Positions 1-64,000 of a stretch of DNA of 64,000 bases are shown here, piece by piece (position 1 is the stretch's first letter; each line of letters begins with the position of its first letter). Origin of the DNA: Myxococcota bacterium. GTDB lineage: Bacteria > Myxococcota_A > UBA9160 > SZUA-336. The DNA lies in assembly GCA_965247115.1 (NCBI GenBank), contig CBDFGR010000003.1, forward strand, positions 2,560,001 to 2,624,000, in the 5' to 3' direction. The translations under genes and the position numbers were made by a program. The notes beneath the pieces are model-generated. The model ran no database searches. It saw only the letters and a program-made list of their open reading frames with translations, and was not told the origin of the DNA.

Positions 1-863
1 TCCAGAAGACCTACATCCCGGTGCCCCGTACCCATACCATTCCTTTTTCGCACGGCCTCGTTGGCCGGGACCCCGATGTTGTAGTAGCGGTAGTCGGTAA
101 AGGTTTCACCGGCAGGATAGCTCGATGTATTCAGCTGGTGGCAGTTGGTGCAATTGATCATACCCGACACAAAGAACAGCCGGCCCAGCTCTTCTTCTTT
201 TGTCAACGCATACTCACCCCGCAGATAGCGGTCATAACGGGAATCGAACGGCGCGAACTCCTCTGTTTTTTCAAATGCCTCGATACTCCGTGCGACCGCG
301 CGGTAAGCACGTTCCGTATCGTCGAAAACAGACTGCCCAAACAGGCTCCGAAATGAGGCGATGTAGCCAGGATTTTCCATGACCCGCGCGACGACGCTCG
401 CCGTGTCAGCCATTCCCATCTCGATGGGATTCACAAAAGGCTCCGCGGCCTGCGCCGCCAGGGTGGCTGCGCGGCCGTCATGGAACTGACCACCCAAATA
501 GATCCCTTCTTCGGCTTCTTCAAATTCGGGCGTTAGAACCGCATAGGTCAGGGTCGAGGCATTCCTGTCTCCTAGCGAACGGCCGTCATCACCCAGGGAA
601 ACCGCTGCGGCAACGCCATTGTCTCGACCATCGGTGAAGGCCAGCGCAGGGTCGTGACATGAAGCGCAGGACTGAGTGCGGTTATGAGACAGGCTGGTGT
701 CGAAAAAGAGCTGTCGTCCGAGTACCGCAAGCTCGCTTCGGTCCGGCGACGGCAAAATCGCTTCCGTCCCGCCGGCAGCCTGACTAACAGACCGGGCGCA
801 CAGCAGCACCACGACAATCCCCTCGGCAATCACCAGAAACCGCAGTGTTGACCGAAACGTCAT
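1..863 (-). CDS. Di-heme cytochrome c peroxidase (CcpA/MauG family), runs off the left edge
   Basis: Manual translation (absent from the ORF track): MTFRSTLRF...LFFDTSLSHNRTQSCASCHDP...GDRNASTL...GGQFHDGRA...NPIEMGM...NCTNCHQ; two CxxCH heme motifs. Confidence 0.9.
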   Translation of the reverse strand, partial: MTFRSTLRFLVIAEGIVVVLLCARSVSQAAGGTEAILPSPDRSELAVLGRQLFFDTSLSHNRTQSCASCHDPALAFTDGRDNGVAAAVSLGDDGRSLGDRNASTLTYAVLTPEFEEAEEGIYLGGQFHDGRAATLAAQAAEPFVNPIEMGMADTASVVARVMENPGYIASFRSLFGQSVFDDTERAYRAVARSIEAFEKTEEFAPFDSRYDRYLRGEYALTKEEELGRLFFVSGMINCTNCHQLNTSSYPAGETFTDYRYYNIGVPANEAVRKRNGMGTGHRDVGLL

Positions 864-883
864 AGACCGCTGACTTGCTCCCG

Positions 884-1342
884 CTAACGCGGATCCAGCC
901 GGAAGAGTATGTAGTCTTTGAGGAAATCGGGCCCCCACTCCACGCCTCCCCCGGCGATGACGCCGCGATACTTCTGGAGGTATGCTTCCCCGACTCGGGT
1001 TTTCGTCGCCAGGTCGGCGATGCGCGTGGCGCGGAGCACGAAGACATCGTCGCGGACCCGGAGATGCACGTCGGGCGCACTGGCGATATTGCGGACCCAG
1101 CCGGAGTCCTCTTCACCGCTGACCCAGAGCACGTCCGCCGCTTTCACGGCCCAGAGGTTCACCACCCGCGGCACGAGGCTAACCGTGCGCAGCTGAACCT
1201 CGTCCGGGATCTCGACCTCGTTCCAGGATGAGGGGGAGGCGACTTCCGTGCCACCCAGTCGAACGCCAGGCATTTGCCCGATCGGGCCGCACGCAGAGAG
1301 GACGAAGACAAGGGTCGTCGAGACGAGCGTCATGTACTTCAC
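884..1342 (-). CDS. Putative lipoprotein, DUF2255-like split-barrel protein
   Basis: Lipobox VLSAC; VNLWAV...WVRNIASAPDVHLRV...YLQKY pattern. Confidence 0.55.
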   Translation of the reverse strand: MKYMTLVSTTLVFVLSACGPIGQMPGVRLGGTEVASPSSWNEVEIPDEVQLRTVSLVPRVVNLWAVKAADVLWVSGEEDSGWVRNIASAPDVHLRVRDDVFVLRATRIADLATKTRVGEAYLQKYRGVIAGGGVEWGPDFLKDYILFRLDPR

Positions 1343-1558
1343 GTCGGAAGCCTACCGCATCACTCGGCTCATCTTGGCCGCCAGAGTGGCAGCGGACCGC
1401 CATAGGGTCAAGCACAGCCGTGATCGCGGAGGAAGCCGCCGTCACACATCCGGTCGGTGAGGTGGTGCATGAGCCAGGACGCGCGCTCGGGCCCGTAGTC
1501 GGCCTCGGTCTCGTAGACTGTGCGCATTCAAGCCAATCACTCGGACAAGGGGTGCTAT

Positions 1559-2407
1559 ATGGGACTCACGGATGAAGTAGCCATCGTCACGGGATCCACC
1601 AGAGGAATCGGCGCAGCGATTGCTGAAAAACTCGGGAGGGAAGGCGCGAAGGTCACGGTCACCGGTCGAAGTGAGGACTACGGGAACGCAGTCCTGTCGA
1701 CGATCCGCGACAACGGTGGCGACGCGATCTTCGTGCGGACCGATGTCACCCACGAGGAGGAGATCCGGGCAGCCATCGCTGCCACTGTCGCGACGTTCGG
1801 GAGACTTACCGTCCTGGTAAACAACGCCGCACCGACCGAGCTTACGGTTGGCCCCGAGGCCATCGATGGACGGGTCGAGCATCTCACGAATCAAGGCTGG
1901 GATATCCTTTTTACGGCTTGCCTCAAGAGTGCCTTTTGGGGCTGCAAGCACGCGATTCCGGAGATTGCCAAGGCCGGGGGCGGCTCGATCGTGAACATCG
2001 GGTCCACGGCCGCCATTCGGGGTGTAGACGGGCAGGGGATCTACTCGGCAGCCAAGGCCGCGATGCACGCGCTCACGCGGTCCGTAGCGGTTGAGAACGC
2101 GGATTCCTATATCCGCTGCAATTGCATCTTGCCGGGGTGGGTGCCGAACCTGGAACGGGGTGACTCCCGAGTGGACCGTGGCGCACTGGTACAAGATCCC
2201 GAGTTCGGCGCCGCCATGCGGTCGTTCCAACCGTGGCCCCGCTGGGGATACCCCGACGACGTTGCGAACGTCGTCGCCTTCTTCGCTTCGAGAGAAGCAG
2301 AATTCGTGACCGGCACCGTCTTGCCCGTTGACGGCGGCGCCATGTGCAGGATGCCCATTCCAAAGATGACCAGGGAGTACTTCGACGAGCTCGAGGACCC
2401 GGCATGA
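1559..2407 (+). CDS. SDR family oxidoreductase
   Basis: TGSTRGIG, NNA, YSAAK motifs; ATG at 1559 preferred to the track start at 1520. Confidence 0.93.
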   Translation: MGLTDEVAIVTGSTRGIGAAIAEKLGREGAKVTVTGRSEDYGNAVLSTIRDNGGDAIFVRTDVTHEEEIRAAIAATVATFGRLTVLVNNAAPTELTVGPEAIDGRVEHLTNQGWDILFTACLKSAFWGCKHAIPEIAKAGGGSIVNIGSTAAIRGVDGQGIYSAAKAAMHALTRSVAVENADSYIRCNCILPGWVPNLERGDSRVDRGALVQDPEFGAAMRSFQPWPRWGYPDDVANVVAFFASREAEFVTGTVLPVDGGAMCRMPIPKMTREYFDELEDPA

Positions 2408-2510
2408 GGTGTCGACGACGGGTCGCTCGGCGCGTGCAGACGAAGACCGCCGTCTCTTCGAGCGCATGTCGTGCTAGCTTCGGCGCGGCGCGAAGTCGGA
2501 CACGCGCTCC

Positions 2511-4061
2511 CTAACCCTGGTCCGCGAAGAGTTGCTCCAGATGTTCGGCGGTGAGCGGTTGGGTGAGCTTGGAGACCGACCAGGTGACCGCGACCGAGAC
2601 GATTTCGCCCATCGAGGCGCAGGACCACGGGTTCGGCGCTTCCGCCGCAAGCCAGGCCGCGACCGACTGCAAAGTACCGGGCCCGAACTGCTCGGGCTGA
2701 ATCAGGCCGGCGTGTGTGATGCCGAAGATGGCCGCACCGCTCACCAGGCCCCAGAGAGCGCCCGTGCGGGTGACACCGGACCAGAGCGCGCCCAGCACCA
2801 GGGGGCCGGCGAAGGCCGCCATCAGGCCGCCGTTCCCGATCCAGACGAGCAGGGCGATGTTTGTGTCCTGCAGGGCCCAGGCCAGAGCCGTGCAGAGCAG
2901 CATCACCACAACCGTGCTCACGCGGCTGAGCAGGAGCACGTGTCGGTCGACGACCGCATCCGCAAGGTTCTTGCGGAACCGCGGGACAATGGTACAGCGG
3001 TAGAGATCGTTCGCGATGATTTGCGAGGAGCTCACAACCAGCCCGTCGGCGGTCGACATGACCGCCGCCAGGATGCCCACGCCAATCAGTGCCGCAAACC
3101 AGCCCGGGAAGAGCTCGATGAACAGGGCGGGCAGGGCGAGGTTGCCGTTCGAAAGCTCCGGTCCCAGCACGCCGCGCGCCAGGATGCCGCCGACGCCCAG
3201 ACCCGCGATCATGAAACCCAGCAGCGAGGCAAAGATCACGAAGCGAATGCGATCGCGATCGTTCTGGAGAGCCCAAATCTTGTTGCCCAGATGCGGGAGC
3301 AGACCCAGTGGCAGGTGCGAGAGGACGATCGCGAGAATCGCCCACCACGAGTGGTAGAGCACGTACGTCGGATTGATCACGCGGACCAGATTCGGGTCCT
3401 GCTCCTTCAGGTTTTGCACCAGGCCGGGAAATCCGCCGTCCACGCCGTAGGCCACCGCGAAGAGCGCGATGGTGCCGATCGCCAGCACGACCATCACGGC
3501 GCCCTGAATCCCGTCGGTCAGGATGTCGGCGTGGGCGCCGCCGAGCACCACGTAGATCAGCAACACACCTCCGGTGATCAGCAACGCCCAGGCGGAGCTC
3601 AGGCCCAGCATCATCTCGAACATCACCAGGCCCGCGACCAGCTGGCCCGCCAGGTAGAAGAGCAGCAACAGCGAGAAGATCGACACCAGGATGCGGATCA
3701 GGTCGGAGTTGTAGCGCTCGCCGAGATATTCGGGGATCGAACGGCTGCCGTAGACGTGCCCGGCCCGGCGCACCAGCCGAATACAGATCAGGACACCCAG
3801 GTAGACACCGACCGGGTACAGCACGCTCGACCAGATCGCGGAGAGGCCGGCGGTGTAGGAGATGCCGGGGAGGCCCAGGAAGGTCGCCCCGCTCGCGACT
3901 GTCGCCGCGAACGCGAATGCCAGGAACAGCGGCCCGTAGCTGGAGCGAGCCGTCGCGAAATCGTCAGCGGTGCTGACGCGCCGCTGGCCCACGACGCCGA
4001 TTCCGACCATCAGGGAGATGTAGAGCAACAGAAAGGTCCAAGACCACCCGACGAGGTCCAC
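2511..4061 (-). CDS. Sodium:solute symporter (SSS; PanF/PutP-like)
   Basis: Many TM segments; ASGATFLGLPG, PEYLGERY, AAVMSTADG motifs. Confidence 0.92.
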   Translation of the reverse strand: MDLVGWSWTFLLLYISLMVGIGVVGQRRVSTADDFATARSSYGPLFLAFAFAATVASGATFLGLPGISYTAGLSAIWSSVLYPVGVYLGVLICIRLVRRAGHVYGSRSIPEYLGERYNSDLIRILVSIFSLLLLFYLAGQLVAGLVMFEMMLGLSSAWALLITGGVLLIYVVLGGAHADILTDGIQGAVMVVLAIGTIALFAVAYGVDGGFPGLVQNLKEQDPNLVRVINPTYVLYHSWWAILAIVLSHLPLGLLPHLGNKIWALQNDRDRIRFVIFASLLGFMIAGLGVGGILARGVLGPELSNGNLALPALFIELFPGWFAALIGVGILAAVMSTADGLVVSSSQIIANDLYRCTIVPRFRKNLADAVVDRHVLLLSRVSTVVVMLLCTALAWALQDTNIALLVWIGNGGLMAAFAGPLVLGALWSGVTRTGALWGLVSGAAIFGITHAGLIQPEQFGPGTLQSVAAWLAAEAPNPWSCASMGEIVSVAVTWSVSKLTQPLTAEHLEQLFADQG

Positions 4062-4453
4062 GCTTCCCCCTAGAGTCCGGTGAGCGCGCTATTCTATAAC
4101 AAACCGGGCGTTCCAGATGGGGGCCTCCTACGCCAATCTGCTTTCCCATCCGAACACGCCTGTCGTCCCCATCTAGGCACTTGGGACAGTACGGACCGCT
4201 CGATCAGGCTCAAGTCAACAGACGTTGTGATCCAGCGCCATGGCGCGCCCGGAGGTTCGTATTCTCCTCACGAAGGCGCGTGTTCTCGTCTGCGTGCTCT
4301 GCACCTGCCAGCGCGTCCTTGAAGTTTCAGAGGACCTTTGCTGTGTGCTTGATCGCATCGAGCCCACTCATCTCGTTTTGCCTTTCGCACACTCCTCGCA
4401 CACCCAACAGATGCTGGGGAGGAGAGGCGGCGCACCTAAGTGGTCGTAGTGCT

Positions 4454-4498
4454 TGGTGAGCGCGGCCGGGATCGAACCGGCGACCGGCGGATTAAGAG
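4454..4498 (-). pseudogene. 3' half of tRNA-Lys(CTT); attachment-site core
   Basis: Minus strand CTCTTAA-TCCGC-CGGTC-GCCGG TTCGATC CCGGC-CGCGCTC-A-CCA: anticodon loop, T-arm, acceptor 3' strand and CCA present; the 5' anticodon strand and D-arm are absent. Confidence 0.88.
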
Positions 4499-4579
4499 CG
4501 TGATCGATACTCCCGAGAGGGGCTCTACGCGGCGCTTAGAGCGTGACGATGGGGAATCAGGGTCCCCCAGAGACCCCCG

Positions 4580-4603
4580 AACGTCCACTTTAACGTCCAC
4601 TTT
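4580..4603. repeat. Tandem 12-bp direct repeat AACGTCCACTTT x2; putative integrase arm-type sites
   Basis: Exact copies at 4580-4591 and 4592-4603, ~80 bp inside the att core. Confidence 0.6.
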
Positions 4604-4660
4604 GGACGACAACGATGAGCAGCCAGCAGAGTCAGAGCCCGAGGGTCCATCGGAGGAGTG

Positions 4661-4756
4661 ATGGCCCGCTGCTACGCCCAGGATACTCAGCGCGGTCTCC
4701 CGATGGGTAAAAAGGAACTGATGACTGATTTAACAGAAGCAAGTTCAGGAGACTGA
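4661..4756 (+). CDS. 31-aa mini-ORF MARCYAQD...TDLTEASSGD
   Basis: GGAGGAG SD; TGATG overlap with the upstream frame; its stop abuts the GTG of the next gene. Confidence 0.4.
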   Translation: MARCYAQDTQRGLPMGKKELMTDLTEASSGD

Positions 4757-5749
4757 GTGCTGGTCCGTGGCGACGCTCGAGCGATTCCTCTGGCCGACCA
4801 GGTGGCCGACTGCGTCGTGACCAGCCCTCCGTACTGGGGCCTGCGGACCTACGAGCTCGACGGCCAGATCGGCCTCGAGGAGACGCCCGCTGAGTACCTC
4901 GAGGAGCTCCTGGCCGTGTTCCGGGAGGTACACCGCGTCCTGAAGCCAGAGGGGACGCTCTGGCTCAACCTGGGCGACTGCTACGTCTCTGCCCCGAGCA
5001 GTGGCCACGGCTGGGACAAGAGCACGCTGACGCAGCCGAAGAGCCGCGAGCGCAAGATCCAGCACGCGCAGAGGGACTCGCGGCTCGAGGGCCGGAAGCT
5101 CGAGGGCCTCAAGCCAAAGGACATGGTCGGGATGCCCTGGACGGTCGCGCTCGCGCTGCGCAACGAGGGTTGGTATCTGCGGCGGGACATCATCTGGCAC
5201 AAGCTATCGCCAATGCCCGAGGCAGTGAAAGATCGTCCAACGTCTGCGCACGAGTACCTGTTCCTGCTGGCCAAGTCTCGCCGCTACTACTACGACGCAG
5301 AGGCGATCAAAGAGCCAGCCGTCACCGCCGGCCGTGTGTCTCCCCGCCGGGTCAACCCAAAGGCCAAGGTTCCAGCTGGTTGGGACACGCGACCAGGTTC
5401 CCACCGTCACCTCACAGGGCGCTATCCGGCCCCAAAGCAGAACGCCGGAACTGCCGCGCGCATCGCCAACTCTGTCGAGACTCGAAGTGCGCGCACTGTC
5501 TGGAGCCTGGCCACAGAGCCCTACCACGGCGCGCACATGGCCGTCTTCCCCACCGAGCTCGCGAAGCGCTGCATCCTCGCGGGCTGTCCGGCCGGCGGGC
5601 TTGTGTTCGATCCATTCGTCGGATCGGGGACGACTGTGAAGGTCGCGATCGAGCTCGGCCGCCGAGGCCTCGGGATGGACCTCAAGCACGACTACCTGCA
5701 CGACCAGGCGCGGGAGCGGATCAAGACAACGGTGGGGATGGGGTGGTGA
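4757..5749 (+). CDS. Amino-DNA methyltransferase, beta class (N4-C/N6-A), phage type
   Basis: N-terminal TSPPY (motif IV), C-terminal DPFVGSGTT (motif I), HMAVFP. Confidence 0.93.
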   Translation: MLVRGDARAIPLADQVADCVVTSPPYWGLRTYELDGQIGLEETPAEYLEELLAVFREVHRVLKPEGTLWLNLGDCYVSAPSSGHGWDKSTLTQPKSRERKIQHAQRDSRLEGRKLEGLKPKDMVGMPWTVALALRNEGWYLRRDIIWHKLSPMPEAVKDRPTSAHEYLFLLAKSRRYYYDAEAIKEPAVTAGRVSPRRVNPKAKVPAGWDTRPGSHRHLTGRYPAPKQNAGTAARIANSVETRSARTVWSLATEPYHGAHMAVFPTELAKRCILAGCPAGGLVFDPFVGSGTTVKVAIELGRRGLGMDLKHDYLHDQARERIKTTVGMGW

Positions 5750-5783
5750 CGGTCATCCATCCCGGCGTTCCTGAGGAGGGAAA

Positions 5784-6107
5784 GTGAAGCGAACCTTGCT
5801 CGCCCTCGTGCTCGTCGCGTGCGGTCCGGATCTGCCAGAGCTTCCGGAGCCAGCACCCAAGAAGTTTGAGCTTACCAACGAGCGAAAGTGCGTCGCGATC
5901 CAGATGTGCGGGCGCCTCTGTGAGAAACGTAAGGGCATGGAGATGCTGGAGTTCCGTGGTGACATCGGCATCTCCTGGGCGTGTCACTGCAACGGCTACG
6001 GGCTGTTCCACTTCAAGGACCCCGAGCACATCATCTTTCCCGATGGCCTGACTGTCGCTGACTGTGCGCCGACGGGTGTCCACAGCGTGGGTCAGGAGGA
6101 GAAGTGA
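5784..6107 (+). CDS. Cys-rich putative lipoprotein
   Basis: Signal peptide with lipobox LVAC; strong SD GAGGAGGG. Confidence 0.7.
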   Translation: MKRTLLALVLVACGPDLPELPEPAPKKFELTNERKCVAIQMCGRLCEKRKGMEMLEFRGDIGISWACHCNGYGLFHFKDPEHIIFPDGLTVADCAPTGVHSVGQEEK

Positions 6108-6187
6108 TGACAGATCAGGAGCCCACACCGGAAGAGGCGCAATTGCAGACGGGCAGCCAACCCGTCGCAGGTGAGAGCGATGGCTGA
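6107..6187 (+). CDS. 26-aa mini-ORF MTDQEPTPEEAQLQTGSQPVAGESDG
   Basis: AGGAGG SD and TGATG coupling; spans two junction repeats. Confidence 0.4.
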   Translation: MTDQEPTPEEAQLQTGSQPVAGESDG

Positions 6188-6566
6188 GCCGCTGGATCTG
6201 GACGAGCTGGCAAAGGCTTACCGCTACTTCTGCCCCAAATGTGATTGCTATCACTGGAGCGGATGCGTCACCGACGAGATTATGGACAACCTTGTAGCCG
6301 AGTTGCAGAAGACGAGGCAGCTACTCCGCGCCGCCGCGGATCGACACTTGACCAACCAGCTCGCCGAGGCCCGCGAGGACACGGAGAGGCTGGACTGGCT
6401 GGAGCATGAGCACAGCTACGTCGGTGGCAATTATGGCGAACCTGCCTGGTCCTGCTGTCGTGACGAGCTTGGCAATCGTCAGCTTTTCCACGGTAGCAAC
6501 GCCCGCGAAGCCATCGACGCAGCAATGCAGGCGGGCATCCATCCCGTCGGTACGGAGGGAGATTGA
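6180..6566 (+). CDS. Phage hypothetical protein (CxxC; 'DTERLDWLE...REAIDAAM' motif)
   Basis: ORF track frame; motif typical of phage early proteins. Confidence 0.7.
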   Translation: MAEPLDLDELAKAYRYFCPKCDCYHWSGCVTDEIMDNLVAELQKTRQLLRAAADRHLTNQLAEAREDTERLDWLEHEHSYVGGNYGEPAWSCCRDELGNRQLFHGSNAREAIDAAMQAGIHPVGTEGD

Positions 6567-7708
6567 ACGGTGTGGCTCTATGTGCCGGGGTTGGAGGACT
6601 TGAGCTGGGACTCAAGCTTGCCCTCGGACCACGGTATCGCTGTGTGGGTTACTGCGAGCGGGACGCCTACGCAGCGGCCTGTCTCGTGGCGCGGATGGAA
6701 GACCAGGCCTTGGATCGCGCGCCTATCTGGGACGATCTTGCGACCTTCCCAAGCGGCCTCTTTAGCGGTGAGGTGGCTCTCATCTCTGCCGGTTTCCCAT
6801 GCCAGCCGTTCAGCGTGGCCGGGGACCAGCGGGGCGTAGACGATGACCGCTGGCTCTGGCCCGACATTGCCCGCATCGTTCGCGAGGTGGGACCCCGCTA
6901 CGTGTTCCTGGAGAACGTGTCAGGCCTCCTTGGTCACGGACTGGGACACATTCTCGGAGACCTGGCCGGGCTCGGGTTCGATGCGGAGTGGAGTGTGTTC
7001 AGTGCAGCCGGAAGCGGAGCACCGCACCTCAGGCGGCGCGTCTTCATCTTGGCCTACTCCCGGCGTGCCAAACGGGGGACGGACCATGAAGCCCGAGGAC
7101 ATTCTGGCGAAAGGAAAGACCGACAAGGGGAAGCGCCAAGTCGGGCTGGAAAATGCCGTCAGGATGTTCCCGACGCCCAGCGCCCAGACCTACGGGACGA
7201 ATCAGGGCGGCGGGATGGGCCGGGTGGGTCCGGTGCGCGAGAGCCTGGAGACGATGGCGCGGAACGGGAGATGGCCCACGCCGACCGCAGGCGACGCGAA
7301 GCAGAGCGGAGCGGCAGCGTACTCAACAGAGAGTGGGAGACACGCCGGAACGACCCTGACGGATGCGATCAGGATGTGGCCGACCCCGGCGGCGAGAGAC
7401 TGGAAGTCCGGTCGGTCAAATCTGATCGGGACGAATGCTCGACCGTTGAGCGAGGTGGTCTTGGTGTGGCCGACGCCCCGAGCAGCCGACAGCATCAAGG
7501 GGCGCAGGACCCCGGAGGGGGCGGCGAAGGAGCGGGCAAGAACGAACGGCCCGGATCTTCCGGCGATGGCTGGTGGCTCACTGAACCCGACATGGGTCGA
7601 GTGGCTGATGGGGTTCCCTCTCGGATGGACCGATTGCGCTGCCTCGGTAACGGAGTCGTACCGGCTGTGGCTGCGAGGGCATTCCGAGTGCTGAGCGCTC
7701 GTCTGTAA
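6563..7708 (+). CDS. C5-cytosine DNA methyltransferase, alpha polypeptide (motifs I-VIII and X)
   Basis: LCAGVGG (I), GFPCQPFS (IV), FLENV (VI), PHLRRRVF (VIII), RLRCLGNGVVP (X); no motif IX in this frame. Confidence 0.92.
   Translation: MNGVALCAGVGGLELGLKLALGPRYRCVGYCERDAYAAACLVARMEDQALDRAPIWDDLATFPSGLFSGEVALISAGFPCQPFSVAGDQRGVDDDRWLWPDIARIVREVGPRYVFLENVSGLLGHGLGHILGDLAGLGFDAEWSVFSAAGSGAPHLRRRVFILAYSRRAKRGTDHEARGHSGERKDRQGEAPSRAGKCRQDVPDAQRPDLRDESGRRDGPGGSGAREPGDDGAEREMAHADRRRREAERSGSVLNREWETRRNDPDGCDQDVADPGGERLEVRSVKSDRDECSTVERGGLGVADAPSSRQHQGAQDPGGGGEGAGKNERPGSSGDGWWLTEPDMGRVADGVPSRMDRLRCLGNGVVPAVAARAFRVLSARL
6843..7694 (+). CDS. Nested alternative-frame beta polypeptide of the C5-MTase (TRD-like repeats + motif IX)
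   Basis: Five (W/F)PTP repeats, then GSLNPTWVEWLMGFPLGWTD (motif IX-like); lies entirely within the alpha gene. Confidence 0.8.
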   Translation: MTAGSGPTLPASFARWDPATCSWRTCQASLVTDWDTFSETWPGSGSMRSGVCSVQPEAEHRTSGGASSSWPTPGVPNGGRTMKPEDILAKGKTDKGKRQVGLENAVRMFPTPSAQTYGTNQGGGMGRVGPVRESLETMARNGRWPTPTAGDAKQSGAAAYSTESGRHAGTTLTDAIRMWPTPAARDWKSGRSNLIGTNARPLSEVVLVWPTPRAADSIKGRRTPEGAAKERARTNGPDLPAMAGGSLNPTWVEWLMGFPLGWTDCAASVTESYRLWLRGHSEC

Positions 7709-7795
7709 AGGGTGCTGGAGCGGCTTCCCCGAGTATGCGTGCGGTCAGTGCCTGGAGGTGCCGACGGATAAGACACCCGTCAGTCAGGAGAAGCT

Positions 7796-7993
7796 ATAAG
7801 CAACGTTGTCAATCTAGATTCGCAGCGCCCGCACCTAGTGATCGACAGCTCCGGATTTGGTGGGTCAGTCCGCGTCTACCCGGTGGCCTACTTCGAGGAT
7901 CTCGTAGCAGGTAAGCCGGTTGAGCCCATCCCGGACGATGCTCTACGACAAATCATTGCTGAATGGCTGCTAAGCCGACAGGAATTCGAGTAA
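7796..7993 (+). pseudogene. Small phage gene whose start codon reads ATA: (M)SNVVNLDSQRPHLVID...LLSRQEFE
   Basis: Same leader as the gene at 8199 (CCGTCAGTCAGGAGAAGC) but ATA where ATG is expected; open 65-codon frame. Confidence 0.6.
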
Positions 7994-7995
7994 TA

Positions 7996-8202
7996 ATGGG
8001 ACTCTACGAGGATCTCGCACAGAGCCATCGTAGCTTACGGCGTGGCCAAGTCTGGTGCCGAACCTGCGGGGCTACCCGCAACGTCGATCCCGCAGAGTGT
8101 CTCGGCAAGGGTTGGCCGAAGTGTTGCGGCTACACAATGACGATCGACGCACCTGATGAGCGACCGACGGAGAAGACGACCGTCAGTCAGGAGAAGCCAT
8201 GA
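7996..8202 (+). CDS. Small zinc-ribbon-like phage protein
   Basis: VWCRTCG...GWPKCCGYTM; TAATAATG junction. Confidence 0.7.
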   Translation: MGLYEDLAQSHRSLRRGQVWCRTCGATRNVDPAECLGKGWPKCCGYTMTIDAPDERPTEKTTVSQEKP

Positions 8203-8507
8203 CGCCGGAGCGCAGGGCCGAACTCTACGACTCGATCAGCAATCCCTGTGCCGCCTGCGGATCGGGTGTCACGGCGTCCTGCTTGGAAACTAACGGTTGC
8301 GCGCCACGCGAGAAGCAGATTGGGCGCCTCGCAGACGAGTTCAGAGCTGCTGTCCTGGCCGAGCGAGAGGCGTGCGCGAAAGTGGTAGATCCAGGGTGGC
8401 ATGATTTCCACTCTTGTAACGAGAAGTGCTTCAGAGGGAGGACCATCGCGGCCGAGATCCGCAACCGACCGACGGATACAGACACCGCGGGTCAGCAGGG
8501 CGAGTGA
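8199..8507 (+). CDS. Phage hypothetical protein ('AEREACAKV...IAAEIRNR' motif)
   Basis: SD and ATGA overlap. Confidence 0.7.
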   Translation: MTPERRAELYDSISNPCAACGSGVTASCLETNGCAPREKQIGRLADEFRAAVLAEREACAKVVDPGWHDFHSCNEKCFRGRTIAAEIRNRPTDTDTAGQQGE

Positions 8508-8749
8508 GCCACCCCCCGAAGCGGCCTTGGGACTGGCAGTGGGACAATCGGCGGATCTGGATCGGCGCCAAGGGCACATGGTCTGACTATGCATGTGAGA
8601 TCAGGTTCCAAGACAAGCCCGATGCCGAGGCAAGCGCCGAGCACATCGTCCGCTGCGTGAACTCCCACGACGCTCTCGTAGAGATCGGAGGTAGCGAAGA
8701 CACGGAACTCATCGATACCGAAGAGATGGCGTTAGACAGCGCCGCATGA
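8504..8749 (+). CDS. Phage hypothetical protein, possibly truncated or fused at its C-terminus
   Basis: GTGA overlap; AEHIVRCVNSHDALVE motif followed by an unrelated acidic tail. Confidence 0.55.
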   Translation: MSHPPKRPWDWQWDNRRIWIGAKGTWSDYACEIRFQDKPDAEASAEHIVRCVNSHDALVEIGGSEDTELIDTEEMALDSAA

Positions 8750-8767
8750 CTATAGTAATCATCGTGC

Positions 8768-11338
8768 GTGTTGATGACCGCTGAACGGACGAACGTGACC
8801 GGCGACGCGCGGTTAGAGCATCGCCGACAAAGAAACGGCCGCGCCAATGCGCGGACGAAGGATTGGGAGCACACCGCCTTGGCCGCTTTGCTCTGCACTA
8901 TCCTGGCCTGTGCTAGCGGAGGAGGAGGAGGAAGTGGGCTGCCGTCGATGGATCCGTCACCACCGGATCCACCGGACCCGCCGAACCTGGAAGATCTGGC
9001 GCAGGACTTCTCCCAGGTTTCGGAATTCCGGAACCAGCCCGCTCTGAGCCGGATCAAGGCCAACTATGCCTATGCGCGCGGCGCCACGGGCGCGGGCGTA
9101 ACGGTCGGGGTCATCGACAGTGGTATCGACAGCACCCACCTGGAATTCGAAGGCCCGGGTAAGCTGCACCCGGATTCTGGCTTCTACGATGACTATGACT
9201 CTGGGACGAAGACTCTTCTTACTATCAGCGAACCCACAAGAAGCGAAATTATTCACGGAACCGTGGTGAGCGGCGTTCTCGCGGCGAACCGAAATCCCGC
9301 ACTGACAGACGATGTAAGCATGCACGGTGTCGCGTTCGATGCCCAACTGCTCTCAGTAGGGATCTCGCTCGGGTCCAGCGGTGGAACCTACATCCCCATC
9401 GATCTCAGCAACCCTGGCGATGACCCCTTGCTTGATGAGTTCCCTGCGGCGATTTTTCGCGAAGTGAATTCGCGCGCCGCCACGGTCAATCTCAGCATTG
9501 GGTTCCCTGGCGGGATCGAGCGCTATAGCGAAAGAGAGATCCGCGACGCCTTTCCCCGCTCGATCGAGGCCGTGGCCCAAGCGACGATCCCGGCCGCCGA
9601 GCGGACCATCTACGTATGGGCGGCCGGCAATGCTCGCAACCAACCGCATGCCGACGGGACTCTCGAGCTCGCCGAGTCAGTCGAGATCCTTGCCGGATTA
9701 CCCCACCGGATCCGCGAGCTGCGGGGGCACTCCCTCGCCGTCGTCGCAGTGGACACAGAGACCGGCGTGATCGCGGACTTCTCGAACCGTTGCGGCATCG
9801 CCTATAGCTTCTGCCTGGCCGCACCCGGGACGGACATCAGAGGCCCTTTCCCTGACATCGACGATACCGGAGATGTTTTCTACGCGGACCGTAGCGGCAC
9901 CTCGCTGGCGGCTCCACTGGTGACAGGCGCCGTCGCGCTGCTGACTCAGCGCTACCGAGATCAGCTCGGTGCCTCCGAGATCGTGGCTCGTCTGCTCGAA
10001 ACGGCGAACGATACCGGGATCTACGCCGACCTTGACATATATGGGCAGGGACTGCTCGACCTCGACGCCGCCACGCGGCCACGCGGCCAGACCCGGCTGC
10101 TCACGAGCGGAGCGCTCGCCGGTCCGGCCACCGCCGAAGAGCTCAGCTCCCTGGCGAGTAGCCCTGCGTTTGGCGATGCGCTCGAGCGCGGACTCGCCAA
10201 CCACGAGATCGCCGCCTTCGACGCGCTCGACGCCCCTTTCTTTCGGCCGCTGGGCACGTATCTCAAGACTCCCGCCGCTGCGCGCACCCGTGTCGAGGAT
10301 CGCCTCTGGACGCTTGGCATCGATGCGCGCGGTCCGGCGTGGAATCGGCCCGGATCCCCAGAGTTGCGAATGCGCGTCGATCGCGTACCGATTGGCTACG
10401 GAGACTCTGCTCGACGGAGACGCCTGGGGGCGCTGGGCTCACCGAAGGCCACCGAGGACCGGCTTGGTGCACTCTCTTACTCCCGCCAGGTCGGCGTCGG
10501 CCGGGCGTTCCTGGGACTGCGCAGCCACCCCGGCTGGAGCTTCGGTCTGTACGCGGCGGGTGTAGTCGAGCCCGGGACCTTCAGCGACGATGGCGTATTC
10601 GCCAGCCCTTTCCTTGCGTTGGCGCGCGACGGAGGCGTCGCGGGACTAGAGCTACCGCTGATCGCGGGAGCAATCCGAGTAGCCGCCTTCCGCGGCGCAG
10701 CGCAGTGGGGTGAGCGCCGCGATCCGGACGATGGCCGCAGTGCCGGGGCCATGCTGGAGTACCGGCTTCCGGAGCGTTCCGGCTCTGGCGCGACCCTCCA
10801 GGCTGGCTGGCTGCAAGAGTCCGAGCGCCTGATGGGTAGCCGCTCGAGGGGCGCGTTCGGTGCCCTGCGCGGCCGCACTGCGTTCGCGGGTGTGTCTGCT
10901 CATGTCCAGCTGGGCGCGCGCTGGACCGTGTTCGCCACTGCGCATGCCGGCTGGACCCGCCCGGAGATCTCCGGGCGGGGATTGCTTCGCCGCTTGTCCC
11001 CGCTCTGGACGAGCTCGTTCGGGCTGGGGATCACCGGCCGGAGCGTCTGGGACCGGCGCGACCGCCTGTCGCTGCGACTTTCGCAGCCGCTGCGCGTGGA
11101 ATCGGGTCAGCTCTCGCTGCGCTGGGCCACGGGTCGTACGCGGGACCGACGAGTGCGTACCGATGAGCTAGCGCTGAGTCTGGAGCCCTCGGCGCGCCAA
11201 ATCGACTTGGAACTCGTCTATGCGCGCCCGTGGGCCGGAGGGTCGGCCCACTTCGCCGCAGTCGCCGTGCACGATCCAGACCACACCCGCGACGCGGCCG
11301 AGCTCGCGCTGCTCTTCCGGTACGGCTGCAAGTTCTGA
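8768..11338 (+). CDS. S8 subtilisin-like serine peptidase with C-terminal beta-barrel-like region (autotransporter-like)
   Basis: VIDSG (Asp), HGT (His), AAGN, GTSLAAP (Ser); terminal Phe; start position uncertain. Confidence 0.88.
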   Translation: MLMTAERTNVTGDARLEHRRQRNGRANARTKDWEHTALAALLCTILACASGGGGGSGLPSMDPSPPDPPDPPNLEDLAQDFSQVSEFRNQPALSRIKANYAYARGATGAGVTVGVIDSGIDSTHLEFEGPGKLHPDSGFYDDYDSGTKTLLTISEPTRSEIIHGTVVSGVLAANRNPALTDDVSMHGVAFDAQLLSVGISLGSSGGTYIPIDLSNPGDDPLLDEFPAAIFREVNSRAATVNLSIGFPGGIERYSEREIRDAFPRSIEAVAQATIPAAERTIYVWAAGNARNQPHADGTLELAESVEILAGLPHRIRELRGHSLAVVAVDTETGVIADFSNRCGIAYSFCLAAPGTDIRGPFPDIDDTGDVFYADRSGTSLAAPLVTGAVALLTQRYRDQLGASEIVARLLETANDTGIYADLDIYGQGLLDLDAATRPRGQTRLLTSGALAGPATAEELSSLASSPAFGDALERGLANHEIAAFDALDAPFFRPLGTYLKTPAAARTRVEDRLWTLGIDARGPAWNRPGSPELRMRVDRVPIGYGDSARRRRLGALGSPKATEDRLGALSYSRQVGVGRAFLGLRSHPGWSFGLYAAGVVEPGTFSDDGVFASPFLALARDGGVAGLELPLIAGAIRVAAFRGAAQWGERRDPDDGRSAGAMLEYRLPERSGSGATLQAGWLQESERLMGSRSRGAFGALRGRTAFAGVSAHVQLGARWTVFATAHAGWTRPEISGRGLLRRLSPLWTSSFGLGITGRSVWDRRDRLSLRLSQPLRVESGQLSLRWATGRTRDRRVRTDELALSLEPSARQIDLELVYARPWAGGSAHFAAVAVHDPDHTRDAAELALLFRYGCKF

Positions 11339-11402
11339 AACTAAGTCAGATCGGTCGTAAGATCCGAGTGGTAGGTTGAAGTCGGACCGACTGGAGGAAG
11401 AG

Positions 11403-12701
11403 ATGATGAAAGCGGCAGTGTTCCTACTAATTCTGATACTTACCACAATGGATTCATCGGCAGAGGAGACTCCCACGCTCCTAAGCAACCCAGGTGACTA
11501 CAAGTCTGACAGTCACTTCCATCTGCTTGATTTCTTGCAAAACGGAGAGTTCCTGAATACGGATGGCAAGTTTCCGGGTACAGAGTGGGGCCTGACCACG
11601 AGCGGTCGTTATTCGACGCTTCCCTTTGGGGAGAGAGGGAGAAGAATTGAAGCGCTGCTTCGGGGAATGGAAGCGGCGAGAGTGGACCACGTCATGGTGT
11701 CGGGAATGCCATTTGTCAAGAAGTGGTCGGAGAATGAGCCCTTCATGAGACCAAAGTATTACCTCGACAGCAGCTCAACAGTAAAGCGTGCACGCGATAC
11801 CGACATCACCATTGCCCACGCCATTCTCGACTATCAGAGAAAACATGCTGACGACCCTGCCCAGCTCTCAGAACTCCGAAAGATACATCCGTTCATCACG
11901 GGTTTTGATGGAACCGATCTTGGTGCGGTCGATCTCATCGTGAAACGGATCAAGGAGTTCCCTGGAATCTGGCAAGGGATAGGCGAGGTGATGTCGCGCC
12001 ATGATGATCTCACGAGTCTGACTCTCGGGGAAAGACCTCGTGCCGACCACCCGGCGCTCGTGCGTGTCTGCCGGTTCGCAGGAAAACACTTTCTTCCGGT
12101 AAGCATTCATCACAACATCGCGCCGATCTCGAGAAATCCGACTGAAATCCAGGCACCACTCTATCTCGACGAGCTGGTTCGACTGTTTCGTCACTGTCGC
12201 TGGAAAGATGGTGACCGAGATTACACAACTCGGTTTATCTGGTGCCATGCGGGCATCAGCAGACGAATCAACATTGAGAATCTCCCGTTCTGGATAGAAG
12301 CGGTCCTCAAAGACTCGGGAGATCAAGTTTCCATCGATCTGTCGTGGGTTGTCTTAGCCGACTACATATATGAGGATCTGGACCGGTGGGTCCGATTGAT
12401 AAAGCAGTACCCAGATCGATTCATGATCGGATCGGACGCAGTTGGTGGTGCCAGTAAGCTCAAACAAGAGCTCAGCAACTTTGACCCGCTGTTGGCGAAG
12501 TTGCCCTCGGATATCAGAGTCAAAGTCGCTCATGCCAACTTCGCCAATCTGATGCAAGAAATGGCAGCAATGAGGGCGAAGGCAGGGCTGGGAGAAGAGG
12601 GGATCGTATTGGACTACGAATACGAGTTTCCGGAGTATGGCAATACTGGACGGCTGTCCAAATCGGAGTCTTTTACTCGTTCCAGAGAGGAACTCGAATA
12701 G
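11403..12701 (+). CDS. Secreted amidohydrolase-family (TIM-barrel) protein
   Basis: Signal peptide; DSHFH, GIGE, IHHN, WCHAG, MIGSD metal-ligand motifs. Confidence 0.82.
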   Translation: MMKAAVFLLILILTTMDSSAEETPTLLSNPGDYKSDSHFHLLDFLQNGEFLNTDGKFPGTEWGLTTSGRYSTLPFGERGRRIEALLRGMEAARVDHVMVSGMPFVKKWSENEPFMRPKYYLDSSSTVKRARDTDITIAHAILDYQRKHADDPAQLSELRKIHPFITGFDGTDLGAVDLIVKRIKEFPGIWQGIGEVMSRHDDLTSLTLGERPRADHPALVRVCRFAGKHFLPVSIHHNIAPISRNPTEIQAPLYLDELVRLFRHCRWKDGDRDYTTRFIWCHAGISRRINIENLPFWIEAVLKDSGDQVSIDLSWVVLADYIYEDLDRWVRLIKQYPDRFMIGSDAVGGASKLKQELSNFDPLLAKLPSDIRVKVAHANFANLMQEMAAMRAKAGLGEEGIVLDYEYEFPEYGNTGRLSKSESFTRSREELE

Positions 12702-12843
12702 GATGACTAGGTTCTGATGCCATTCACAAACCTTGTGCTAGTAGACCAATCCCCCTTTGAGATGCTCTCCTGACCAGAAAGTCCGCGTTGATAGGCAAGC
12801 TTGTGCCCTATTCGGCGCTGTCAGCTGTGTGGAGGAAAAGAGC

Positions 12844-13808
12844 ATGAGATGCGTTGTCTCATTTTTGACTTGCGTGATCGCAATAAGTCCATTCTCCAGC
12901 AGTCTGGCGCGGGCTGGTTCGGGCTTGTATCTCAGCAGCGAGTTGGGAGCCAACTTCGCCCCGTCCGTGGATACCACCGGCAGCAGCAACGACCGGGCCA
13001 GCGTATGCGATGAGTTCATCAATCCAATGTTCTCCACAGTCACGCAAACTCCGGGATACGCCAGCTACAACTGTACGGGCCCCAATCGCGGTGCGACTGG
13101 AGACTGGAAGAACAAGTTCGACCGTGCCGAGGGCATTCTAGCCGGAGCGGCGCTGGGGTATCGCCTGAGCGATAAATATCCGGATAGTCTTCTGGGCCGG
13201 TTCCGTCTTGAGTTGGAGTATTTCTACCGGAACTCGGAGTATGATGAGACTTCCGACATCCCTGGTGCAGCGGGCGAGAGCGGCGACAAGCTCGTCCAGG
13301 AAATTCGGACAGCGACGGACCGGATAGATAGCATCACCTCTCACAACCTATTCGGGAACCTGTACTTCGACTTTGTGAACAGCAGCCGTTTTACCCCTTA
13401 CGTCGGTTTTGGGGTCGGCGTCGGCTTCACCGACATGGACTATGGAAGTGTGTGGACGCGGAACTCCGATGTAAACAGGATCACCACGGAGGAAGGTCTG
13501 CCCAACGCGGCCGAGATTCGCCAGAATCTGGCCGGAACATCCAGCTTCGCGCACACCGAACTCAGCGACACGCTCTTCGGCTATCAGGTGCTGTTCGGGG
13601 TCGATTATGCGCTGACGGAGTCAATATCTCTTGGCGTTAAGGGCCGCTGGATCCACTTTGATTCCTTCAGGGGCCGTATTGTCTGGGATCCCTGCGGAGT
13701 CACGGACCCAACTTGCGGAGCGACGGATCGGAACCAGTGTCGGGTAGGATCAAGACCAACGATATCGAGATGTTCGGGGTCAGCGTGAATCTCAAGTACC
13801 ACTTCTAG
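12844..13808 (+). pseudogene. Outer-membrane beta-barrel protein (opacity/Msp2-like) with a 1-nt frameshift at ~13690
   Basis: GNLYFDF...FTPYVGFGVG; adding one C to CCC at 13690-13692 gives WDPLRSHGPNLR...FGVSVNLKYHF*, a canonical barrel C-terminus. Confidence 0.8.
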
Positions 13809-13994
13809 GCAGATCCGTGTCCGACCGTTTCGGCTGGATCTCATTTCTCCTTGAATATCGAACGCCGAACTGAGGGGGGGGTCAGTTTCCACGATGCGAC
13901 GGAGGCCCTCTACCGGACGGTGCACGGGAGAACCATCGACCTCTGCGCGGACCACACGCAAACCAAAGTGGGCATGCATCCACCCTGTTTGTAC

Positions 13995-16661
13995 TCAGAA
14001 CTCGGCGGAGATGCGTACGTACCAGAAGGCGCCGTTGTAGTCCCAGGGCGTGCTCTCGGGGTGGAGATTGCCCTGTCCCAGTGTCTCGCCGACGGGAGCC
14101 CTGGGGACCTGGTCAAAGATGTTCTGCATGCCCACGTTCAAGCGATAGTGGTCATAGAAAGCGTAGCCGATCTCGGCATCGGCAATCCACTCGCCGTCGA
14201 AGGAGTCGAGATAGTCGTCACCAGAACTCGACGCGCAGCTGTTGCTTTGGAACCGACAGGCCTTCCAGTCGTCGAAGTAACTGAGCCGCAGCAGGGCGCT
14301 CCATTGGCCGATCCGGTGACGACCGATGAGTACTAGGCGGTGCTCGGGATTCAGGTCCTCGATCTCTACCTCGCGCCGGCGCGTGAGCAAGTTTACGCTG
14401 AGCGGCTGGTCGAGCAGGGCCTTGCCGGGAAACGAAATGACCTGTCGCGGCGGCGAGAACTCGTCGAGCTCCGTCTTCGTCCAGTTATAGGCCAGGCTGA
14501 CATCCGTTTTGTTGTCGCTGTCCCAGTCGTGCGACCAGGTAAGCACCAGGTCGATGCCGCGCGTGCGGGTGTCGAAGTCATTGGCGAAAAACTTAATCTC
14601 CTTGAGCTCGCCCACTCCCGCGAAAACGTCCTGATCTTTGATCAGACGCGCGATCTCGTCGGTGATCGAGATATTCCCGGTCAGCGCGATGCGGTCTTCG
14701 ATGAGAATGTCGAAGTAGTCGAGCGTCAGATTCAGATCCTCGGCGAGCTCGATCACGACGCCAAACGAGAAGCTGAAGGCCTCCTCCTCTGTGAGCTCCT
14801 CGCCGCCCAGGGCCGACGCGACCGGATCCGTGGGTGGGAGCTGGCCCGACTCGATCAGACCGCCATCGCCGGAGAACGTCGTGGTCAGGAGGCGGAGATT
14901 CGCCTGCCCCGGCGAAGGCGCGCGGAAGCCCGTGCTGGCCGTCGAGCGTAGGGAGATCCGGTCCGCGACCCGCCACAGCGCGGAGAGCTTGCCCTTGAGG
15001 GTGTCGCCGAAGTCGTCGTAGAAATCTTCGTAGCGCACGGCCACGCCGAGCAGAAGCGTGTCGATCACGTCCGCTTCCAGATCCAGGTAGAGCGCGTAGT
15101 TCGGCCGGTCCCACGCGCCTGCGAACTTCGGGTTCAGGCCCTGATAGCCGTTGGAGCCGACGCTGAAACCTTCCGCGCTGTATGCACCCGGCTCGTATGA
15201 CTTCGGGTCTCCGGGCTTGGTTTCAAAGGTCTCCTCGCGCCATTCTGCGCCCCAGGCGATGTTAAGCGGAGACGTAAGGAAGCCCAGCTCCAGCGGGTAC
15301 GCGAACTCGAGGTTGAGCGAGACTTCCGTCTGGAGGTAGTCCCGCGGGCGGAACGAGGTCGGCGTGTCTGGCCCCAGCGAGGCGTTGATCGTGTTGTACA
15401 GGAAGAACTCAATGTTACTGTGGCCATAGCTCACACTGGCATCCCAGCGCAGTCCGCTGGCGAACTCGCCTCGCACGCCCGCGACCCCGCTCCAGTCGGT
15501 GATATCCGCCCCAAAGCGCGGCGTGAAGCCGCCGGGGAAATACTCGTTGAACAGGAAGCACCGGCCCGAGTTGGCGTCCACGAAACTCTCTACGGTGGCA
15601 AAATCGGCCGCCAACGGCGGCAGCCCGGCGGCGCAATCGACGGCGTCGGTCGGATCGAGATCAGCGACCACACGCTCCGTGCCGCTGCGAAACACGCCGC
15701 TACGCGCGCTGGAGGTGCCCGGAGCTCGGAAGAAGAAGCCCCCCTCATTCGTACGCTCGGCGTAACCGCCAAAGGCGTACGCCTCAACTCCACTACCGAG
15801 CTCGATGCCGGAGTTGACAAAGAAGCTCCACGCGTTTTCTACCTCGGGGCTGCCCCAGATCTGTGCCAGGCTCGCGATGGGATAGCCCCGTCGAATCAGC
15901 TCCGCGGCATTGGCGCGCGTTCCACTGCGTACGGTCGGCTCGGCGTCGCGGTACTCCATGCTCAGGTTAAGAAAGCCGGCTTGGGTCAATGGCAGACCAA
16001 TGTTGCCAGCAATCTGCAGCGTCTCGCCGTCGTTGCGCTGGAGAAACTCGCCGTAGCGCGCCTCAAGGGAGATGCCCTCATTGGCGTCCTTCAGCCTGTA
16101 GTTAAGCACACCGGCGATGGCGTCGGAGCCGTACTGTGCCGAGGCTCCATCCCGGAGCAGCTCGATCTGCTCGATGGCGATGGTCGGGATCACGCTCAGG
16201 TCCGGTCCCTGCGAACCCGTGTTGAGCGATGTGCCGAGCAACGCGATCACGCCAGAGCGATGGCGGCGCTTGCCGTTGACGAGCAGGAGCGTGTTATCCG
16301 GCGGCAGGCCTCGCAGCGTGGCGGGGCGTACCAACGTCGCCTCGTCGTCGATCCCGTGCCGTTGCACATTGTACGATGGAGACAGAGTGCGCAAGATGTC
16401 ATCCATGTCGGTGCCTGCCTGCGCACGCAGGTCCTCCGAGCCCAGCACGTCGATCGGCGCGGGCGACGCCAGCACCGAGCGGGGGGCCCGGCGCGAGCCC
16501 ACTACCACGATGGCCTCGATCTTCTCGGGAGGCTCCGGCGCATCGATCGAGTCCTCCTCCGCCTGTGCCTCAGCCATGGGCAACCCGCCGAGTGCGAACA
16601 CCAAAACGAGCGTGCCCAAGCCCCCCCTGGTAGCGCGCAGCGTTTCTGGCGCTTCTCGCAT
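13995..16661 (-). CDS. TonB-dependent receptor
   Basis: IVVVGSRR TonB-box region; plug motifs LRGL..LLLVNGKRRH and GASAQYGSDAIAGVLN; terminal F; SD before ATG 16661. Confidence 0.93.
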   Translation of the reverse strand: MREAPETLRATRGGLGTLVLVFALGGLPMAEAQAEEDSIDAPEPPEKIEAIVVVGSRRAPRSVLASPAPIDVLGSEDLRAQAGTDMDDILRTLSPSYNVQRHGIDDEATLVRPATLRGLPPDNTLLLVNGKRRHRSGVIALLGTSLNTGSQGPDLSVIPTIAIEQIELLRDGASAQYGSDAIAGVLNYRLKDANEGISLEARYGEFLQRNDGETLQIAGNIGLPLTQAGFLNLSMEYRDAEPTVRSGTRANAAELIRRGYPIASLAQIWGSPEVENAWSFFVNSGIELGSGVEAYAFGGYAERTNEGGFFFRAPGTSSARSGVFRSGTERVVADLDPTDAVDCAAGLPPLAADFATVESFVDANSGRCFLFNEYFPGGFTPRFGADITDWSGVAGVRGEFASGLRWDASVSYGHSNIEFFLYNTINASLGPDTPTSFRPRDYLQTEVSLNLEFAYPLELGFLTSPLNIAWGAEWREETFETKPGDPKSYEPGAYSAEGFSVGSNGYQGLNPKFAGAWDRPNYALYLDLEADVIDTLLLGVAVRYEDFYDDFGDTLKGKLSALWRVADRISLRSTASTGFRAPSPGQANLRLLTTTFSGDGGLIESGQLPPTDPVASALGGEELTEEEAFSFSFGVVIELAEDLNLTLDYFDILIEDRIALTGNISITDEIARLIKDQDVFAGVGELKEIKFFANDFDTRTRGIDLVLTWSHDWDSDNKTDVSLAYNWTKTELDEFSPPRQVISFPGKALLDQPLSVNLLTRRREVEIEDLNPEHRLVLIGRHRIGQWSALLRLSYFDDWKACRFQSNSCASSSGDDYLDSFDGEWIADAEIGYAFYDHYRLNVGMQNIFDQVPRAPVGETLGQGNLHPESTPWDYNGAFWYVRISAEF

Positions 16662-17025
16662 TCCTCTTCCCTCAGAGAGCGGCTTTGCCGGATAGTCCGT
16701 TGACGGCAGGGTACTGTAACGGACACGTAACGCACGACTCCCAAAAGCCGGAGAAACTCCGGAGGCGTCGAAGGGATCGGGCAAGCTCCTTTGTGCTGCC
16801 GTTGTCGCGGGCTACAGGCTTGCGCGCACCGGTATGGGGCGGAAGGCGGCCGCGGGCCTCTCGCTCGTGTCTGCACGGCCCCTGCCACGTGGCCGGCAGG
16901 AACCGTCGCGTCGAGGGTCCGTCCGACCCTACCCGCATGGACGGGGTCGATGGCGCGGGCGGCGTTTCCGTGGTATTGCTGGGGCAACCGCGGAATACCG
17001 CTCCCCATTTGCCAGGAGGGTCGCA

Positions 17026-17637
17026 ATGCCCGTGACCAACTTGTCGGATTTGCGCACCTTGTACCCGCCGCCGAAGGCGCAGGCCGGGCTCAAGGTCTTG
17101 GACTACCTGGACGTCCACTGCAGGGACTTTATCGCGCTCTCCCCGTTCTACGTAATCAGCTCTGCCCGAGCGGACGGCCGGGCCGACGCCTCGCCCCGGG
17201 GAGACCCGCCGGGATTGCTGGCGACGGTGTTGGACCCGAAGACCCTGCTTTTGCCGGATCGGCCGGGAAACCGTCAGGTTGACACGATGCAGAACCTGTT
17301 GGAGCGGCCCTATGTGGGGTTGCTGTTTTTCGTTCCAGGAATGACGGAAACCTTGCGCGTCAACGGCAAGGCGGAAATAGCAACCGATCCGGAATTGCTG
17401 GCGCCGTTGGCGGTGAGAGATAGAGCGCCGGTTTCCGGCCTGATAGTCACGGTAGAGGAGGCCTTCCTCCATTGTGCCAAGGCCCTGATCCGGGCTCGCC
17501 TTTGGGATGTTGACAGTCAGATCAACCGCTCGAACTATCCTACCTACGGCCAGGTGCTGGCGGAGCAGATCGCTGGATCCGACGGCGCCAAGATCGACGC
17601 CGGGGAAGCCGCGAGCTGTCGGGACGAACTCTATTAA
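17026..17637 (+). CDS. Pyridoxamine 5'-phosphate oxidase-like FMN-binding protein (MSMEG_1061-like)
   Basis: DASPRGDPPG, PDRPGNRQVD, ETLRVNG, HCAKALIRARLW. Confidence 0.88.
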   Translation: MPVTNLSDLRTLYPPPKAQAGLKVLDYLDVHCRDFIALSPFYVISSARADGRADASPRGDPPGLLATVLDPKTLLLPDRPGNRQVDTMQNLLERPYVGLLFFVPGMTETLRVNGKAEIATDPELLAPLAVRDRAPVSGLIVTVEEAFLHCAKALIRARLWDVDSQINRSNYPTYGQVLAEQIAGSDGAKIDAGEAASCRDELY

Positions 17638-17781
17638 CGGGCTCTCGGTGAGGGCACCCGCGGAGCGTCCGGTGGATGGATCGGTTTCGAATTGCACTGG
17701 GTCGGCCGTGGAGAATTCGGAGCTTGACGCCGCCCAAGCTCCCGATGGTAGGATGACGACCTCAAACAACGGGAGGACGAC

Positions 17782-18177
17782 ATGGACCTGAGCCAGTCTG
17801 CGTTTTCTGTCAGCCACGCTGCCGACGCAAAGGTAGAGAACTTCGATCCGGACGGCATCTTCAAGATACGCGACTTGGGCGTCAAAGGGGTCACAGACGG
17901 GAATGTGGAGGCCCGCATTCTATCGGCGGCTCAACCGTGTCCCGGCAACCTTGGGCGGCACCGACACGATGTTGAACTCCAGGTGTTTTATGTGCTCAAG
18001 GGGTGGGCCAAGTTCCATTTCGAAGGCACCGGTGAGGTTGAGGTGACGGCAGGCTCCTGCGTGAACATGCCCGCAGGCATCGTCCACGACTTGCTGGAGC
18101 ACACCGAGGATTTTGAGTTCCTCGAGATCATCGCGCCATCCCAGCACGACACGGAGTGGATAAAGGCGGTGGAGTAG
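17782..18177 (+). CDS. Cupin domain protein
   Basis: HRH...QVFYVLKG...GSCVNMPAGIVH. Confidence 0.88.
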   Translation: MDLSQSAFSVSHAADAKVENFDPDGIFKIRDLGVKGVTDGNVEARILSAAQPCPGNLGRHRHDVELQVFYVLKGWAKFHFEGTGEVEVTAGSCVNMPAGIVHDLLEHTEDFEFLEIIAPSQHDTEWIKAVE

Positions 18178-18302
18178 ACCGACCCCTCGAATAAGGGGCC
18201 AGCCTTTCCGGGTCCCCCGGGGAGGGGCCTCGCGCCCGGATGGCATTCTAGTGCCTTCCGGTTTACCACCTCGCCAGATTCTGAGTGTCCTGGTCGTCGA
18301 TT

Positions 18303-18542
18303 CTACCAGTCCGCCTGCAGCGCGTAGCAGCGGCACTGGCAGATCTCGACGGCGCACTCCCCGTTCTCCGTGATCCATGGCTCGCGCACGCACGGGATGC
18401 GGCGCGCGGCCGTCATCCTGGAGCCGAGCATCTCGCCGCAGATCTGGAAGCAGTCGCCGCTCTTCTGCCGGTCTGACGCCGGGATCGTCCCGCAGGCGAC
18501 CAGAGCTCCGAGGCAGAGGCCGAGTACGCCGAGCCGCATCAT
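18303..18542 (-). CDS. Cys-rich lipoprotein at the end of the late operon
   Basis: MMRLGVLGLCLGALVAC lipobox; ATGA overlap. Confidence 0.65.
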   Translation of the reverse strand: MMRLGVLGLCLGALVACGTIPASDRQKSGDCFQICGEMLGSRMTAARRIPCVREPWITENGECAVEICQCRCYALQADW

Positions 18543-18682
18543 GGCCCCGGGGGGTCCGGATCGAGCGCGAGGCTGGCTACGAGCAGCACGATCGTCACTG
18601 CGAAGGCGCCGACGCACAGGGAGCCGAGCGCGATCCCCGCAACTCTGCGCGCGGGGCTCAGCGCGGAGCTGGCGCACATCAT
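18539..18682 (-). CDS. Small single-TM protein
   Basis: Hydrophobic segment; overlapping start/stop codons on both sides. Confidence 0.5.
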   Translation of the reverse strand: MMCASSALSPARRVAGIALGSLCVGAFAVTIVLLVASLALDPDPPGP

Positions 18683-19095
18683 CGAGTCTCGGACGCCAGC
18701 GCCCTCATCCAGCCTGGCATCGCCATGCCGTGGCGGCAGCACTCGGCGGCTTCCGGTCCGCAGGTGTCGTAAGCGCCGAAGTTCCCGCCCAAAAAGACCG
18801 CGCGGTGGTAGAGGAACCGGATCCAGCGCCAGCGCCACGGGAGCGATGTGCGGATGTTCTCTCTGAGCTCCCCATCGGCGTCGTTCTTGCGCTGCCACGT
18901 CATCGAGCCGGCCGGGTGACAGCGGGTGCAGTACCTCCAGTCGTGGATCCGGCAGGCCCAGCGGAAGTCGAAGCCGAAGAGCTCGTCCGGCGAGCTCGAG
19001 CAGCCGTCGTCCCGAAAGTGCTCCGGGATCTCTGCGAGCGTCCGCTTCGCCTCCTCCGGGATCGGCCGCTGCGATCGGCCGCTTAGAAGCCCCAT
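18679..19095 (-). CDS. Prokaryotic phospholipase A2-like protein
   Basis: DGCSSSPD..FGFDFRWACRIHDWRY...RKNDADGEL...LYHRAV. Confidence 0.72.
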   Translation of the reverse strand: MGLLSGRSQRPIPEEAKRTLAEIPEHFRDDGCSSSPDELFGFDFRWACRIHDWRYCTRCHPAGSMTWQRKNDADGELRENIRTSLPWRWRWIRFLYHRAVFLGGNFGAYDTCGPEAAECCRHGMAMPGWMRALASETR

Positions 19096-19113
19096 TCCCT
19101 TCTCACCCCCCGC

Positions 19114-19386
19114 TCACTCATCGACCGTGACGCGGCCCGTGATCGGGACCTCGTCCGTTACGGCAGCGGGTTTGTCGCTGCATCCGACCCGCGGGACCTC
19201 GTCCGTTACAGCAGCGGGTTTGTCGCTGCATCCGACCCGCAGGGCGTTGCCCATGACCTCGAGCTCGGCCTCGGCGCCGCCCTCAAAGCCGCAGACATCC
19301 CACATCACCCAGCCGTGCTCTCCTGGCCCGATATGCATCGCACAGGCGGGCAGGAGCAGCATCAACGCGATCATCGCGATCCCCAT
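19114..19386 (-). CDS. Small lipoprotein (o-spanin candidate) with an internal 16-aa duplication
   Basis: Lipobox LPAC; directly downstream of the endolysin. Confidence 0.6.
   Translation of the reverse strand: MGIAMIALMLLLPACAMHIGPGEHGWVMWDVCGFEGGAEAELEVMGNALRVGCSDKPAAVTDEVPRVGCSDKPAAVTDEVPITGRVTVDE
19144..19239. repeat. 48-bp tandem duplication (1 mismatch)
   Basis: 19144-19191 and 19192-19239; encodes RVGCSDKPAAVTDEVP twice. Confidence 0.95.
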
Positions 19387-19806
19387 TTATGATCCCTCCG
19401 ATACGGTCGACTTGTCGTCGAATTCCAGATGAACGTGACCGACGAGGACGCGCTCTCCCTTGCGTTCTCCGGTCCGGATCTCATGCAGGTGCTCTTCGTA
19501 GACGACGTCGTACCGGCGCTTGCCGTGCTTCGCCTCGAGGCGGCCCTGGATCCGGCCAGCCCATGCCGGGCCTTCGATCTCCCACGGCTTCACCAGGTTC
19601 CACACTCGGATGTCGAAGGCCTGGTCGTCGTAGTGCCGGCTACCCTTCTTGTGCTTCCCATCGTTCGCGCTCGTGATCACGATGCGGCCGTCGGTCATCA
19701 CGGGCGCGGTGTCCTGCGCCGCGTGGAGCATCGCAACCACCTCGGGCTCGAAGTGGCCAGCGTTCAGCTGCACGTCGCCGTTCTTGATCTGGAGCATGGA
19801 CCGCAT
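19387..19806 (-). CDS. Endolysin, M15-like Zn peptidase
   Basis: ITSANDGKH..GSRHY...AFDIR...HVHLE (H-x6-D...HxH). Confidence 0.8.
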   Translation of the reverse strand: MRSMLQIKNGDVQLNAGHFEPEVVAMLHAAQDTAPVMTDGRIVITSANDGKHKKGSRHYDDQAFDIRVWNLVKPWEIEGPAWAGRIQGRLEAKHGKRRYDVVYEEHLHEIRTGERKGERVLVGHVHLEFDDKSTVSEGS

Positions 19807-19853
19807 GGAGCACCTCCTGGTCGACCACGCCTCAGCCGGAAGCGGCGATCAGA

Positions 19854-20144
19854 TCACCTCGGTTGAAGGCACTCCTGCCACGTGCGCCCCGTCTCCAGCA
19901 CGCACTCCTCCGCCTCGTCTAGCATCTTCTGGCGCATCTTCTGCTGCTCGATGTAGGTCATTACTTCGCCGAAGACCTTGTTCTGGACTTCGACCTGGGA
20001 GGCGAGAGCCCCACCGATCTGCTCGTGCACCTTCGCCGCGGACTCTTCGAAGGCAACGCGCTGCCCACCCCAGTAGAAGAGGCTTCCCGTCGGCGTAATG
20101 ATCGCGAACGCCGCGCCCACGACCTTTCCCCATCCGTTCAGCAT
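19854..20144 (-). CDS. Holin-like membrane protein (candidate)
   Basis: One N-terminal hydrophobic segment plus a helical tail; upstream of the endolysin. Confidence 0.45.
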   Translation of the reverse strand: MLNGWGKVVGAAFAIITPTGSLFYWGGQRVAFEESAAKVHEQIGGALASQVEVQNKVFGEVMTYIEQQKMRQKMLDEAEECVLETGRTWQECLQPR

Positions 20145-20161
20145 GTCCGCCTCCTCAGGAT

Positions 20162-20464
20162 CTACTGCACAAGCCTGGCGATGGTTCCGATCAGTGTGAG
20201 CCGCGTTCCGTGGCGGGCGGGGAATTCCGCGAACGGATCGGCGTAGAACTCCACGCCGACCAGGGCGTTGCCACCCGCGTGCTCGATCCTCGACTTACTG
20301 AGCGAGATCAGGCAGCGGAAGCCCGAGTCCGTCCTCTCTCCTCTTGAGGAGCGGGGCTCGTCGGGTACGAAGACCGACAGGTTCAGGTTCCCGAAATAGC
20401 TCGCCGCGTGGCGTCCGCTCACCCAGGGGCTGGTGTAGAACTCGATCTCGGTCTGCTCCACCAT
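20162..20464 (-). CDS. YbjQ-like protein
   Basis: GGNALVGVEF...LIGTIA resembles the YbjQ GANAVVG...GTAV pattern. Confidence 0.5.
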   Translation of the reverse strand: MVEQTEIEFYTSPWVSGRHAASYFGNLNLSVFVPDEPRSSRGERTDSGFRCLISLSKSRIEHAGGNALVGVEFYADPFAEFPARHGTRLTLIGTIARLVQ

Positions 20465-20489
20465 CCCAACTCCGTCGGGGGATCAATCC

Positions 20490-21350
20490 CTAGAAGCTCG
20501 TCCTTCCCCAGCCCCACCAGGTGGCACCGTCGTAGTAGAAGAAGGCGATGTTCCCCTTGTTCGCTCCGGTGTTCCAGCTGGGTTCGGAGCCTCCTTCCCA
20601 GGTCACGGTCGGCCAAGTCACGGCGCGGCCACCCGTCGCGTCCTGGATCATCCGTACGGCAACCTGTGCAGGCCCGCGCGGCGCAACGAAGGTGAAGGTC
20701 ACGGCTTCGGTCAGCGTGATCTTCGCCTTGTGACCGACCTTGAAATCGATCGTCGCCGCGCCGCCTGAGGAGGTGATGCTCTGCTCGTTCAGCAGTGTCT
20801 GCGTGAACGCGGTATCGAGCTGATCCGCAAGCTCCCCGAGGAAGGTCAATGCCTCGAGATCCCCGACCCTCACCTTGTTGAAGTTTAGGAGCGTCGAGAA
20901 GTCCGTCACGATGGCGTACTCGCGCTCGTTGAGCGTGGACTCCTGGTAGTTCCCGGTAAGGGTGAAGTTGTCCGTCCCGATCGTGCTCGAGAGGTAGTAG
21001 AGGATTCCGGAGTTCTCGATCGAGAAGGGATCCCCGGCGGCGACGCTCGACGAGAAATCTAGCCCGTTGGACGCGGTCGCCAGCGTGTCGATGACGACCG
21101 TCGTCCCCGACCCTCCCCCCGTGATCGTATCGCCGGCAGCAGGGAGCGCTCCGGAGGTTCGGTAGAAGAAGAGCTGCGAGCCGCCCGTGTCGTCGCGTAC
21201 GAAGACGCCAACTCCATCCACAGCCCAGGACAGGGCTTCGGCTGCAGTGAAGGGACCGCCGACCTTCGATACGTAGTCGACCGTCCAGATGTGGCGCACG
21301 ACAGCCGAGCCGTTCTGGACGCGGACCGTACCTTGGTTGAGCTGTGCCAT
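20490..21350 (-). CDS. Tail fiber / minor tail protein
   Basis: QGTVRVQNGS N-terminus; C-terminal IQDATGGRAVTWP...FYYDGATWWG domain. Confidence 0.7.
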   Translation of the reverse strand: MAQLNQGTVRVQNGSAVVRHIWTVDYVSKVGGPFTAAEALSWAVDGVGVFVRDDTGGSQLFFYRTSGALPAAGDTITGGGSGTTVVIDTLATASNGLDFSSSVAAGDPFSIENSGILYYLSSTIGTDNFTLTGNYQESTLNEREYAIVTDFSTLLNFNKVRVGDLEALTFLGELADQLDTAFTQTLLNEQSITSSGGAATIDFKVGHKAKITLTEAVTFTFVAPRGPAQVAVRMIQDATGGRAVTWPTVTWEGGSEPSWNTGANKGNIAFFYYDGATWWGWGRTSF

Positions 21351-21599
21351 CTACGGGGTCCTTGCTCTCGGCCTACGGCGGTTCCTAATCTTCGTCTTGA
21401 TCTGGTCCCTCGTCTGCCCGGTAGCCGTGGCCAATTCGTCGACGAGGACGTCCAAGACGGCGTACCCTTCTAGGTCCTCGTCTGTGGCGTCGGTGGTGAG
21501 GAGGAGATTCGCGGTCCACTCCGCCTCGATCTCGTCGATCTCGGCCTGCCTAAGATTGACGCGAATCCCGTTTACCATCCTGTGAGTGGCGGTGGCCAC
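21351..21599 (-). CDS. Small tail-associated protein (chaperone candidate)
   Basis: Located between two fiber genes. Confidence 0.5.
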   Translation of the reverse strand: MATATHRMVNGIRVNLRQAEIDEIEAEWTANLLLTTDATDEDLEGYAVLDVLVDELATATGQTRDQIKTKIRNRRRPRARTP

Positions 21600-21601
21600 G
21601 A

Positions 21602-23545
21602 TCAGGGTCCTCCGATCCCGAACAGCCGAATGCGTCCCGAGCTCATGTTGCCCGAGCTCATCAGGATCCGGATGTCCGTGATCTGGGACCCGCTGCTCTG
21701 ATTACCGCCAAAGAGCGAAGTCTGCGAGGTGTTGCCCGCCGCGTCCTGCACACCCGTCCCGATGATCCCGAAGCACGGTCCTCCTGACGCCATCCCGTAT
21801 ATCTGGAACTTACAGTTCCAGCCCTCGCCCGTAGCCGTGCCCACTCCCTCATTCACCGTACTGCCATTGAGGGCAATTGCGGTGGCACTGTTAAGCTGTC
21901 GAGTACCCAACCCGAATTCGTTGTGGTTCAGGCACCGCCAACTATACGTAGTGGTCGTGAGAAAATTGCTGCCACCATCAGTACTGACACGTACCCACAC
22001 GAATGTATCATCAGTAGCCGGTACAAGATCCTCGATGAAGACCTCATAGGCACCGTACCCCTGGTCGATGTCGAAGTCCGCAGTAGCCGTGCTGCTCAGA
22101 GCGGTGTTAACGAGTTGCTCGCCCTGGGTCATCTTGATCATCTCGTCCAGGCTGAGCGTGCCCAACGTGATGCGAGAGGCTGTGATGGTTCGGGTGGCTA
22201 TATCTCCCGCAACGATGGTCGCTGCCGCAATCTGAGTTGTGGTGATCGTTCCAGCGACGAGCTTTCCACCTGTGATCGTCGCGCTGGCGATGTTGGCGGC
22301 CTGAATCGTGTTCGCCGCGATTTGCGTGGTGGTGATCGTCGCGGCCGCGATCTCTGTGGCAGTGATCGTATTCGCTGCGATCTTGGCGGCGGTAATCGTG
22401 TTGGCGGCGATCTCGCCAGCGGTGATCGTGAGTGCGAGAATCTCGGCCGCAGTGATTGTGTTCGCCGCAATGTTGCCGGCGAGGATCGTGTTCGCCGCGA
22501 TCTCATTCGTCGTGATCGTGGCGGCGAGGATCTCGGCCGCCGTGAGCGTGTTGGCCAGGACATGCGCGGCCGTGATCTCGTTCGGCCCGATGTGGACCCC
22601 GAGGATCTCGTCGAGGCCGACGAACTCCGAGACTGCCAGCGCCCGGGCATCGAACGAGTCCCACAGGTAGACCATGGACTCTGCCGGCGCCGGCGTGTTG
22701 AGACGGGGACCGAAGGTCGCGTAAGCGGAACCCGAAGGGGCAGTCGCGCGGACCGACACGGTGCCCCAGGAGCCGACCGGAGGTTCTATCGCCCCGCCGG
22801 TCGTCTCTCCGAGGGATGCCCCGTCCTTGTCGTAGAAGATGATGGACGCGCGAGCGTAAGACCCATTGGAATCGGCTACGAGGCGAACCCGGCCCTGGAC
22901 GGCAAACCCCTCGCCCTCGGCCGCCTCGATGAACTTGCCGGAGACGAACGCTCCCTTCGAACCTCCTGGGGCGTTCGCTTCGGCGCGGGCGGTCGAAGTC
23001 TGCCCGGAAGACTGGAACCGGCCCATCTGGAGGCCGTGGAAGGGCGTACTGGCGCCTTCCGTCGCGACCACATCCCACGTGCCGCCGCCCGACGTCGTCG
23101 CCCATTGGTCCGAAAGGTTGGTCCCCTCAAACGAGGGGTCCGCGACCAGATTGTCGAGTCTTGCGATACCGAGCTGCTCGAGCGTGACGCTCAAGTCGGC
23201 GATGTCTTGGTCGACGAGCGACGCCGTCGTGTGCGAGAGCTCGGAGCTGACATTCAGCAGCGCCGGGTTCTCGGTGAAGTCGTCGTAGGCGGCGACCTTC
23301 AGGTAGTAGGTCGTCCCCGGCTCGACATCGATGATCGCCGGCTTCGCGTTCCCCCGGTAGACGAGAGTCGTCTCGTCGGTGGCAAAGCCCGGGCTCTTGC
23401 TCATCCAGACCAGGATCCCGGCCCAGTCCGCGTCCACGGGTGTCGCGTAGCGGAGGAAGAGTGTCTCGAACGTCGAGGTGATCTGGACGTTGCTGAGCGC
23501 CCGCGGTGCCGGGTTCTGCACCGTCAGGAGCGTGAACTCGCTCAT
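21602..23545 (-). CDS. Tail fiber / distal part of host-specificity protein (Fn3-like + CBM-like + 10-aa repeats)
   Basis: TYYLKVAAYD; NLVADPSFE; ~16 IAANTITAxE-type repeats; may be a frameshifted continuation of the upstream gene. Confidence 0.8.
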   Translation of the reverse strand: MSEFTLLTVQNPAPRALSNVQITSTFETLFLRYATPVDADWAGILVWMSKSPGFATDETTLVYRGNAKPAIIDVEPGTTYYLKVAAYDDFTENPALLNVSSELSHTTASLVDQDIADLSVTLEQLGIARLDNLVADPSFEGTNLSDQWATTSGGGTWDVVATEGASTPFHGLQMGRFQSSGQTSTARAEANAPGGSKGAFVSGKFIEAAEGEGFAVQGRVRLVADSNGSYARASIIFYDKDGASLGETTGGAIEPPVGSWGTVSVRATAPSGSAYATFGPRLNTPAPAESMVYLWDSFDARALAVSEFVGLDEILGVHIGPNEITAAHVLANTLTAAEILAATITTNEIAANTILAGNIAANTITAAEILALTITAGEIAANTITAAKIAANTITATEIAAATITTTQIAANTIQAANIASATITGGKLVAGTITTTQIAAATIVAGDIATRTITASRITLGTLSLDEMIKMTQGEQLVNTALSSTATADFDIDQGYGAYEVFIEDLVPATDDTFVWVRVSTDGGSNFLTTTTYSWRCLNHNEFGLGTRQLNSATAIALNGSTVNEGVGTATGEGWNCKFQIYGMASGGPCFGIIGTGVQDAAGNTSQTSLFGGNQSSGSQITDIRILMSSGNMSSGRIRLFGIGGP

Positions 23546-26500
23546 CCCAAGGCGCCGCGATGTCGATAGCCGACCTGGATCTGGAACTGGCGCAGGATCG
23601 TCTTGCCCCGACGCGCAGCGTCCGCTCGCTGCTTCTCGATCGTGTAGGTGTACTCGGGGTTCCGAACGCTGTCCTCGCGAACGATCTCGTCCGCGCCGGC
23701 CAGGTCGACGATCCGGACCAGGTAGGAACTCCGGGAGTCGAACGGGAGGTCGTCGCCGCCAGGCTGGGCGATCGGGTCAGGGATTCCGTCCGGGGCGTTG
23801 AGACGCCACGTGAAGTGCGCGTCCCGCCCCTCGAAGTCCGTATCGTTCCCTTGCCCCAGGAGCTGCAGGCCCGTCACCTTGAACGTGGGAGTGGGGACTT
23901 CCGCGCTATTGAACGAAACCTCCGTCTTCGTCACGAAGGCAGAGAAGACACCGCCTGGCGAGAGCGAGCGAGCGCGCACGTCGTAGCGGGATCCATCGAC
24001 CAATGGTCCGATGCGCACGTGGTCCGCAGTCCCTGGTAAGAGCGGTTCGACCGTCCACTCGCCAGGCAATTCCGGCGGGATCGGGTGCTCACGCCACTGG
24101 ATCTGCACGTGAGCCGCTTCGATGCCGGTCTTGGAGGTCGGGATCGAGATCTCCACGAGAAGTCGGTCTCCCGCCACTACAGCGTTGCCAAGCGTCGGGA
24201 CCGGAGGGGCATCAAACTTGTCGTGGCTGATCTGCGACTCGAGCTCCGGGATGGGGCCGGTATCCGAGTCGTAGACAGCCTCGGCGTAGGGGATCAGCAC
24301 AAGCTTCGCGCGAACTCCGTCGAGCGGCTCGATGCGCTTGAGGAGCATCGGAAAGGTCCCGATCACGGTCTCCACGACGTAGACCTGGTCCCCGACGACG
24401 GGCTGGTCCTCTGTGTTGGGAATCGGTGTGGAGAAGGTGACGAGCGTCCCCGGGGTCGCCGGGTTCGTGATGCCCTGGAGCGCCGTTGCCCCGGGAGGGC
24501 TCGAGGCCGAGAGTTGGAGTCGTGCCGAATAGGTCTTCGCCGCCTCGTACTGGATCTCCTCATCGAGCACGACCGACACGACGTCCGTCCCCGAGGTGTT
24601 CACGGTCTGGATCCGGCCGTAGCCGACGCCCACCTTCATGACGTCGTCCACGAGCTCGACACGGTCGCCGACCTGGGCAGTGAGGTATTCCCAGTCCATT
24701 TCCCGCTCGACGCGTTCCGAGCGGAGCCGGCCCTGAGCGATGTGAAAGCGGCCGTGGCGCCAGAGACGGGCCGGGTTGGTCTGTCCCGGCACGCGGATGA
24801 CCTCGAATTTGGAGGCGACGGTCGTGCCGCCGGCGCCATCCTCCGAGAAGCCGTCGTCGTACACGACGAGCTCGTCCGGCTCGTACTCCTTCTCCTCGTT
24901 CAGGAACGGTAGCTTGACGGCATGGGGCAGGTCCACGAAGTCCCGCTGGCCTCCCGTCCCGGCTGTGTTCCGGGGAGACACGTGCATCGAGGCGACGGGC
25001 TTCTTCTCGTCGATCGCGACGGAGTACTTCCCGTCGATCTGCGTGAAGAACCCTCGGCCCGCCGACATGATCTGGCGCAGCGACTCGATCCGCCGGCGCT
25101 CGACGTCGTGCACGGCGTCGTAGCGCCAGTTTTCGGCCTCACAGAAGGCCGCCCAGGACTGGAGCTTCGTGAGATCGACCCGCGAGAGAGGCACAGGGCG
25201 GGAGTTCGAGGAGCCACGCAGGACCTCGAGCGCCGCCCAGGCGGGGTTCCCGCCGAACTCGACGAGCGGAGCCGTGATGCCCTCCGCATCCGCGGTCGGG
25301 TGGGTGGGGTCGTAGGCGGGCAGCATCGCGCGCGCGAGGCAGTTAAAACTCTCGATCGTTCCCGAGAGCTGGTCGGTCGCCTTGATGCGCAGCGCGATCT
25401 TCGCGAGCCCGTCGAGCTTGATCGGGTCCTCGCTGCGGATCGAGCGCAGCACGACCCAGATCGCCTCGTCGTTCTCCACCCCAGAGGCCACGGCGGAGAA
25501 GGTCGAGCGGACCCGGACGTCGTACTGCCCCGAGGCCACGTCCCACGTGAACCCGATCGAGAAGGGCGTGTCTGTCTGTCGGACGATCTCCCAGGTGTCA
25601 TGGATCGCGAGGCCCCCGATGCGGGGCGAGCCCTGCCCCGCCGGGATGCGCTGGACGCCTGCGGGCGTGCCCTTGATCGAGGACACGTCCTCCCAGGGAT
25701 CCCCGCTCCCGGTGAGCCGAAACTGCAGCTCGAACCAGCGCCAGCCGAAGCCGACGGTCCCCCGGTTGTTCCTGCGGCTGAGACCCCGCAAAAAACGGAC
25801 GTCGACCCCGATCTGGTCCACTGCGATGTCCGTGGTGCGCGTGTGCCAAGGCCCGCCGATCGCCGCCTGCACGCCGAGCGTCGTCTGGTTGTCCTGGAGC
25901 TTGACTCCGACGCCCTCCTCCTCGATCTGGGACGAGTAGAGCGTGATGGGCGGCGCGCCGGGGAAGCCCTGCCGCACCTCGGTCTCGACGTCGTCGTAGT
26001 CGCTGAGCGCGGTCTTCCCGATCCGGAACTGGTCTTCCGGCAGCTCGAGCGGGCCGAAGCCGGGAACGAACAGCAGCCGGAGGTAGTGGTCGTCGCCGAC
26101 CACCTCCGTCACCGGATTCAGGAAGAACGGCTTGATCCGGTGAGTCCCGAAGTGACGCCAGATCACGCCCCGTGCCAGCTGGTTCCGCGCACCCGAGAGC
26201 GTCGGGCTCGACCGCTGGTCAATCCCGTCCCCGCCGTCATCGGGTCGGGAAAGCGCATTGATGATGAGATGCGTCGCCAGGCTGACAGCGACATAGACGC
26301 CGACTTTGATTGCCGTCGCGGCCAAACCGGTAGCTCCGGTCGCCTTGATTATGAAAGAGCTGATCGCTGCGCTAATCGGATCCGTGCCTGGTTGCGCGAT
26401 GACGCTTACGAATGATCCCGGCTCAGGCCAGAGATCCCCAGATCTTCGCGGAATGGGTAGGTCGTCGATGACGAATCGCAACTGGCTCGTGGGCACGGTG

Positions 26501-26640
26501 CCGAAGCCCACACGCTGCGCGATCTCGCGCAGGCTCAGCCCTGGCTCAAGATCGAAGAACGCGCGCTGGGAAGTGAGCGGATGCTCAACTGCTACGACGC
26601 GGATCGAATCCGGATGTAGCTGTGGATCATGGGTTGCCAC
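23542..26640 (-). CDS. Tail tip / host-specificity protein (gpI+gpJ-like)
   Basis: SGARNQ, GQYDVRVR, IALRIKATDQLSG, NPAW, VGDRV; follows the gpK-like gene. Confidence 0.88.
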   Translation of the reverse strand: MATHDPQLHPDSIRVVAVEHPLTSQRAFFDLEPGLSLREIAQRVGFGTVPTSQLRFVIDDLPIPRRSGDLWPEPGSFVSVIAQPGTDPISAAISSFIIKATGATGLAATAIKVGVYVAVSLATHLIINALSRPDDGGDGIDQRSSPTLSGARNQLARGVIWRHFGTHRIKPFFLNPVTEVVGDDHYLRLLFVPGFGPLELPEDQFRIGKTALSDYDDVETEVRQGFPGAPPITLYSSQIEEEGVGVKLQDNQTTLGVQAAIGGPWHTRTTDIAVDQIGVDVRFLRGLSRRNNRGTVGFGWRWFELQFRLTGSGDPWEDVSSIKGTPAGVQRIPAGQGSPRIGGLAIHDTWEIVRQTDTPFSIGFTWDVASGQYDVRVRSTFSAVASGVENDEAIWVVLRSIRSEDPIKLDGLAKIALRIKATDQLSGTIESFNCLARAMLPAYDPTHPTADAEGITAPLVEFGGNPAWAALEVLRGSSNSRPVPLSRVDLTKLQSWAAFCEAENWRYDAVHDVERRRIESLRQIMSAGRGFFTQIDGKYSVAIDEKKPVASMHVSPRNTAGTGGQRDFVDLPHAVKLPFLNEEKEYEPDELVVYDDGFSEDGAGGTTVASKFEVIRVPGQTNPARLWRHGRFHIAQGRLRSERVEREMDWEYLTAQVGDRVELVDDVMKVGVGYGRIQTVNTSGTDVVSVVLDEEIQYEAAKTYSARLQLSASSPPGATALQGITNPATPGTLVTFSTPIPNTEDQPVVGDQVYVVETVIGTFPMLLKRIEPLDGVRAKLVLIPYAEAVYDSDTGPIPELESQISHDKFDAPPVPTLGNAVVAGDRLLVEISIPTSKTGIEAAHVQIQWREHPIPPELPGEWTVEPLLPGTADHVRIGPLVDGSRYDVRARSLSPGGVFSAFVTKTEVSFNSAEVPTPTFKVTGLQLLGQGNDTDFEGRDAHFTWRLNAPDGIPDPIAQPGGDDLPFDSRSSYLVRIVDLAGADEIVREDSVRNPEYTYTIEKQRADAARRGKTILRQFQIQVGYRHRGALG

Positions 26641-26978
26641 AGGCGCGTCCTATACGGCTCGAGCACGGAGCCCGCGGGCTTCCGTGTGTGGAGCATGAGG
26701 TTCTCTGCGACGATCACTCCGAGATGAGACAGCCAGCCGTGGGCCCTGAAGATCACGAGATCCAGAAGGTCTGGTGCGTCCACCGTCTCGTACTTCAGCG
26801 CCTCCTCGGAGATCAGTTGGTCCAACAGGCCCCGATCATCGACGTCGTATTCAAGCGATGGAAGGTCCCTGCCCAATTGCTCCGCCACAACCCTTCTTGT
26901 GAGTTGCCAGCAATCGGATTCCGCAAATGGGATCCCGACGTACTCGTTCACCCATTCGGGCGGATGCCTTGGGAGCAT
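26592..26978 (-). CDS. NlpC/P60 tail tip assembly protein (gpK-like)
   Basis: YVGIPF..DCWQL...HLGV...MLHT. Confidence 0.85.
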   Translation of the reverse strand: MLPRHPPEWVNEYVGIPFAESDCWQLTRRVVAEQLGRDLPSLEYDVDDRGLLDQLISEEALKYETVDAPDLLDLVIFRAHGWLSHLGVIVAENLMLHTRKPAGSVLEPYRTRLWQPMIHSYIRIRSAS

Positions 26979-26986
26979 CTCTGGCT

Positions 26987-27454
26987 TCAGAAGGCGCCCG
27001 GCGTCGTCTTGGGATCGAAGTGATAGCCGGGATAGGCATCGTTCAGGAAGTCGTCGATCAGAAGATCGACCTCGACACGGAGCTCCGAGTAGCGTGCCTG
27101 CCCCCAGCGGAAGAGGAACGGGCCGTGCTGGACCGTGGTCGGGTCCGAGATCGACACGAAGTCGACCTGCGTCTGAGGGGCGGAGGACGTCGTGCGAATC
27201 GCGTCGATCAGATCCCGCAGCACATTGTCGACCACGAGCGTGCCGCGGGGCTCCCCCTCGGAGAAGTCGGCAGGCAGCGTGATGGCGACGTCGCGCGCAA
27301 TCCATGTCTCACCCCCGGGTCCGACCACGTCCTCGGTGTTGTCCACCAGCCGCACCGGCTCTGGGAGCTCGTCGTGTGTGATCGTGACGAGGGTCAGGAT
27401 TCCCTCTGTCGAGCGCGGCTTCAGCGTCTCCCGGGTGAACGCGTCGGTGGGCAT
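26987..27454 (-). CDS. Minor tail protein, DUF1833-like
   Basis: LVTITH..LPEPVRLVDN...FDPKTTPGAF. Confidence 0.8.
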   Translation of the reverse strand: MPTDAFTRETLKPRSTEGILTLVTITHDELPEPVRLVDNTEDVVGPGGETWIARDVAITLPADFSEGEPRGTLVVDNVLRDLIDAIRTTSSAPQTQVDFVSISDPTTVQHGPFLFRWGQARYSELRVEVDLLIDDFLNDAYPGYHFDPKTTPGAF

Positions 27455-27456
27455 CG

Positions 27457-27822
27457 CTATGCCGGCAGCCTGACGACAGCGAACTCGATGTTGACGTTGT
27501 CGGCCTCGAAGTGGAGCTTGTTGGTGGTCTGCCTCCAGCCAGAGGTCTTGTAGGGTCCGAAGATCCGGATGCCCGGGCGTCCCCCTACCGCAGCGGGCAC
27601 AGAGGCGGTGGCATCGCGCGTACGGTGCAGCGAGTCCGGGATCGACGTGATCGTCACGTTGTGCGCGCCGCCCGTATCGACATTCTGGGCGATGATCATC
27701 TCGGTTCCGGTGAGCGCCGTCTCCTCCTTGTTCGTGACATCGGCCGCGACAAAGGGGAGATTCTTGCCTGTATAGTCGACGTTCGCGCCCGCGACGACAG
27801 CCGTGTGACTCTTGCGTGCCAT
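27457..27822 (-). CDS. Virion-associated beta-sandwich protein; paralog of 32104..32454
   Basis: Direct alignment with its paralog. Confidence 0.65.
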   Translation of the reverse strand: MARKSHTAVVAGANVDYTGKNLPFVAADVTNKEETALTGTEMIIAQNVDTGGAHNVTITSIPDSLHRTRDATASVPAAVGGRPGIRIFGPYKTSGWRQTTNKLHFEADNVNIEFAVVRLPA

Positions 27823-27834
27823 CCAATCCCCTCG

Positions 27835-28194
27835 CTACGGCAAGATCACGAGCGGCATGATCGTTCTCCAGATCGGCCCATCCCGATGCGTAGAGATCGA
27901 TGTCCACTCCGGCGGGCTTTCAAAGGCGAGGGACACGGTCGAACCGTCGACCGGGTCCTTCCAGTCGAAGGGCTCCGCTCCCTCTTTCAGGGTCGTAATG
28001 AAGAACGTGTCGAAGGTGACGCGCTGCGGATTGGTCAGAACGATCGGGATCGAGACGGACTGAAGGACGACCGTCGCACGGCGCCTGGTCTTGAACGGCC
28101 CGACCGCAACGGGAGAGCGCAGGAGCGCAGACCTACGTGTATGGCGGAGTCCGAGGAAAGGACTCGGAGGTAGCGAGCCAGGCCACGCCGTCAC
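27835..28194 (-). CDS. Distal tail protein (gpM/Dit-like)
   Basis: WPGSLP...GPFKTRRR...TLKEGAEPFDWKDP; follows the tape measure gene. Confidence 0.75.
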   Translation of the reverse strand: MTAWPGSLPPSPFLGLRHTRRSALLRSPVAVGPFKTRRRATVVLQSVSIPIVLTNPQRVTFDTFFITTLKEGAEPFDWKDPVDGSTVSLAFESPPEWTSISTHRDGPIWRTIMPLVILP

Positions 28195-30899
28195 TAGCGT
28201 CTCGTTGCCCGCCGCGGCACGTCGAAGGCCTAATCCGTCGCCTGACCGAGCCTGCCGCTCTGCATGCTTCGGGAGGCGACGTTCTCGATCACGATCTCGA
28301 TGTCGCGGCCGAAGGCGGATTGGCGCTCTCGGACGGACTCTACGTCGACGGGCTGGCCGTTGTTGATGACCGTCACGTTGACACGCGATGTGCTCAGGCC
28401 GGAGCTCTCCAGCTGACCAAACTTCCGAGAGAGGGGAACGACGGCTTCGGGACCCTTCTCGCCGATGAGGGCCAGCGTCGGGCGCGTGACAAGGCCACCT
28501 TCGGCGAAGCCGAAGATCTTCTTGATCGCGCCGCCGATGCCCCCTCCACCGCTGGCCCCAGCAGTCGCACCAGCGCCCTGTCGGGCAACCCCAAACGCAC
28601 CGAGTACAGAATTGACGACGCCCTTTGCCAGCCGCTGAGCCGCGATCCGCTGGATACCCCTGAGGACACTCCCTACGAAGTCGGCGAACGCGTTCTCCCC
28701 CTTCTTGACGCTCACGATCAAGTCGGCAAAGGAGTCTTCGAAGGTCCGTGCGACGCGCGTGCCAGCATCCCCGAGCTCCGTCACCTTGTCCGTCGTCTCT
28801 TCGGTCTTAGGAACGACCGACTCGATAGCGGCCGTTGCGTCCTCTGCCATCTTGTCCAATGAGAAGGCGGCAGCATCTGCGACGGGAATCAGGTCCACGA
28901 TCGCGTCCTTCGCGCTCTTGATGGCGCCGACCAGGCCCTCCTGGATGCCCTTGGCTCCGCTCGAAACGAAGCCATCGATCTGGTCGAACGCGCTCTCGGC
29001 CCGCCCGGCGATGTCGTCGAACGCTCCCTCGACGCGAGAGAGGTGCACCTCCGCAATCTCGACTCCCCCGCCGATCTTCTCCGCGATCGCAGCCTTGATC
29101 TCATCGAACTTCTCTGCAAAGCCAGGAACGAACCGCCCGGCGATATCGAGGACTCTCTCGAACAGATCACGGAAGAAGCCGAGGACGTTGTCGATCAGCT
29201 TCCTCACGGGCTCGACGACAATCGTGTTGAACCTGTCGACGAGCCATTCGCGCACCACGGCGACGGTTTCAAAGACGACCTCCGCGACACTGCGGCCCCA
29301 TCCGGCGAAGGCCAGCGCCCAGTCCTTGAGCGTGTCGACCACGTTCGAAGCGACTCTGGAGATCGTGTCGCCGAACTCCGCCCACAGAGCCATCGCCACG
29401 CCAATAGCAATCGTGACGGGGTTGAAGGCGACTACGATTACGGCCGCAGTCTTGGCGACGCCCAGGATGGCAGAGACGACGGGGCCGAGGACCTCGACGA
29501 CCCGCGCAGCGACCGCGCTGATCTCATCTTTGAACAGTAGCCAGGCAGCGGTCAGACCGGCGACGGCACCCACGGCAAGCCAAACCGGGGTACTGATAAG
29601 AACGATCTTGGCGGCGATGAAAGCAAACGCGGTTCCTGCGGCAGAAGCGGCAAAGGCGGCCGCTGTCCCGATGGCGGCGAGGCCCGTCGCCATCAGCCCG
29701 AGCACGATCAGGACCGGCGGAATCACGATCGCGAGGCCTGCCGTGATCAGGACGACGCTCTGCATCTTGGGGCTCAACGATCGAAACTTCTCGGCGAGCT
29801 CCCCGGCAAGCTCCCCGAGTCGCTTCACTGCGGGGACCAGGATCGGAACCAGCACTTCGCCGAGGCGAATCGCCGCCACCTTCACGTTTGCGAGCGCCTG
29901 GCCGAGCTGGAACTTTGCAGTCGCGGCGAAGACCTCGAACGCCCTGTTTACGTCCTCGACCCCCGCAGTCCTCAAGCTCTCGAAGATCTCCTTCACCTTC
30001 TCAGCCTGATCTCCGATCAGCGCGAAGGCGCCGGTAGCCGCCCGGACGTTTCCGAAGATGGCGTTCATCGCGTCCGCGTTGTCTCCGAATGTCTCCTTGA
30101 GGGTGGTAAGGACCGCGAGCAGCCCCTCGCTCTGAATCTGATCGCGCAAGTCCTGAACGCTCAGACCCATCTGGGCGAGTGCCTCCTGCGCGTCGGTCGC
30201 AGGTGCATCGAGCGTAGTCAGCAGGGCCTTGAGAGATGTCACGGACAGCTCGGCACTCAGGCCGATACGTGTCATCCCCGCGAGCGCGGCGCCGACCTCG
30301 TTAAACGTGATGCCGACCTTTGAGGCGATCGGAAGAACCTGGCCGAGTGCGCCTGCCAGAGAATCCGCCTCGAGCTTGCCCTCTCGGATAGTCGCTACCA
30401 GGATGCCGACAGCATCTCCCGCGTTGAGATTCTGCGAGCGGAACGCGTTCATTGCGGAGGTCGCCGCGTCTGCGACCTGGGCCGTATCACCGAGCCCAGC
30501 ACCCGCCGCCTTGGCAGACACCGTGAGCGTCTCCATCGCCTCCGCACCACGCAGACCGGCCGACGTGATGAAGAACATTGCCTCTGCGAGTTCCTGCGGT
30601 CCCTTTCCAACCGCGGGAGCGAGCTGGAGGATCTGTTCCCGCCACTCCTGCACCTGGTCCCCGGCGACTCCCACTAGCCCAATGATCGTTGACAGAGTCG
30701 CGTCGAAGTCGACGGCGAACTTCGTCGCGACGACCCCCGCGCCGATCAGCGGCGCGCTCACCGCGAGCGTCATCTTCCGGCCGATCGACTCCATGCGCCG
30801 ACCGGCCTGCTCGATCTGCCGAGATGACGCGCGGAGACCCCGGGCAAACTGTCGCGTATCGAGCGAGAGGATCGCCTTCAGGACACCGACATCAGGCAT
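28194..30899 (-). CDS. Tail tape measure protein (TP901-like); in-frame TAG at 28230-28232, 12 codons before the likely ancestral stop
   Basis: Ala-rich helical repeats; frame continues AFDVPRRATRR to a TAG that overlaps the next GTG at 28194. Confidence 0.9.
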
Positions 30900-31167
30900 C
30901 GCGGTCTTTCCTCCTCAAGCCGAACCCGGAGAAGGCGCGCATCAGCTTCTCTTTCATCCGTTCTGCCTCAAAGGGCCGGCTTCGCCGGGGCATGAAGTCA
31001 TCGATCTCGAAGGCCGGCGACCCTTTCGCTCGGTGCGCGTTCGCATAGAGCGCCGCTTGGAGTGCGCTCCGGGACCACTCATCCCCGAAGGGCTCGAGGT
31101 CCCACATGGCCTGCCACTCCGTGAACTCAGACGCCGACACCCGTCGCCGGAGTTCGGCGACGGTCAT
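30892..31167 (-). CDS. Tail assembly chaperone, gpT-like (C-terminal part of a G-T fusion)
   Basis: LALALGMTVAEL...SASEFTEW...EPFG; frame is open back to the slippery site. Confidence 0.8.
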   Translation of the reverse strand: MTVAELRRRVSASEFTEWQAMWDLEPFGDEWSRSALQAALYANAHRAKGSPAFEIDDFMPRRSRPFEAERMKEKLMRAFSGFGLRRKDRDA

Positions 31168-31175
31168 CCCGAGGG

Positions 31176-31649
31176 CTAGGGCGAGCCGGAACTCGAATCG
31201 GGCGTCTCGGTAGAAGCGGAGCCTTTTCCCGCCTCGAGCTCTGCCTCCTTCGTCATGCCGGAGAGCTGTCGGACGACATTCGCGATCTTCTGGATCGCGT
31301 GCCCGCTCTTCTCTCCGAGCCGCGCGACCGCCTCTTCGGAGACCTCGCCAGTCGCCGCGTCCGAGAAGAGTGGGCGGCCGTCAGCGTCAATGGCCGCCAT
31401 CGCGACGATGCGCGCGTCCTGGTCCAGCGGTACGCGCACGCGGACAGTCTGGCCCTCGACCTCCTGATCCATCGAGATCCCGTCGCCCTCTTTCATCATC
31501 TCGGCCTGGATCTGCGATCGTTCGTACTGCGAGAGCTCGCGGACGAGCACGACGAGACCGTCCCACTCGTCGACCTTGACCTCCTCGCGCTTCAAGTCCT
31601 GGATGCCAAGGATTTGGTCGGCATCTGCATAGGTTCCATTCGGCTGCAT
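31176..31649 (-). CDS. Tail assembly chaperone, gpG-like
   Basis: VDEWDG.VLVRELS; located between tail tube and tape measure genes. Confidence 0.82.
   Translation of the reverse strand: MQPNGTYADADQILGIQDLKREEVKVDEWDGLVVLVRELSQYERSQIQAEMMKEGDGISMDQEVEGQTVRVRVPLDQDARIVAMAAIDADGRPLFSDAATGEVSEEAVARLGEKSGHAIQKIANVVRQLSGMTKEAELEAGKGSASTETPDSSSGSP
31224..31230 (-). promoter_or_regulatory. Programmed -1 frameshift slippery site G GGA AAA
   Basis: XXXYYYZ heptamer at Gly-Lys near the end of G; the -1 frame reads RLRFYRDARFEFRLALALGMTVAE. Confidence 0.85.
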
Positions 31650-31658
31650 GTCCGCTCC

Positions 31659-32090
31659 TTACGGTGTGAACGTCACGTCGCTGATCACCTTCAGCGTGAC
31701 CGCCGTACGCATTGCGCTCGCGGGATCCCCAGACGGGTTGAAGCTCGTGAGAATCGCAGCGAAGTCGAACTGGAACGCCCCGGCGTCGGGCAAGACGATC
31801 TTCCAGTTCTTCTTCCCCGCCTTCCAAGCAGAGATCAGCCCGGTGGACGAATCGTGAGTGGGATCGGCGGGCAGGAGGTTTACTTCAAACGTCAGTTCGC
31901 CTCCGTCGCTCGCGCCCTCGATGTAGTCCTTGAGCCCGGCCGAATCCATGTGCGTGACCTCGATCGTGTCGGTCGTCAGATTTGGCCCGCCCCAGGTCAC
32001 GACTTCCGCGACCTTGTTGAAAACCTCAGGCGTCGCGCCGTCTCCGAGCTTGACCTGAACTCCGACGCCACGGATCGCTGCTGTAGTCAT
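31659..32090 (-). CDS. Major tail tube protein
   Basis: LGDGATPEVF...GPNLTTDTIEVTHMDS...DGGELTFEVN. Confidence 0.88.
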   Translation of the reverse strand: MTTAAIRGVGVQVKLGDGATPEVFNKVAEVVTWGGPNLTTDTIEVTHMDSAGLKDYIEGASDGGELTFEVNLLPADPTHDSSTGLISAWKAGKKNWKIVLPDAGAFQFDFAAILTSFNPSGDPASAMRTAVTLKVISDVTFTP

Positions 32091-32103
32091 AGTTCACTCC
32101 CTC

Positions 32104-32454
32104 TTACGGGTTTGTCTGAAGATCAATGACGGCAAGCTTGAGCAGCACGTTGCTGACCGTGAGGGAAATCTTCCCCGTCCCAGCGGCCGCCCAGCCCGTG
32201 CGCTTGAACCTGAACATGGCAATCGCTCCCGCGGGGACGCTCCGGGCAGTGATGTCTTTCGTCCTGCTGAAGGTCGGGTCGGCGACACTGGTCACGGTAA
32301 TCGTGCGCGCAGCTACATCATCGTTCTTGACTAGGAGCAGGTCGTTGTCCCCCGCAACCCAGTCATCACCACCGAGGTCGCCTGCGGTTAAGGTGATGTC
32401 GGACCCCGCCACATCGAAGTGGGCGGGGAGAGACTGTTTTGTCAATGTCGGCAT
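32104..32454 (-). CDS. Virion-associated beta-sandwich protein; paralog of 27457..27822
   Basis: LLVKN...TITVTSVAD...SVPAG. Confidence 0.65.
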   Translation of the reverse strand: MPTLTKQSLPAHFDVAGSDITLTAGDLGGDDWVAGDNDLLLVKNDDVAARTITVTSVADPTFSRTKDITARSVPAGAIAMFRFKRTGWAAAGTGKISLTVSNVLLKLAVIDLQTNP

Positions 32455-32465
32455 GGGACGATCTC

Positions 32466-32921
32466 CTACGGCTGGCCAGCCACGCCCGCGATCGACGGGT
32501 CATTCGAGACGGTCTGGTATTCGAAGACGTATCGGAGCTGGGCACCGTAGATTCGATTGCGCGCGCCTTGCGTGGCATCGAAGACCGTCCGCTCCAAGGA
32601 CTGGTAGGTCGCAGGGCCGACTAGCCCATTGGCTATCGCCTTCTCGATCTCGAAGCGCATGAGATCGACGTTCTCACGGCTGTCGTCGATCGCTGTGATG
32701 AGCACGGTGAGATTGCGGGTCTCTCTGCGGGCAAGGATCGAGCCGTCCAGGTTCCGGACTTCAACGGGTTCGTCTTCGGGCTCCACGGAGATGGCAGGGA
32801 GTTCGTTGGAGCTGATTGCAACTGCCGTATCCTCGAAGGGATCCTGCGCCAGTACGACGGTCTCCAACGCTTTGACTCGAACGATTACCTCAAGGAGGAT
32901 CGCTCTCCCCGCGTGAGTCAA
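32466..32921 (-). CDS. Tail terminator-like protein
   Basis: ELPAISV motif; position in module. Confidence 0.6.
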   Translation of the reverse strand: MTHAGRAILLEVIVRVKALETVVLAQDPFEDTAVAISSNELPAISVEPEDEPVEVRNLDGSILARRETRNLTVLITAIDDSRENVDLMRFEIEKAIANGLVGPATYQSLERTVFDATQGARNRIYGAQLRYVFEYQTVSNDPSIAGVAGQP

Positions 32922-33235
32922 GGCTTGAGCTCCAAGACCAGGACGACGACGCCTTTGTCGTTCGGACCTTCGATCTCAACGACCCGGTACGTCTTGGCCC
33001 GGATCAGGACCTCGGCATTGCGCACGGGTGGCGCGGCTAGGTCTGCGACGATGACATGCACCGCCGCTCGAAGCGTATTGATGGGAACATCGCCCACATC
33101 CGCCAGTTCGTGCTCTTCGCGGAAGATGCCCGTGATCGACTCGGCGGACGCGCTCGGGGCTGTGTAGACCACGGGTTCGCCGAACTTCGCTTGGCCCGCT
33201 TTATTCAGCTTCTTGACGAGGTCGGACCATGCCAT
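32918..33235 (-). CDS. Head-tail joining protein (gpFII-like)
   Basis: FGEPVVY...ITGIF...YRVVEI. Confidence 0.7.
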   Translation of the reverse strand: MAWSDLVKKLNKAGQAKFGEPVVYTAPSASAESITGIFREEHELADVGDVPINTLRAAVHVIVADLAAPPVRNAEVLIRAKTYRVVEIEGPNDKGVVVLVLELKP

Positions 33236-33743
33236 GCTGGTGGCGCTCCGTCGCGTTGATTGCGATCGAGATCCGCTCTTCCCCGCCGAGGTATTCGGAC
33301 AGCTCGTGGTTCAGGTCGCCGGGGAAGAACACGCACAGTCCATCCTCGGTCTCGACCTCATGTTCTATGTCAGGAAACGAGAGCGGAGAGTCATCCCCTG
33401 CCTTCACGTAGTGGACGGCGACCCAGTCAGCCTGATGGTGGTCGTGAAGTGCAACAGTCCCGCCCGGTGGAAGCACATTGAACCAGAGCTCGAACTCCCA
33501 TACCCGCGACTGCGGGACGATCTCCAGGAGGCAATCGGATACGAAGTCGACCAGTTCCGTCACAGCCTTCGAGTCCCATTCCTCTGGCGACTTCTTCCGG
33601 GAGTTCCAGCCCGCCGACTGAGTACCGAGCCTCGATGCGGGCGAGGCCTCCCGCTCTCGCGCTGCGACTTGGAGGAGCTCGGCGCGCTGGGCGCCTGCCT
33701 CTTCCCAGAGATCGGGTGTGACGTCGATAGTCGTCTCTCTCAC
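33201..33743 (-). CDS. Putative 2OG-Fe(II) oxygenase (TIGR02466-like)
   Basis: GWNS, WFNV..PGG...HDH...VHYV...FFPG.L.H...RISIAIN. Confidence 0.78.
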   Translation of the reverse strand: MRETTIDVTPDLWEEAGAQRAELLQVAAREREASPASRLGTQSAGWNSRKKSPEEWDSKAVTELVDFVSDCLLEIVPQSRVWEFELWFNVLPPGGTVALHDHHQADWVAVHYVKAGDDSPLSFPDIEHEVETEDGLCVFFPGDLNHELSEYLGGEERISIAINATERHQHGMVRPRQEAE

Positions 33744-34384
33744 TTTCCTAACCTCAACTTCTCGAACTCGCGGCGGACCTTCGCAGGGAAGACCTCGCGG
33801 GCCTTGCGGAACGCGACCTCGAAGAACTTGAAGGTCGAGGACACCTTGGCGCGACGCGTGAGCGCGAAAAGCACGCGCACCTTCTGCCGCCTACGCCGGC
33901 CCTGGCGCTGCAGGATTGCCTTTCTGCTCTGGCTGACGAATCCCCTACCACCCGGCTTCACGACCTCAGAAGGCCTCTGCCGCTTGGGGACCTTGCCACG
34001 AACGCCGCGCTTCGCCTCGACTGGGATCGCAAGCTGATCCCCGAACGACAGCCGCTCTCCTTCGGCCGCGCCGAACACCTCTCCGCTGAAGTGATCCTCG
34101 AGGATCTTGCCCGTCTTCTCCCGCGGGAAGATCTCGACTTGCTGCCGGGTCGGCGTCGCCTTCTTGAAACGGAAGCCACGGTCTGCGAGGAACTTCTTCG
34201 TGCTCGGGCCGGCGAAGTTGAAGATCCGCCCTACATGCTCCCGCTCGGCCTCGAGAACCTCAAATGCCGTACGATTGAGCGCTCCCGCCGAGACTTTCGG
34301 GACTCCTGTTCGACGAAGGTCCCTCAGGGCTCGCTGGACTTCTCGGTCGTCGAAGAAGACCGCGCTGGGATGAGCTGTTGCCAT
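33740..34384 (-). CDS. Tail completion protein (gpZ-like, basic)
   Basis: ALNRTA motif; Arg/Lys rich; follows the capsid gene. Confidence 0.6.
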   Translation of the reverse strand: MATAHPSAVFFDDREVQRALRDLRRTGVPKVSAGALNRTAFEVLEAEREHVGRIFNFAGPSTKKFLADRGFRFKKATPTRQQVEIFPREKTGKILEDHFSGEVFGAAEGERLSFGDQLAIPVEAKRGVRGKVPKRQRPSEVVKPGGRGFVSQSRKAILQRQGRRRRQKVRVLFALTRRAKVSSTFKFFEVAFRKAREVFPAKVRREFEKLRLGK

Positions 34385-34404
34385 CCTCGATCCTCCCGAC
34401 AGCC

Positions 34405-34424
34405 CGGGGCGGCGAACCGCCCCG
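34405..34424 (-). terminator. GC hairpin with UUCG tetraloop after the capsid gene (terminator or stabiliser)
   Basis: CGGGGCGG-TTCG-CCGCCCCG, 11 nt after the stop; no U-tract. Confidence 0.5.
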
Positions 34425-34435
34425 AACTTCGCCGA

Positions 34436-35488
34436 TCAGGTACGTCGAGCGGGAACCAGGATGCGCGGCCGCGTGCAGATGCAGATCGGATGGGATTGCA
34501 CCCGATACGTGCGCCGCGAATCGTTGTCCTGGTTCTCCGGGTTCGGCCGAACGTAGCGCGGCAGCCCCAGCGTGTTGACGGTGTCCCAGTACTCAGCGGG
34601 CGCGTAGGCAGTGACGAACGCCTCAGGCACCCCGAGCGGCAGGAGGTGCGCCTTGTTGTTGGCGACGTACTGCGTCCCCCCAACGGAGCCGCGATACTCC
34701 TCCCAGGTGATCCCGCCGAACTGCAGCTGCATCAGCGGCTGGCCGTTCGTCGCAGTTCCCACGCCTCGCTCGCGAAGACTTAGTGCGGCCGGGAAGTTCT
34801 TGACTGTTTCGCGCACCTCGGGATGGGCGATCAGGTCGTCGAAGAACTGAGAGCTACACATCCCATGGATGCTCGTGTACGGGAGACCCCCGAGCTCGTC
34901 ACGGATCTTCCGCTCCTGGGCCGCACACAGCTTCCGCAGCGCTCCACTTGCTGGTGTGGCGTTGTCCAGGTCGAAGTCCACTTCGGTCTGCGCGACCACG
35001 TTGAACGCCTCGAACAGGTCGAGGATCGTGCTCCCATCGGCATCGAGAACCGTACCCTTGATGGCGCCGATGCGGAGATGCTCGATCGTCGCCTCCACCG
35101 AGTTCGACATCCGCAGCGTTCGCCGGTTCACCTCCGATTCCAACGAGGAGAGGCCGTCCTCGGATCCGAACTCGCGGACATCCTGCACCTCGTCGGCGTT
35201 GACCGTGTCCTCCATTGCGATCCGGACGGTCTTGATGTCGGTGAGCGTACGTGGATCCCGGATGTTCTGGATCCCGGGCCCTCCGCGAGGCGTCGACTGG
35301 ACGATGATGAGGGTGTTCCCCCGCTGCTCGACAGAGAGGGTGATCGTGGAGATCGGGCGCGAATCGAAGAGCACCAACTCCCCCAGCCGCATCGGAATAT
35401 GCGGCTGGTCCAGAAGTCGCGCAGTGAGGCTGCGCATCGTGAATGCACGGCTTGCCGCCGAGGCTGCAAAGACATCCGCTCCAGGCAT
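34436..35488 (-). CDS. Major capsid protein (lambda gpE family)
   Basis: FTMRSLT...TIEHLRIGAIKG.VLDADG...YAPA...VNTLGLP...QSHPICICTRP. Confidence 0.93.
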   Translation of the reverse strand: MPGADVFAASAASRAFTMRSLTARLLDQPHIPMRLGELVLFDSRPISTITLSVEQRGNTLIIVQSTPRGGPGIQNIRDPRTLTDIKTVRIAMEDTVNADEVQDVREFGSEDGLSSLESEVNRRTLRMSNSVEATIEHLRIGAIKGTVLDADGSTILDLFEAFNVVAQTEVDFDLDNATPASGALRKLCAAQERKIRDELGGLPYTSIHGMCSSQFFDDLIAHPEVRETVKNFPAALSLRERGVGTATNGQPLMQLQFGGITWEEYRGSVGGTQYVANNKAHLLPLGVPEAFVTAYAPAEYWDTVNTLGLPRYVRPNPENQDNDSRRTYRVQSHPICICTRPRILVPARRT

Positions 35489-35511
35489 CGTTTGCTCCTT
35501 TCTCCGCTACT

Positions 35512-36171
35512 TCAGCGGACGATGATGCCCAGCTTCTGGAGCTGGGCCTCCGCCTCGACTTGCTCGGCGGCGGTGATGTCGGATGGCCACACGAGCTCCG
35601 ACTGGTTGAGCTCACAGTCCCGGACGAAGACTACGCCCTGGATGTCCACGGCATCCGGCGCGACCTGATCGTCGCGCATGATCCCATCGACGAACTGCTT
35701 GACCGTGGTGAGATCCTGGTCGAACCCGACCCACTTCGTGGCGCCCTCCGTGACGGTGATCGTGAAGGCGTCGCCGGCTGCGAAGTCCGTTGCCCCGTCC
35801 GCGAGCGTGAAGCTCAGATGAAGGCTCGAGAACGCCGCAGCCACGGTGACGACTCCGATCACCATCCCATCGGGATCGGTGAGCAGGAACGCGCCGGCGT
35901 TCTCCGCCGGTTCGATGCAGACGAGGTCATACACACCGATCTTCGCCCGCGCACCGACCGTGATCTCGCCCATCGCTCCGTCGCCAGTGTTCCCGGCTAC
36001 CGCGACGGCGACTCCCGTGCCGGCGAAGACCTTGGACATCGCCTGGCCTGCGACGAGAGAGCGATCGGCCCCGGAGCCGCCCTGGATCGTCACCTGATCC
36101 CTGGAGCGGTTGCCCGGCGCCTCGGAGACGACGAATGCAACCGCGTGCTGGAGTTCGGTTTGCCGTGCCAC
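35512..36171 (-). CDS. Head decoration protein (gpD-like) with an inserted domain
   Basis: FVVSEAPGNRSRD N-terminus and L..LGIIVR C-terminus flank a ~90-aa insert (DGATDFAAGDAFTITV). Confidence 0.8.
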   Translation of the reverse strand: MARQTELQHAVAFVVSEAPGNRSRDQVTIQGGSGADRSLVAGQAMSKVFAGTGVAVAVAGNTGDGAMGEITVGARAKIGVYDLVCIEPAENAGAFLLTDPDGMVIGVVTVAAAFSSLHLSFTLADGATDFAAGDAFTITVTEGATKWVGFDQDLTTVKQFVDGIMRDDQVAPDAVDIQGVVFVRDCELNQSELVWPSDITAAEQVEAEAQLQKLGIIVR

Positions 36172-36172
36172 G

Positions 36173-37462
36173 TCAGCCTCCCTTCACCACACCCGTACGG
36201 AACGACTGCGAGTCGTTCCATCGGGCGTAGATCCCCTGAGTGTTGATCTCGGCCTCGGGCTCGTCGTCTCGAGCTCGGTGATGCCCGTGGACCTCCGGCT
36301 CGGACTCGCCTCCGCGGTCTTCGAACAGCGTCTTCCCGACCTGCTCGGCCGTGAGTTCGGTATCGAGAAACTCACCGAACCTCTCCGGGTAGCCCGCGAG
36401 GTCGCAGGCCATCCGGATCGCGGATGCACGCTCTTTCGCGGAGGCCTCCGCCGCTGCGCGACCTTCCTTCCGCGCATCTTCGATGCTGATCACCGTTGCC
36501 TGTTGCTCGCCTGCAGGGGCCGGCACCTGTGGGCCCCCTTCAGGCTGCTTCTGATCGGTCATTCTGCCGTCCCCTCTGACGGGCGTGAGCCCGCTGATGG
36601 TGAGCGCGGGTCGCTTGGAGACCATCTCCTTGAACTCCGCGAACACCTGATCAAATGTCGACTCGCCGTCGGCGAATCCCACGTCGGCGCCGTTGGCACC
36701 GCCGAAGTACATTGCCACCTCGGTGTCGCGCACCGCCTTCGGGGCCATGTCGCGATTGCGTGCAACGGCCGCGACGAAGATCTCTCGAAGCCGATCGACC
36801 TCCGCCTGAACCGACGCGCGCGCATCGCTCGTGAGCGGCTTCGAGTCGCTCAGGTCCGCCTTGTGCGCGCCCGAGGAGATCTCCGTGATCGTCACTCCCA
36901 GCCGCTCGTCCATCTTGCTGAACTCGACGTGGACAGCGATCACACCGACACTTCCGACGCCCCCAGTCCGAGTGACAAGGATCCGCTCCGCCGAACTCGC
37001 GAGCGCGTAGGCTGCGGAGAAGGCATCGTCGTTCGCGATGGCCCAGATGGGTTTGATGCTGCGCGCCTCAAAGATCTCGTCGGCCAGGTCGAAGGTCCCA
37101 GCGACCTGCCCGCCTGGGCTGGCGACATCGAGCAGGATCCCCTTGACGTCGCCGCGCCCGATCGCCTGCTTGAGCTTCTCCTTCAGGCGGCTGAGCCTGA
37201 ATCCGAAGAGCGCGCCCTGGATCGGTACGACCGCAATGCCCTCCCGGATCTCGAGCGACCCTGGCTCGCTCTCGAAGAGGAAGGAGAAGGCCTTGGGGTT
37301 GAATCCCGTGGCGCTGCGCAGCGTCGCAACGAGCGGCTCCGTCCGCGATCGCTCCATGAGCAGCGGCACGTTGCAGAGTCGGGAGGCGACTTCGGGCAGG
37401 TGGATCTCCGCAACCGACGCCTCGGCCCCGGTCGTGCCTTCACTCTGGATCGTCTCTTCCAT
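36173..37462 (-). CDS. S49 capsid maturation protease (gpC-like), with a nested scaffold (Nu3-like) likely starting at 36562
   Basis: DVASPGG, SAAYALAS, GSVGV, GAHK; internal SD + ATG (MTDQKQP). Confidence 0.9.
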   Translation of the reverse strand: MEETIQSEGTTGAEASVAEIHLPEVASRLCNVPLLMERSRTEPLVATLRSATGFNPKAFSFLFESEPGSLEIREGIAVVPIQGALFGFRLSRLKEKLKQAIGRGDVKGILLDVASPGGQVAGTFDLADEIFEARSIKPIWAIANDDAFSAAYALASSAERILVTRTGGVGSVGVIAVHVEFSKMDERLGVTITEISSGAHKADLSDSKPLTSDARASVQAEVDRLREIFVAAVARNRDMAPKAVRDTEVAMYFGGANGADVGFADGESTFDQVFAEFKEMVSKRPALTISGLTPVRGDGRMTDQKQPEGGPQVPAPAGEQQATVISIEDARKEGRAAAEASAKERASAIRMACDLAGYPERFGEFLDTELTAEQVGKTLFEDRGGESEPEVHGHHRARDDEPEAEINTQGIYARWNDSQSFRTGVVKGG

Positions 37463-38999
37463 GCCTCTCTCCTGGCAGCAGCCGCAGAGCCGTGGAGCCG
37501 CCCTCGCCCTCGTTGCCGCCCTCGCCGGCCCCGACCGCACCGGCCCGCGCTTGGCCATCCAGGTCACCGGACGGGTCGCTATCCAATACGAGACCGAGCT
37601 CGCGGGCCCGCTCGTTGTCCGCCGCGATCTGGCGGTCGAGCTCCTCAACGTCGAGTCCCAGCTTCGCGGCCTCGAGGCTCCGGCTCGACAGGCCAGCCCG
37701 GATCCGCCGGACCGCAGCCTTGATGTCCTTCTCGGGCTCCACGTACTCCCAGCCCGGCGGCTGCCACTGTGCGCGCAGCAGCCGACCCATGTTCGCGCGC
37801 TCCTCCGCTGGGACCTGAACGCGCCCTGAGAGCACCGCGGCCGGCAACCACCAGCGCCAGACGCGTCGACAGAGCTGGAAGACCATGGCGTTGCGCTGGA
37901 TCTGCTCCATGCGGCGGCGCACCTCGAGCAACCCAGCTCGGATGCTCGAGAAGTTCACCTTCGAGAGGTCGCCCGAGAGCTGCTCGTACGTGATGCCTAG
38001 GCCAATCGCGACCGATTGGAGCTGCACACGCATGAAGGCTTCGTACGACCCCCCCACATCGGCCGGCTCGGCGAACTTGATCTCCTCGCCAGGTCCGAGT
38101 TCTTGCACTGTCGCCGGCTCCAGTGACGCGAGCGGGATGTTCTCATCGTCCTCCCCTTGAGAGCCCGTACCCAAGGGGTCTGAATCGGAGGCCGGTTTGG
38201 TCACGAACGCCGCAAACATCGCGGCGATCTTCTTGCGCACGACCTCCGCGTCGTCGTACTGATCGAGCTCGTAGAGCTTGACCAGCACAGAGGCGAATCC
38301 CGGGATCTCTCGAAGCTGACCAGCTCACGTCACACGGAAGAGATGGATCACGCGGTCGGCGGGAACGATGACCTTGCGTTGCTGCCGGAGGTTGAACTCG
38401 CCCGGATGCTCGCGCCAGAAGTGATAGGCCTGCCGCCGACCGACCGCGTCGAACTCGATCCCAGCCTGAATCCGGCGACCGCCCGGAAGCGGGCGGAACA
38501 TCGCCGAGTCGAGGTGATCCCCCTCGAGCATCTGAAGCTGCATCGGGACGGACAAGCCATCCGAGCGTCGGCGTGGACGCTGTCGAATGAAGACCTCACC
38601 GGCCTCCTTCATCTCCCGACAAGCAAGCGCCTGCAGCCCGTAGAAGTCGCAGCACCCATCTGCGTCCGCTTCCTCAATCCACTCTGACCAGGCATCGAGG
38701 ATCTGAGCCCGGAGCTCCTCGCTTCCCGTGACGGGCTTGGGACGGATGCCGTTTCCGACGACATTCGCGACGAACGACTCGAGCGCAGCTTCCGCCCAAG
38801 GCGACGATCGCACCGCGTCGCGCGACCGAGCCCGAAGTGTCTCGAGCTGGCCGACGATCAGGGCGTTGACGTGCGCAGTGCTCGGTGCCCAGCCCTTCGC
38901 CCGACGACCGAGACCGGCCGCGGGCCAACCCGTCATGGTCGCTTTTGGCTTCGACTTCGGGCTGGCCTTCGAACCGAAAAGGCGTTGCCAGAGTTCCAT
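37440..38999 (-). pseudogene. Lambda-family portal protein interrupted by an in-frame TGA at 38325-38327
   Basis: Both track ORFs are in the same frame: IHLFRVT*AGQLREIPGFASVLVKL; LRARSRD, YEQLSGDLSKVNFSSIRAG. Confidence 0.92.
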
Positions 39000-39209
39000 T
39001 CACCAGCCCTTCCGCGTGAACATCCGCACCTGTTTCGGAACCGGCGTCGCCTCGGCGGCTGCATCAAGCGCGCGCTTGATGACGGCGCGCACGTGGAGCT
39101 GCTCCTCGGGGGACCGGTATGTAACGCTCCTGTCGTCGTACTGGACGGTCCGCTCTCCCGACGCGATCGCGGCATCGAGTGCATCGAGATCGGTTTGCGT
39201 CCAGGCCAT
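39000..39209 (-). CDS. Head-tail joining protein (gpW-like)
   Basis: LDALDAAIASGERTVQYDDRSVTYRS. Confidence 0.88.
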   Translation of the reverse strand: MAWTQTDLDALDAAIASGERTVQYDDRSVTYRSPEEQLHVRAVIKRALDAAAEATPVPKQVRMFTRKGW

Positions 39210-39219
39210 CGCGACCCCC

Positions 39220-41226
39220 TCAACGGTTCAGCCAGCTACTCGAGTTCTTCCGGCGCCCGCGCTTCGTCTTCGCCGGCGAGTGCGCCGCGTCGGCTTTGGT
39301 CGCGAGCTCGATCAGGGCCTCGACTCGGTTCGCCTCCGCTTCGAGGTCGAGACCCATCGACTTCAAGCCTTCAAGTCCGGCCATTGCATAGACCGCGGTG
39401 TCGAGTGCCTCGTTCCGCCGACCTGGGCTCTTCAGCTCCCATGCACGACTCGGGAAACCACGCTTGTCGTGGACCTCATGAGCCTGCTCCGCCGTGAGTT
39501 GCTCGTAGTACTCCGCCGGCAGCCAGCTCGGAAAATGGATATACCCCGGGCCGGGCTCGACGTTCTTCTGGAGGGAGCGGTGGATCGCTTCCTTCGCCGC
39601 ATCGACCCTGAGAGTGAACAGGGGGATCTTCCCCTTGTTGTTCATGTTCGGCTTCTTCGGCCAGAGATCGCCAGCCCCCGCAGAGCCCTTCACCGCGAAG
39701 ACGTAGGCGCGACGCCCATCGGGAGTCGGCACGCGAAACCGCGGCCGACAGAAGTCATACGCTCTCAGCGTGTGATGGCCTGTATCGACGCACGTCGCGC
39801 GGATGTAGTCGACGCCACCCCGCTCGAGTCTCCGAGGCCTACAGATCAGCTCCCAGAGCTCGTCCCAGATAGCCTTCGCGGACGGGTCGCCCGGCAGGAC
39901 GTGGTATTCGAGCTTCCAGTTCTCCTCGCCGCGGCCCCAGGCCTCCACCTGACACTCGATGCGATCGTCCTGAACGTCGACGCCTGCCGTGAGTACCGCC
40001 GCAGCGCGGGGAACCACCTGCTGACCTTCCTGCTCCGGGTATTCTTCGCTGCGCTCGCGGATCCGATCCTTGTCGAGGCTGTGGTACTTCTCTTCCCACC
40101 ACTCCGCGAGTACCGTGTTGATGAACACCTTCAGGAGCGGCGTGTTCCCCTGAGCCGCGAGCCATTGCTTCACTAGCGCCTGGAGGTTCCGCCGTTCCCA
40201 CGGCGAGTAGAGCGCCGATAGGTGGAAGCCTGCCGTGCCCTTGAACTCTGCCGTCGCCCGCCACTCTCCCTGACTGACCGCGCCCCAGCGGTCGACGTCA
40301 TCCCAGGCCGAGCCGCAACGCTTGCAGGCGTAGATCGCGCTCTCCGGCACGTGCGCGCCGGACTCGCTCTTATCCCAGTGGACCTGATCCCAGATGAGTG
40401 TCTGAAACTCTCCGCAGTCCGGACACGGCACGAAGTACCGCCGCTGATCGCTTTCGTTCCAGGCGACCTCGAGGCGGCTGATCCCCGCAGTCCCAGGGCT
40501 GGAGATCAGCACGACCAGAGCATTCCAAAACGTTGAGGTCCGGGTCGTTGCCAGCTGAACGGGATCGCCCTCAGTCCCAGCGCTCGGCGGATACCGATCG
40601 ACCTCGTCCGCGATCACGATCCGGATCGGGCGGCTCGAAAGATCCGCCGCGGAGTTCGCCCCGGCGAGCGTCAAGTGTCCGCCCGGGAAGGACTTGTGCA
40701 GCAGCGTGTTGTCAGAGTCGCGGGTTCGCGCGTCGCGGATCTTCGCGCGCAACGCCGGCGTGTCCCGGCGCATCGGCGCGATGCGATCCTTGGAGATGGT
40801 CTTCGCCATGTCCAGCGTCGGCTCGAGGAAGAGCATCGGCGCCGGGTCGTAGTCGATATGGAAGCCGATCAGATTGAGGACGGCTTCGGTCTTCGCGGCT
40901 TGCGAGGCGAACACACCAACGACCTGGTCGACGTCCGGCTCCGTGAATGCATCCATGAGACCGGCCAAATACGGTACGCGGCTCGTCCGCCACTGACCCG
41001 GTTCAGCGCTTGCCTCCGGACTGAGAACCCTCTTTCGATCCGCCCACTCTCGGACGCCGATTCGCGGCGGCGGACGCATCGTCCCCAGCGCCACTCCGAG
41101 CAGCTCGCGGGCGCCGCTTCGGTTCTTTGTCCGTGAGCGCAGTCCCCGCAGAAGCGAGGTCTTGGAGCGCGCTGTCGATCTGGTTCCGGAGGACCTCCTC
41201 GATCTGCCGGGTCGTTTTGAGGGCAC
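39220..41226 (-). CDS. Terminase large subunit (lambda gpA family); true start may be ~41.08-41.15 kb
   Basis: SQAAKTE (Walker A-like), DEVDRYP, VPCPDCG, GVDVQDDR, RNEALD. Confidence 0.95.
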   Translation of the reverse strand: MPSKRPGRSRRSSGTRSTARSKTSLLRGLRSRTKNRSGARELLGVALGTMRPPPRIGVREWADRKRVLSPEASAEPGQWRTSRVPYLAGLMDAFTEPDVDQVVGVFASQAAKTEAVLNLIGFHIDYDPAPMLFLEPTLDMAKTISKDRIAPMRRDTPALRAKIRDARTRDSDNTLLHKSFPGGHLTLAGANSAADLSSRPIRIVIADEVDRYPPSAGTEGDPVQLATTRTSTFWNALVVLISSPGTAGISRLEVAWNESDQRRYFVPCPDCGEFQTLIWDQVHWDKSESGAHVPESAIYACKRCGSAWDDVDRWGAVSQGEWRATAEFKGTAGFHLSALYSPWERRNLQALVKQWLAAQGNTPLLKVFINTVLAEWWEEKYHSLDKDRIRERSEEYPEQEGQQVVPRAAAVLTAGVDVQDDRIECQVEAWGRGEENWKLEYHVLPGDPSAKAIWDELWELICRPRRLERGGVDYIRATCVDTGHHTLRAYDFCRPRFRVPTPDGRRAYVFAVKGSAGAGDLWPKKPNMNNKGKIPLFTLRVDAAKEAIHRSLQKNVEPGPGYIHFPSWLPAEYYEQLTAEQAHEVHDKRGFPSRAWELKSPGRRNEALDTAVYAMAGLEGLKSMGLDLEAEANRVEALIELATKADAAHSPAKTKRGRRKNSSSWLNR

Positions 41227-41602
41227 GGACTAGCGGCGCCGTCGTTGTCGGGACCGTTCGGAGCCGCGTCGTGATCGTCGAAGCCAGCTCGACCAGGGCG
41301 AGCTCAGAGTCTGCCCGATCGACCAGCTCCTCCTTCCTGACACGGAGCGTGAGTTCCGCGAGTTCCGCGTTCGCCCGTTCGCGCCGGGTACGCTCGACAT
41401 CGTATTCATCGCTCCGTTCGGCCTGCCGCCTCTCGATCTGCTTCTGGAGCCAGGCCACGTAACCCTGGACGCAGGCGATCAGGTCGTACTGGCCACGCGC
41501 GGCTTTCGGGATGATCTCTTCACGCGCGAGCTGCTGAACGCGCCGCTCCCCCAACATGAGGACCCGGGCGATCACGCTCACCCCGTAGGTGTTGCCGGCC
41601 AT
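41003..41602 (-). CDS. Terminase small subunit (Nu1-like)
   Basis: wHTH IARVLMLGERRVQQL...GQYDL...Y; coiled coil ERTR...AELAEL. Confidence 0.85.
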   Translation of the reverse strand: MAGNTYGVSVIARVLMLGERRVQQLAREEIIPKAARGQYDLIACVQGYVAWLQKQIERRQAERSDEYDVERTRRERANAELAELTLRVRKEELVDRADSELALVELASTITTRLRTVPTTTAPLVRALKTTRQIEEVLRNQIDSALQDLASAGTALTDKEPKRRPRAARSGAGDDASAAANRRPRVGGSKEGSQSGGKR

Positions 41603-41714
41603 CGGTTCTCTACGGTCCGCGCGCTTCTGACGACCACCGATGGTTTCGACCTTCATCCCCGGCACTCTCCAAACCGAAACGAAACGGCCTCAGAATCTTC
41701 GCTCTCGCTAGATC

Positions 41715-41763
41715 TACCGCGCGCTGCGCGTTACCCGCAGGCGAGCATCGCCAGAAAGGACCC
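41715..41763 (-). promoter_or_regulatory. Putative cos site (cosQ GGGTCCT at 41757-41763; cosN expected just downstream)
   Basis: GGGTCCTTTCTGGCGATGC resembles lambda GGGTCCTTTCCGGTGATCC; ~155 bp upstream of terS. Confidence 0.7.
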
Positions 41764-42006
41764 AAAATCCGCTACTTACAAAGGATGCACGCGTAGACCG
41801 ACGGGCCGGCGGTGGATCCCCCCTCTGCCGGATGGAAATGGGAGACGCATGAACAAGGAGAACACCGTCTGGCCATTCGTATAAACTGAGGCCCCCTCAA
41901 CTTGGTACGGGTACACCTTCACCTACCAGGCCCAGTACAGACGTCTCTCATCTTTTCCTTCCCCTACCGCGCTGATCCTCGCGCGGTCGTTGCTGTTTCC
42001 GCGTTC

Positions 42007-42113
42007 CATGACGCCATGACGCCCATGACGCGTACCCTGTAGAGTTTCCCCACACGAGGGTTTGTTAAGGGAAAGTGTGCAGAACTGACGTCATGCTCCG
42101 TCATGGCGTCATG
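42007..42113. repeat. Inverted iteron array: CATGACG x3 - 58-bp spacer - CGTCATG x3 (origin-like)
   Basis: Copies at 42007, 42015, 42024 and 42089, 42099, 42107. Confidence 0.85.
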
Positions 42114-42277
42114 CCGGACTCAGCTAGCAGCCCAATTCCCTGCCAGTACGGGCGGTAGTAGACAGCATCGCCATGGTCCAAGCCATCTCTCCGACCGGCG
42201 TCGCGAAGGCCTCAAGCTACCTGTTGCGACGATGCCGAAAACCTAGGGATTCTGGTCGGACATTGCCACGGTGCGGT

Positions 42278-42346
42278 GTACCAACAAGTACCAACAAGTA
42301 CCAACGATCGCGCGATTTGTGGGGATTTGTTGGTACTTGTTGGTAC
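42278..42346. repeat. Inverted array of 10-bp repeats: GTACCAACAA x3 / TTGTTGGTAC x2 (+1 degenerate)
   Basis: 42278, 42288, 42298 (partial); 42317 (degenerate), 42327, 42337. Confidence 0.9.
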
Positions 42347-42362
42347 AGATTCCCTGTGGAAC

Positions 42363-42548
42363 TCAATCTCCCCTTTGGTATCGCTCAAGATCGCTCTCGC
42401 GGATGTAGTAACGAGGCTTCCCGTTGGGCCCATACTCCATCCTGCAAGAGAGGACTCCCCGCGTGATCCGGCGGCGAATCGTACGGGAGTTGCAGCGGAG
42501 AATCCGAGCTGCCTGGCTCGGTGTGTACTCGCGCTCAGGCTCGGACAC
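42363..42548 (-). CDS. Xis/MerR-like helix-turn-helix protein
   Basis: YTPSQAARILRCNSRTIRRRITRG...YYIRESDL; GTG start with SD. Confidence 0.8.
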   Translation of the reverse strand: MSEPEREYTPSQAARILRCNSRTIRRRITRGVLSCRMEYGPNGKPRYYIRESDLERYQRGD

Positions 42549-43107
42549 GCTCCGCCCTTCGGACCCAGCAGCCGGCATGCTCGAGCCGTCTGGTAAACGC
42601 TCGGCGTCCATCCCTTGCGAGTTCGACGATGCGCTCGTGATACCAGCTGAACGGCGCCCGAGGCCAGAGATCCGGTGCGTCCTGCTCGAGCTCGCGCGTC
42701 GTCACGCCCAGCGCGTGGGGAAAGTAGATGCGCGCCGGCCAGCGCGTCCTCTGTGAGCCGTACATCCGGGCAATGATTCCGTCCACTTGTGCCAGAGGTC
42801 CGTATCGCTCGAGGAACTCCACGAGGTGGTCGTCGCTCGGAATACGACCCCCTCGGCGCCGGCGCTTCTGCTCTATCACGCGGAGCCGGTACGTGTCCTG
42901 GTAGCTCCACGCGCGACCGCAGCCACCACACACCTCCGTCGGCTCGACGACTCCCTTCGTCTTCGTCATCCGGAGCGTGTACCCGCAGTTCGTGCAGGAA
43001 GAGTCGTAGATGCGGCCGTGCTGGACGATGGAGCACTGGCCGGGCGCACCGAGCTCGGTCGCTCGAGCGGCGTACCAGCGTACCCAACCATCGGCCGTCA
43101 GCGTCAC
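42535..43107 (-). CDS. Zn-finger protein; candidate late-gene regulator
   Basis: CTNCG...CGGCG; occupies the position of Q-like genes. Confidence 0.5.
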   Translation of the reverse strand: MTLTADGWVRWYAARATELGAPGQCSIVQHGRIYDSSCTNCGYTLRMTKTKGVVEPTEVCGGCGRAWSYQDTYRLRVIEQKRRRRGGRIPSDDHLVEFLERYGPLAQVDGIIARMYGSQRTRWPARIYFPHALGVTTRELEQDAPDLWPRAPFSWYHERIVELARDGRRAFTRRLEHAGCWVRRAERVRA

Positions 43108-43162
43108 TTCGGCGTTGCGTTCTTGACGAGGAAGTCGACCAGCATGGGTGTCCGCGACTGGA

Positions 43163-43621
43163 TCACTGATTCTCCTTCGTCTCCGCGTACGTGACGGCGA
43201 TCGCGAGCGCGCTCCAGATGTCGGCCTTGATTCCGTGAAGCGGACCCGGCTTCGCTTTCTTGCCGATCGCCTTCTCCGTACCGCCGAACTTGTCGATCAG
43301 GGCCTGGCGGATGTTGGAGTCCTTCGCTCTCTGCGAGTTGCAGAGATGCGCCTTCACTTCACGCCGATAGACGAGCGCGTGTCGGTCTGGCTCCTTCGCC
43401 TGCATGAACCGTCCGATCCAGAGCACGGTCTCGAACACCTCTCGTCCGACAGGCATTCCGTAGCTCGCGATCATTTCGATGGCGAGCAAGTACGCCAGCG
43501 TGGAGTTCTTGATGATCTCTACGATGTACTCGTTCCTGTCGATCCCGAACTGGACCGGCTCGCCCTTCTCAAAGGTGAGCCACGCGCTCTGGATCGTGCC
43601 TGGATCGATTGCGAGGATCAC
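43163..43621 (-). CDS. RuvC-like Holliday junction resolvase
   Basis: ILAIDPG, AIE, DIWSALAIA. Confidence 0.8.
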   Translation of the reverse strand: MILAIDPGTIQSAWLTFEKGEPVQFGIDRNEYIVEIIKNSTLAYLLAIEMIASYGMPVGREVFETVLWIGRFMQAKEPDRHALVYRREVKAHLCNSQRAKDSNIRQALIDKFGGTEKAIGKKAKPGPLHGIKADIWSALAIAVTYAETKENQ

Positions 43622-43629
43622 GGTTCGGG

Positions 43630-44998
43630 CTAGCTCCCCGGTATCTTCGGCGTCTCCATGATCCCGAACGCCTGGAGCGTGGTGATGAGATCCGTCTCTG
43701 CGGCCTTCGCGCCCTGTGCCGCGCGCTTCTCCTCTTGGACGGTGCCGAAGAGACGCGTAGCAGCAGCCGAGACCTTCTGCACTTGCACCTTCAGAGCCGC
43801 GTTTTCCGTCTCGAGCTGCTTGATCCTCTTCTTCAGCTCCTGGTCAGAGCTTCCCTTCTTTCGCGACGCCTCACCCATCAGCGTCGCCCGTCTCGGTGAC
43901 CGTCACGTCGACGCTCGTTCCGATCTTCAGCTTGGCGATAGTGGCGACGACCAGCTGACACACGTGGCCGCTCGAGTTTCGCAGCGAGACCCGCCACTTC
44001 AGGCCGCCCCCTTCGAGGCTCTGCGCAATCTCGGAGACCTGGAAAGCTTCCCTGAACACCTCCATCTACTCATCTCCTTTCCGTTTGGGGATTACACACG
44101 ATAGGCCCAAGCTCGAACAACGCGCACGCGCCGATCCAGAGAGTGAGGAGCAACAGCGAGGCGGAGACTCCAGGTAACGCTCCCCCCCAGTCAGCGTGAA
44201 CCCCCGGAGAGTTCCTCTTCGCTGCCCTCCTCACGAGACTCATAACGCATGATCCGGACCGTTCGTGTCGGTCCGATCGTGAATGCCGATCACATCGGCG
44301 CCGCGGTTGTCGCTCTTCGAGTCCACGAAGGCCTCGAGGTTGTCGCACAGGCGCTCGAGGGCGTTGACCAGAGGGATCGCGATCTTGCCGATTTGATTGA
44401 CGATCGCCAGCACGACGACCGTGGTGCACAGCATGATCACTCCGAGGATGATCACAGCTTGACCCTCCAGCGGAGATCTCCGCTGCCCTCCACGCGTACG
44501 ATGAGCTGCTCTCGTGGATGCTGGAAGAGGCCGAGCTGGTCCACGGCTACAGCAGCTCCTGGATCTCGGCAAGGTCCCGGCGACCCTTTGCGAGAAGCTG
44601 CTCGCACCGGCCCAGCAGACGCTCCAAGCGAGAGACGGCCGCCTCGCACGGTCGAGGCTCCCTCTGATGCTCCTTCCAGGACCTCTGGCAGCTCATGCAC
44701 CACATGGTCTCTCCAAAGCTGTGTCCGTTCGCCAGGAAGTCCCCCTTCCGTTTCCGCACATCTCGCGCGTGCTTCACAGCCCTACCCCCTCCCGTGTCCA
44801 TCAATGCACCGCTCGCTCGGCATCCGGCCGGAGATCCTTCGACAGCACCTCGACCCTCTCGGCACAATGGATGCCGTAGAGCACCGAGTACACGCGCAGC
44901 CGGTCCAGATCTGCCCTGCCGTTGCCCTTGTTCTTGAAGTAGCCGCCGTTCTGGCCAACGGAGGGGAACTCGACGAAATGGTGGACGTGATCCGGCAT
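43630..44998 (-). other. Cluster of small hypothetical phage genes (e.g. 43630-43878, 43871-44065, 44240-44455, 44801-44998)
   Basis: Short coupled ORFs with SD sequences; no recognisable motifs. Confidence 0.55.
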
Positions 44999-45006
44999 CC
45001 GGACTC

Positions 45007-45259
45007 CTAGACCAGCTCCAGCTGGTTGTTCCGCCAGCGCGCCCTGAAGATCACGGGCTCTTCCGGAACGCGGGTCCGCGCGCTGAATGTGGATCTCCGG
45101 ATCCTCGTCCTCGCGTCCGGGCTTCACTGCAATCGTGATGGAGCAGAACGCTTGCCGTTGGTGCCGCCGCGCTGCGGTCTCCAATTGCGCGAAGTGCTTG
45201 AACACGATCTGCTGAACCTTCGTTCCCATCTTCTCGAGTCGTCCGGCCGTCGCGGCCAT
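45007..45259 (-). pseudogene. Small phage gene with a +1 frameshift at ~45091
   Basis: Removing one base gives ...DPEITFSARTRVPEEPVIFRARWRNNQLELV*. Confidence 0.6.
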
Positions 45260-45277
45260 CGTCGGTGTGCTGCGCCC

Positions 45278-45589
45278 TCATGACTCGTCCTCCTCCTCGA
45301 GCTTCGCGCCCTGGAACAGCGCGAGCTGCCGCCCGATGTGGTGGAGCTTGATTTCTACGTCGTCGATCGGCTTCGTCTCAAGTTGGATCGACACCTTTGG
45401 GAACTTGATCGTTACGCCAAGCTCACCTGTGTCCGGGTCCGTCTTGAAGATGCACTTCGGCTTGAACTCGGCGGCGGCCTTGCCGCCCTTGATCGAGTCC
45501 GAGATCAACGGAAGCTCGGGCAGGAGCTTCGTGTAGATCTCCCCCGAGACCCTTACCGCGAGCTCCTCATGGTGTTTCTGTTGCACCAC
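45278..45589 (-). CDS. Phage hypothetical protein
   Basis: ORF with SD; ends QLALF plus an acidic tail. Confidence 0.6.
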   Translation of the reverse strand: MVQQKHHEELAVRVSGEIYTKLLPELPLISDSIKGGKAAAEFKPKCIFKTDPDTGELGVTIKFPKVSIQLETKPIDDVEIKLHHIGRQLALFQGAKLEEEDES

Positions 45590-46050
45590 TGCGCTCCTCC
45601 TTCTGTACCGAGCGGGTCGCCCGCTCGATGGCTTCCTCGTACTCGCGCTGGACGAGCCCGCGCGCGGACTTGCTTCGACAACCGAACAGGTTCTGCCGCG
45701 TGCGGTACACCTCAGAGGCGACCATCATCGGGACCTGGTCCATGTGCACATCGCACATGACGACGATGTGATTCCGTGGTGCTCGGTGGCAACCCGCTAC
45801 GCGACACACGCTCATAGCAGCCTCGGCTGGTGCGGATCGCTGGCTCGAGCTTCGTGGATTCGCTGCCGTCGTCGTTCCGTGAAGACGTGCTCTCCCAAGC
45901 GTGCGCCTTCGGCCTCGAGCGTACGCAGAGCGCTGTACAAGTCTCTGCGCAGCGTGCGCTCCAGGTCCGGACTCTCGATGAGGAACGTCACGATCTGCTC
46001 CTGCTCCTCCCAGCACTCCACCATTCGGGCCTCGAGCCTCTCCGCGGCGG

Positions 46051-46905
46051 TCATGCCTCCTCCTTCGCGGGGAAGAACCTGCTCGTTTGCCAGTCGCGCG
46101 TGAACGTGCCGAGCTTTCCGGCCGCGCCATCGCGATGCTTGATCAGGTCGAGCTCGCACTCGTCAGCCGCACCGTTCGGCTTCTTCCGGATCGTGAGGCC
46201 GACACTCGCTCGATACGCCGGGTTGCGGCCCTTGATCCCACCTGCGGCGTTGAGCTCGGAGCAGGCGATAAACCGGATGAAGCCGTGACTCTCCTGGACG
46301 AGCCAGTCCATCCACGCCACGAGGAAACGCAGGTTCTGGAACTCGTTCGCTTGCGGCTTCGACATAAGGTCGCTGATCGTGTTGAGCGAGTCGAGCACGA
46401 CCAGGATCCCAGTGTGCCCGGTCATGTAGCGCTGAAGGATCAGGTCGACGACATCCGAGAGGCGGTGTCCGAAGTGGGCCCTGGTCCAGAACCATGACGT
46501 GCCCGCGATCCTTGGGAACTCTTGCGCGAAGTTGTGGCCGTACCAGCGTCGGACGCGCTTCTGCACCAAGCCCGCGCCGTTCTCCGCGTCGACGACGATT
46601 GTGCAGATGTCCTGATGCGCAGCCTCGAGCGAGCTGGCCAAGGCGGCCCCGCTCTTGCCGGCTCCCCACTCGCCGCCAAGCACCGTCAGTCCCTGGAACC
46701 CGCCGTACTTCTCGTCGAACACAGCGATCCCGGAAGGCCAGCGGGGATACTCGGGGAGATCCTCGTCCGCCATCGGGCTGACCTCAAGCCGCCGTCGGAT
46801 CGATGGCAAGTCCTTCGCCTGCGCCAGCAGCCGCCGCGTTTGCTCCACCGCAGCAGCGGTCTGCTGGATCTGCTCCACGTGGAAGAGGTCTGTCCGTTCC
46901 GTCAT
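46051..46905 (-). CDS. DnaB/RecA-like P-loop helicase
   Basis: WPSGIAVFD..YGG, GEWGAGKS (Walker A), VVLDSLN (Walker B), SELN, KHRDG. Confidence 0.82.
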   Translation of the reverse strand: MTERTDLFHVEQIQQTAAAVEQTRRLLAQAKDLPSIRRRLEVSPMADEDLPEYPRWPSGIAVFDEKYGGFQGLTVLGGEWGAGKSGAALASSLEAAHQDICTIVVDAENGAGLVQKRVRRWYGHNFAQEFPRIAGTSWFWTRAHFGHRLSDVVDLILQRYMTGHTGILVVLDSLNTISDLMSKPQANEFQNLRFLVAWMDWLVQESHGFIRFIACSELNAAGGIKGRNPAYRASVGLTIRKKPNGAADECELDLIKHRDGAAGKLGTFTRDWQTSRFFPAKEEA

Positions 46906-47779
46906 GCGCGCTCCTTCTGTCGTGCCGCCCCAAGCGAGGCGACTCCAGTGTCGAAGAGATCGGTCTGCGGGGCGTCGTCATCCGGTGGCGCGCGCGCGTC
47001 TTGCTCGCGTCGCTCTCGCTCGCGCACCTCGAAGTCCCGCTTCGCGCGGGCGCGGCTCAGACACGCCTGGTAGCGGTGCTCGAGTACCGCTCCGGAGTAG
47101 CCCGCGCTCTCGACATAGCGGTCGTCTCGGATCGCGAAGAACTCCGGCAGCAGAAGAACGAAGTCCTCCAGGCCGACCGCCGCCGCGATGCTCTTGAGCG
47201 CCCTCTTGTCTCGGCCGACCGGATTGCAGTCTTCGCCTCGGTGCTCCCGGAAGGCTCGAAGAAGAGGCGGACGGCTTGCTGCCCGAGGGGCTCCGAGGCC
47301 CCGAGGGGCTCCGAGCTCTTCGGCTCAGTGCCTTTGGCCGCCCCGCGCTTCCGGCGCGGGGGGTTCTTTTCTTTTAACGCGGAAGCGGAAGCGGAAGCGG
47401 AGGAGCCCGTAACTTTGTTTGGTGAAGCACGTTCACGTTGAACGTCAGCGCGTCGCGGGAACTGCTTTTTCGCGAAGTTAGGCCATTTCACCCGGTACGC
47501 GTCTGGCGCGACGTCGTCGGCCCTCTGAACCCGGACGGGCGTGAGGTCGGCCAGACGTGAGGCTCGCCAGAGCGCCGCCTTGAGCGTACCTACGTTGAAT
47601 ACTCGCATTAGGTCGAGGCTCGAGACGAGGAACTCGTCTTCGGTCCTGTCGGCGTAGCGGTCGATCGCGAGCATGCCGAGGCGGGCGTAGGCGGCCATGG
47701 TCCGGTCGTCCCGGTAGGCGCCGAGCGTCTTCCGGTGATTCCCGAACGAGCAGTACAGCTTGAAGTGGCCACCAGCCAT
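46902..47779 (-). pseudogene. Replication initiator-like protein with a 1-nt frameshift at ~47255
   Basis: WPNFAKKQ and SASASASA linker; restoring one base gives FFEAFREHRGEDC...QKERA*, with ATGA overlap onto the helicase. Confidence 0.75.
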
Positions 47780-47845
47780 GTTGCTCTCACCCCCCGATGA
47801 GTCTCTGTGTGGAGACCTTAGCTGACGCGTGCCGGTGCACGGCTG

Positions 47846-48472
47846 GTGCGAGAGTCGGGCCCGCGGGACCGTCTGCGGGCTTCTCGTCAACCGAGATGCT
47901 CAGCCCGCGCGATTCATGGACCATCTTGTAGCCTTTGCAGGGGGGTAGAATGGCCGCTGCGAAGTGAGCCCCGACTCTGGGGCGGGAGGGAAGGAGTGCC
48001 CGAGCATGCGTGGATAAGCCGTCTCGGGCGCGTCCTCTTTGTGACGGCGTGCGGGGTGCTCCTTGGGTGGGTGCTGTGGGTGCCCGGTCCCGCCCTCTGG
48101 AACGAGGCGGCGGTCCGTGTGCACGCCTTTCGGCTCGACCGAGCCGAGATAGGCAAGCTGAGGTCCGCCGTCGGCTACTTCGTCGAGAACTGCCTCGAGA
48201 TCGACTGGGCTGCGAGGACTCCGAGCACATCTGCCTGTTTGAGCGCGGCCCTGGCGGGAGTTGGCGCCGTTGAGAAGATCGCGAAGTCGCGAGGCGAGGA
48301 GTACGCGCCCGGAACAGAGGACAGCCCACAGGTGCGTGCAGCGCTGCTGAAGATATACAGGATGAGGCGCGTCTGCATCGAAGCGATTGGCGGAGAATAC
48401 AGCAGCGACTTCGGCGAGCGCGCAGCTTGTAAAGCGATGACCGAGGCGGTCTACCGACCGCTGCGGCGGTGA
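47846..48472 (+). CDS. Membrane-anchored hypothetical protein (start uncertain)
   Basis: TM segment VLFVTACGVLLGWVLW; Cys-containing helical domain. Confidence 0.45.
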   Translation: MRESGPRDRLRASRQPRCSARAIHGPSCSLCRGVEWPLRSEPRLWGGREGVPEHAWISRLGRVLFVTACGVLLGWVLWVPGPALWNEAAVRVHAFRLDRAEIGKLRSAVGYFVENCLEIDWAARTPSTSACLSAALAGVGAVEKIAKSRGEEYAPGTEDSPQVRAALLKIYRMRRVCIEAIGGEYSSDFGERAACKAMTEAVYRPLRR

Positions 48473-48479
48473 TGTTCCT

Positions 48480-48737
48480 CGCCGCGCCTATCTCGACCTC
48501 GTGGAGAGCCTGAAACCTCATGCCGCGAAGCTGCGTGGACTCGGTGAGATCACGGACCCCGATCGTGCGAGCGCGGCGCAGCCGATGATCCGCGCTTCGA
48601 GGGACGCTGCGAGGGACGCTGCGAGGGGAGCTGCGAGGGCCGTTGCGAGGGTCGCGCTCAAGCCGATCGTGCTCACGCTCCAGGATTCGGCACGCGATCT
48701 CGTCTGTCGAATGCTTGCGGTGGGGGAGTCCGCATGA
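48480..48737 (+). pseudogene. C-terminal fragment of a phage Ala-repeat (DAAR) protein
   Basis: AYLDLVESLKPHAAKLR...DAARDAARGAAR...LQDSARDLVCRM; no convincing start or SD. Confidence 0.5.
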
Positions 48738-49555
48738 CTCCCTCTTCTCCTCCCGACCGGGCGGCGATCGCGCGCCTCGACGTAGCGTCCCACCTCGAGC
48801 ACTGTCAATACGAGCTTGATCCGGAGCTCGGATCGGATGCGTCCGCGACTACAGACTTCCGCGAGCGCAACGCGATTTCGGCTGCGCTCCTCGCTGTTCA
48901 GTCAGCCCTCCGTGAGCTGCGCCGTGCCGAGTTGGCCCGGAGGTCACGATGCGACTGGAGGAGATCGTGAAGCGCCCTACGATGCGCGCGCGGAACCGTC
49001 GCGAGCTCGCGCACGGTCGCCGCGTTGCCCCGACGCCCGACGTGCCGATCGATCGCGCCCTCCTCGGACCTGAGCGCTGTGTCCTGTGCCGGGAAGAGGC
49101 CGCCGACGACATCACGGGCCTTGACGACAAGGGCGTGTGTCTCACCTGCCGAGCGGCCGCACGGCTGCGGTTATGAGCATCGAGATTATCGAGAGCCGGG
49201 CGCACCCCACGATGTGCGCGATGTACTGCACCACCTCCGACGTAGCCTTCGGGCCCGTGTTCACGTCCCATGAAGAGGCGGAGCGGTTCATCGCCTATTG
49301 CTGGCTCCAGACGGGCGATGACCCTCGGGGCGTCGAAGGGTGCGTCCTAGAGCGCCTGGTCACGGAGATGCGAAAAGAAGAGCCATGCGCCCTTTGATAG
49401 TCGCGCCCAAGCCCTTCCCGCGCGTCCCGCAAGACCTCCGCGAATTGCTCGCGGAAATCGACCTCTATCTCGCGCAGCGAGAGCGTCAAGCGCGGCTGGA
49501 ACGGCCGCAGCTCCGCGACCTGCGCGCACGAATCCAACGAGAACTCACGAAGTAA
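48734..49555 (+). other. Four small coupled early genes (48734-48970, 48949-49176, 49173-49397, 49385-49555)
   Basis: Overlapping starts and stops, SD sequences; one has CxxC...CxxC. Confidence 0.55.
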
Positions 49556-49567
49556 AGGAGAGATGCC

Positions 49568-50365
49568 GTGAGCATGTTAGATCAGGTCACCACAGGAAGA
49601 ACGATCCGGCCCCCGCGGATCGTCATTCATGGCAGAGGAGGAGTCGGCAAGACGACCTTCGGCGCGAGTACGCCGAATCCGATCTTCCTGCCTGCAGAAG
49701 AGGGACTCGGCACGCTCGACGTGCCTCATGTTCCCATTCCCACGAGCTACGCCGAGATCCTCGAGACGATCACGGATCTGCAACGTCAGGAGCACGTCTA
49801 CCGAACCCTCGTCATCGACACGATCGACCACGTCGAGCCTCTCGTCTGGGAGGAGACGTGTCGTCGCATGTCCGAGGGGGGGCGGAAGACGTACGAGCAC
49901 GTCGAGGATTTTGGGTATCAGAAGGGCTACCTGTTCGCCGATCGCGAGTGGACGCAGCTCTTTCACGCGCTGGACGCGATCCGACGCGACCCCGGCATGA
50001 TGATCGTCGTGCTCTCCCACAACGAGAGCAAGACGTTCGAAGATCCGGTGATCGGTCCCTACGACCGCGTCACTCCGAAGCTCCACAAGCGAGCGAACGC
50101 GCTGCTCTACGAGTGGGCCGACATCGTCGGCTACCTGGAGATCCAGCGAGCCACGATCGAGAAGGAGGGCGCGAAGAGTCGGAAGGTGCGCACCAGCGCC
50201 ACAACCGGCACGCGCGAGCTCTTTCTCGAGGACACGGGAGCCTTCATCGCGAAGAACCGCTACGGGCTTCCGATCCGCATCGAGGTGCCCCAGGCCAACC
50301 CTTACACCCCGCTCCGTGAAGCGCTGAAGTCGGCGCTCGGAGTCCAGAAGCAGGAGGCCGCGTAA
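49568..50365 (+). CDS. Sak4-like (AAA_24) single-strand annealing ATPase
   Basis: HGRGGVGKT, TLVIDTID, EWADIVG, AKNRYGLP. Confidence 0.88.
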   Translation: MSMLDQVTTGRTIRPPRIVIHGRGGVGKTTFGASTPNPIFLPAEEGLGTLDVPHVPIPTSYAEILETITDLQRQEHVYRTLVIDTIDHVEPLVWEETCRRMSEGGRKTYEHVEDFGYQKGYLFADREWTQLFHALDAIRRDPGMMIVVLSHNESKTFEDPVIGPYDRVTPKLHKRANALLYEWADIVGYLEIQRATIEKEGAKSRKVRTSATTGTRELFLEDTGAFIAKNRYGLPIRIEVPQANPYTPLREALKSALGVQKQEAA

Positions 50366-50869
50366 ATGCCACGCATCGGAGCAGCACTTCACGACGTAGA
50401 GGACAACGACATGCCGAGAGGAAGCTGGGTCGCTCTTGAGTCCGGCAAGTACCCGTTCATGATTACCGACAGCGAGTACAAGCCGACGAAGAGGGGAGAC
50501 GGGATGTGCTTGCACCTCACACTGCAGTGCATCCACCCAGATCACACCCGAGTAGAGCTGCGCGACTTTCTGACGCTCGAGCATCCCAATCCAGACACGG
50601 TCCGAATCGCGAAGGGTCGGCTGAAGCAGATCGGACTGGCCTGCAAGGTCAGGAATCCCGACTTCATCCAGGACAGCGAGGAGCTCCACAACATCCCGTT
50701 TGTCGCCAGCGTCTCGAAGGAAGAGGCGGAGGATCCGAAGTACGGAGATGTGGACGGCTACGAGAACCGGATTGCCAAGTACAAGCGGATCGACGGCAAC
50801 GCCCCGATGTCCGAGCCACTGCCAGAGCAGTCGCAGCCTACTCGGGCCTCCGGGGACATCCTCTTCTGA
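50366..50869 (+). CDS. DUF669-like single-stranded DNA-binding protein
   Basis: GKYPFMITDSEYKPTKRGDG...DSEELHNIP...NRI; acidic/Phe tail. Confidence 0.82.
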   Translation: MPRIGAALHDVEDNDMPRGSWVALESGKYPFMITDSEYKPTKRGDGMCLHLTLQCIHPDHTRVELRDFLTLEHPNPDTVRIAKGRLKQIGLACKVRNPDFIQDSEELHNIPFVASVSKEEAEDPKYGDVDGYENRIAKYKRIDGNAPMSEPLPEQSQPTRASGDILF

Positions 50870-51603
50870 TGGCCGAGCTCCCCCGCATCCGCAGTCCGCA
50901 GCCCCAGGTCGCCGACCGGATCTTCCGCGCCCTTGAGAGGCGGGAGGCCGATCGTCCGCGGAGCGGAAACCTCACCATGAGCGGCATCGGAGAGTGCGCT
51001 CGCCACCTCTGGGCCGAGCGAAACGAGCACTCGACGCCGAAATCCAGGCCAGGCCGGGTGCTCGCGACCTTCGAGTACGGAAACGCGACCGAGTCCCATG
51101 TGATCCGGCTCCTCCGCCTCGCGGACTACCTGATCGGGGCGGAGCAGCGTCGCGTCACCTGTGATCTCGGCGATGGACTCACACTGCGCGGCCGGATCGA
51201 CGGAACGATCCTCCTCGGCAAGAAATATTCCGAACGGCTGGAGGCGCTGCTCGAGGTGAAAAGTGCGAAGGCGTCGCAGTTCGAGGAGTGCAAGGCGAAG
51301 GGCTACGAGAAGTGGAATCCGAAGTACGCGGACCAGCTGCAGATGTACATGGGCGCGGGAGGCTTCCACATCGCCCTTGCCTTCGTCTATTGCAAGGACA
51401 TCTCCGAGCCCTACCCGGAGAAGATCCGCTTCGAGCCAGAGCGCTACGAGGCCCTGAAGGCGAAGGCACGTCTGATTCTCACTTCCGAGGAGCCGCCCAA
51501 GCGCCCCGATGAGGCGACTTCACAGTTCTGCAGCTTCTGCAAGTGGTGCAATTCGAACGAGTGGTGCTGGTCGCCAGTCTCGGAGACACGCTTCGACGAT
51601 TGA
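50869..51603 (+). CDS. Cas4-like PD-(D/E)XK exonuclease with Fe-S cysteines
   Basis: GECARHLW, GRIDG, EVKS, QLQMYM, CSFCKWC...C. Confidence 0.85.
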   Translation: MAELPRIRSPQPQVADRIFRALERREADRPRSGNLTMSGIGECARHLWAERNEHSTPKSRPGRVLATFEYGNATESHVIRLLRLADYLIGAEQRRVTCDLGDGLTLRGRIDGTILLGKKYSERLEALLEVKSAKASQFEECKAKGYEKWNPKYADQLQMYMGAGGFHIALAFVYCKDISEPYPEKIRFEPERYEALKAKARLILTSEEPPKRPDEATSQFCSFCKWCNSNEWCWSPVSETRFDD

Positions 51604-51915
51604 GGGAGAGATTCGCATGGGGGGAAGACGATCTGCTGAACGACCTTAGGACTGCGCGGGAGCCGACGCGGCGGGAGATCAGCGACGTTCTCCTCTTCGG
51701 GAGCTTCGACGGGAGCATGGGTAGAGCCCGACCTCTGCTTGAGCTGCGTCGAGGGTGAGACGGACAGCCGAGGCGCCGGTCGATCTGCCGTACTGCGCAT
51801 GCGAGCAGACCGGGGAGTCCGTACGGAACATCGGCATGCTCTCGGAGCCCCACTATCTCAACGTGCCACTGCTGCCTGCTTGGCAAGCAGAGGAGGAGGA
51901 CGACGGCGGCGAGAC

Positions 51916-52212
51916 ATGAGCAGCAAGAAGCCAACGCCCCTGGCGGCCCGTCCTGAGCGGTCGGTGGAGTATCGCCGGAACCCTCCACCCTGGATGAATT
52001 TCACTCAGCTCGCCGCCTACCTCGGATGTTCCGCCAAGACGGTGCGGAACTATGCAAGGATGGGGATGCCGTACAGCCCCATCGGAGGAGAGAACAAGGT
52101 GAAGCTCGAAAAGTTCTGGGCTTGGTTCGACGACCACGAGGTTCGCGAGGACGAGGAATCCGAGGCCTTCGCAGCCCGAGTCGTTGGTAGGATTCGCCGC
52201 CATGGCCGGTAA
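51916..52212 (+). CDS. Excisionase-like HTH protein
   Basis: WMNFTQLAAYLGCSAKTVRNY...GMP; overlaps the integrase start. Confidence 0.78.
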   Translation: MSSKKPTPLAARPERSVEYRRNPPPWMNFTQLAAYLGCSAKTVRNYARMGMPYSPIGGENKVKLEKFWAWFDDHEVREDEESEAFAARVVGRIRRHGR

Positions 52213-53458
52213 TCTGCGTCGCCGCGGACGAGTATGGCATGCGGACATATCGGTCGATGGCCAGCGACACCGCCTCTCGATGCGGACGAGCAGCCGAGTG
52301 GTCGCCGAGAAGCGCCTGCAAGACATCGAGACCAAGATCGCAGCCGGCGGCGGGGATTGGCGCAACACCGCGAGCCGATCACTCCGCGAGGCTTTCGACG
52401 ACTTCCTTGCATCGTCGACGAGCGAGCGTACGACGCTTTCGCGGTACAGGACGGGGTTCGACCTGGCCTGTGCGTACTTCGGGGCGCAGCGGCCGCTGTC
52501 GACGATCACGCGCGGCGACGCGCAGGCATTCGCCAAGAGCTTGCAGCTCAAGCCCGACGGGACACACCGGGCCCTGAGCACCCTCAAGAACTTGAACGCG
52601 GGGATCCGCCAGGTCTTCCAGGAAGCAGTCGACTCCGAAGAGATCCGCGAGAATCCGTGGGTTGTTGCGCGCGTAATCCGCAGGCTCGTACCAAAGCGCG
52701 AGCTCATCGAGGAAGATGACGAGCTCGTGATCCCGTTCACACGCGCCGAGCAACGGAAGCTGCTGGAGCACCTGCAGCCGCGCGATCGCGGGATGCACAT
52801 CGCTGCCGTGCTCGGGCTACGGTGCGGACTCCGCCGCTCCGAGGTGCTCGCGCTCCATTGGGACGACATCGATCTCGAGTCGACTCCTCCCATGCTGCAC
52901 GTCCGGCGCCGCGTTGCGGCCGGGCGCGCGGGCCCGGTCAAGTCGAAGACGTCGCGCCGGCGCGTGCCCCTCAGCGAGGAGTCCGTCGCAGCTCTTCGCG
53001 CATACCGCATGACGCTGCGGACTGAGGCGATGAAGCGGGGCGGCCAGAATCTGATGCCCGCGGTCGTGCCGAGCCATCGGCCGGGCACGGGAGCGAGCTA
53101 CAGGGAGATCGGTCGATTCAGCAAGGCGTTCCGGAAGATGCTCGTCGAGGCGAAGATCGACCTCCGGACCGAACATCCGTTCCATCGGCTGCGACACACG
53201 TATTGCTCCGAGCTCCTCTCGATGGGAGTCGACGTCGACCGGGTCTCGAGATGGGCGGGACACCAGACGCCGGCGATAACCAAGCGGCACTACGAGCATT
53301 TCATCCCGAATCCCGACGACGCAAAGCTCGTCAATCAGCTCGATCAGGGAATTGCTGGGGACCCGCTCACGGGCGACACCGAGGAGCGTCACTTTCGCCA
53401 GAAGGAGCCGTCACAGTTTGGCACACATACGTCACAGTCCGAGCGAAAGCGAAGCTAG
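52202..53458 (+). CDS. int: Tyrosine integrase
   Basis: GLRRSEVLAL.W (R), HRLRHT, AGH, HY catalytic residues; adjacent to tRNA-His. Confidence 0.95.
   Translation: MAGNLRRRGRVWHADISVDGQRHRLSMRTSSRVVAEKRLQDIETKIAAGGGDWRNTASRSLREAFDDFLASSTSERTTLSRYRTGFDLACAYFGAQRPLSTITRGDAQAFAKSLQLKPDGTHRALSTLKNLNAGIRQVFQEAVDSEEIRENPWVVARVIRRLVPKRELIEEDDELVIPFTRAEQRKLLEHLQPRDRGMHIAAVLGLRCGLRRSEVLALHWDDIDLESTPPMLHVRRRVAAGRAGPVKSKTSRRRVPLSEESVAALRAYRMTLRTEAMKRGGQNLMPAVVPSHRPGTGASYREIGRFSKAFRKMLVEAKIDLRTEHPFHRLRHTYCSELLSMGVDVDRVSRWAGHQTPAITKRHYEHFIPNPDDAKLVNQLDQGIAGDPLTGDTEERHFRQKEPSQFGTHTSQSERKRS
53410..53438. repeat. Putative integrase arm-type sites G(T/G)CACA x3
   Basis: GTCACAGTTT-GGCACACATAC-GTCACAGT at ~10-11 bp spacing, 65-95 bp from the tRNA 3' end. 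Confidence 0.5.
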
Positions 53459-53503
53459 GACGAAGCGGCAGGTTCCGTAACTATGCCATTCTTATGGCTT
53501 TCT

Positions 53504-53581
53504 TGGGGTGGGCGAGGGGACTTGAACCCCCGACTTCCGGAACCACAATCCGGCGCTCTAACCAACTGAGCTACGCCCACC
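53504..53581 (-). tRNA. tRNA-His(GTG)
   Basis: G-1 + GTGGGCG/CGCCCAC acceptor stem, C73, encoded CCA; anticodon arm CCGGA-TTGTGGT-TCCGG. Confidence 0.97.
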
Positions 53582-53687
53582 GTGCGGTCCTCGAGGGCGC
53601 CCCCAGGGGACCGGCTGGCCCATCTTAGGCCATCGAGAGCGCAGCGCCCACGCCTTCGCCGGACCTGCGGGGGCTCCCTTGGTCGAT

Positions 53688-53724
53688 TTGACAAGCATCC
53701 GTAGGTGCTCAGCTTTCTATACAA
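53688..53724 (+). promoter_or_regulatory. Possible clpB promoter (TTGACA -35) with an imperfect palindrome AGCATCC-GTA-GGTGCT; possibly leaderless
   Basis: Perfect -35 hexamer 37 nt before ATG; weak -10; no SD. Confidence 0.35.
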
Positions 53725-56340
<2,616 letters not shown>

Positions 56341-56358
56341 CGCCACACCGGGATCCGC

Positions 56359-57045
56359 TCACCCGTATACCCCGGGGTGCAGCAGCTCGACGAGTCCACG
56401 CCACAGCGGACTCACGATCCGTCCGAAGCCGAAAAAGATGAAGAGCAGGACGAAGATCGCGATCCCCCGTGACTGCATAGCCAGCTGAAGGCGCAGGGCC
56501 AGGTCCTCGGGGAGAACGAGCCTGATCGCGCTTGCTCCGTCCAGCGGTGGGATCGGGAGCAAGTTCAACAGGAACAGGACCATGTTGAGCAGCAGCGCGA
56601 TCGAGAGAAAGCGGCCGAGCCCGTCGAGCAGAACGCCGTCGCTCGCGACGAGCCGGGAGTAGCTCACGGAGTCGGGGGCGAAGAAGAAGCCTCCCGCCAG
56701 TCCGAGCCAGAGCACGACGAAGGCGAGCACGCCCAGCAGCAGGTTCGCGCCCGGTCCGGCTGCCGCCATCCACGCAGCGCGGCGCGGGTGACGCTGCTCC
56801 CAGGCGGGGTCGTAGGGGGTGCTCGCGTACCCCAGGCACCAGCCGGCAGAGAACAGCGCGACGAGCGGCAGCACGAGCATTCCGAAGGGCTCGCGCCGGA
56901 TGTGCGGTACTGGATTGAGCGACACCTGCCCGGCTCGATAGGCGGTCGGGTCACCACCGAGGTAGGCGGCGAGTGCGTGAGCCGCCTCATGGGCCGTGGT
57001 CGAGAGCACGAAGACGACGTACCACGTGATCAGGTCCGTGGGCAT
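56359..57045 (-). CDS. Site-2 protease (M50) family protein
   Basis: HEAAH, AAAGP, NLLPIPPLDG. Confidence 0.93.
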   Translation of the reverse strand: MPTDLITWYVVFVLSTTAHEAAHALAAYLGGDPTAYRAGQVSLNPVPHIRREPFGMLVLPLVALFSAGWCLGYASTPYDPAWEQRHPRRAAWMAAAGPGANLLLGVLAFVVLWLGLAGGFFFAPDSVSYSRLVASDGVLLDGLGRFLSIALLLNMVLFLLNLLPIPPLDGASAIRLVLPEDLALRLQLAMQSRGIAIFVLLFIFFGFGRIVSPLWRGLVELLHPGVYG

Positions 57046-57049
57046 TGGG

Positions 57050-57898
57050 CTAGGTGAACCAGCTGTGGCGTTCGGCGAGGCCGTCCTCGATCAGTAGGGC
57101 GATGCGATCGCGTATTCGCTCCACGTGGAGCTGGATGCTGCGGTCATCGTCGCTCGCCTCTCCCAGCAGGCGGATCGGCTCGCCGAAGATGATCCGGTAC
57201 TTCACGGGCAGCGGCAGGAATCCGAGCACCCCGAACAGAGGAAAGGTCCAGGTGATCGGGAACGCCGGCGCGCCGATGAGCCGACCCAACGACCTGGCGT
57301 CCAGCAGACCGGGACTCTGCTCTTCTGAACCCACGATACCGACGGGGACGATCGGCGCCTTGGCCTGCAACGCGATCCTGACGAAACCCGTACCGAAGCG
57401 CTGCAGTCGATAGGCCTCGCTGTAGGGCTTGATGAAGCCCCTGTGGCCCTCCGGAAAGACCATGACCGCCTCGTCGCGTTCCAGCAAGCGCTCGCAGTTC
57501 TCGGGCGTTCCGACGACAGATCCGACCCTGTGAATCAGCTCGCTGAACCAGGGGATCTTGGGCAGGTAGAACTCGGCCATGCCGCGCGCGATCCGCGGTG
57601 GCTCACCCTCCAGCAGCATGGCCTGCCCGAGCATCGCGCCATCCATCGGCAGCGTGTTCCCCGCGTGATTCGAGACCAGCAGCACGCGCCCGGCCGGGAG
57701 GTTCTCGATGCCGCGCGTCTCGACCCGAAAGTAGTAGCGATACAGGAACGCGAGGATCGGCGTTACGGGCCCGATCCCACCAGGGTGCATCCCGAAGGGG
57801 TCGTAACCGTACTCGTTGAGCTCCGAGGGAACCTGAGCGAGTCGATCTTCGACCTCCTCAGCGAGGGTACGCAGGGAAAGCGGCAGCGAGTCCCTCAT
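57050..57898 (-). CDS. Lysophospholipid/glycerol acyltransferase (PlsC-like)
   Basis: SNHAG...DG, VFPEG, PIVPV. Confidence 0.9.
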   Translation of the reverse strand: MRDSLPLSLRTLAEEVEDRLAQVPSELNEYGYDPFGMHPGGIGPVTPILAFLYRYYFRVETRGIENLPAGRVLLVSNHAGNTLPMDGAMLGQAMLLEGEPPRIARGMAEFYLPKIPWFSELIHRVGSVVGTPENCERLLERDEAVMVFPEGHRGFIKPYSEAYRLQRFGTGFVRIALQAKAPIVPVGIVGSEEQSPGLLDARSLGRLIGAPAFPITWTFPLFGVLGFLPLPVKYRIIFGEPIRLLGEASDDDRSIQLHVERIRDRIALLIEDGLAERHSWFT

Positions 57899-57914
57899 GC
57901 GACGCAGTATAAGG

Positions 57915-59234
57915 TCAGCGAGGCGTCCCGGCCGCTTCCGGCTGCTCGCGTCTCCGCAGCCAGTAGAGCGGCAGTGCCAGGGCGATCGTCAGCAGGCCCA
58001 GAGCGGACATGAGGGGCTCGCGAGCCACCATGAACCCCGCGATCGCGAGCGTGGTGACCACGAACAGACCCGGCACCCAGGGGTAGCCCGGGACGGGGAC
58101 CCTGTGCGCCCCCTCCCGTTGGCGGAGGGCGATCAGGCCTCCGATCGTCGCGGCGGCCGATAGGCTGAGCGTGAAGCCGATGTAGCCGAGCAGCTGAATC
58201 AGGTCGCTCACCCAGACCGCGAGGATGGCGAGTCCGACCTGCAACGCGACGGCTGCCCCGGGTGCTTCGCCACCGCGGGAGAAGGCGCGCGGGAAGAGCC
58301 CGTCGGCGGCCATCCGGGCATACACCCGCGGACCGGCCATGACCATGGCAGAGATCGAGGTGAAGAGGGCCAGCGCCACCAACGCGGAGACGGCCCGACG
58401 CAGCGCGTCCCCGCCCAGCGCCTCGGCCGCGATGGCCGCGACCTCTGCTTTGCCCGCGAGCTGCCCTGGAGGGGCCGCGTACAGGAATACAGCGTTGAGA
58501 CCCAGGTAGACGAGGGTCACGAGCGCAGTCGCGAGCCACAGCGATCTATGCAGGTTGTGCTCGGGATCTCTGATCTCCCCGGCTACGTAGACCGCAGCGT
58601 TCCAACCGGAATAGGCAAAGGAGATCCAGACGAGCGTAACGGCAAACGCCCCGACGTCCGGAGTGACGGAGGGACTGCCTCCCGCGCTCGAGGTTCCGGA
58701 GGTTCCCTGCAGCGCAGCCAGGGTGAGCAGAGCGGCGATCACGAGCAGCATCAGGCCGACCGCGAGATTCTGGAGGATGACGCCCTCTCGCAGTCGCAAG
58801 CCGTGCATCAGGCCGGCAGCCAGGATCGCGGCTGTGCCGATCCACTCCGGCGGGCCCACTCCGGCGAACGACTCGCCGAGGTAGGCCTGCAGGGCCAGAG
58901 CGGCCGCGGCGATGGGCGCCGTGAAACCCGCGAGCAGGGACACCCAGCCTGCCGCCAGGCCGGCCAGCGGGTGCACCGTTCTGGAGAGCAGTGTGTACTC
59001 GCCTCCGGACTCCGGAATGCGCCTGGCCAGGGCCCCGTAGCTGAGCGCGCCACACATGGCGAGCAGCCCTCCGATCGCCCACGCCAACAGCACGAGCTCC
59101 CGCCGGCCCAAGTCGGCGAGCGCGAAGCCCGAGGTCGTGAACACCCCGGCTCCGATCATGTTGCCGACGATCAGGGCTGAGGCACTGGTGATGCCGAGGC
59201 GCCGCCGCAGAGGCTCAGTCCGCTCGCCTGGCAA
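57915..59234 (-). CDS. APC family amino acid permease
   Basis: GNMIGAGVF, GGEY, FAYSGWN, GEIRDP; start estimated at TTG 59234. Confidence 0.9.
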   Translation of the reverse strand: MPGERTEPLRRRLGITSASALIVGNMIGAGVFTTSGFALADLGRRELVLLAWAIGGLLAMCGALSYGALARRIPESGGEYTLLSRTVHPLAGLAAGWVSLLAGFTAPIAAAALALQAYLGESFAGVGPPEWIGTAAILAAGLMHGLRLREGVILQNLAVGLMLLVIAALLTLAALQGTSGTSSAGGSPSVTPDVGAFAVTLVWISFAYSGWNAAVYVAGEIRDPEHNLHRSLWLATALVTLVYLGLNAVFLYAAPPGQLAGKAEVAAIAAEALGGDALRRAVSALVALALFTSISAMVMAGPRVYARMAADGLFPRAFSRGGEAPGAAVALQVGLAILAVWVSDLIQLLGYIGFTLSLSAAATIGGLIALRQREGAHRVPVPGYPWVPGLFVVTTLAIAGFMVAREPLMSALGLLTIALALPLYWLRRREQPEAAGTPR

Positions 59235-59844
59235 AGACCAGGAAGCTTTGTCGGGAGAGGAAGTCGTATTGCTGCTCGAGCTCATACCCGGCCTCTCGCA
59301 TCTCACTCTGGATCTTCTCCGCGGAAGTGGAGTGGGGGAAGATCTTCTGTATCCAGCCTTCCGGACGAAACTCGATGATCGCCACACGTCCGTCCGGGCT
59401 GAGGTACTTCTGCACGTTCGCGAAGTACTCGGCCCGGTCCTGGATGTGATGGTAGGTGTTGCAGGTGAAGAGGAGATCCACGCGACCCTCGGGAAGCAAC
59501 GGATCGTGATACTCGGCCAGGATCACTTCGACGTTTTCGGGTGACTCCGACTTCGCACGCTCCTCCAAGTATTCCGTCATCTTTTGGTCCACATCGACCG
59601 CGTAAACCTTGCCGTCGGGCCCAGCTGCCTCGGCGAGTCGGAAGGTGAAGTAACCTCCGCCAGCCCCCAGGTCGGCGATCTGGTCTCCGGCCCGCACTCC
59701 GAGCGAGTCGACCACCTCGTCGGGCTCTTGCCAGCTGCTCCGTCCGAAGCCGCTGTACGCGAAGCTCTTCCACCGCGCGCAGCCGATGCAGACGAAGACG
59801 ATCATCATTGCGCCCACCGCGAACCGAAGCGTGTTCGTGCCCAT
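59215..59844 (-). CDS. Class I SAM-dependent methyltransferase (signal/lipoprotein-like N-terminus)
   Basis: IADLGAGGGYF, VYAVDVD, TYHHI. Confidence 0.9.
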   Translation of the reverse strand: MGTNTLRFAVGAMMIVFVCIGCARWKSFAYSGFGRSSWQEPDEVVDSLGVRAGDQIADLGAGGGYFTFRLAEAAGPDGKVYAVDVDQKMTEYLEERAKSESPENVEVILAEYHDPLLPEGRVDLLFTCNTYHHIQDRAEYFANVQKYLSPDGRVAIIEFRPEGWIQKIFPHSTSAEKIQSEMREAGYELEQQYDFLSRQSFLVFARRAD

Positions 59845-60056
59845 CGGTCTTCTCCTCCCACTCTCCGGGCGTCGCCCGGAGTTTCTCATACCTGTGGCGA
59901 AGCAACGGCCGTGCCAGCCAGTGAAGGCAGCAAGAGGACCCTCGAGGTACGAGGTGCATGAACGGCACGACACCCGGCGAGAGGATATGACACCCCATCG
60001 AGTCGGTCGGGCGGAGGAGGACACAACTCCCCGTGTTTGTTAGACACTTTTCGCGC

Positions 60057-60133
60057 GCACCCGTAGCTCAATTGGATAGAGCACCTGACTTCGGATCAGG
60101 GGGTTGGGGGTTCGAGTCCCTCCGGGTGTGCCA
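60057..60133 (+). tRNA. tRNA-Arg(TCG)
   Basis: GCACCCG/CGGGTGT acceptor stem; anticodon arm CCTGA-CTTCGGA-TCAGG; GGTTCGAGTCC; CCA. Confidence 0.96.
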
Positions 60134-60189
60134 GAGGCTGGTACTCTGGCTCCGCTAGGAGCCAAACGCGGGGAACGCAGCGAGGAGTC

Positions 60190-61392
60190 ATGGAGACGCA
60201 AGCTGTTGCCGTGATCGGGGGGTGTGGACACGTTGGTCTGCCGCTGGCGGTGGTGAGCGCTTCGCTCGGGCGACAGACGTACATCTACGACATCGACGAG
60301 GAGGCGATCGAGGCGGTTCGCGGGGGGCGTCCGCGCTTCCTCGAGCACGGGCTTGACGATCTGCTGGCGGACGTGCTCGAAGCCGGGTCTCTGACGCTCT
60401 CAGCAGATCCGAGGGTGCTGCGGGATGCACGCTTCGTGGTCCTGATCGTCGGCACGCCGGTCGATCGCTACCTGAACCCCGAGGTCGACTCGCTCTTCGC
60501 GGCTCTCGAGCCCTGCGTGCCGCATCTGCAGGACGGCCAGACGCTCATCCTTCGCAGTACTGTGTATCCCGGTACGAGTCGCAGGATCCAGGACTGGCTG
60601 GATCAACGCGGTCTGCGGATCGACGTCACGTTCTGCCCGGAGCGCATTGCACAGGGCTTCGCGATCCGGGAGTTGCGCGAGCTGCCTCAGATCATCTCGG
60701 CGTTCACTCCCGCCGGTCTCGAGGCCGCGCGTGAGTTCTTTGAGCCGATCGCGCCGTCTCTGGTCACGCTGGAGCCGATCGAGGCGGAGCTGGCGAAGCT
60801 CTTCACGAATTCGTATCGCTACATCGAGTTCGCGACGGTGAATCAGTTCTACATGATGGCCGAGACGCACGGCGCCGACTATCACCGCATCGAGGAGGCG
60901 ATCAAGCGCGACTATCCGCGGCTGGCACATCTGCCGGGACCGGGCTTTGCGGCGGGGCCGTGCCTGCTCAAGGACACGATGCAGCTCGCGGCCTTCTACA
61001 ACAACAACTTCTCGCTCGGCCACGCCGCACTCTGGATCAACGAAGGACTGCCAGACTTTCTCGTCGAGCAGCTCAAGCGCGAGCATTTGCTTCGTGAGAA
61101 GACGGTCGCGATCCTCGGTATGGCGTTCAAGGCAGAGAGCGACGACCGACGGGACTCGCTCTCCTACAAGCTGAGGAAGCTGCTGCGCCTCGAGGCGAAA
61201 GCAACGCTCTGCCACGATCCGTACGTTCGCGATCCGGAGCTGGTCCCGCTCGAGAAGGCCATCGCGGAGTGCGACATCGTGATCGTTGCCACCCCGCATG
61301 CCGAGTATCGCAGCCTCCAGGTTCCTGCCGACAAGGTGGTCGTGGACATCTGGAATTGCCTCCCGGACCCGGCGTCCGGGGAGAGCGCGTGA
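60190..61392 (+). CDS. UDP-glucose/GDP-mannose/UDP-ManNAc dehydrogenase family
   Basis: GGCGHVGLP, RSTVYPG, CPERI, GPCLLKD, GMAFK. Confidence 0.93.
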   Translation: METQAVAVIGGCGHVGLPLAVVSASLGRQTYIYDIDEEAIEAVRGGRPRFLEHGLDDLLADVLEAGSLTLSADPRVLRDARFVVLIVGTPVDRYLNPEVDSLFAALEPCVPHLQDGQTLILRSTVYPGTSRRIQDWLDQRGLRIDVTFCPERIAQGFAIRELRELPQIISAFTPAGLEAAREFFEPIAPSLVTLEPIEAELAKLFTNSYRYIEFATVNQFYMMAETHGADYHRIEEAIKRDYPRLAHLPGPGFAAGPCLLKDTMQLAAFYNNNFSLGHAALWINEGLPDFLVEQLKREHLLREKTVAILGMAFKAESDDRRDSLSYKLRKLLRLEAKATLCHDPYVRDPELVPLEKAIAECDIVIVATPHAEYRSLQVPADKVVVDIWNCLPDPASGESA

Positions 61393-62411
61393 AGATCCTA
61401 CTCACGGGCTCCGCCGGCTTCATCGCCGGCTACCTGGTGCCAGAACTCCTGGACGCGGGCCACGCGGTCGTCGGCGTCGACAACTTCAGCAAGTACGGCC
61501 ACCTCGAAAAGAGCTACGACGCGCACCCGCAGTACTCGTTCCGGGAAGGGGATGCCCGGGATGTCGGGCTACTCGCGGAGCTCGCGGACGGCTGCGACAT
61601 GATCGTCGCCGCCGCGGCCCGCATTGGAGGCATCTCGTATTTTCACGAGTTTGCGTACGATCTGCTCGCGGACAACGAGCGGATCATGACGGCGACCTTT
61701 GATGCTGCGCTCCATCATCACGGCCGTGGCGCGCTCGAGCGTATCGTGGTCGTCTCGTCGTCGATGGTGTTCGAGAACGCGACCACCTTTCCGACGCCCG
61801 AAGGACAGCAGCGAGAGTGTCCGCCGCCCTCGTCTACCTACGGCTTCCAGAAGCTCGCCTGTGAGTACTTCGCGCAGGGAGCCTGGGAGCAGTACCAGCT
61901 GCCTTACACGATACTGCGTCCGTTCAACTGTGTAGGCGTCGGCGAGCAGCGGGCCCTCGCCGATGTGGACATCCCATCGGGCAACATCAAGCTGGCGATG
62001 AGTCACGTGGTGCCCGACCTGTGCCAGAAGATCCTGAAGGGCCAGGATCCCCTGCATATCCTCGGAACAGGCGAACAGGTGCGGCACTACACGTACGGCG
62101 GCGATCTTGGACACGGGATTCGGCTGGCCATCGAGTCGGAGCGCGCCGTCAACCAGGACTTCAACCTCTCGACTTCGCGCTCGACCTCGGTTCTGGAGCT
62201 GGCCGAGCTCATCTGGCACAAGATCCACGGCCCGGAGCGTTCGCTGCGGTTGATCCACGACGAGCCCTTCGCCTACGACGTGCAGCGGCGCGTGCCGGAT
62301 ACGAAGAAGGCCAGCGAGATCCTCGGCTTCGAGGCAACCACGGCCCTGGATCAGATGCTGGACGAGGTCATCCCCTGGATCCGGACGGCGATCGACCAGA
62401 AGCAGATCTGA
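61389..62411 (+). CDS. NAD-dependent epimerase/dehydratase
   Basis: TGSAGFIA, SSS, YGFQK, RPFNCVG; GTGA overlap. Confidence 0.93.
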   Translation: MKILLTGSAGFIAGYLVPELLDAGHAVVGVDNFSKYGHLEKSYDAHPQYSFREGDARDVGLLAELADGCDMIVAAAARIGGISYFHEFAYDLLADNERIMTATFDAALHHHGRGALERIVVVSSSMVFENATTFPTPEGQQRECPPPSSTYGFQKLACEYFAQGAWEQYQLPYTILRPFNCVGVGEQRALADVDIPSGNIKLAMSHVVPDLCQKILKGQDPLHILGTGEQVRHYTYGGDLGHGIRLAIESERAVNQDFNLSTSRSTSVLELAELIWHKIHGPERSLRLIHDEPFAYDVQRRVPDTKKASEILGFEATTALDQMLDEVIPWIRTAIDQKQI

Positions 62412-62412
62412 G

Positions 62413-63486
62413 ATGGCAAAGCCGATCCACGTGATCGAGCCGACCCTGGAGGACGAGGCCGGACATGGGCGGAGCTTCATGGCCGCAGTCATGGCGGCGG
62501 GGCCGGAGCAGCGCTTCGAGATCTGGGCGGGGAGGCGGGCTGGGGCGCTGTTCGAGGATCTGCCGCAGGCGAGTCTGCACGCGTATTTCGAACGGCGCGT
62601 GCGCAGGCTCCAGGCGCTGTTCCTGTATCGCCGCTTGCTGCGGGGGTCGGGTCGCATCTTCTTGCCGACAGCAGGGGCGACCGATCTGACTCTGATCGGC
62701 CTGGCCTCCAGGGGTGCCGTGCCGCCGCGCAAGGCGATCTTCTTCTTCCACTGGATCCGCCCGACCGTGGCCAGGCGACGGCGTCTCGCCCGCGTGGCAG
62801 AGCGGCAGCCCAACCTGAGGGTCCTGGGCGCCACGCCCGAGATCGTCTCCACTCTGCAGGACGCCGGCTTCTCCGATGCCCGCCTCGTGCCCTATCCCGT
62901 CACCACGCGGGCAAGACCTCCTGAGGATCCCGGATTTCGGCACCTCTTCTTTGCGGGCGCCGCGCGTCGGGACAAGGGCTTTGGGCGCGTGGTGGACCTG
63001 GTCGCGCTCCTCCAGGAACGGGAAGAGACGCTCCCTATCGTGGTCCAGACCTCGGCACGTCACTACGGCAAGCGCGACCCTGCCGTTGCGGCAGATACGG
63101 AGCGCTTGCTCGGGCTCAGCTACACCGGGCTCAGGGCCGAGCCGGAGACGCTCGCGAGCGACGCATATCTGCGTCTGTTCCACGGCGCCATCTGCCTGCA
63201 GCCCTACGAGCGTGCCGAGTTCGAAGGGAGGGTCAGCGCCGTCACCGTCGACGCGCTCGCGTCTGGCTGTCCGATCATCACGACCGCGGGTACCTGGATG
63301 GCCCACACCGTCGAGCGATTCGATGCAGGCATTGCACTCACGGATCTCTCGGCCGCCGAGCTACACCAGACCGTCCGCACGGTCATCGCTCAGTACGACC
63401 GCTACTCCGCGAACGCGCGTGAAGCCGCAAAGAGCGTCCAGGAAGAGCACAGCGGGGCCCACTTGCTCCGCGCCGTCCTGAGCTGA
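62413..63486 (+). CDS. GT-B (GT4-like) glycosyltransferase
   Basis: GH near the N-terminus; GAARRDKG; DALASGCPII. Confidence 0.82.
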   Translation: MAKPIHVIEPTLEDEAGHGRSFMAAVMAAGPEQRFEIWAGRRAGALFEDLPQASLHAYFERRVRRLQALFLYRRLLRGSGRIFLPTAGATDLTLIGLASRGAVPPRKAIFFFHWIRPTVARRRRLARVAERQPNLRVLGATPEIVSTLQDAGFSDARLVPYPVTTRARPPEDPGFRHLFFAGAARRDKGFGRVVDLVALLQEREETLPIVVQTSARHYGKRDPAVAADTERLLGLSYTGLRAEPETLASDAYLRLFHGAICLQPYERAEFEGRVSAVTVDALASGCPIITTAGTWMAHTVERFDAGIALTDLSAAELHQTVRTVIAQYDRYSANAREAAKSVQEEHSGAHLLRAVLS

Positions 63487-63496
63487 GACCGGGTGC

Positions 63497-63778
63497 CTAG
63501 CGGATCTCCGGTGTAGAGCCCGCGGCTCTCCTGATGCCGATGCCGTCGGGGGACTCGGGGCAGCGAAGCCGGCTCTGTGTCCGCGTCTGCCAGAGCGAGC
63601 GGACGGGCCGAGGACGAAGCCTGTCCGGACCCCGCAGCGCGACGCCGCCCGACCACACGATTCGGTGGCGCTCGCAGAGCGAGGCGGTAGGCGTCGAGTC
63701 TCTCGACTCCTCGGGCTGTCCCAGAGAGGGGCTCGCAAGGAGAACCGCGGCGACCGCGACGGATGCACACCTGGTCAA
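63497..63778 (-). CDS. Small secreted hypothetical protein
   Basis: Signal-peptide-like N-terminus; AGGAG SD. Confidence 0.4.
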   Translation of the reverse strand: MTRCASVAVAAVLLASPSLGQPEESRDSTPTASLCERHRIVWSGGVALRGPDRLRPRPVRSLWQTRTQSRLRCPESPDGIGIRRAAGSTPEIR

Positions 63779-63910
63779 ACGGCTCTCCTGAAAGGGGGCG
63801 AACCGGCCCGTAGCGATTCTACCAGAGCCGGCGACCCGATCGGGCGGCAGGGAGCCTTCCCAACTTCGTCGACTCCGCGTATGATCCGAGATTCACACAG
63901 GAGAGGCAGC

Positions 63911-64000
63911 ATGAGGTCCACACTTGCACTTCTTACTGCGGTCGCGCTATTCGCCGTCCCGCTACTAGCCCGCGCCGAGACGGTCGTCGAGGTGGGGCAC
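63911..64000 (+). CDS. Secreted protein, 5' part only
   Basis: GGAGAGG SD; MRSTLALLTAVALFAVPLLARA signal peptide. Confidence 0.6.
   Translation, partial: MRSTLALLTAVALFAVPLLARAETVVEVGH

Follow-up and report, generated by a model that had tools for sequence, protein, structure and literature searches.

Palindromic sites in the tails of prophage accessory genes as candidate crossover joints of cassette arrays

Most small accessory genes of one prophage family, found in one uncultured bacterium, carry a palindrome inside the gene tail, and sequence comparison indicates that this palindrome is where related prophages exchanged, lost and rearranged entire genes. We propose, with a probability of about 0.45, that the sites are the crossover joints of cassette arrays located at the post-att end of a temperate-phage clan, and that they are of the tyrosine-recombinase core type. 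The inverted arms would be the half-sites bound by the recombinase, and the 7-nt centre would be the overlap that needs a match. Because the overlap must match, the centre may serve as a barcode choosing which sites recombine. The likeliest enzymes would be the clan's tRNA anticodon-loop integrases, acting at low frequency on core-only look-alikes.

The original prediction described seven copies of the palindrome in the window (the whole 64-kb stretch of DNA analyzed), and all seven are present where it placed them, with the G of GACGG at 5748, 6071, 6148, 6530, 7763, 8166 and 8471. The site is an imperfect palindrome of about 27 bp with the consensus GACCGACGGG, 7 nt and CCCGTCGGTC; an RBS and overlapping stop and start codons come next. 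The proposed GACGG-N9-CCGTC layout is correct as an inverted repeat but not in its limits between arm and spacer, since each arm spans some 10 bp and the centre between them 7 nt. The spacer CATCCATC common to copies 1 and 4, the 18 bases in common between copies 5 and 6, the start positions 13-17 nt past the right arm (ATA being the start after copy 5) and the look-alike C-termini of the proteins upstream of the sites are all as described. The degenerate "eighth copy" suspected near 4720 is not a site; it is a gene start of 11 codons (4721..4756, + strand) joined to the first methyltransferase gene's RBS, and sequence in common with other arrays begins there only at +24. As marks of gene junctions, the sites account for seven of the nine between 4757 and 8749, the junctions at 7697-7708 and 7993/7996 having none.

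The rarity claimed for the exact 10-base pattern is real: four matches occur in the window (three within the array, one at 54762) against 0.33 expected, and 0 of 100 shuffles reach four. With one mismatch allowed, the bare pattern gives 14 matches against 8.7 (6 of 100 shuffles), and this enrichment is not convincing. Leave-one-out PWMs give an expectation of 0.004-0.022 per 4.3 kb for each copy, with related-prophage copies included in the background. The CGG/CCG bases are near-invariant (19, 19 and 16 of 20 left halves; 18, 18 and 19 of 19 right halves). The centre has 48% GC and 31% mean identity between classes, and the arms 60% and 65%.

It is improbable that the site is an operator, or an ESAS-like start-associated site, through which a dimeric regulator of phage or host origin keeps the array silent or adjusts its expression, with swaps as a by-product of the repeats. 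The dyad symmetry, the AT-richer centre and the position just 5' of RBSs would suit such a role, as in the published descriptions of Cluster K ESAS and the Cluster EG and O repeats, and the array-bearing prophages encode several HTH proteins besides several different integrases. However, all 28 matches of at least 20 bits in a PWM scan of the genome are array sites (on which the PWM was trained), the early and late regions of the window hold zero copies above 13 bits, promoter-like sites are absent at the junctions, and an operator could do without class-specific centres or a fixed frame. A role as an RNA hairpin of the early transcript, serving processing or the control of coupled translation, appears very improbable. 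A fold is possible for most sites (mean z −1.6, 9 of 26 below −2), and the stem would sit immediately before the RBS, in the path of the ribosome translating the upstream gene. Yet several sites hardly fold, only one compensatory change was seen, Rfam gave no credible match, and in the degenerate arms 49 of 156 inner pairs are true mismatches while two are G-U.

The array genes all lie on the + strand. The first cassette, MTaseA (4757..5749), encodes an N6/N4-type DNA methyltransferase (phrog_67, E 8e-62) that also occurs in other arrays and in contigs from two other studies; its stop lies inside the left arm, the sole such case among assignable cassettes. The left half of site 1 (5744..5770, centre CATCCAT) is paired with a different right half at C2:239886. 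The following cassette holds a 107-aa lipoprotein-like ORF (5784..6107), with a lipobox read from the sequence and zero PHROG or Pfam matches, which reads through site 2 (6067..6093, TGTCCAC). A mini cassette of 77 bp (26 codons, 6107..6187) then reads through site 3 (6144..6170, CAGCCAA), where homology to arrays A and B stops at +16. The cassette with a 128-aa ORF (6180..6566, weak phrog_13871) reads through site 4 (6526..6552, CATCCAT), where homology to array A begins at +6. MTaseC, a C5-type methyltransferase cassette (6563..7708; phrog_363, phrog_1008), holds an overlapping ORF (6843-7694), and its 3' end is joined off-site to a zinc-finger gene remnant; the array A version reads through a CATCCAT site. 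This remnant, the 3' part of a CxxC zinc-finger ORF (7697..7799, 94% to C3:1182865-1182966), reads through site 5 (7759..7785, TAAGACA) and is followed by a small ORF whose ATA start overlaps the upstream stop (7796..7993). The next cassette encodes a widespread 68-aa phage CxxC protein (7996..8202, 344 homologs), whose site-encoded tail is found in 0 of 119 non-self homologs among the matches listed. After site 6 (8162..8188, GAAGACG), a 102-aa ORF (8199..8507), of which a variant with another tail exists on a different contig, reads through site 7 (8467..8493, TACAGAC). The array's final phage ORF (81 aa, 8504..8749) has a 49-bp patch common to a cassette of arrays C, D and F, and is apparently truncated by a host-like insert (about 8750..18250, no strand assigned) that carries subtilase, probable TonB receptor, PNPOx and cupin genes and separates the array from the late genes.

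The own stop is absent in 16 of 17 assignable genes, and reading continues through the site. A cassette unit would run from a right arm through an RBS, a start and an ORF that lacks a stop of its own to a left arm, with the right half of the next cassette giving the last 11-14 codons, the stop and the stop/start overlap. Because the stop and the overlap are carried by the next cassette's right half, any swap would keep both genes complete and translationally coupled. The aligned sequences indicate clearly that the reading frame through the site is fixed. There is also a wobble bias within the sites, with ACG in 14 of 20 left halves and GGT in 10 of 11 Gly codons, against 11% usage. A peptide-tag function is ruled out by the fixed wobble positions and by the retention of site 1 although it is non-coding. 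The site-encoded tails explain how unrelated small phage proteins come to end alike.

The site recurs in six related arrays of this genome (37 sites, 26 junction types). Homology-block ends fall in a site in 18 of 42 cases, against 8.0% expected, and off-site in the other 24; the comparisons draw on one genome and one other contig and are not mutually independent. Both partners are in register at 14 of the 18. Hybrid sites take the left half from one gene and the right half from another; one hybrid in array F has the left half of site 5 followed by the site 6 centre and right half, and a further hybrid, within the TGGTACA class, lies on a separate ENA contig. Gene order varies between arrays, MTaseA standing before the MADLRE/MNEPLN cassettes in A, B and F and after them in C. 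For cassette sides with at least two partners, the centre is retained in 10 of 12 cases. Two events, in arrays B and C, deleted the centre through microhomology. Exchange within the site, centre retention and reordering are thus well documented at the level of compared sequences. Of 14 pairwise comparisons, 13, or their shared event, are consistent with a crossover at the centre's left edge, and the right edge fits one exceptional event (array F site 7100, two comparisons). All clean hybrids are compatible with one edge or the other, but the intervals are wide and homology fits too. Misassembly is ruled out, as short-read contigs, probably from the source sample, are interrupted at the sites and contain the alternative joint. 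Among assembled contigs, no excised circle was seen. The predicted crossover-point shuffling of promoterless genes with a site-supplied RBS is supported by three features of the related prophages, namely hybrid sites, breakpoint enrichment and altered gene order; a site-specific recombinase is a candidate agent, and short-homology exchange accounts for the hybrids nearly as well.

Short-homology exchange by Sak4 or RecT is nearly as likely as the action of a tyrosine recombinase. The 30-40-bp shared junctions would then be linkers, and annealing by Sak4/SSB or RecT, or replication slippage, would join the pairs of longest identity, so that equal centres are favored. Selection would retain products with an open frame and a coupled stop/start, and the palindrome would be a relic or have another role. 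The enzymes are at hand: related prophages carry Sak4 and DUF669 SSB modules (three full and two partial copies) and RecE/RecT-like genes, and Sak4 recombineering is described as tolerating 12% divergence (PMC5928155). Visible parent pairs share 13 bp (the CATCCAT pair, array A) or 8+18 bp (sites 5 and 6), the same arrays frequently show microhomology deletions outside the sites, and repeat recombination has been proposed for PeSLs and Cluster O palindromes in the accounts cited below. Conversely, homology leaves unexplained why centres of random-level identity stand beside persisting symmetric arms, and the crossover between sites 5 and 6 lies to the left of the centre, in the 8-bp tract, and not in the 18-bp tract to its right.

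The array is the post-att, distal end of a large prophage and no separate remnant. Its att junction is the 3' half of tRNA-Lys(CTT) (4454..4498, − strand), which starts exactly at the 7-nt anticodon loop and has 45-bp identity to tRNA-Lys at G000 C3:2634150-2634194. The statement that this remnant holds no dedicated recombinase is misleading, because the large prophage encodes a recombination module (49568..51603, +) of a Sak4-like annealase, a DUF669 SSB and a Cas4-domain exonuclease (phrog_124, phrog_6015, phrog_1990; PF13479, PF05037), and a tyrosine integrase (52202..53458, +; PF00589, phrog_1) adjoining tRNA-His (53504-53580). A weak integrase match inside prophage F corresponds to no convincing ORF. 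Despite several integrases, no dedicated recombinase for the sites was identified among the array-bearing elements.

The tyrosine-recombinase reading draws on the geometry of the sites, whose inverted arms around a 7-bp overlap (about 10+7+10 bp) are those of tyrosine-integrase core sites. In anticodon-centred att sites, the 7-bp overlap is described as the anticodon loop (PMC8371274). The tRNA-Lys(UUU) anticodon arm ranks first of 52 host anticodon arms at 18.3 bits (true sites 8-24), with a right arm equal to the consensus at 10 of 10 positions, and tRNA-Lys(CUU), the att of this array, ranks fourth. The attB-side tRNA-Lys arms score 18.3 and 11.0 bits, and the phage-side arms at three att junctions with tRNA-Lys(UUU) in relatives score 4.7, −4.1 and 12.4 bits, a poor or moderate left-arm fit. 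Relatives of the Lys-type integrase adjoin tRNA-Lys(UUU) in G081 and G177, and also many tRNA types. The tRNA likeness was found after the fact, and it is partly generic, since tRNA T-arms reach 13.5 bits. Also weighing against the core-site reading are the degenerate arms, the 24 off-site block ends, the two centre deletions, the variety of integrases and the indifferent fit of the phage-side arms. A bolder and rather unlikely possibility is an integron-like phage system lacking a dedicated enzyme, in which anticodon-loop integrases also act on att-core mimics in accessory-gene 3' ends, with 7-bp overlaps as address codes and stop-less cassettes; being stop-less, these would make every product a complete, translationally coupled operon.

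Beyond this genome, IMG/VR motif scans gave 0, 52 single and 0 loci, none of the 52 being an array, and a GTDB motif scan gave 50 single matches and zero arrays. Among 200 class genomes, 26 had matches, none in clusters, and sporadic matches were likewise obtained with the reversed control pattern; 19 of the matched loci, rescanned, held zero arrays. A DNA search of 40 relatives returned chance matches of 30-50 bp only. Among the matches listed, 17 IMG/VR loci around MTaseC relatives and four around the 68-aa ORF contained no such array. The clan marker gene occurs in G000 only, of 401 phylum genomes, with four weak short matches in JGI metagenomes and none in IMG/VR. A literature search, mostly of open papers without supplements, found no description of the motif or of stop-less barcoded cassettes.

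Small-gene swaps in the coupled early operons of temperate phages are usually ascribed to illegitimate recombination or hypothetical linkers. In the present arrays the linkers can be seen base by base, with parents and hybrids in one genome, and the stop codon, RBS and coupling are part of them. The linker model is therefore directly testable with few candidates (Sak4 with SSB, RecT, integrases). If an integrase is responsible, phage integrases would have a second job in cassette shuffling, with programmable 7-bp specificity.

In integron arrays (attC/IntI), each cassette holds one gene without a promoter, all cassettes point the same way and shuffling takes place at their junctions; the present arrays resemble them in this. 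The attC site has RYYYAAC/GTTRRRY cores and is 57 bp or longer. The array site differs in being a much shorter, 27-bp GC-rich dyad without these GTT/AAC cores, and no IntI was found in the genome (TIGR02249 best 78 bits against a cut-off of 265, the top matches being XerC/D-like genes). The att cores of lambda-type anticodon integrases share the 7-bp centre and inverted arms, as described in PMC8371274; moreover, the right arm of the array sites is identical to the one in the host tRNA-Lys(UUU), and the array begins at a tRNA-Lys att. However, the array centres are not anticodon loops and no tRNA 3' half follows them, the sites occur many times inside an operon, and their role in recombination is putative.

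The Cluster K ESAS/SAS, Cluster EG 18-bp and Cluster O 17-bp actinophage repeats are reported as inverted repeats near accessory-gene starts (PMC3203893, PMC7302621, PMC4351075), and the array sites likewise lie just 5' of accessory-gene RBSs. Deletions between repeats are noted for Cluster O (PMC4351075). ESAS is described with 17-bp arms, a variable 4-13-bp spacer and a fixed gene-family association (PMC3203893), whereas the array sites have arms of about 10 bp, fixed spacing and a variable RBS in place of the 13-bp conserved SAS. The accessible descriptions of the actinophage repeats mention neither barcode classes nor stop-less read-through.

The pdif/dif sites of Acinetobacter plasmids (see also PMC6449649) are described as short two-arm sites between modules that are reordered, with exchange between identical or near-identical spacers (PMC13141974), comparable to the 10 of 12 partner changes that keep the centre here. 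pdif has an 11+6+11 layout with distinct XerC and XerD arms (PMC13141974). The array sites instead have a 7-nt centre and near-symmetric GC-rich arms unlike those tabulated for pdif, in one orientation and within coding sequence, and a genome scan for the dif-like ATAA-N6-TTATG gave zero matches. PeSL cassettes of T4-type phages are presented as intergenic promoter-plus-terminator units, discussed with the Botstein-Campbell linker model (PMC2839356). As in that account, the junction elements are repeated in a phage accessory region, allow small genes to be exchanged there and leave expression intact. Breakpoints within the element accompany gene gain, loss and replacement in the arrays as well. 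The present sites differ from PeSLs as described in lying inside the upstream ORF, supplying its stop, having class-specific centres and carrying no promoter or terminator; the region 4300-8900 has one promoter-like and four terminator-like matches, a chance level, none at a site. Although they belong to neither class, the arrays work like PeSL linkers and pdif modules.

All seven palindrome copies of the original prediction are present in the window, between 5744 and 8493 (sites 1-7), and sites occupy seven of the nine junctions within 4757-8749. The suspected eighth copy at 4720 proved to be an 11-codon gene start fused to a ribosome-binding site (RBS), not a site. The original prediction put chance matches to the exact pattern at about 0.25 per 64 kb: exact GACGG-N9-CCGTC is indeed enriched (4 in the window vs 0.33 expected), but the one-mismatch pattern is not clearly so (14 vs 8.7), and the bare 10-base pattern therefore undersells the motif. 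Under leave-one-out PWMs, each window copy is expected 0.004-0.022 times per 4.3 kb. The ORF at 7796 has an ATA start within the usual stop/start overlap.

The genome holds 37 sites, representing 26 junction types, in seven arrays of small accessory genes (cassettes): W in the window, A on contig C1, B, C, D and E on C2, and F on C3. The consensus reads GACCGACGGG, 7 nt, CCCGTCGGTC, followed by AGGAG and then a stop overlapping the next start. The CGG and CCG of the arms are near-invariant, whereas the 7-nt centres make up about nine classes, which share a mean identity of 31% (60% and 65% for the arms). With a spacer-blind PWM trained on array sites, all 28 genomic hits of at least 20 bits were array sites, and the early and late regions of the window had none above 13 bits. 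Extra copies occur at C3:2391373, at C2:133789 and ahead of a toxin-antitoxin module in array A. At C3:2391373-2391750, a lone cassette lies between two sites after a fused three-codon gene start, adjoined by an unrelated integrase. The array A module (Gp49/HTH, with its own promoter) starts at the right edge of a site with a CAGCCAA-class centre, near C1:38130. The first site of array D (C2:762012) lies 84 nt past tRNA-SeC, and its centre, TTCTAAT, is T-loop-like. A 17-bit site-like sequence stands in opposite orientation at C1:33513 (+), near the late end of prophage A.

Beyond this genome and the proteins of ENA contigs, no arrays with the motif were found in IMG/VR, GTDB or 200 genomes of the class by scans that detect the motif only where it is exactly or almost exactly preserved, not where it has diverged. 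A marker of the clan, the related temperate prophages carrying arrays, was present in 1 of 401 genomes.

When the arrays are compared with one another, 18 of 42 distinct homology-block ends lie within -5 to +25 of a site, where 8.0% would be expected (binomial p 9e-10, an overstatement, as the events are not independent). Both partners are in register at 14 of these 18; the 24 off-site ends include many that truncate genes. Hybrid sites combine the upstream cassette's left half with the downstream cassette's right half. In pairs sharing the upstream cassette, identity runs to +5, +16, +16, +16, +18 and +24, one pair having three older differences on the left side. For a shared downstream cassette, identity begins at -2 in three pairs, at +6 in three others and at +12 in two that represent one event. 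Placing the crossover at the left edge of the centre (+5/+6) is compatible with all events but one; that one, the +12 event, fits the right edge. The centre was kept in 10 of 12 partner changes.

Reordering was likewise observed: the DNA methyltransferase cassette MTaseA (4757-5749) comes ahead of the cassettes MADLRE and MNEPLN in three arrays (A, B and F) and behind them in C. Evidence against misassembly comes from short-read contigs, probably derived from the source sample: they break at sites 1, 3 and 4 and contain the joint of array A. MTaseA (4755-5749) also has other flanks in contigs from two other studies. A separate 18,035-bp ENA contig encodes a read-through protein in which the left half of F meets the right half of B at the TGGTACA centre, as well as a version of the 8199 ORF whose tail differs. 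We conclude, with a probability of about 0.85, that the sites are preferred exchange points, which holds whether they are recombinase cores or homology linkers. Two long overlapping frames in the window, 6563-7708 and 6843-7694, both have methyltransferase PHROG matches; the latter contains WPTP repeats, with a 114-bp deletion between them in array A.

In a single fixed reading frame, sites end at a stop -5 to +3 nt from the next start for 23 of the 26 junction types; in 17 of these, stop and start overlap as NTGA/ATAA. Sixteen of the 17 assignable cassette genes (a count that leaves out three upstream units without assignment) enter in this frame with no stop ahead of the site, the exception being MTaseA. 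Array F holds one copy with a stop just ahead of the site and one that is frameshifted. Among the matches listed, the site-encoded tail pattern occurred in 0 of 119 non-self homologs (a set of 120 of 344 matches) and in 0 of 34. The tails of P0032 and P0067, homologs of the 7996 ORF, resemble what we take to be read-through of attC-type repeats. Wobble bases in the site-encoded codons are fixed, and therefore the constraint acts on nucleic acid. An operator at this position seems improbable to us, and an RNA element more improbable still.

The window holds the 3' half of tRNA-Lys(CTT), starting at the anticodon loop (4454-4498). Related prophages in this genome carry an array of this kind after their att junction, and the late genes that match the window from 18694 onward end a few kb away; this makes the window array the large prophage's post-att end. 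A host-like insert of ~9.5 kb splits it from the rest. This insert (8750-18250) carries a subtilase, a probable TonB receptor, an amidohydrolase-like ORF, PNPOx and a cupin; prophage F has a similar host-like block in place of late genes. The opposite prophage end in the window has tRNA-His and its tyrosine integrase (His-type), and the two ends (4454-4498 and 45713-53580; cf. C3:2634119-2643177) do not match, one having a tRNA-Lys att and the other a His integrase. The tRNA-Lys counterpart (Lys-type integrase, C3:2634191-2635459) and a full tRNA-Lys lie 10 kb beyond the window, inverted, adjoining a 98.6% copy of 45713-48459. We infer that two prophages underwent an inversion through an early region common to both; undoing it would restore a Lys-att prophage, and the Lys-type enzyme would be the window array's own integrase.

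Lys-type prophages (C2:235392, C2:279331, C3:5939, C1:1364) have a changed 7-nt att overlap, CTCCGAA for CTCTTAA, and prophage C seemingly occupies a secondary site with GCGGA/TCCG arms. At 37440-38999 (noted together with 50506-51603), the portal-like gene appears as two ORFs, 37440-38288 and 38325-38999, which suggests a break. Two related prophages (C3:804800-805250 and 1214500-1215450) have a greatly expanded version of an early-gene 12-bp tandem repeat (48593-48655), and C3:2387768-2387855 belongs to an 88-bp repeat family present well over 100 times in the genome.

Symmetric conserved arms around a free, partner-matched 7-nt centre are the layout of tyrosine-recombinase core sites, and we give the reading of these sites as such cores just short of an even chance. 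According to PMC8371274, tRNA anticodon loops match the 7-bp overlap, and pdif sites are described as recombining with matching spacers (PMC13141974). Among 52 host anticodon arms, the arm model scores that of tRNA-Lys(UUU) highest (18.3 bits, with the consensus sequence as its right arm) and places that of tRNA-Lys(CUU) fourth. Two of 25 loci of Lys-type integrase relatives lie beside tRNA-Lys(UUU), but others adjoin tRNAs for His, Leu, Met, Gly, Arg, Thr and SeC. Against core sites we count the scores of phage-side arms where three junctions lie at tRNA-Lys(UUU) (4.7, -4.1 and 12.4), tRNA T-arms scoring up to 13.5, mismatches in a third of inner arm pairs, two events that removed the centre imprecisely, and a search for a co-occurring dedicated recombinase or integron integrase that found none. 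Conversely, the sites may be linkers acting through homology only, with 8-27 shared bases annealed by Sak4/RecT or used for slippage (PMC5928155). The large prophage encodes Sak4, a DUF669 SSB and a Cas4-like exonuclease, and other clan prophages have RecE/RecT-like genes. Such linkers account for the hybrids and for centre retention but leave the persistence of the dyad unexplained; we think them only a little less likely than core sites.

A literature search for this motif or for stop-less barcoded cassettes found no description. The array sites work like PeSL linkers, as far as these are described in PMC2839356, and like pdif modules, but fail a defining test of each, and they fail defining tests of integrons. 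In position they are similar to ESAS as presented in PMC3203893, a defining test of which they nevertheless fail, and to the Cluster EG/O repeats reported in PMC7302621 and PMC4351075. The comparative evidence for a cassette-junction system is unusually clear, and for the responsible enzyme there are candidates only. Judged from these sequence comparisons, the system is real and clan-specific, a variant of linker-mediated modular shuffling.
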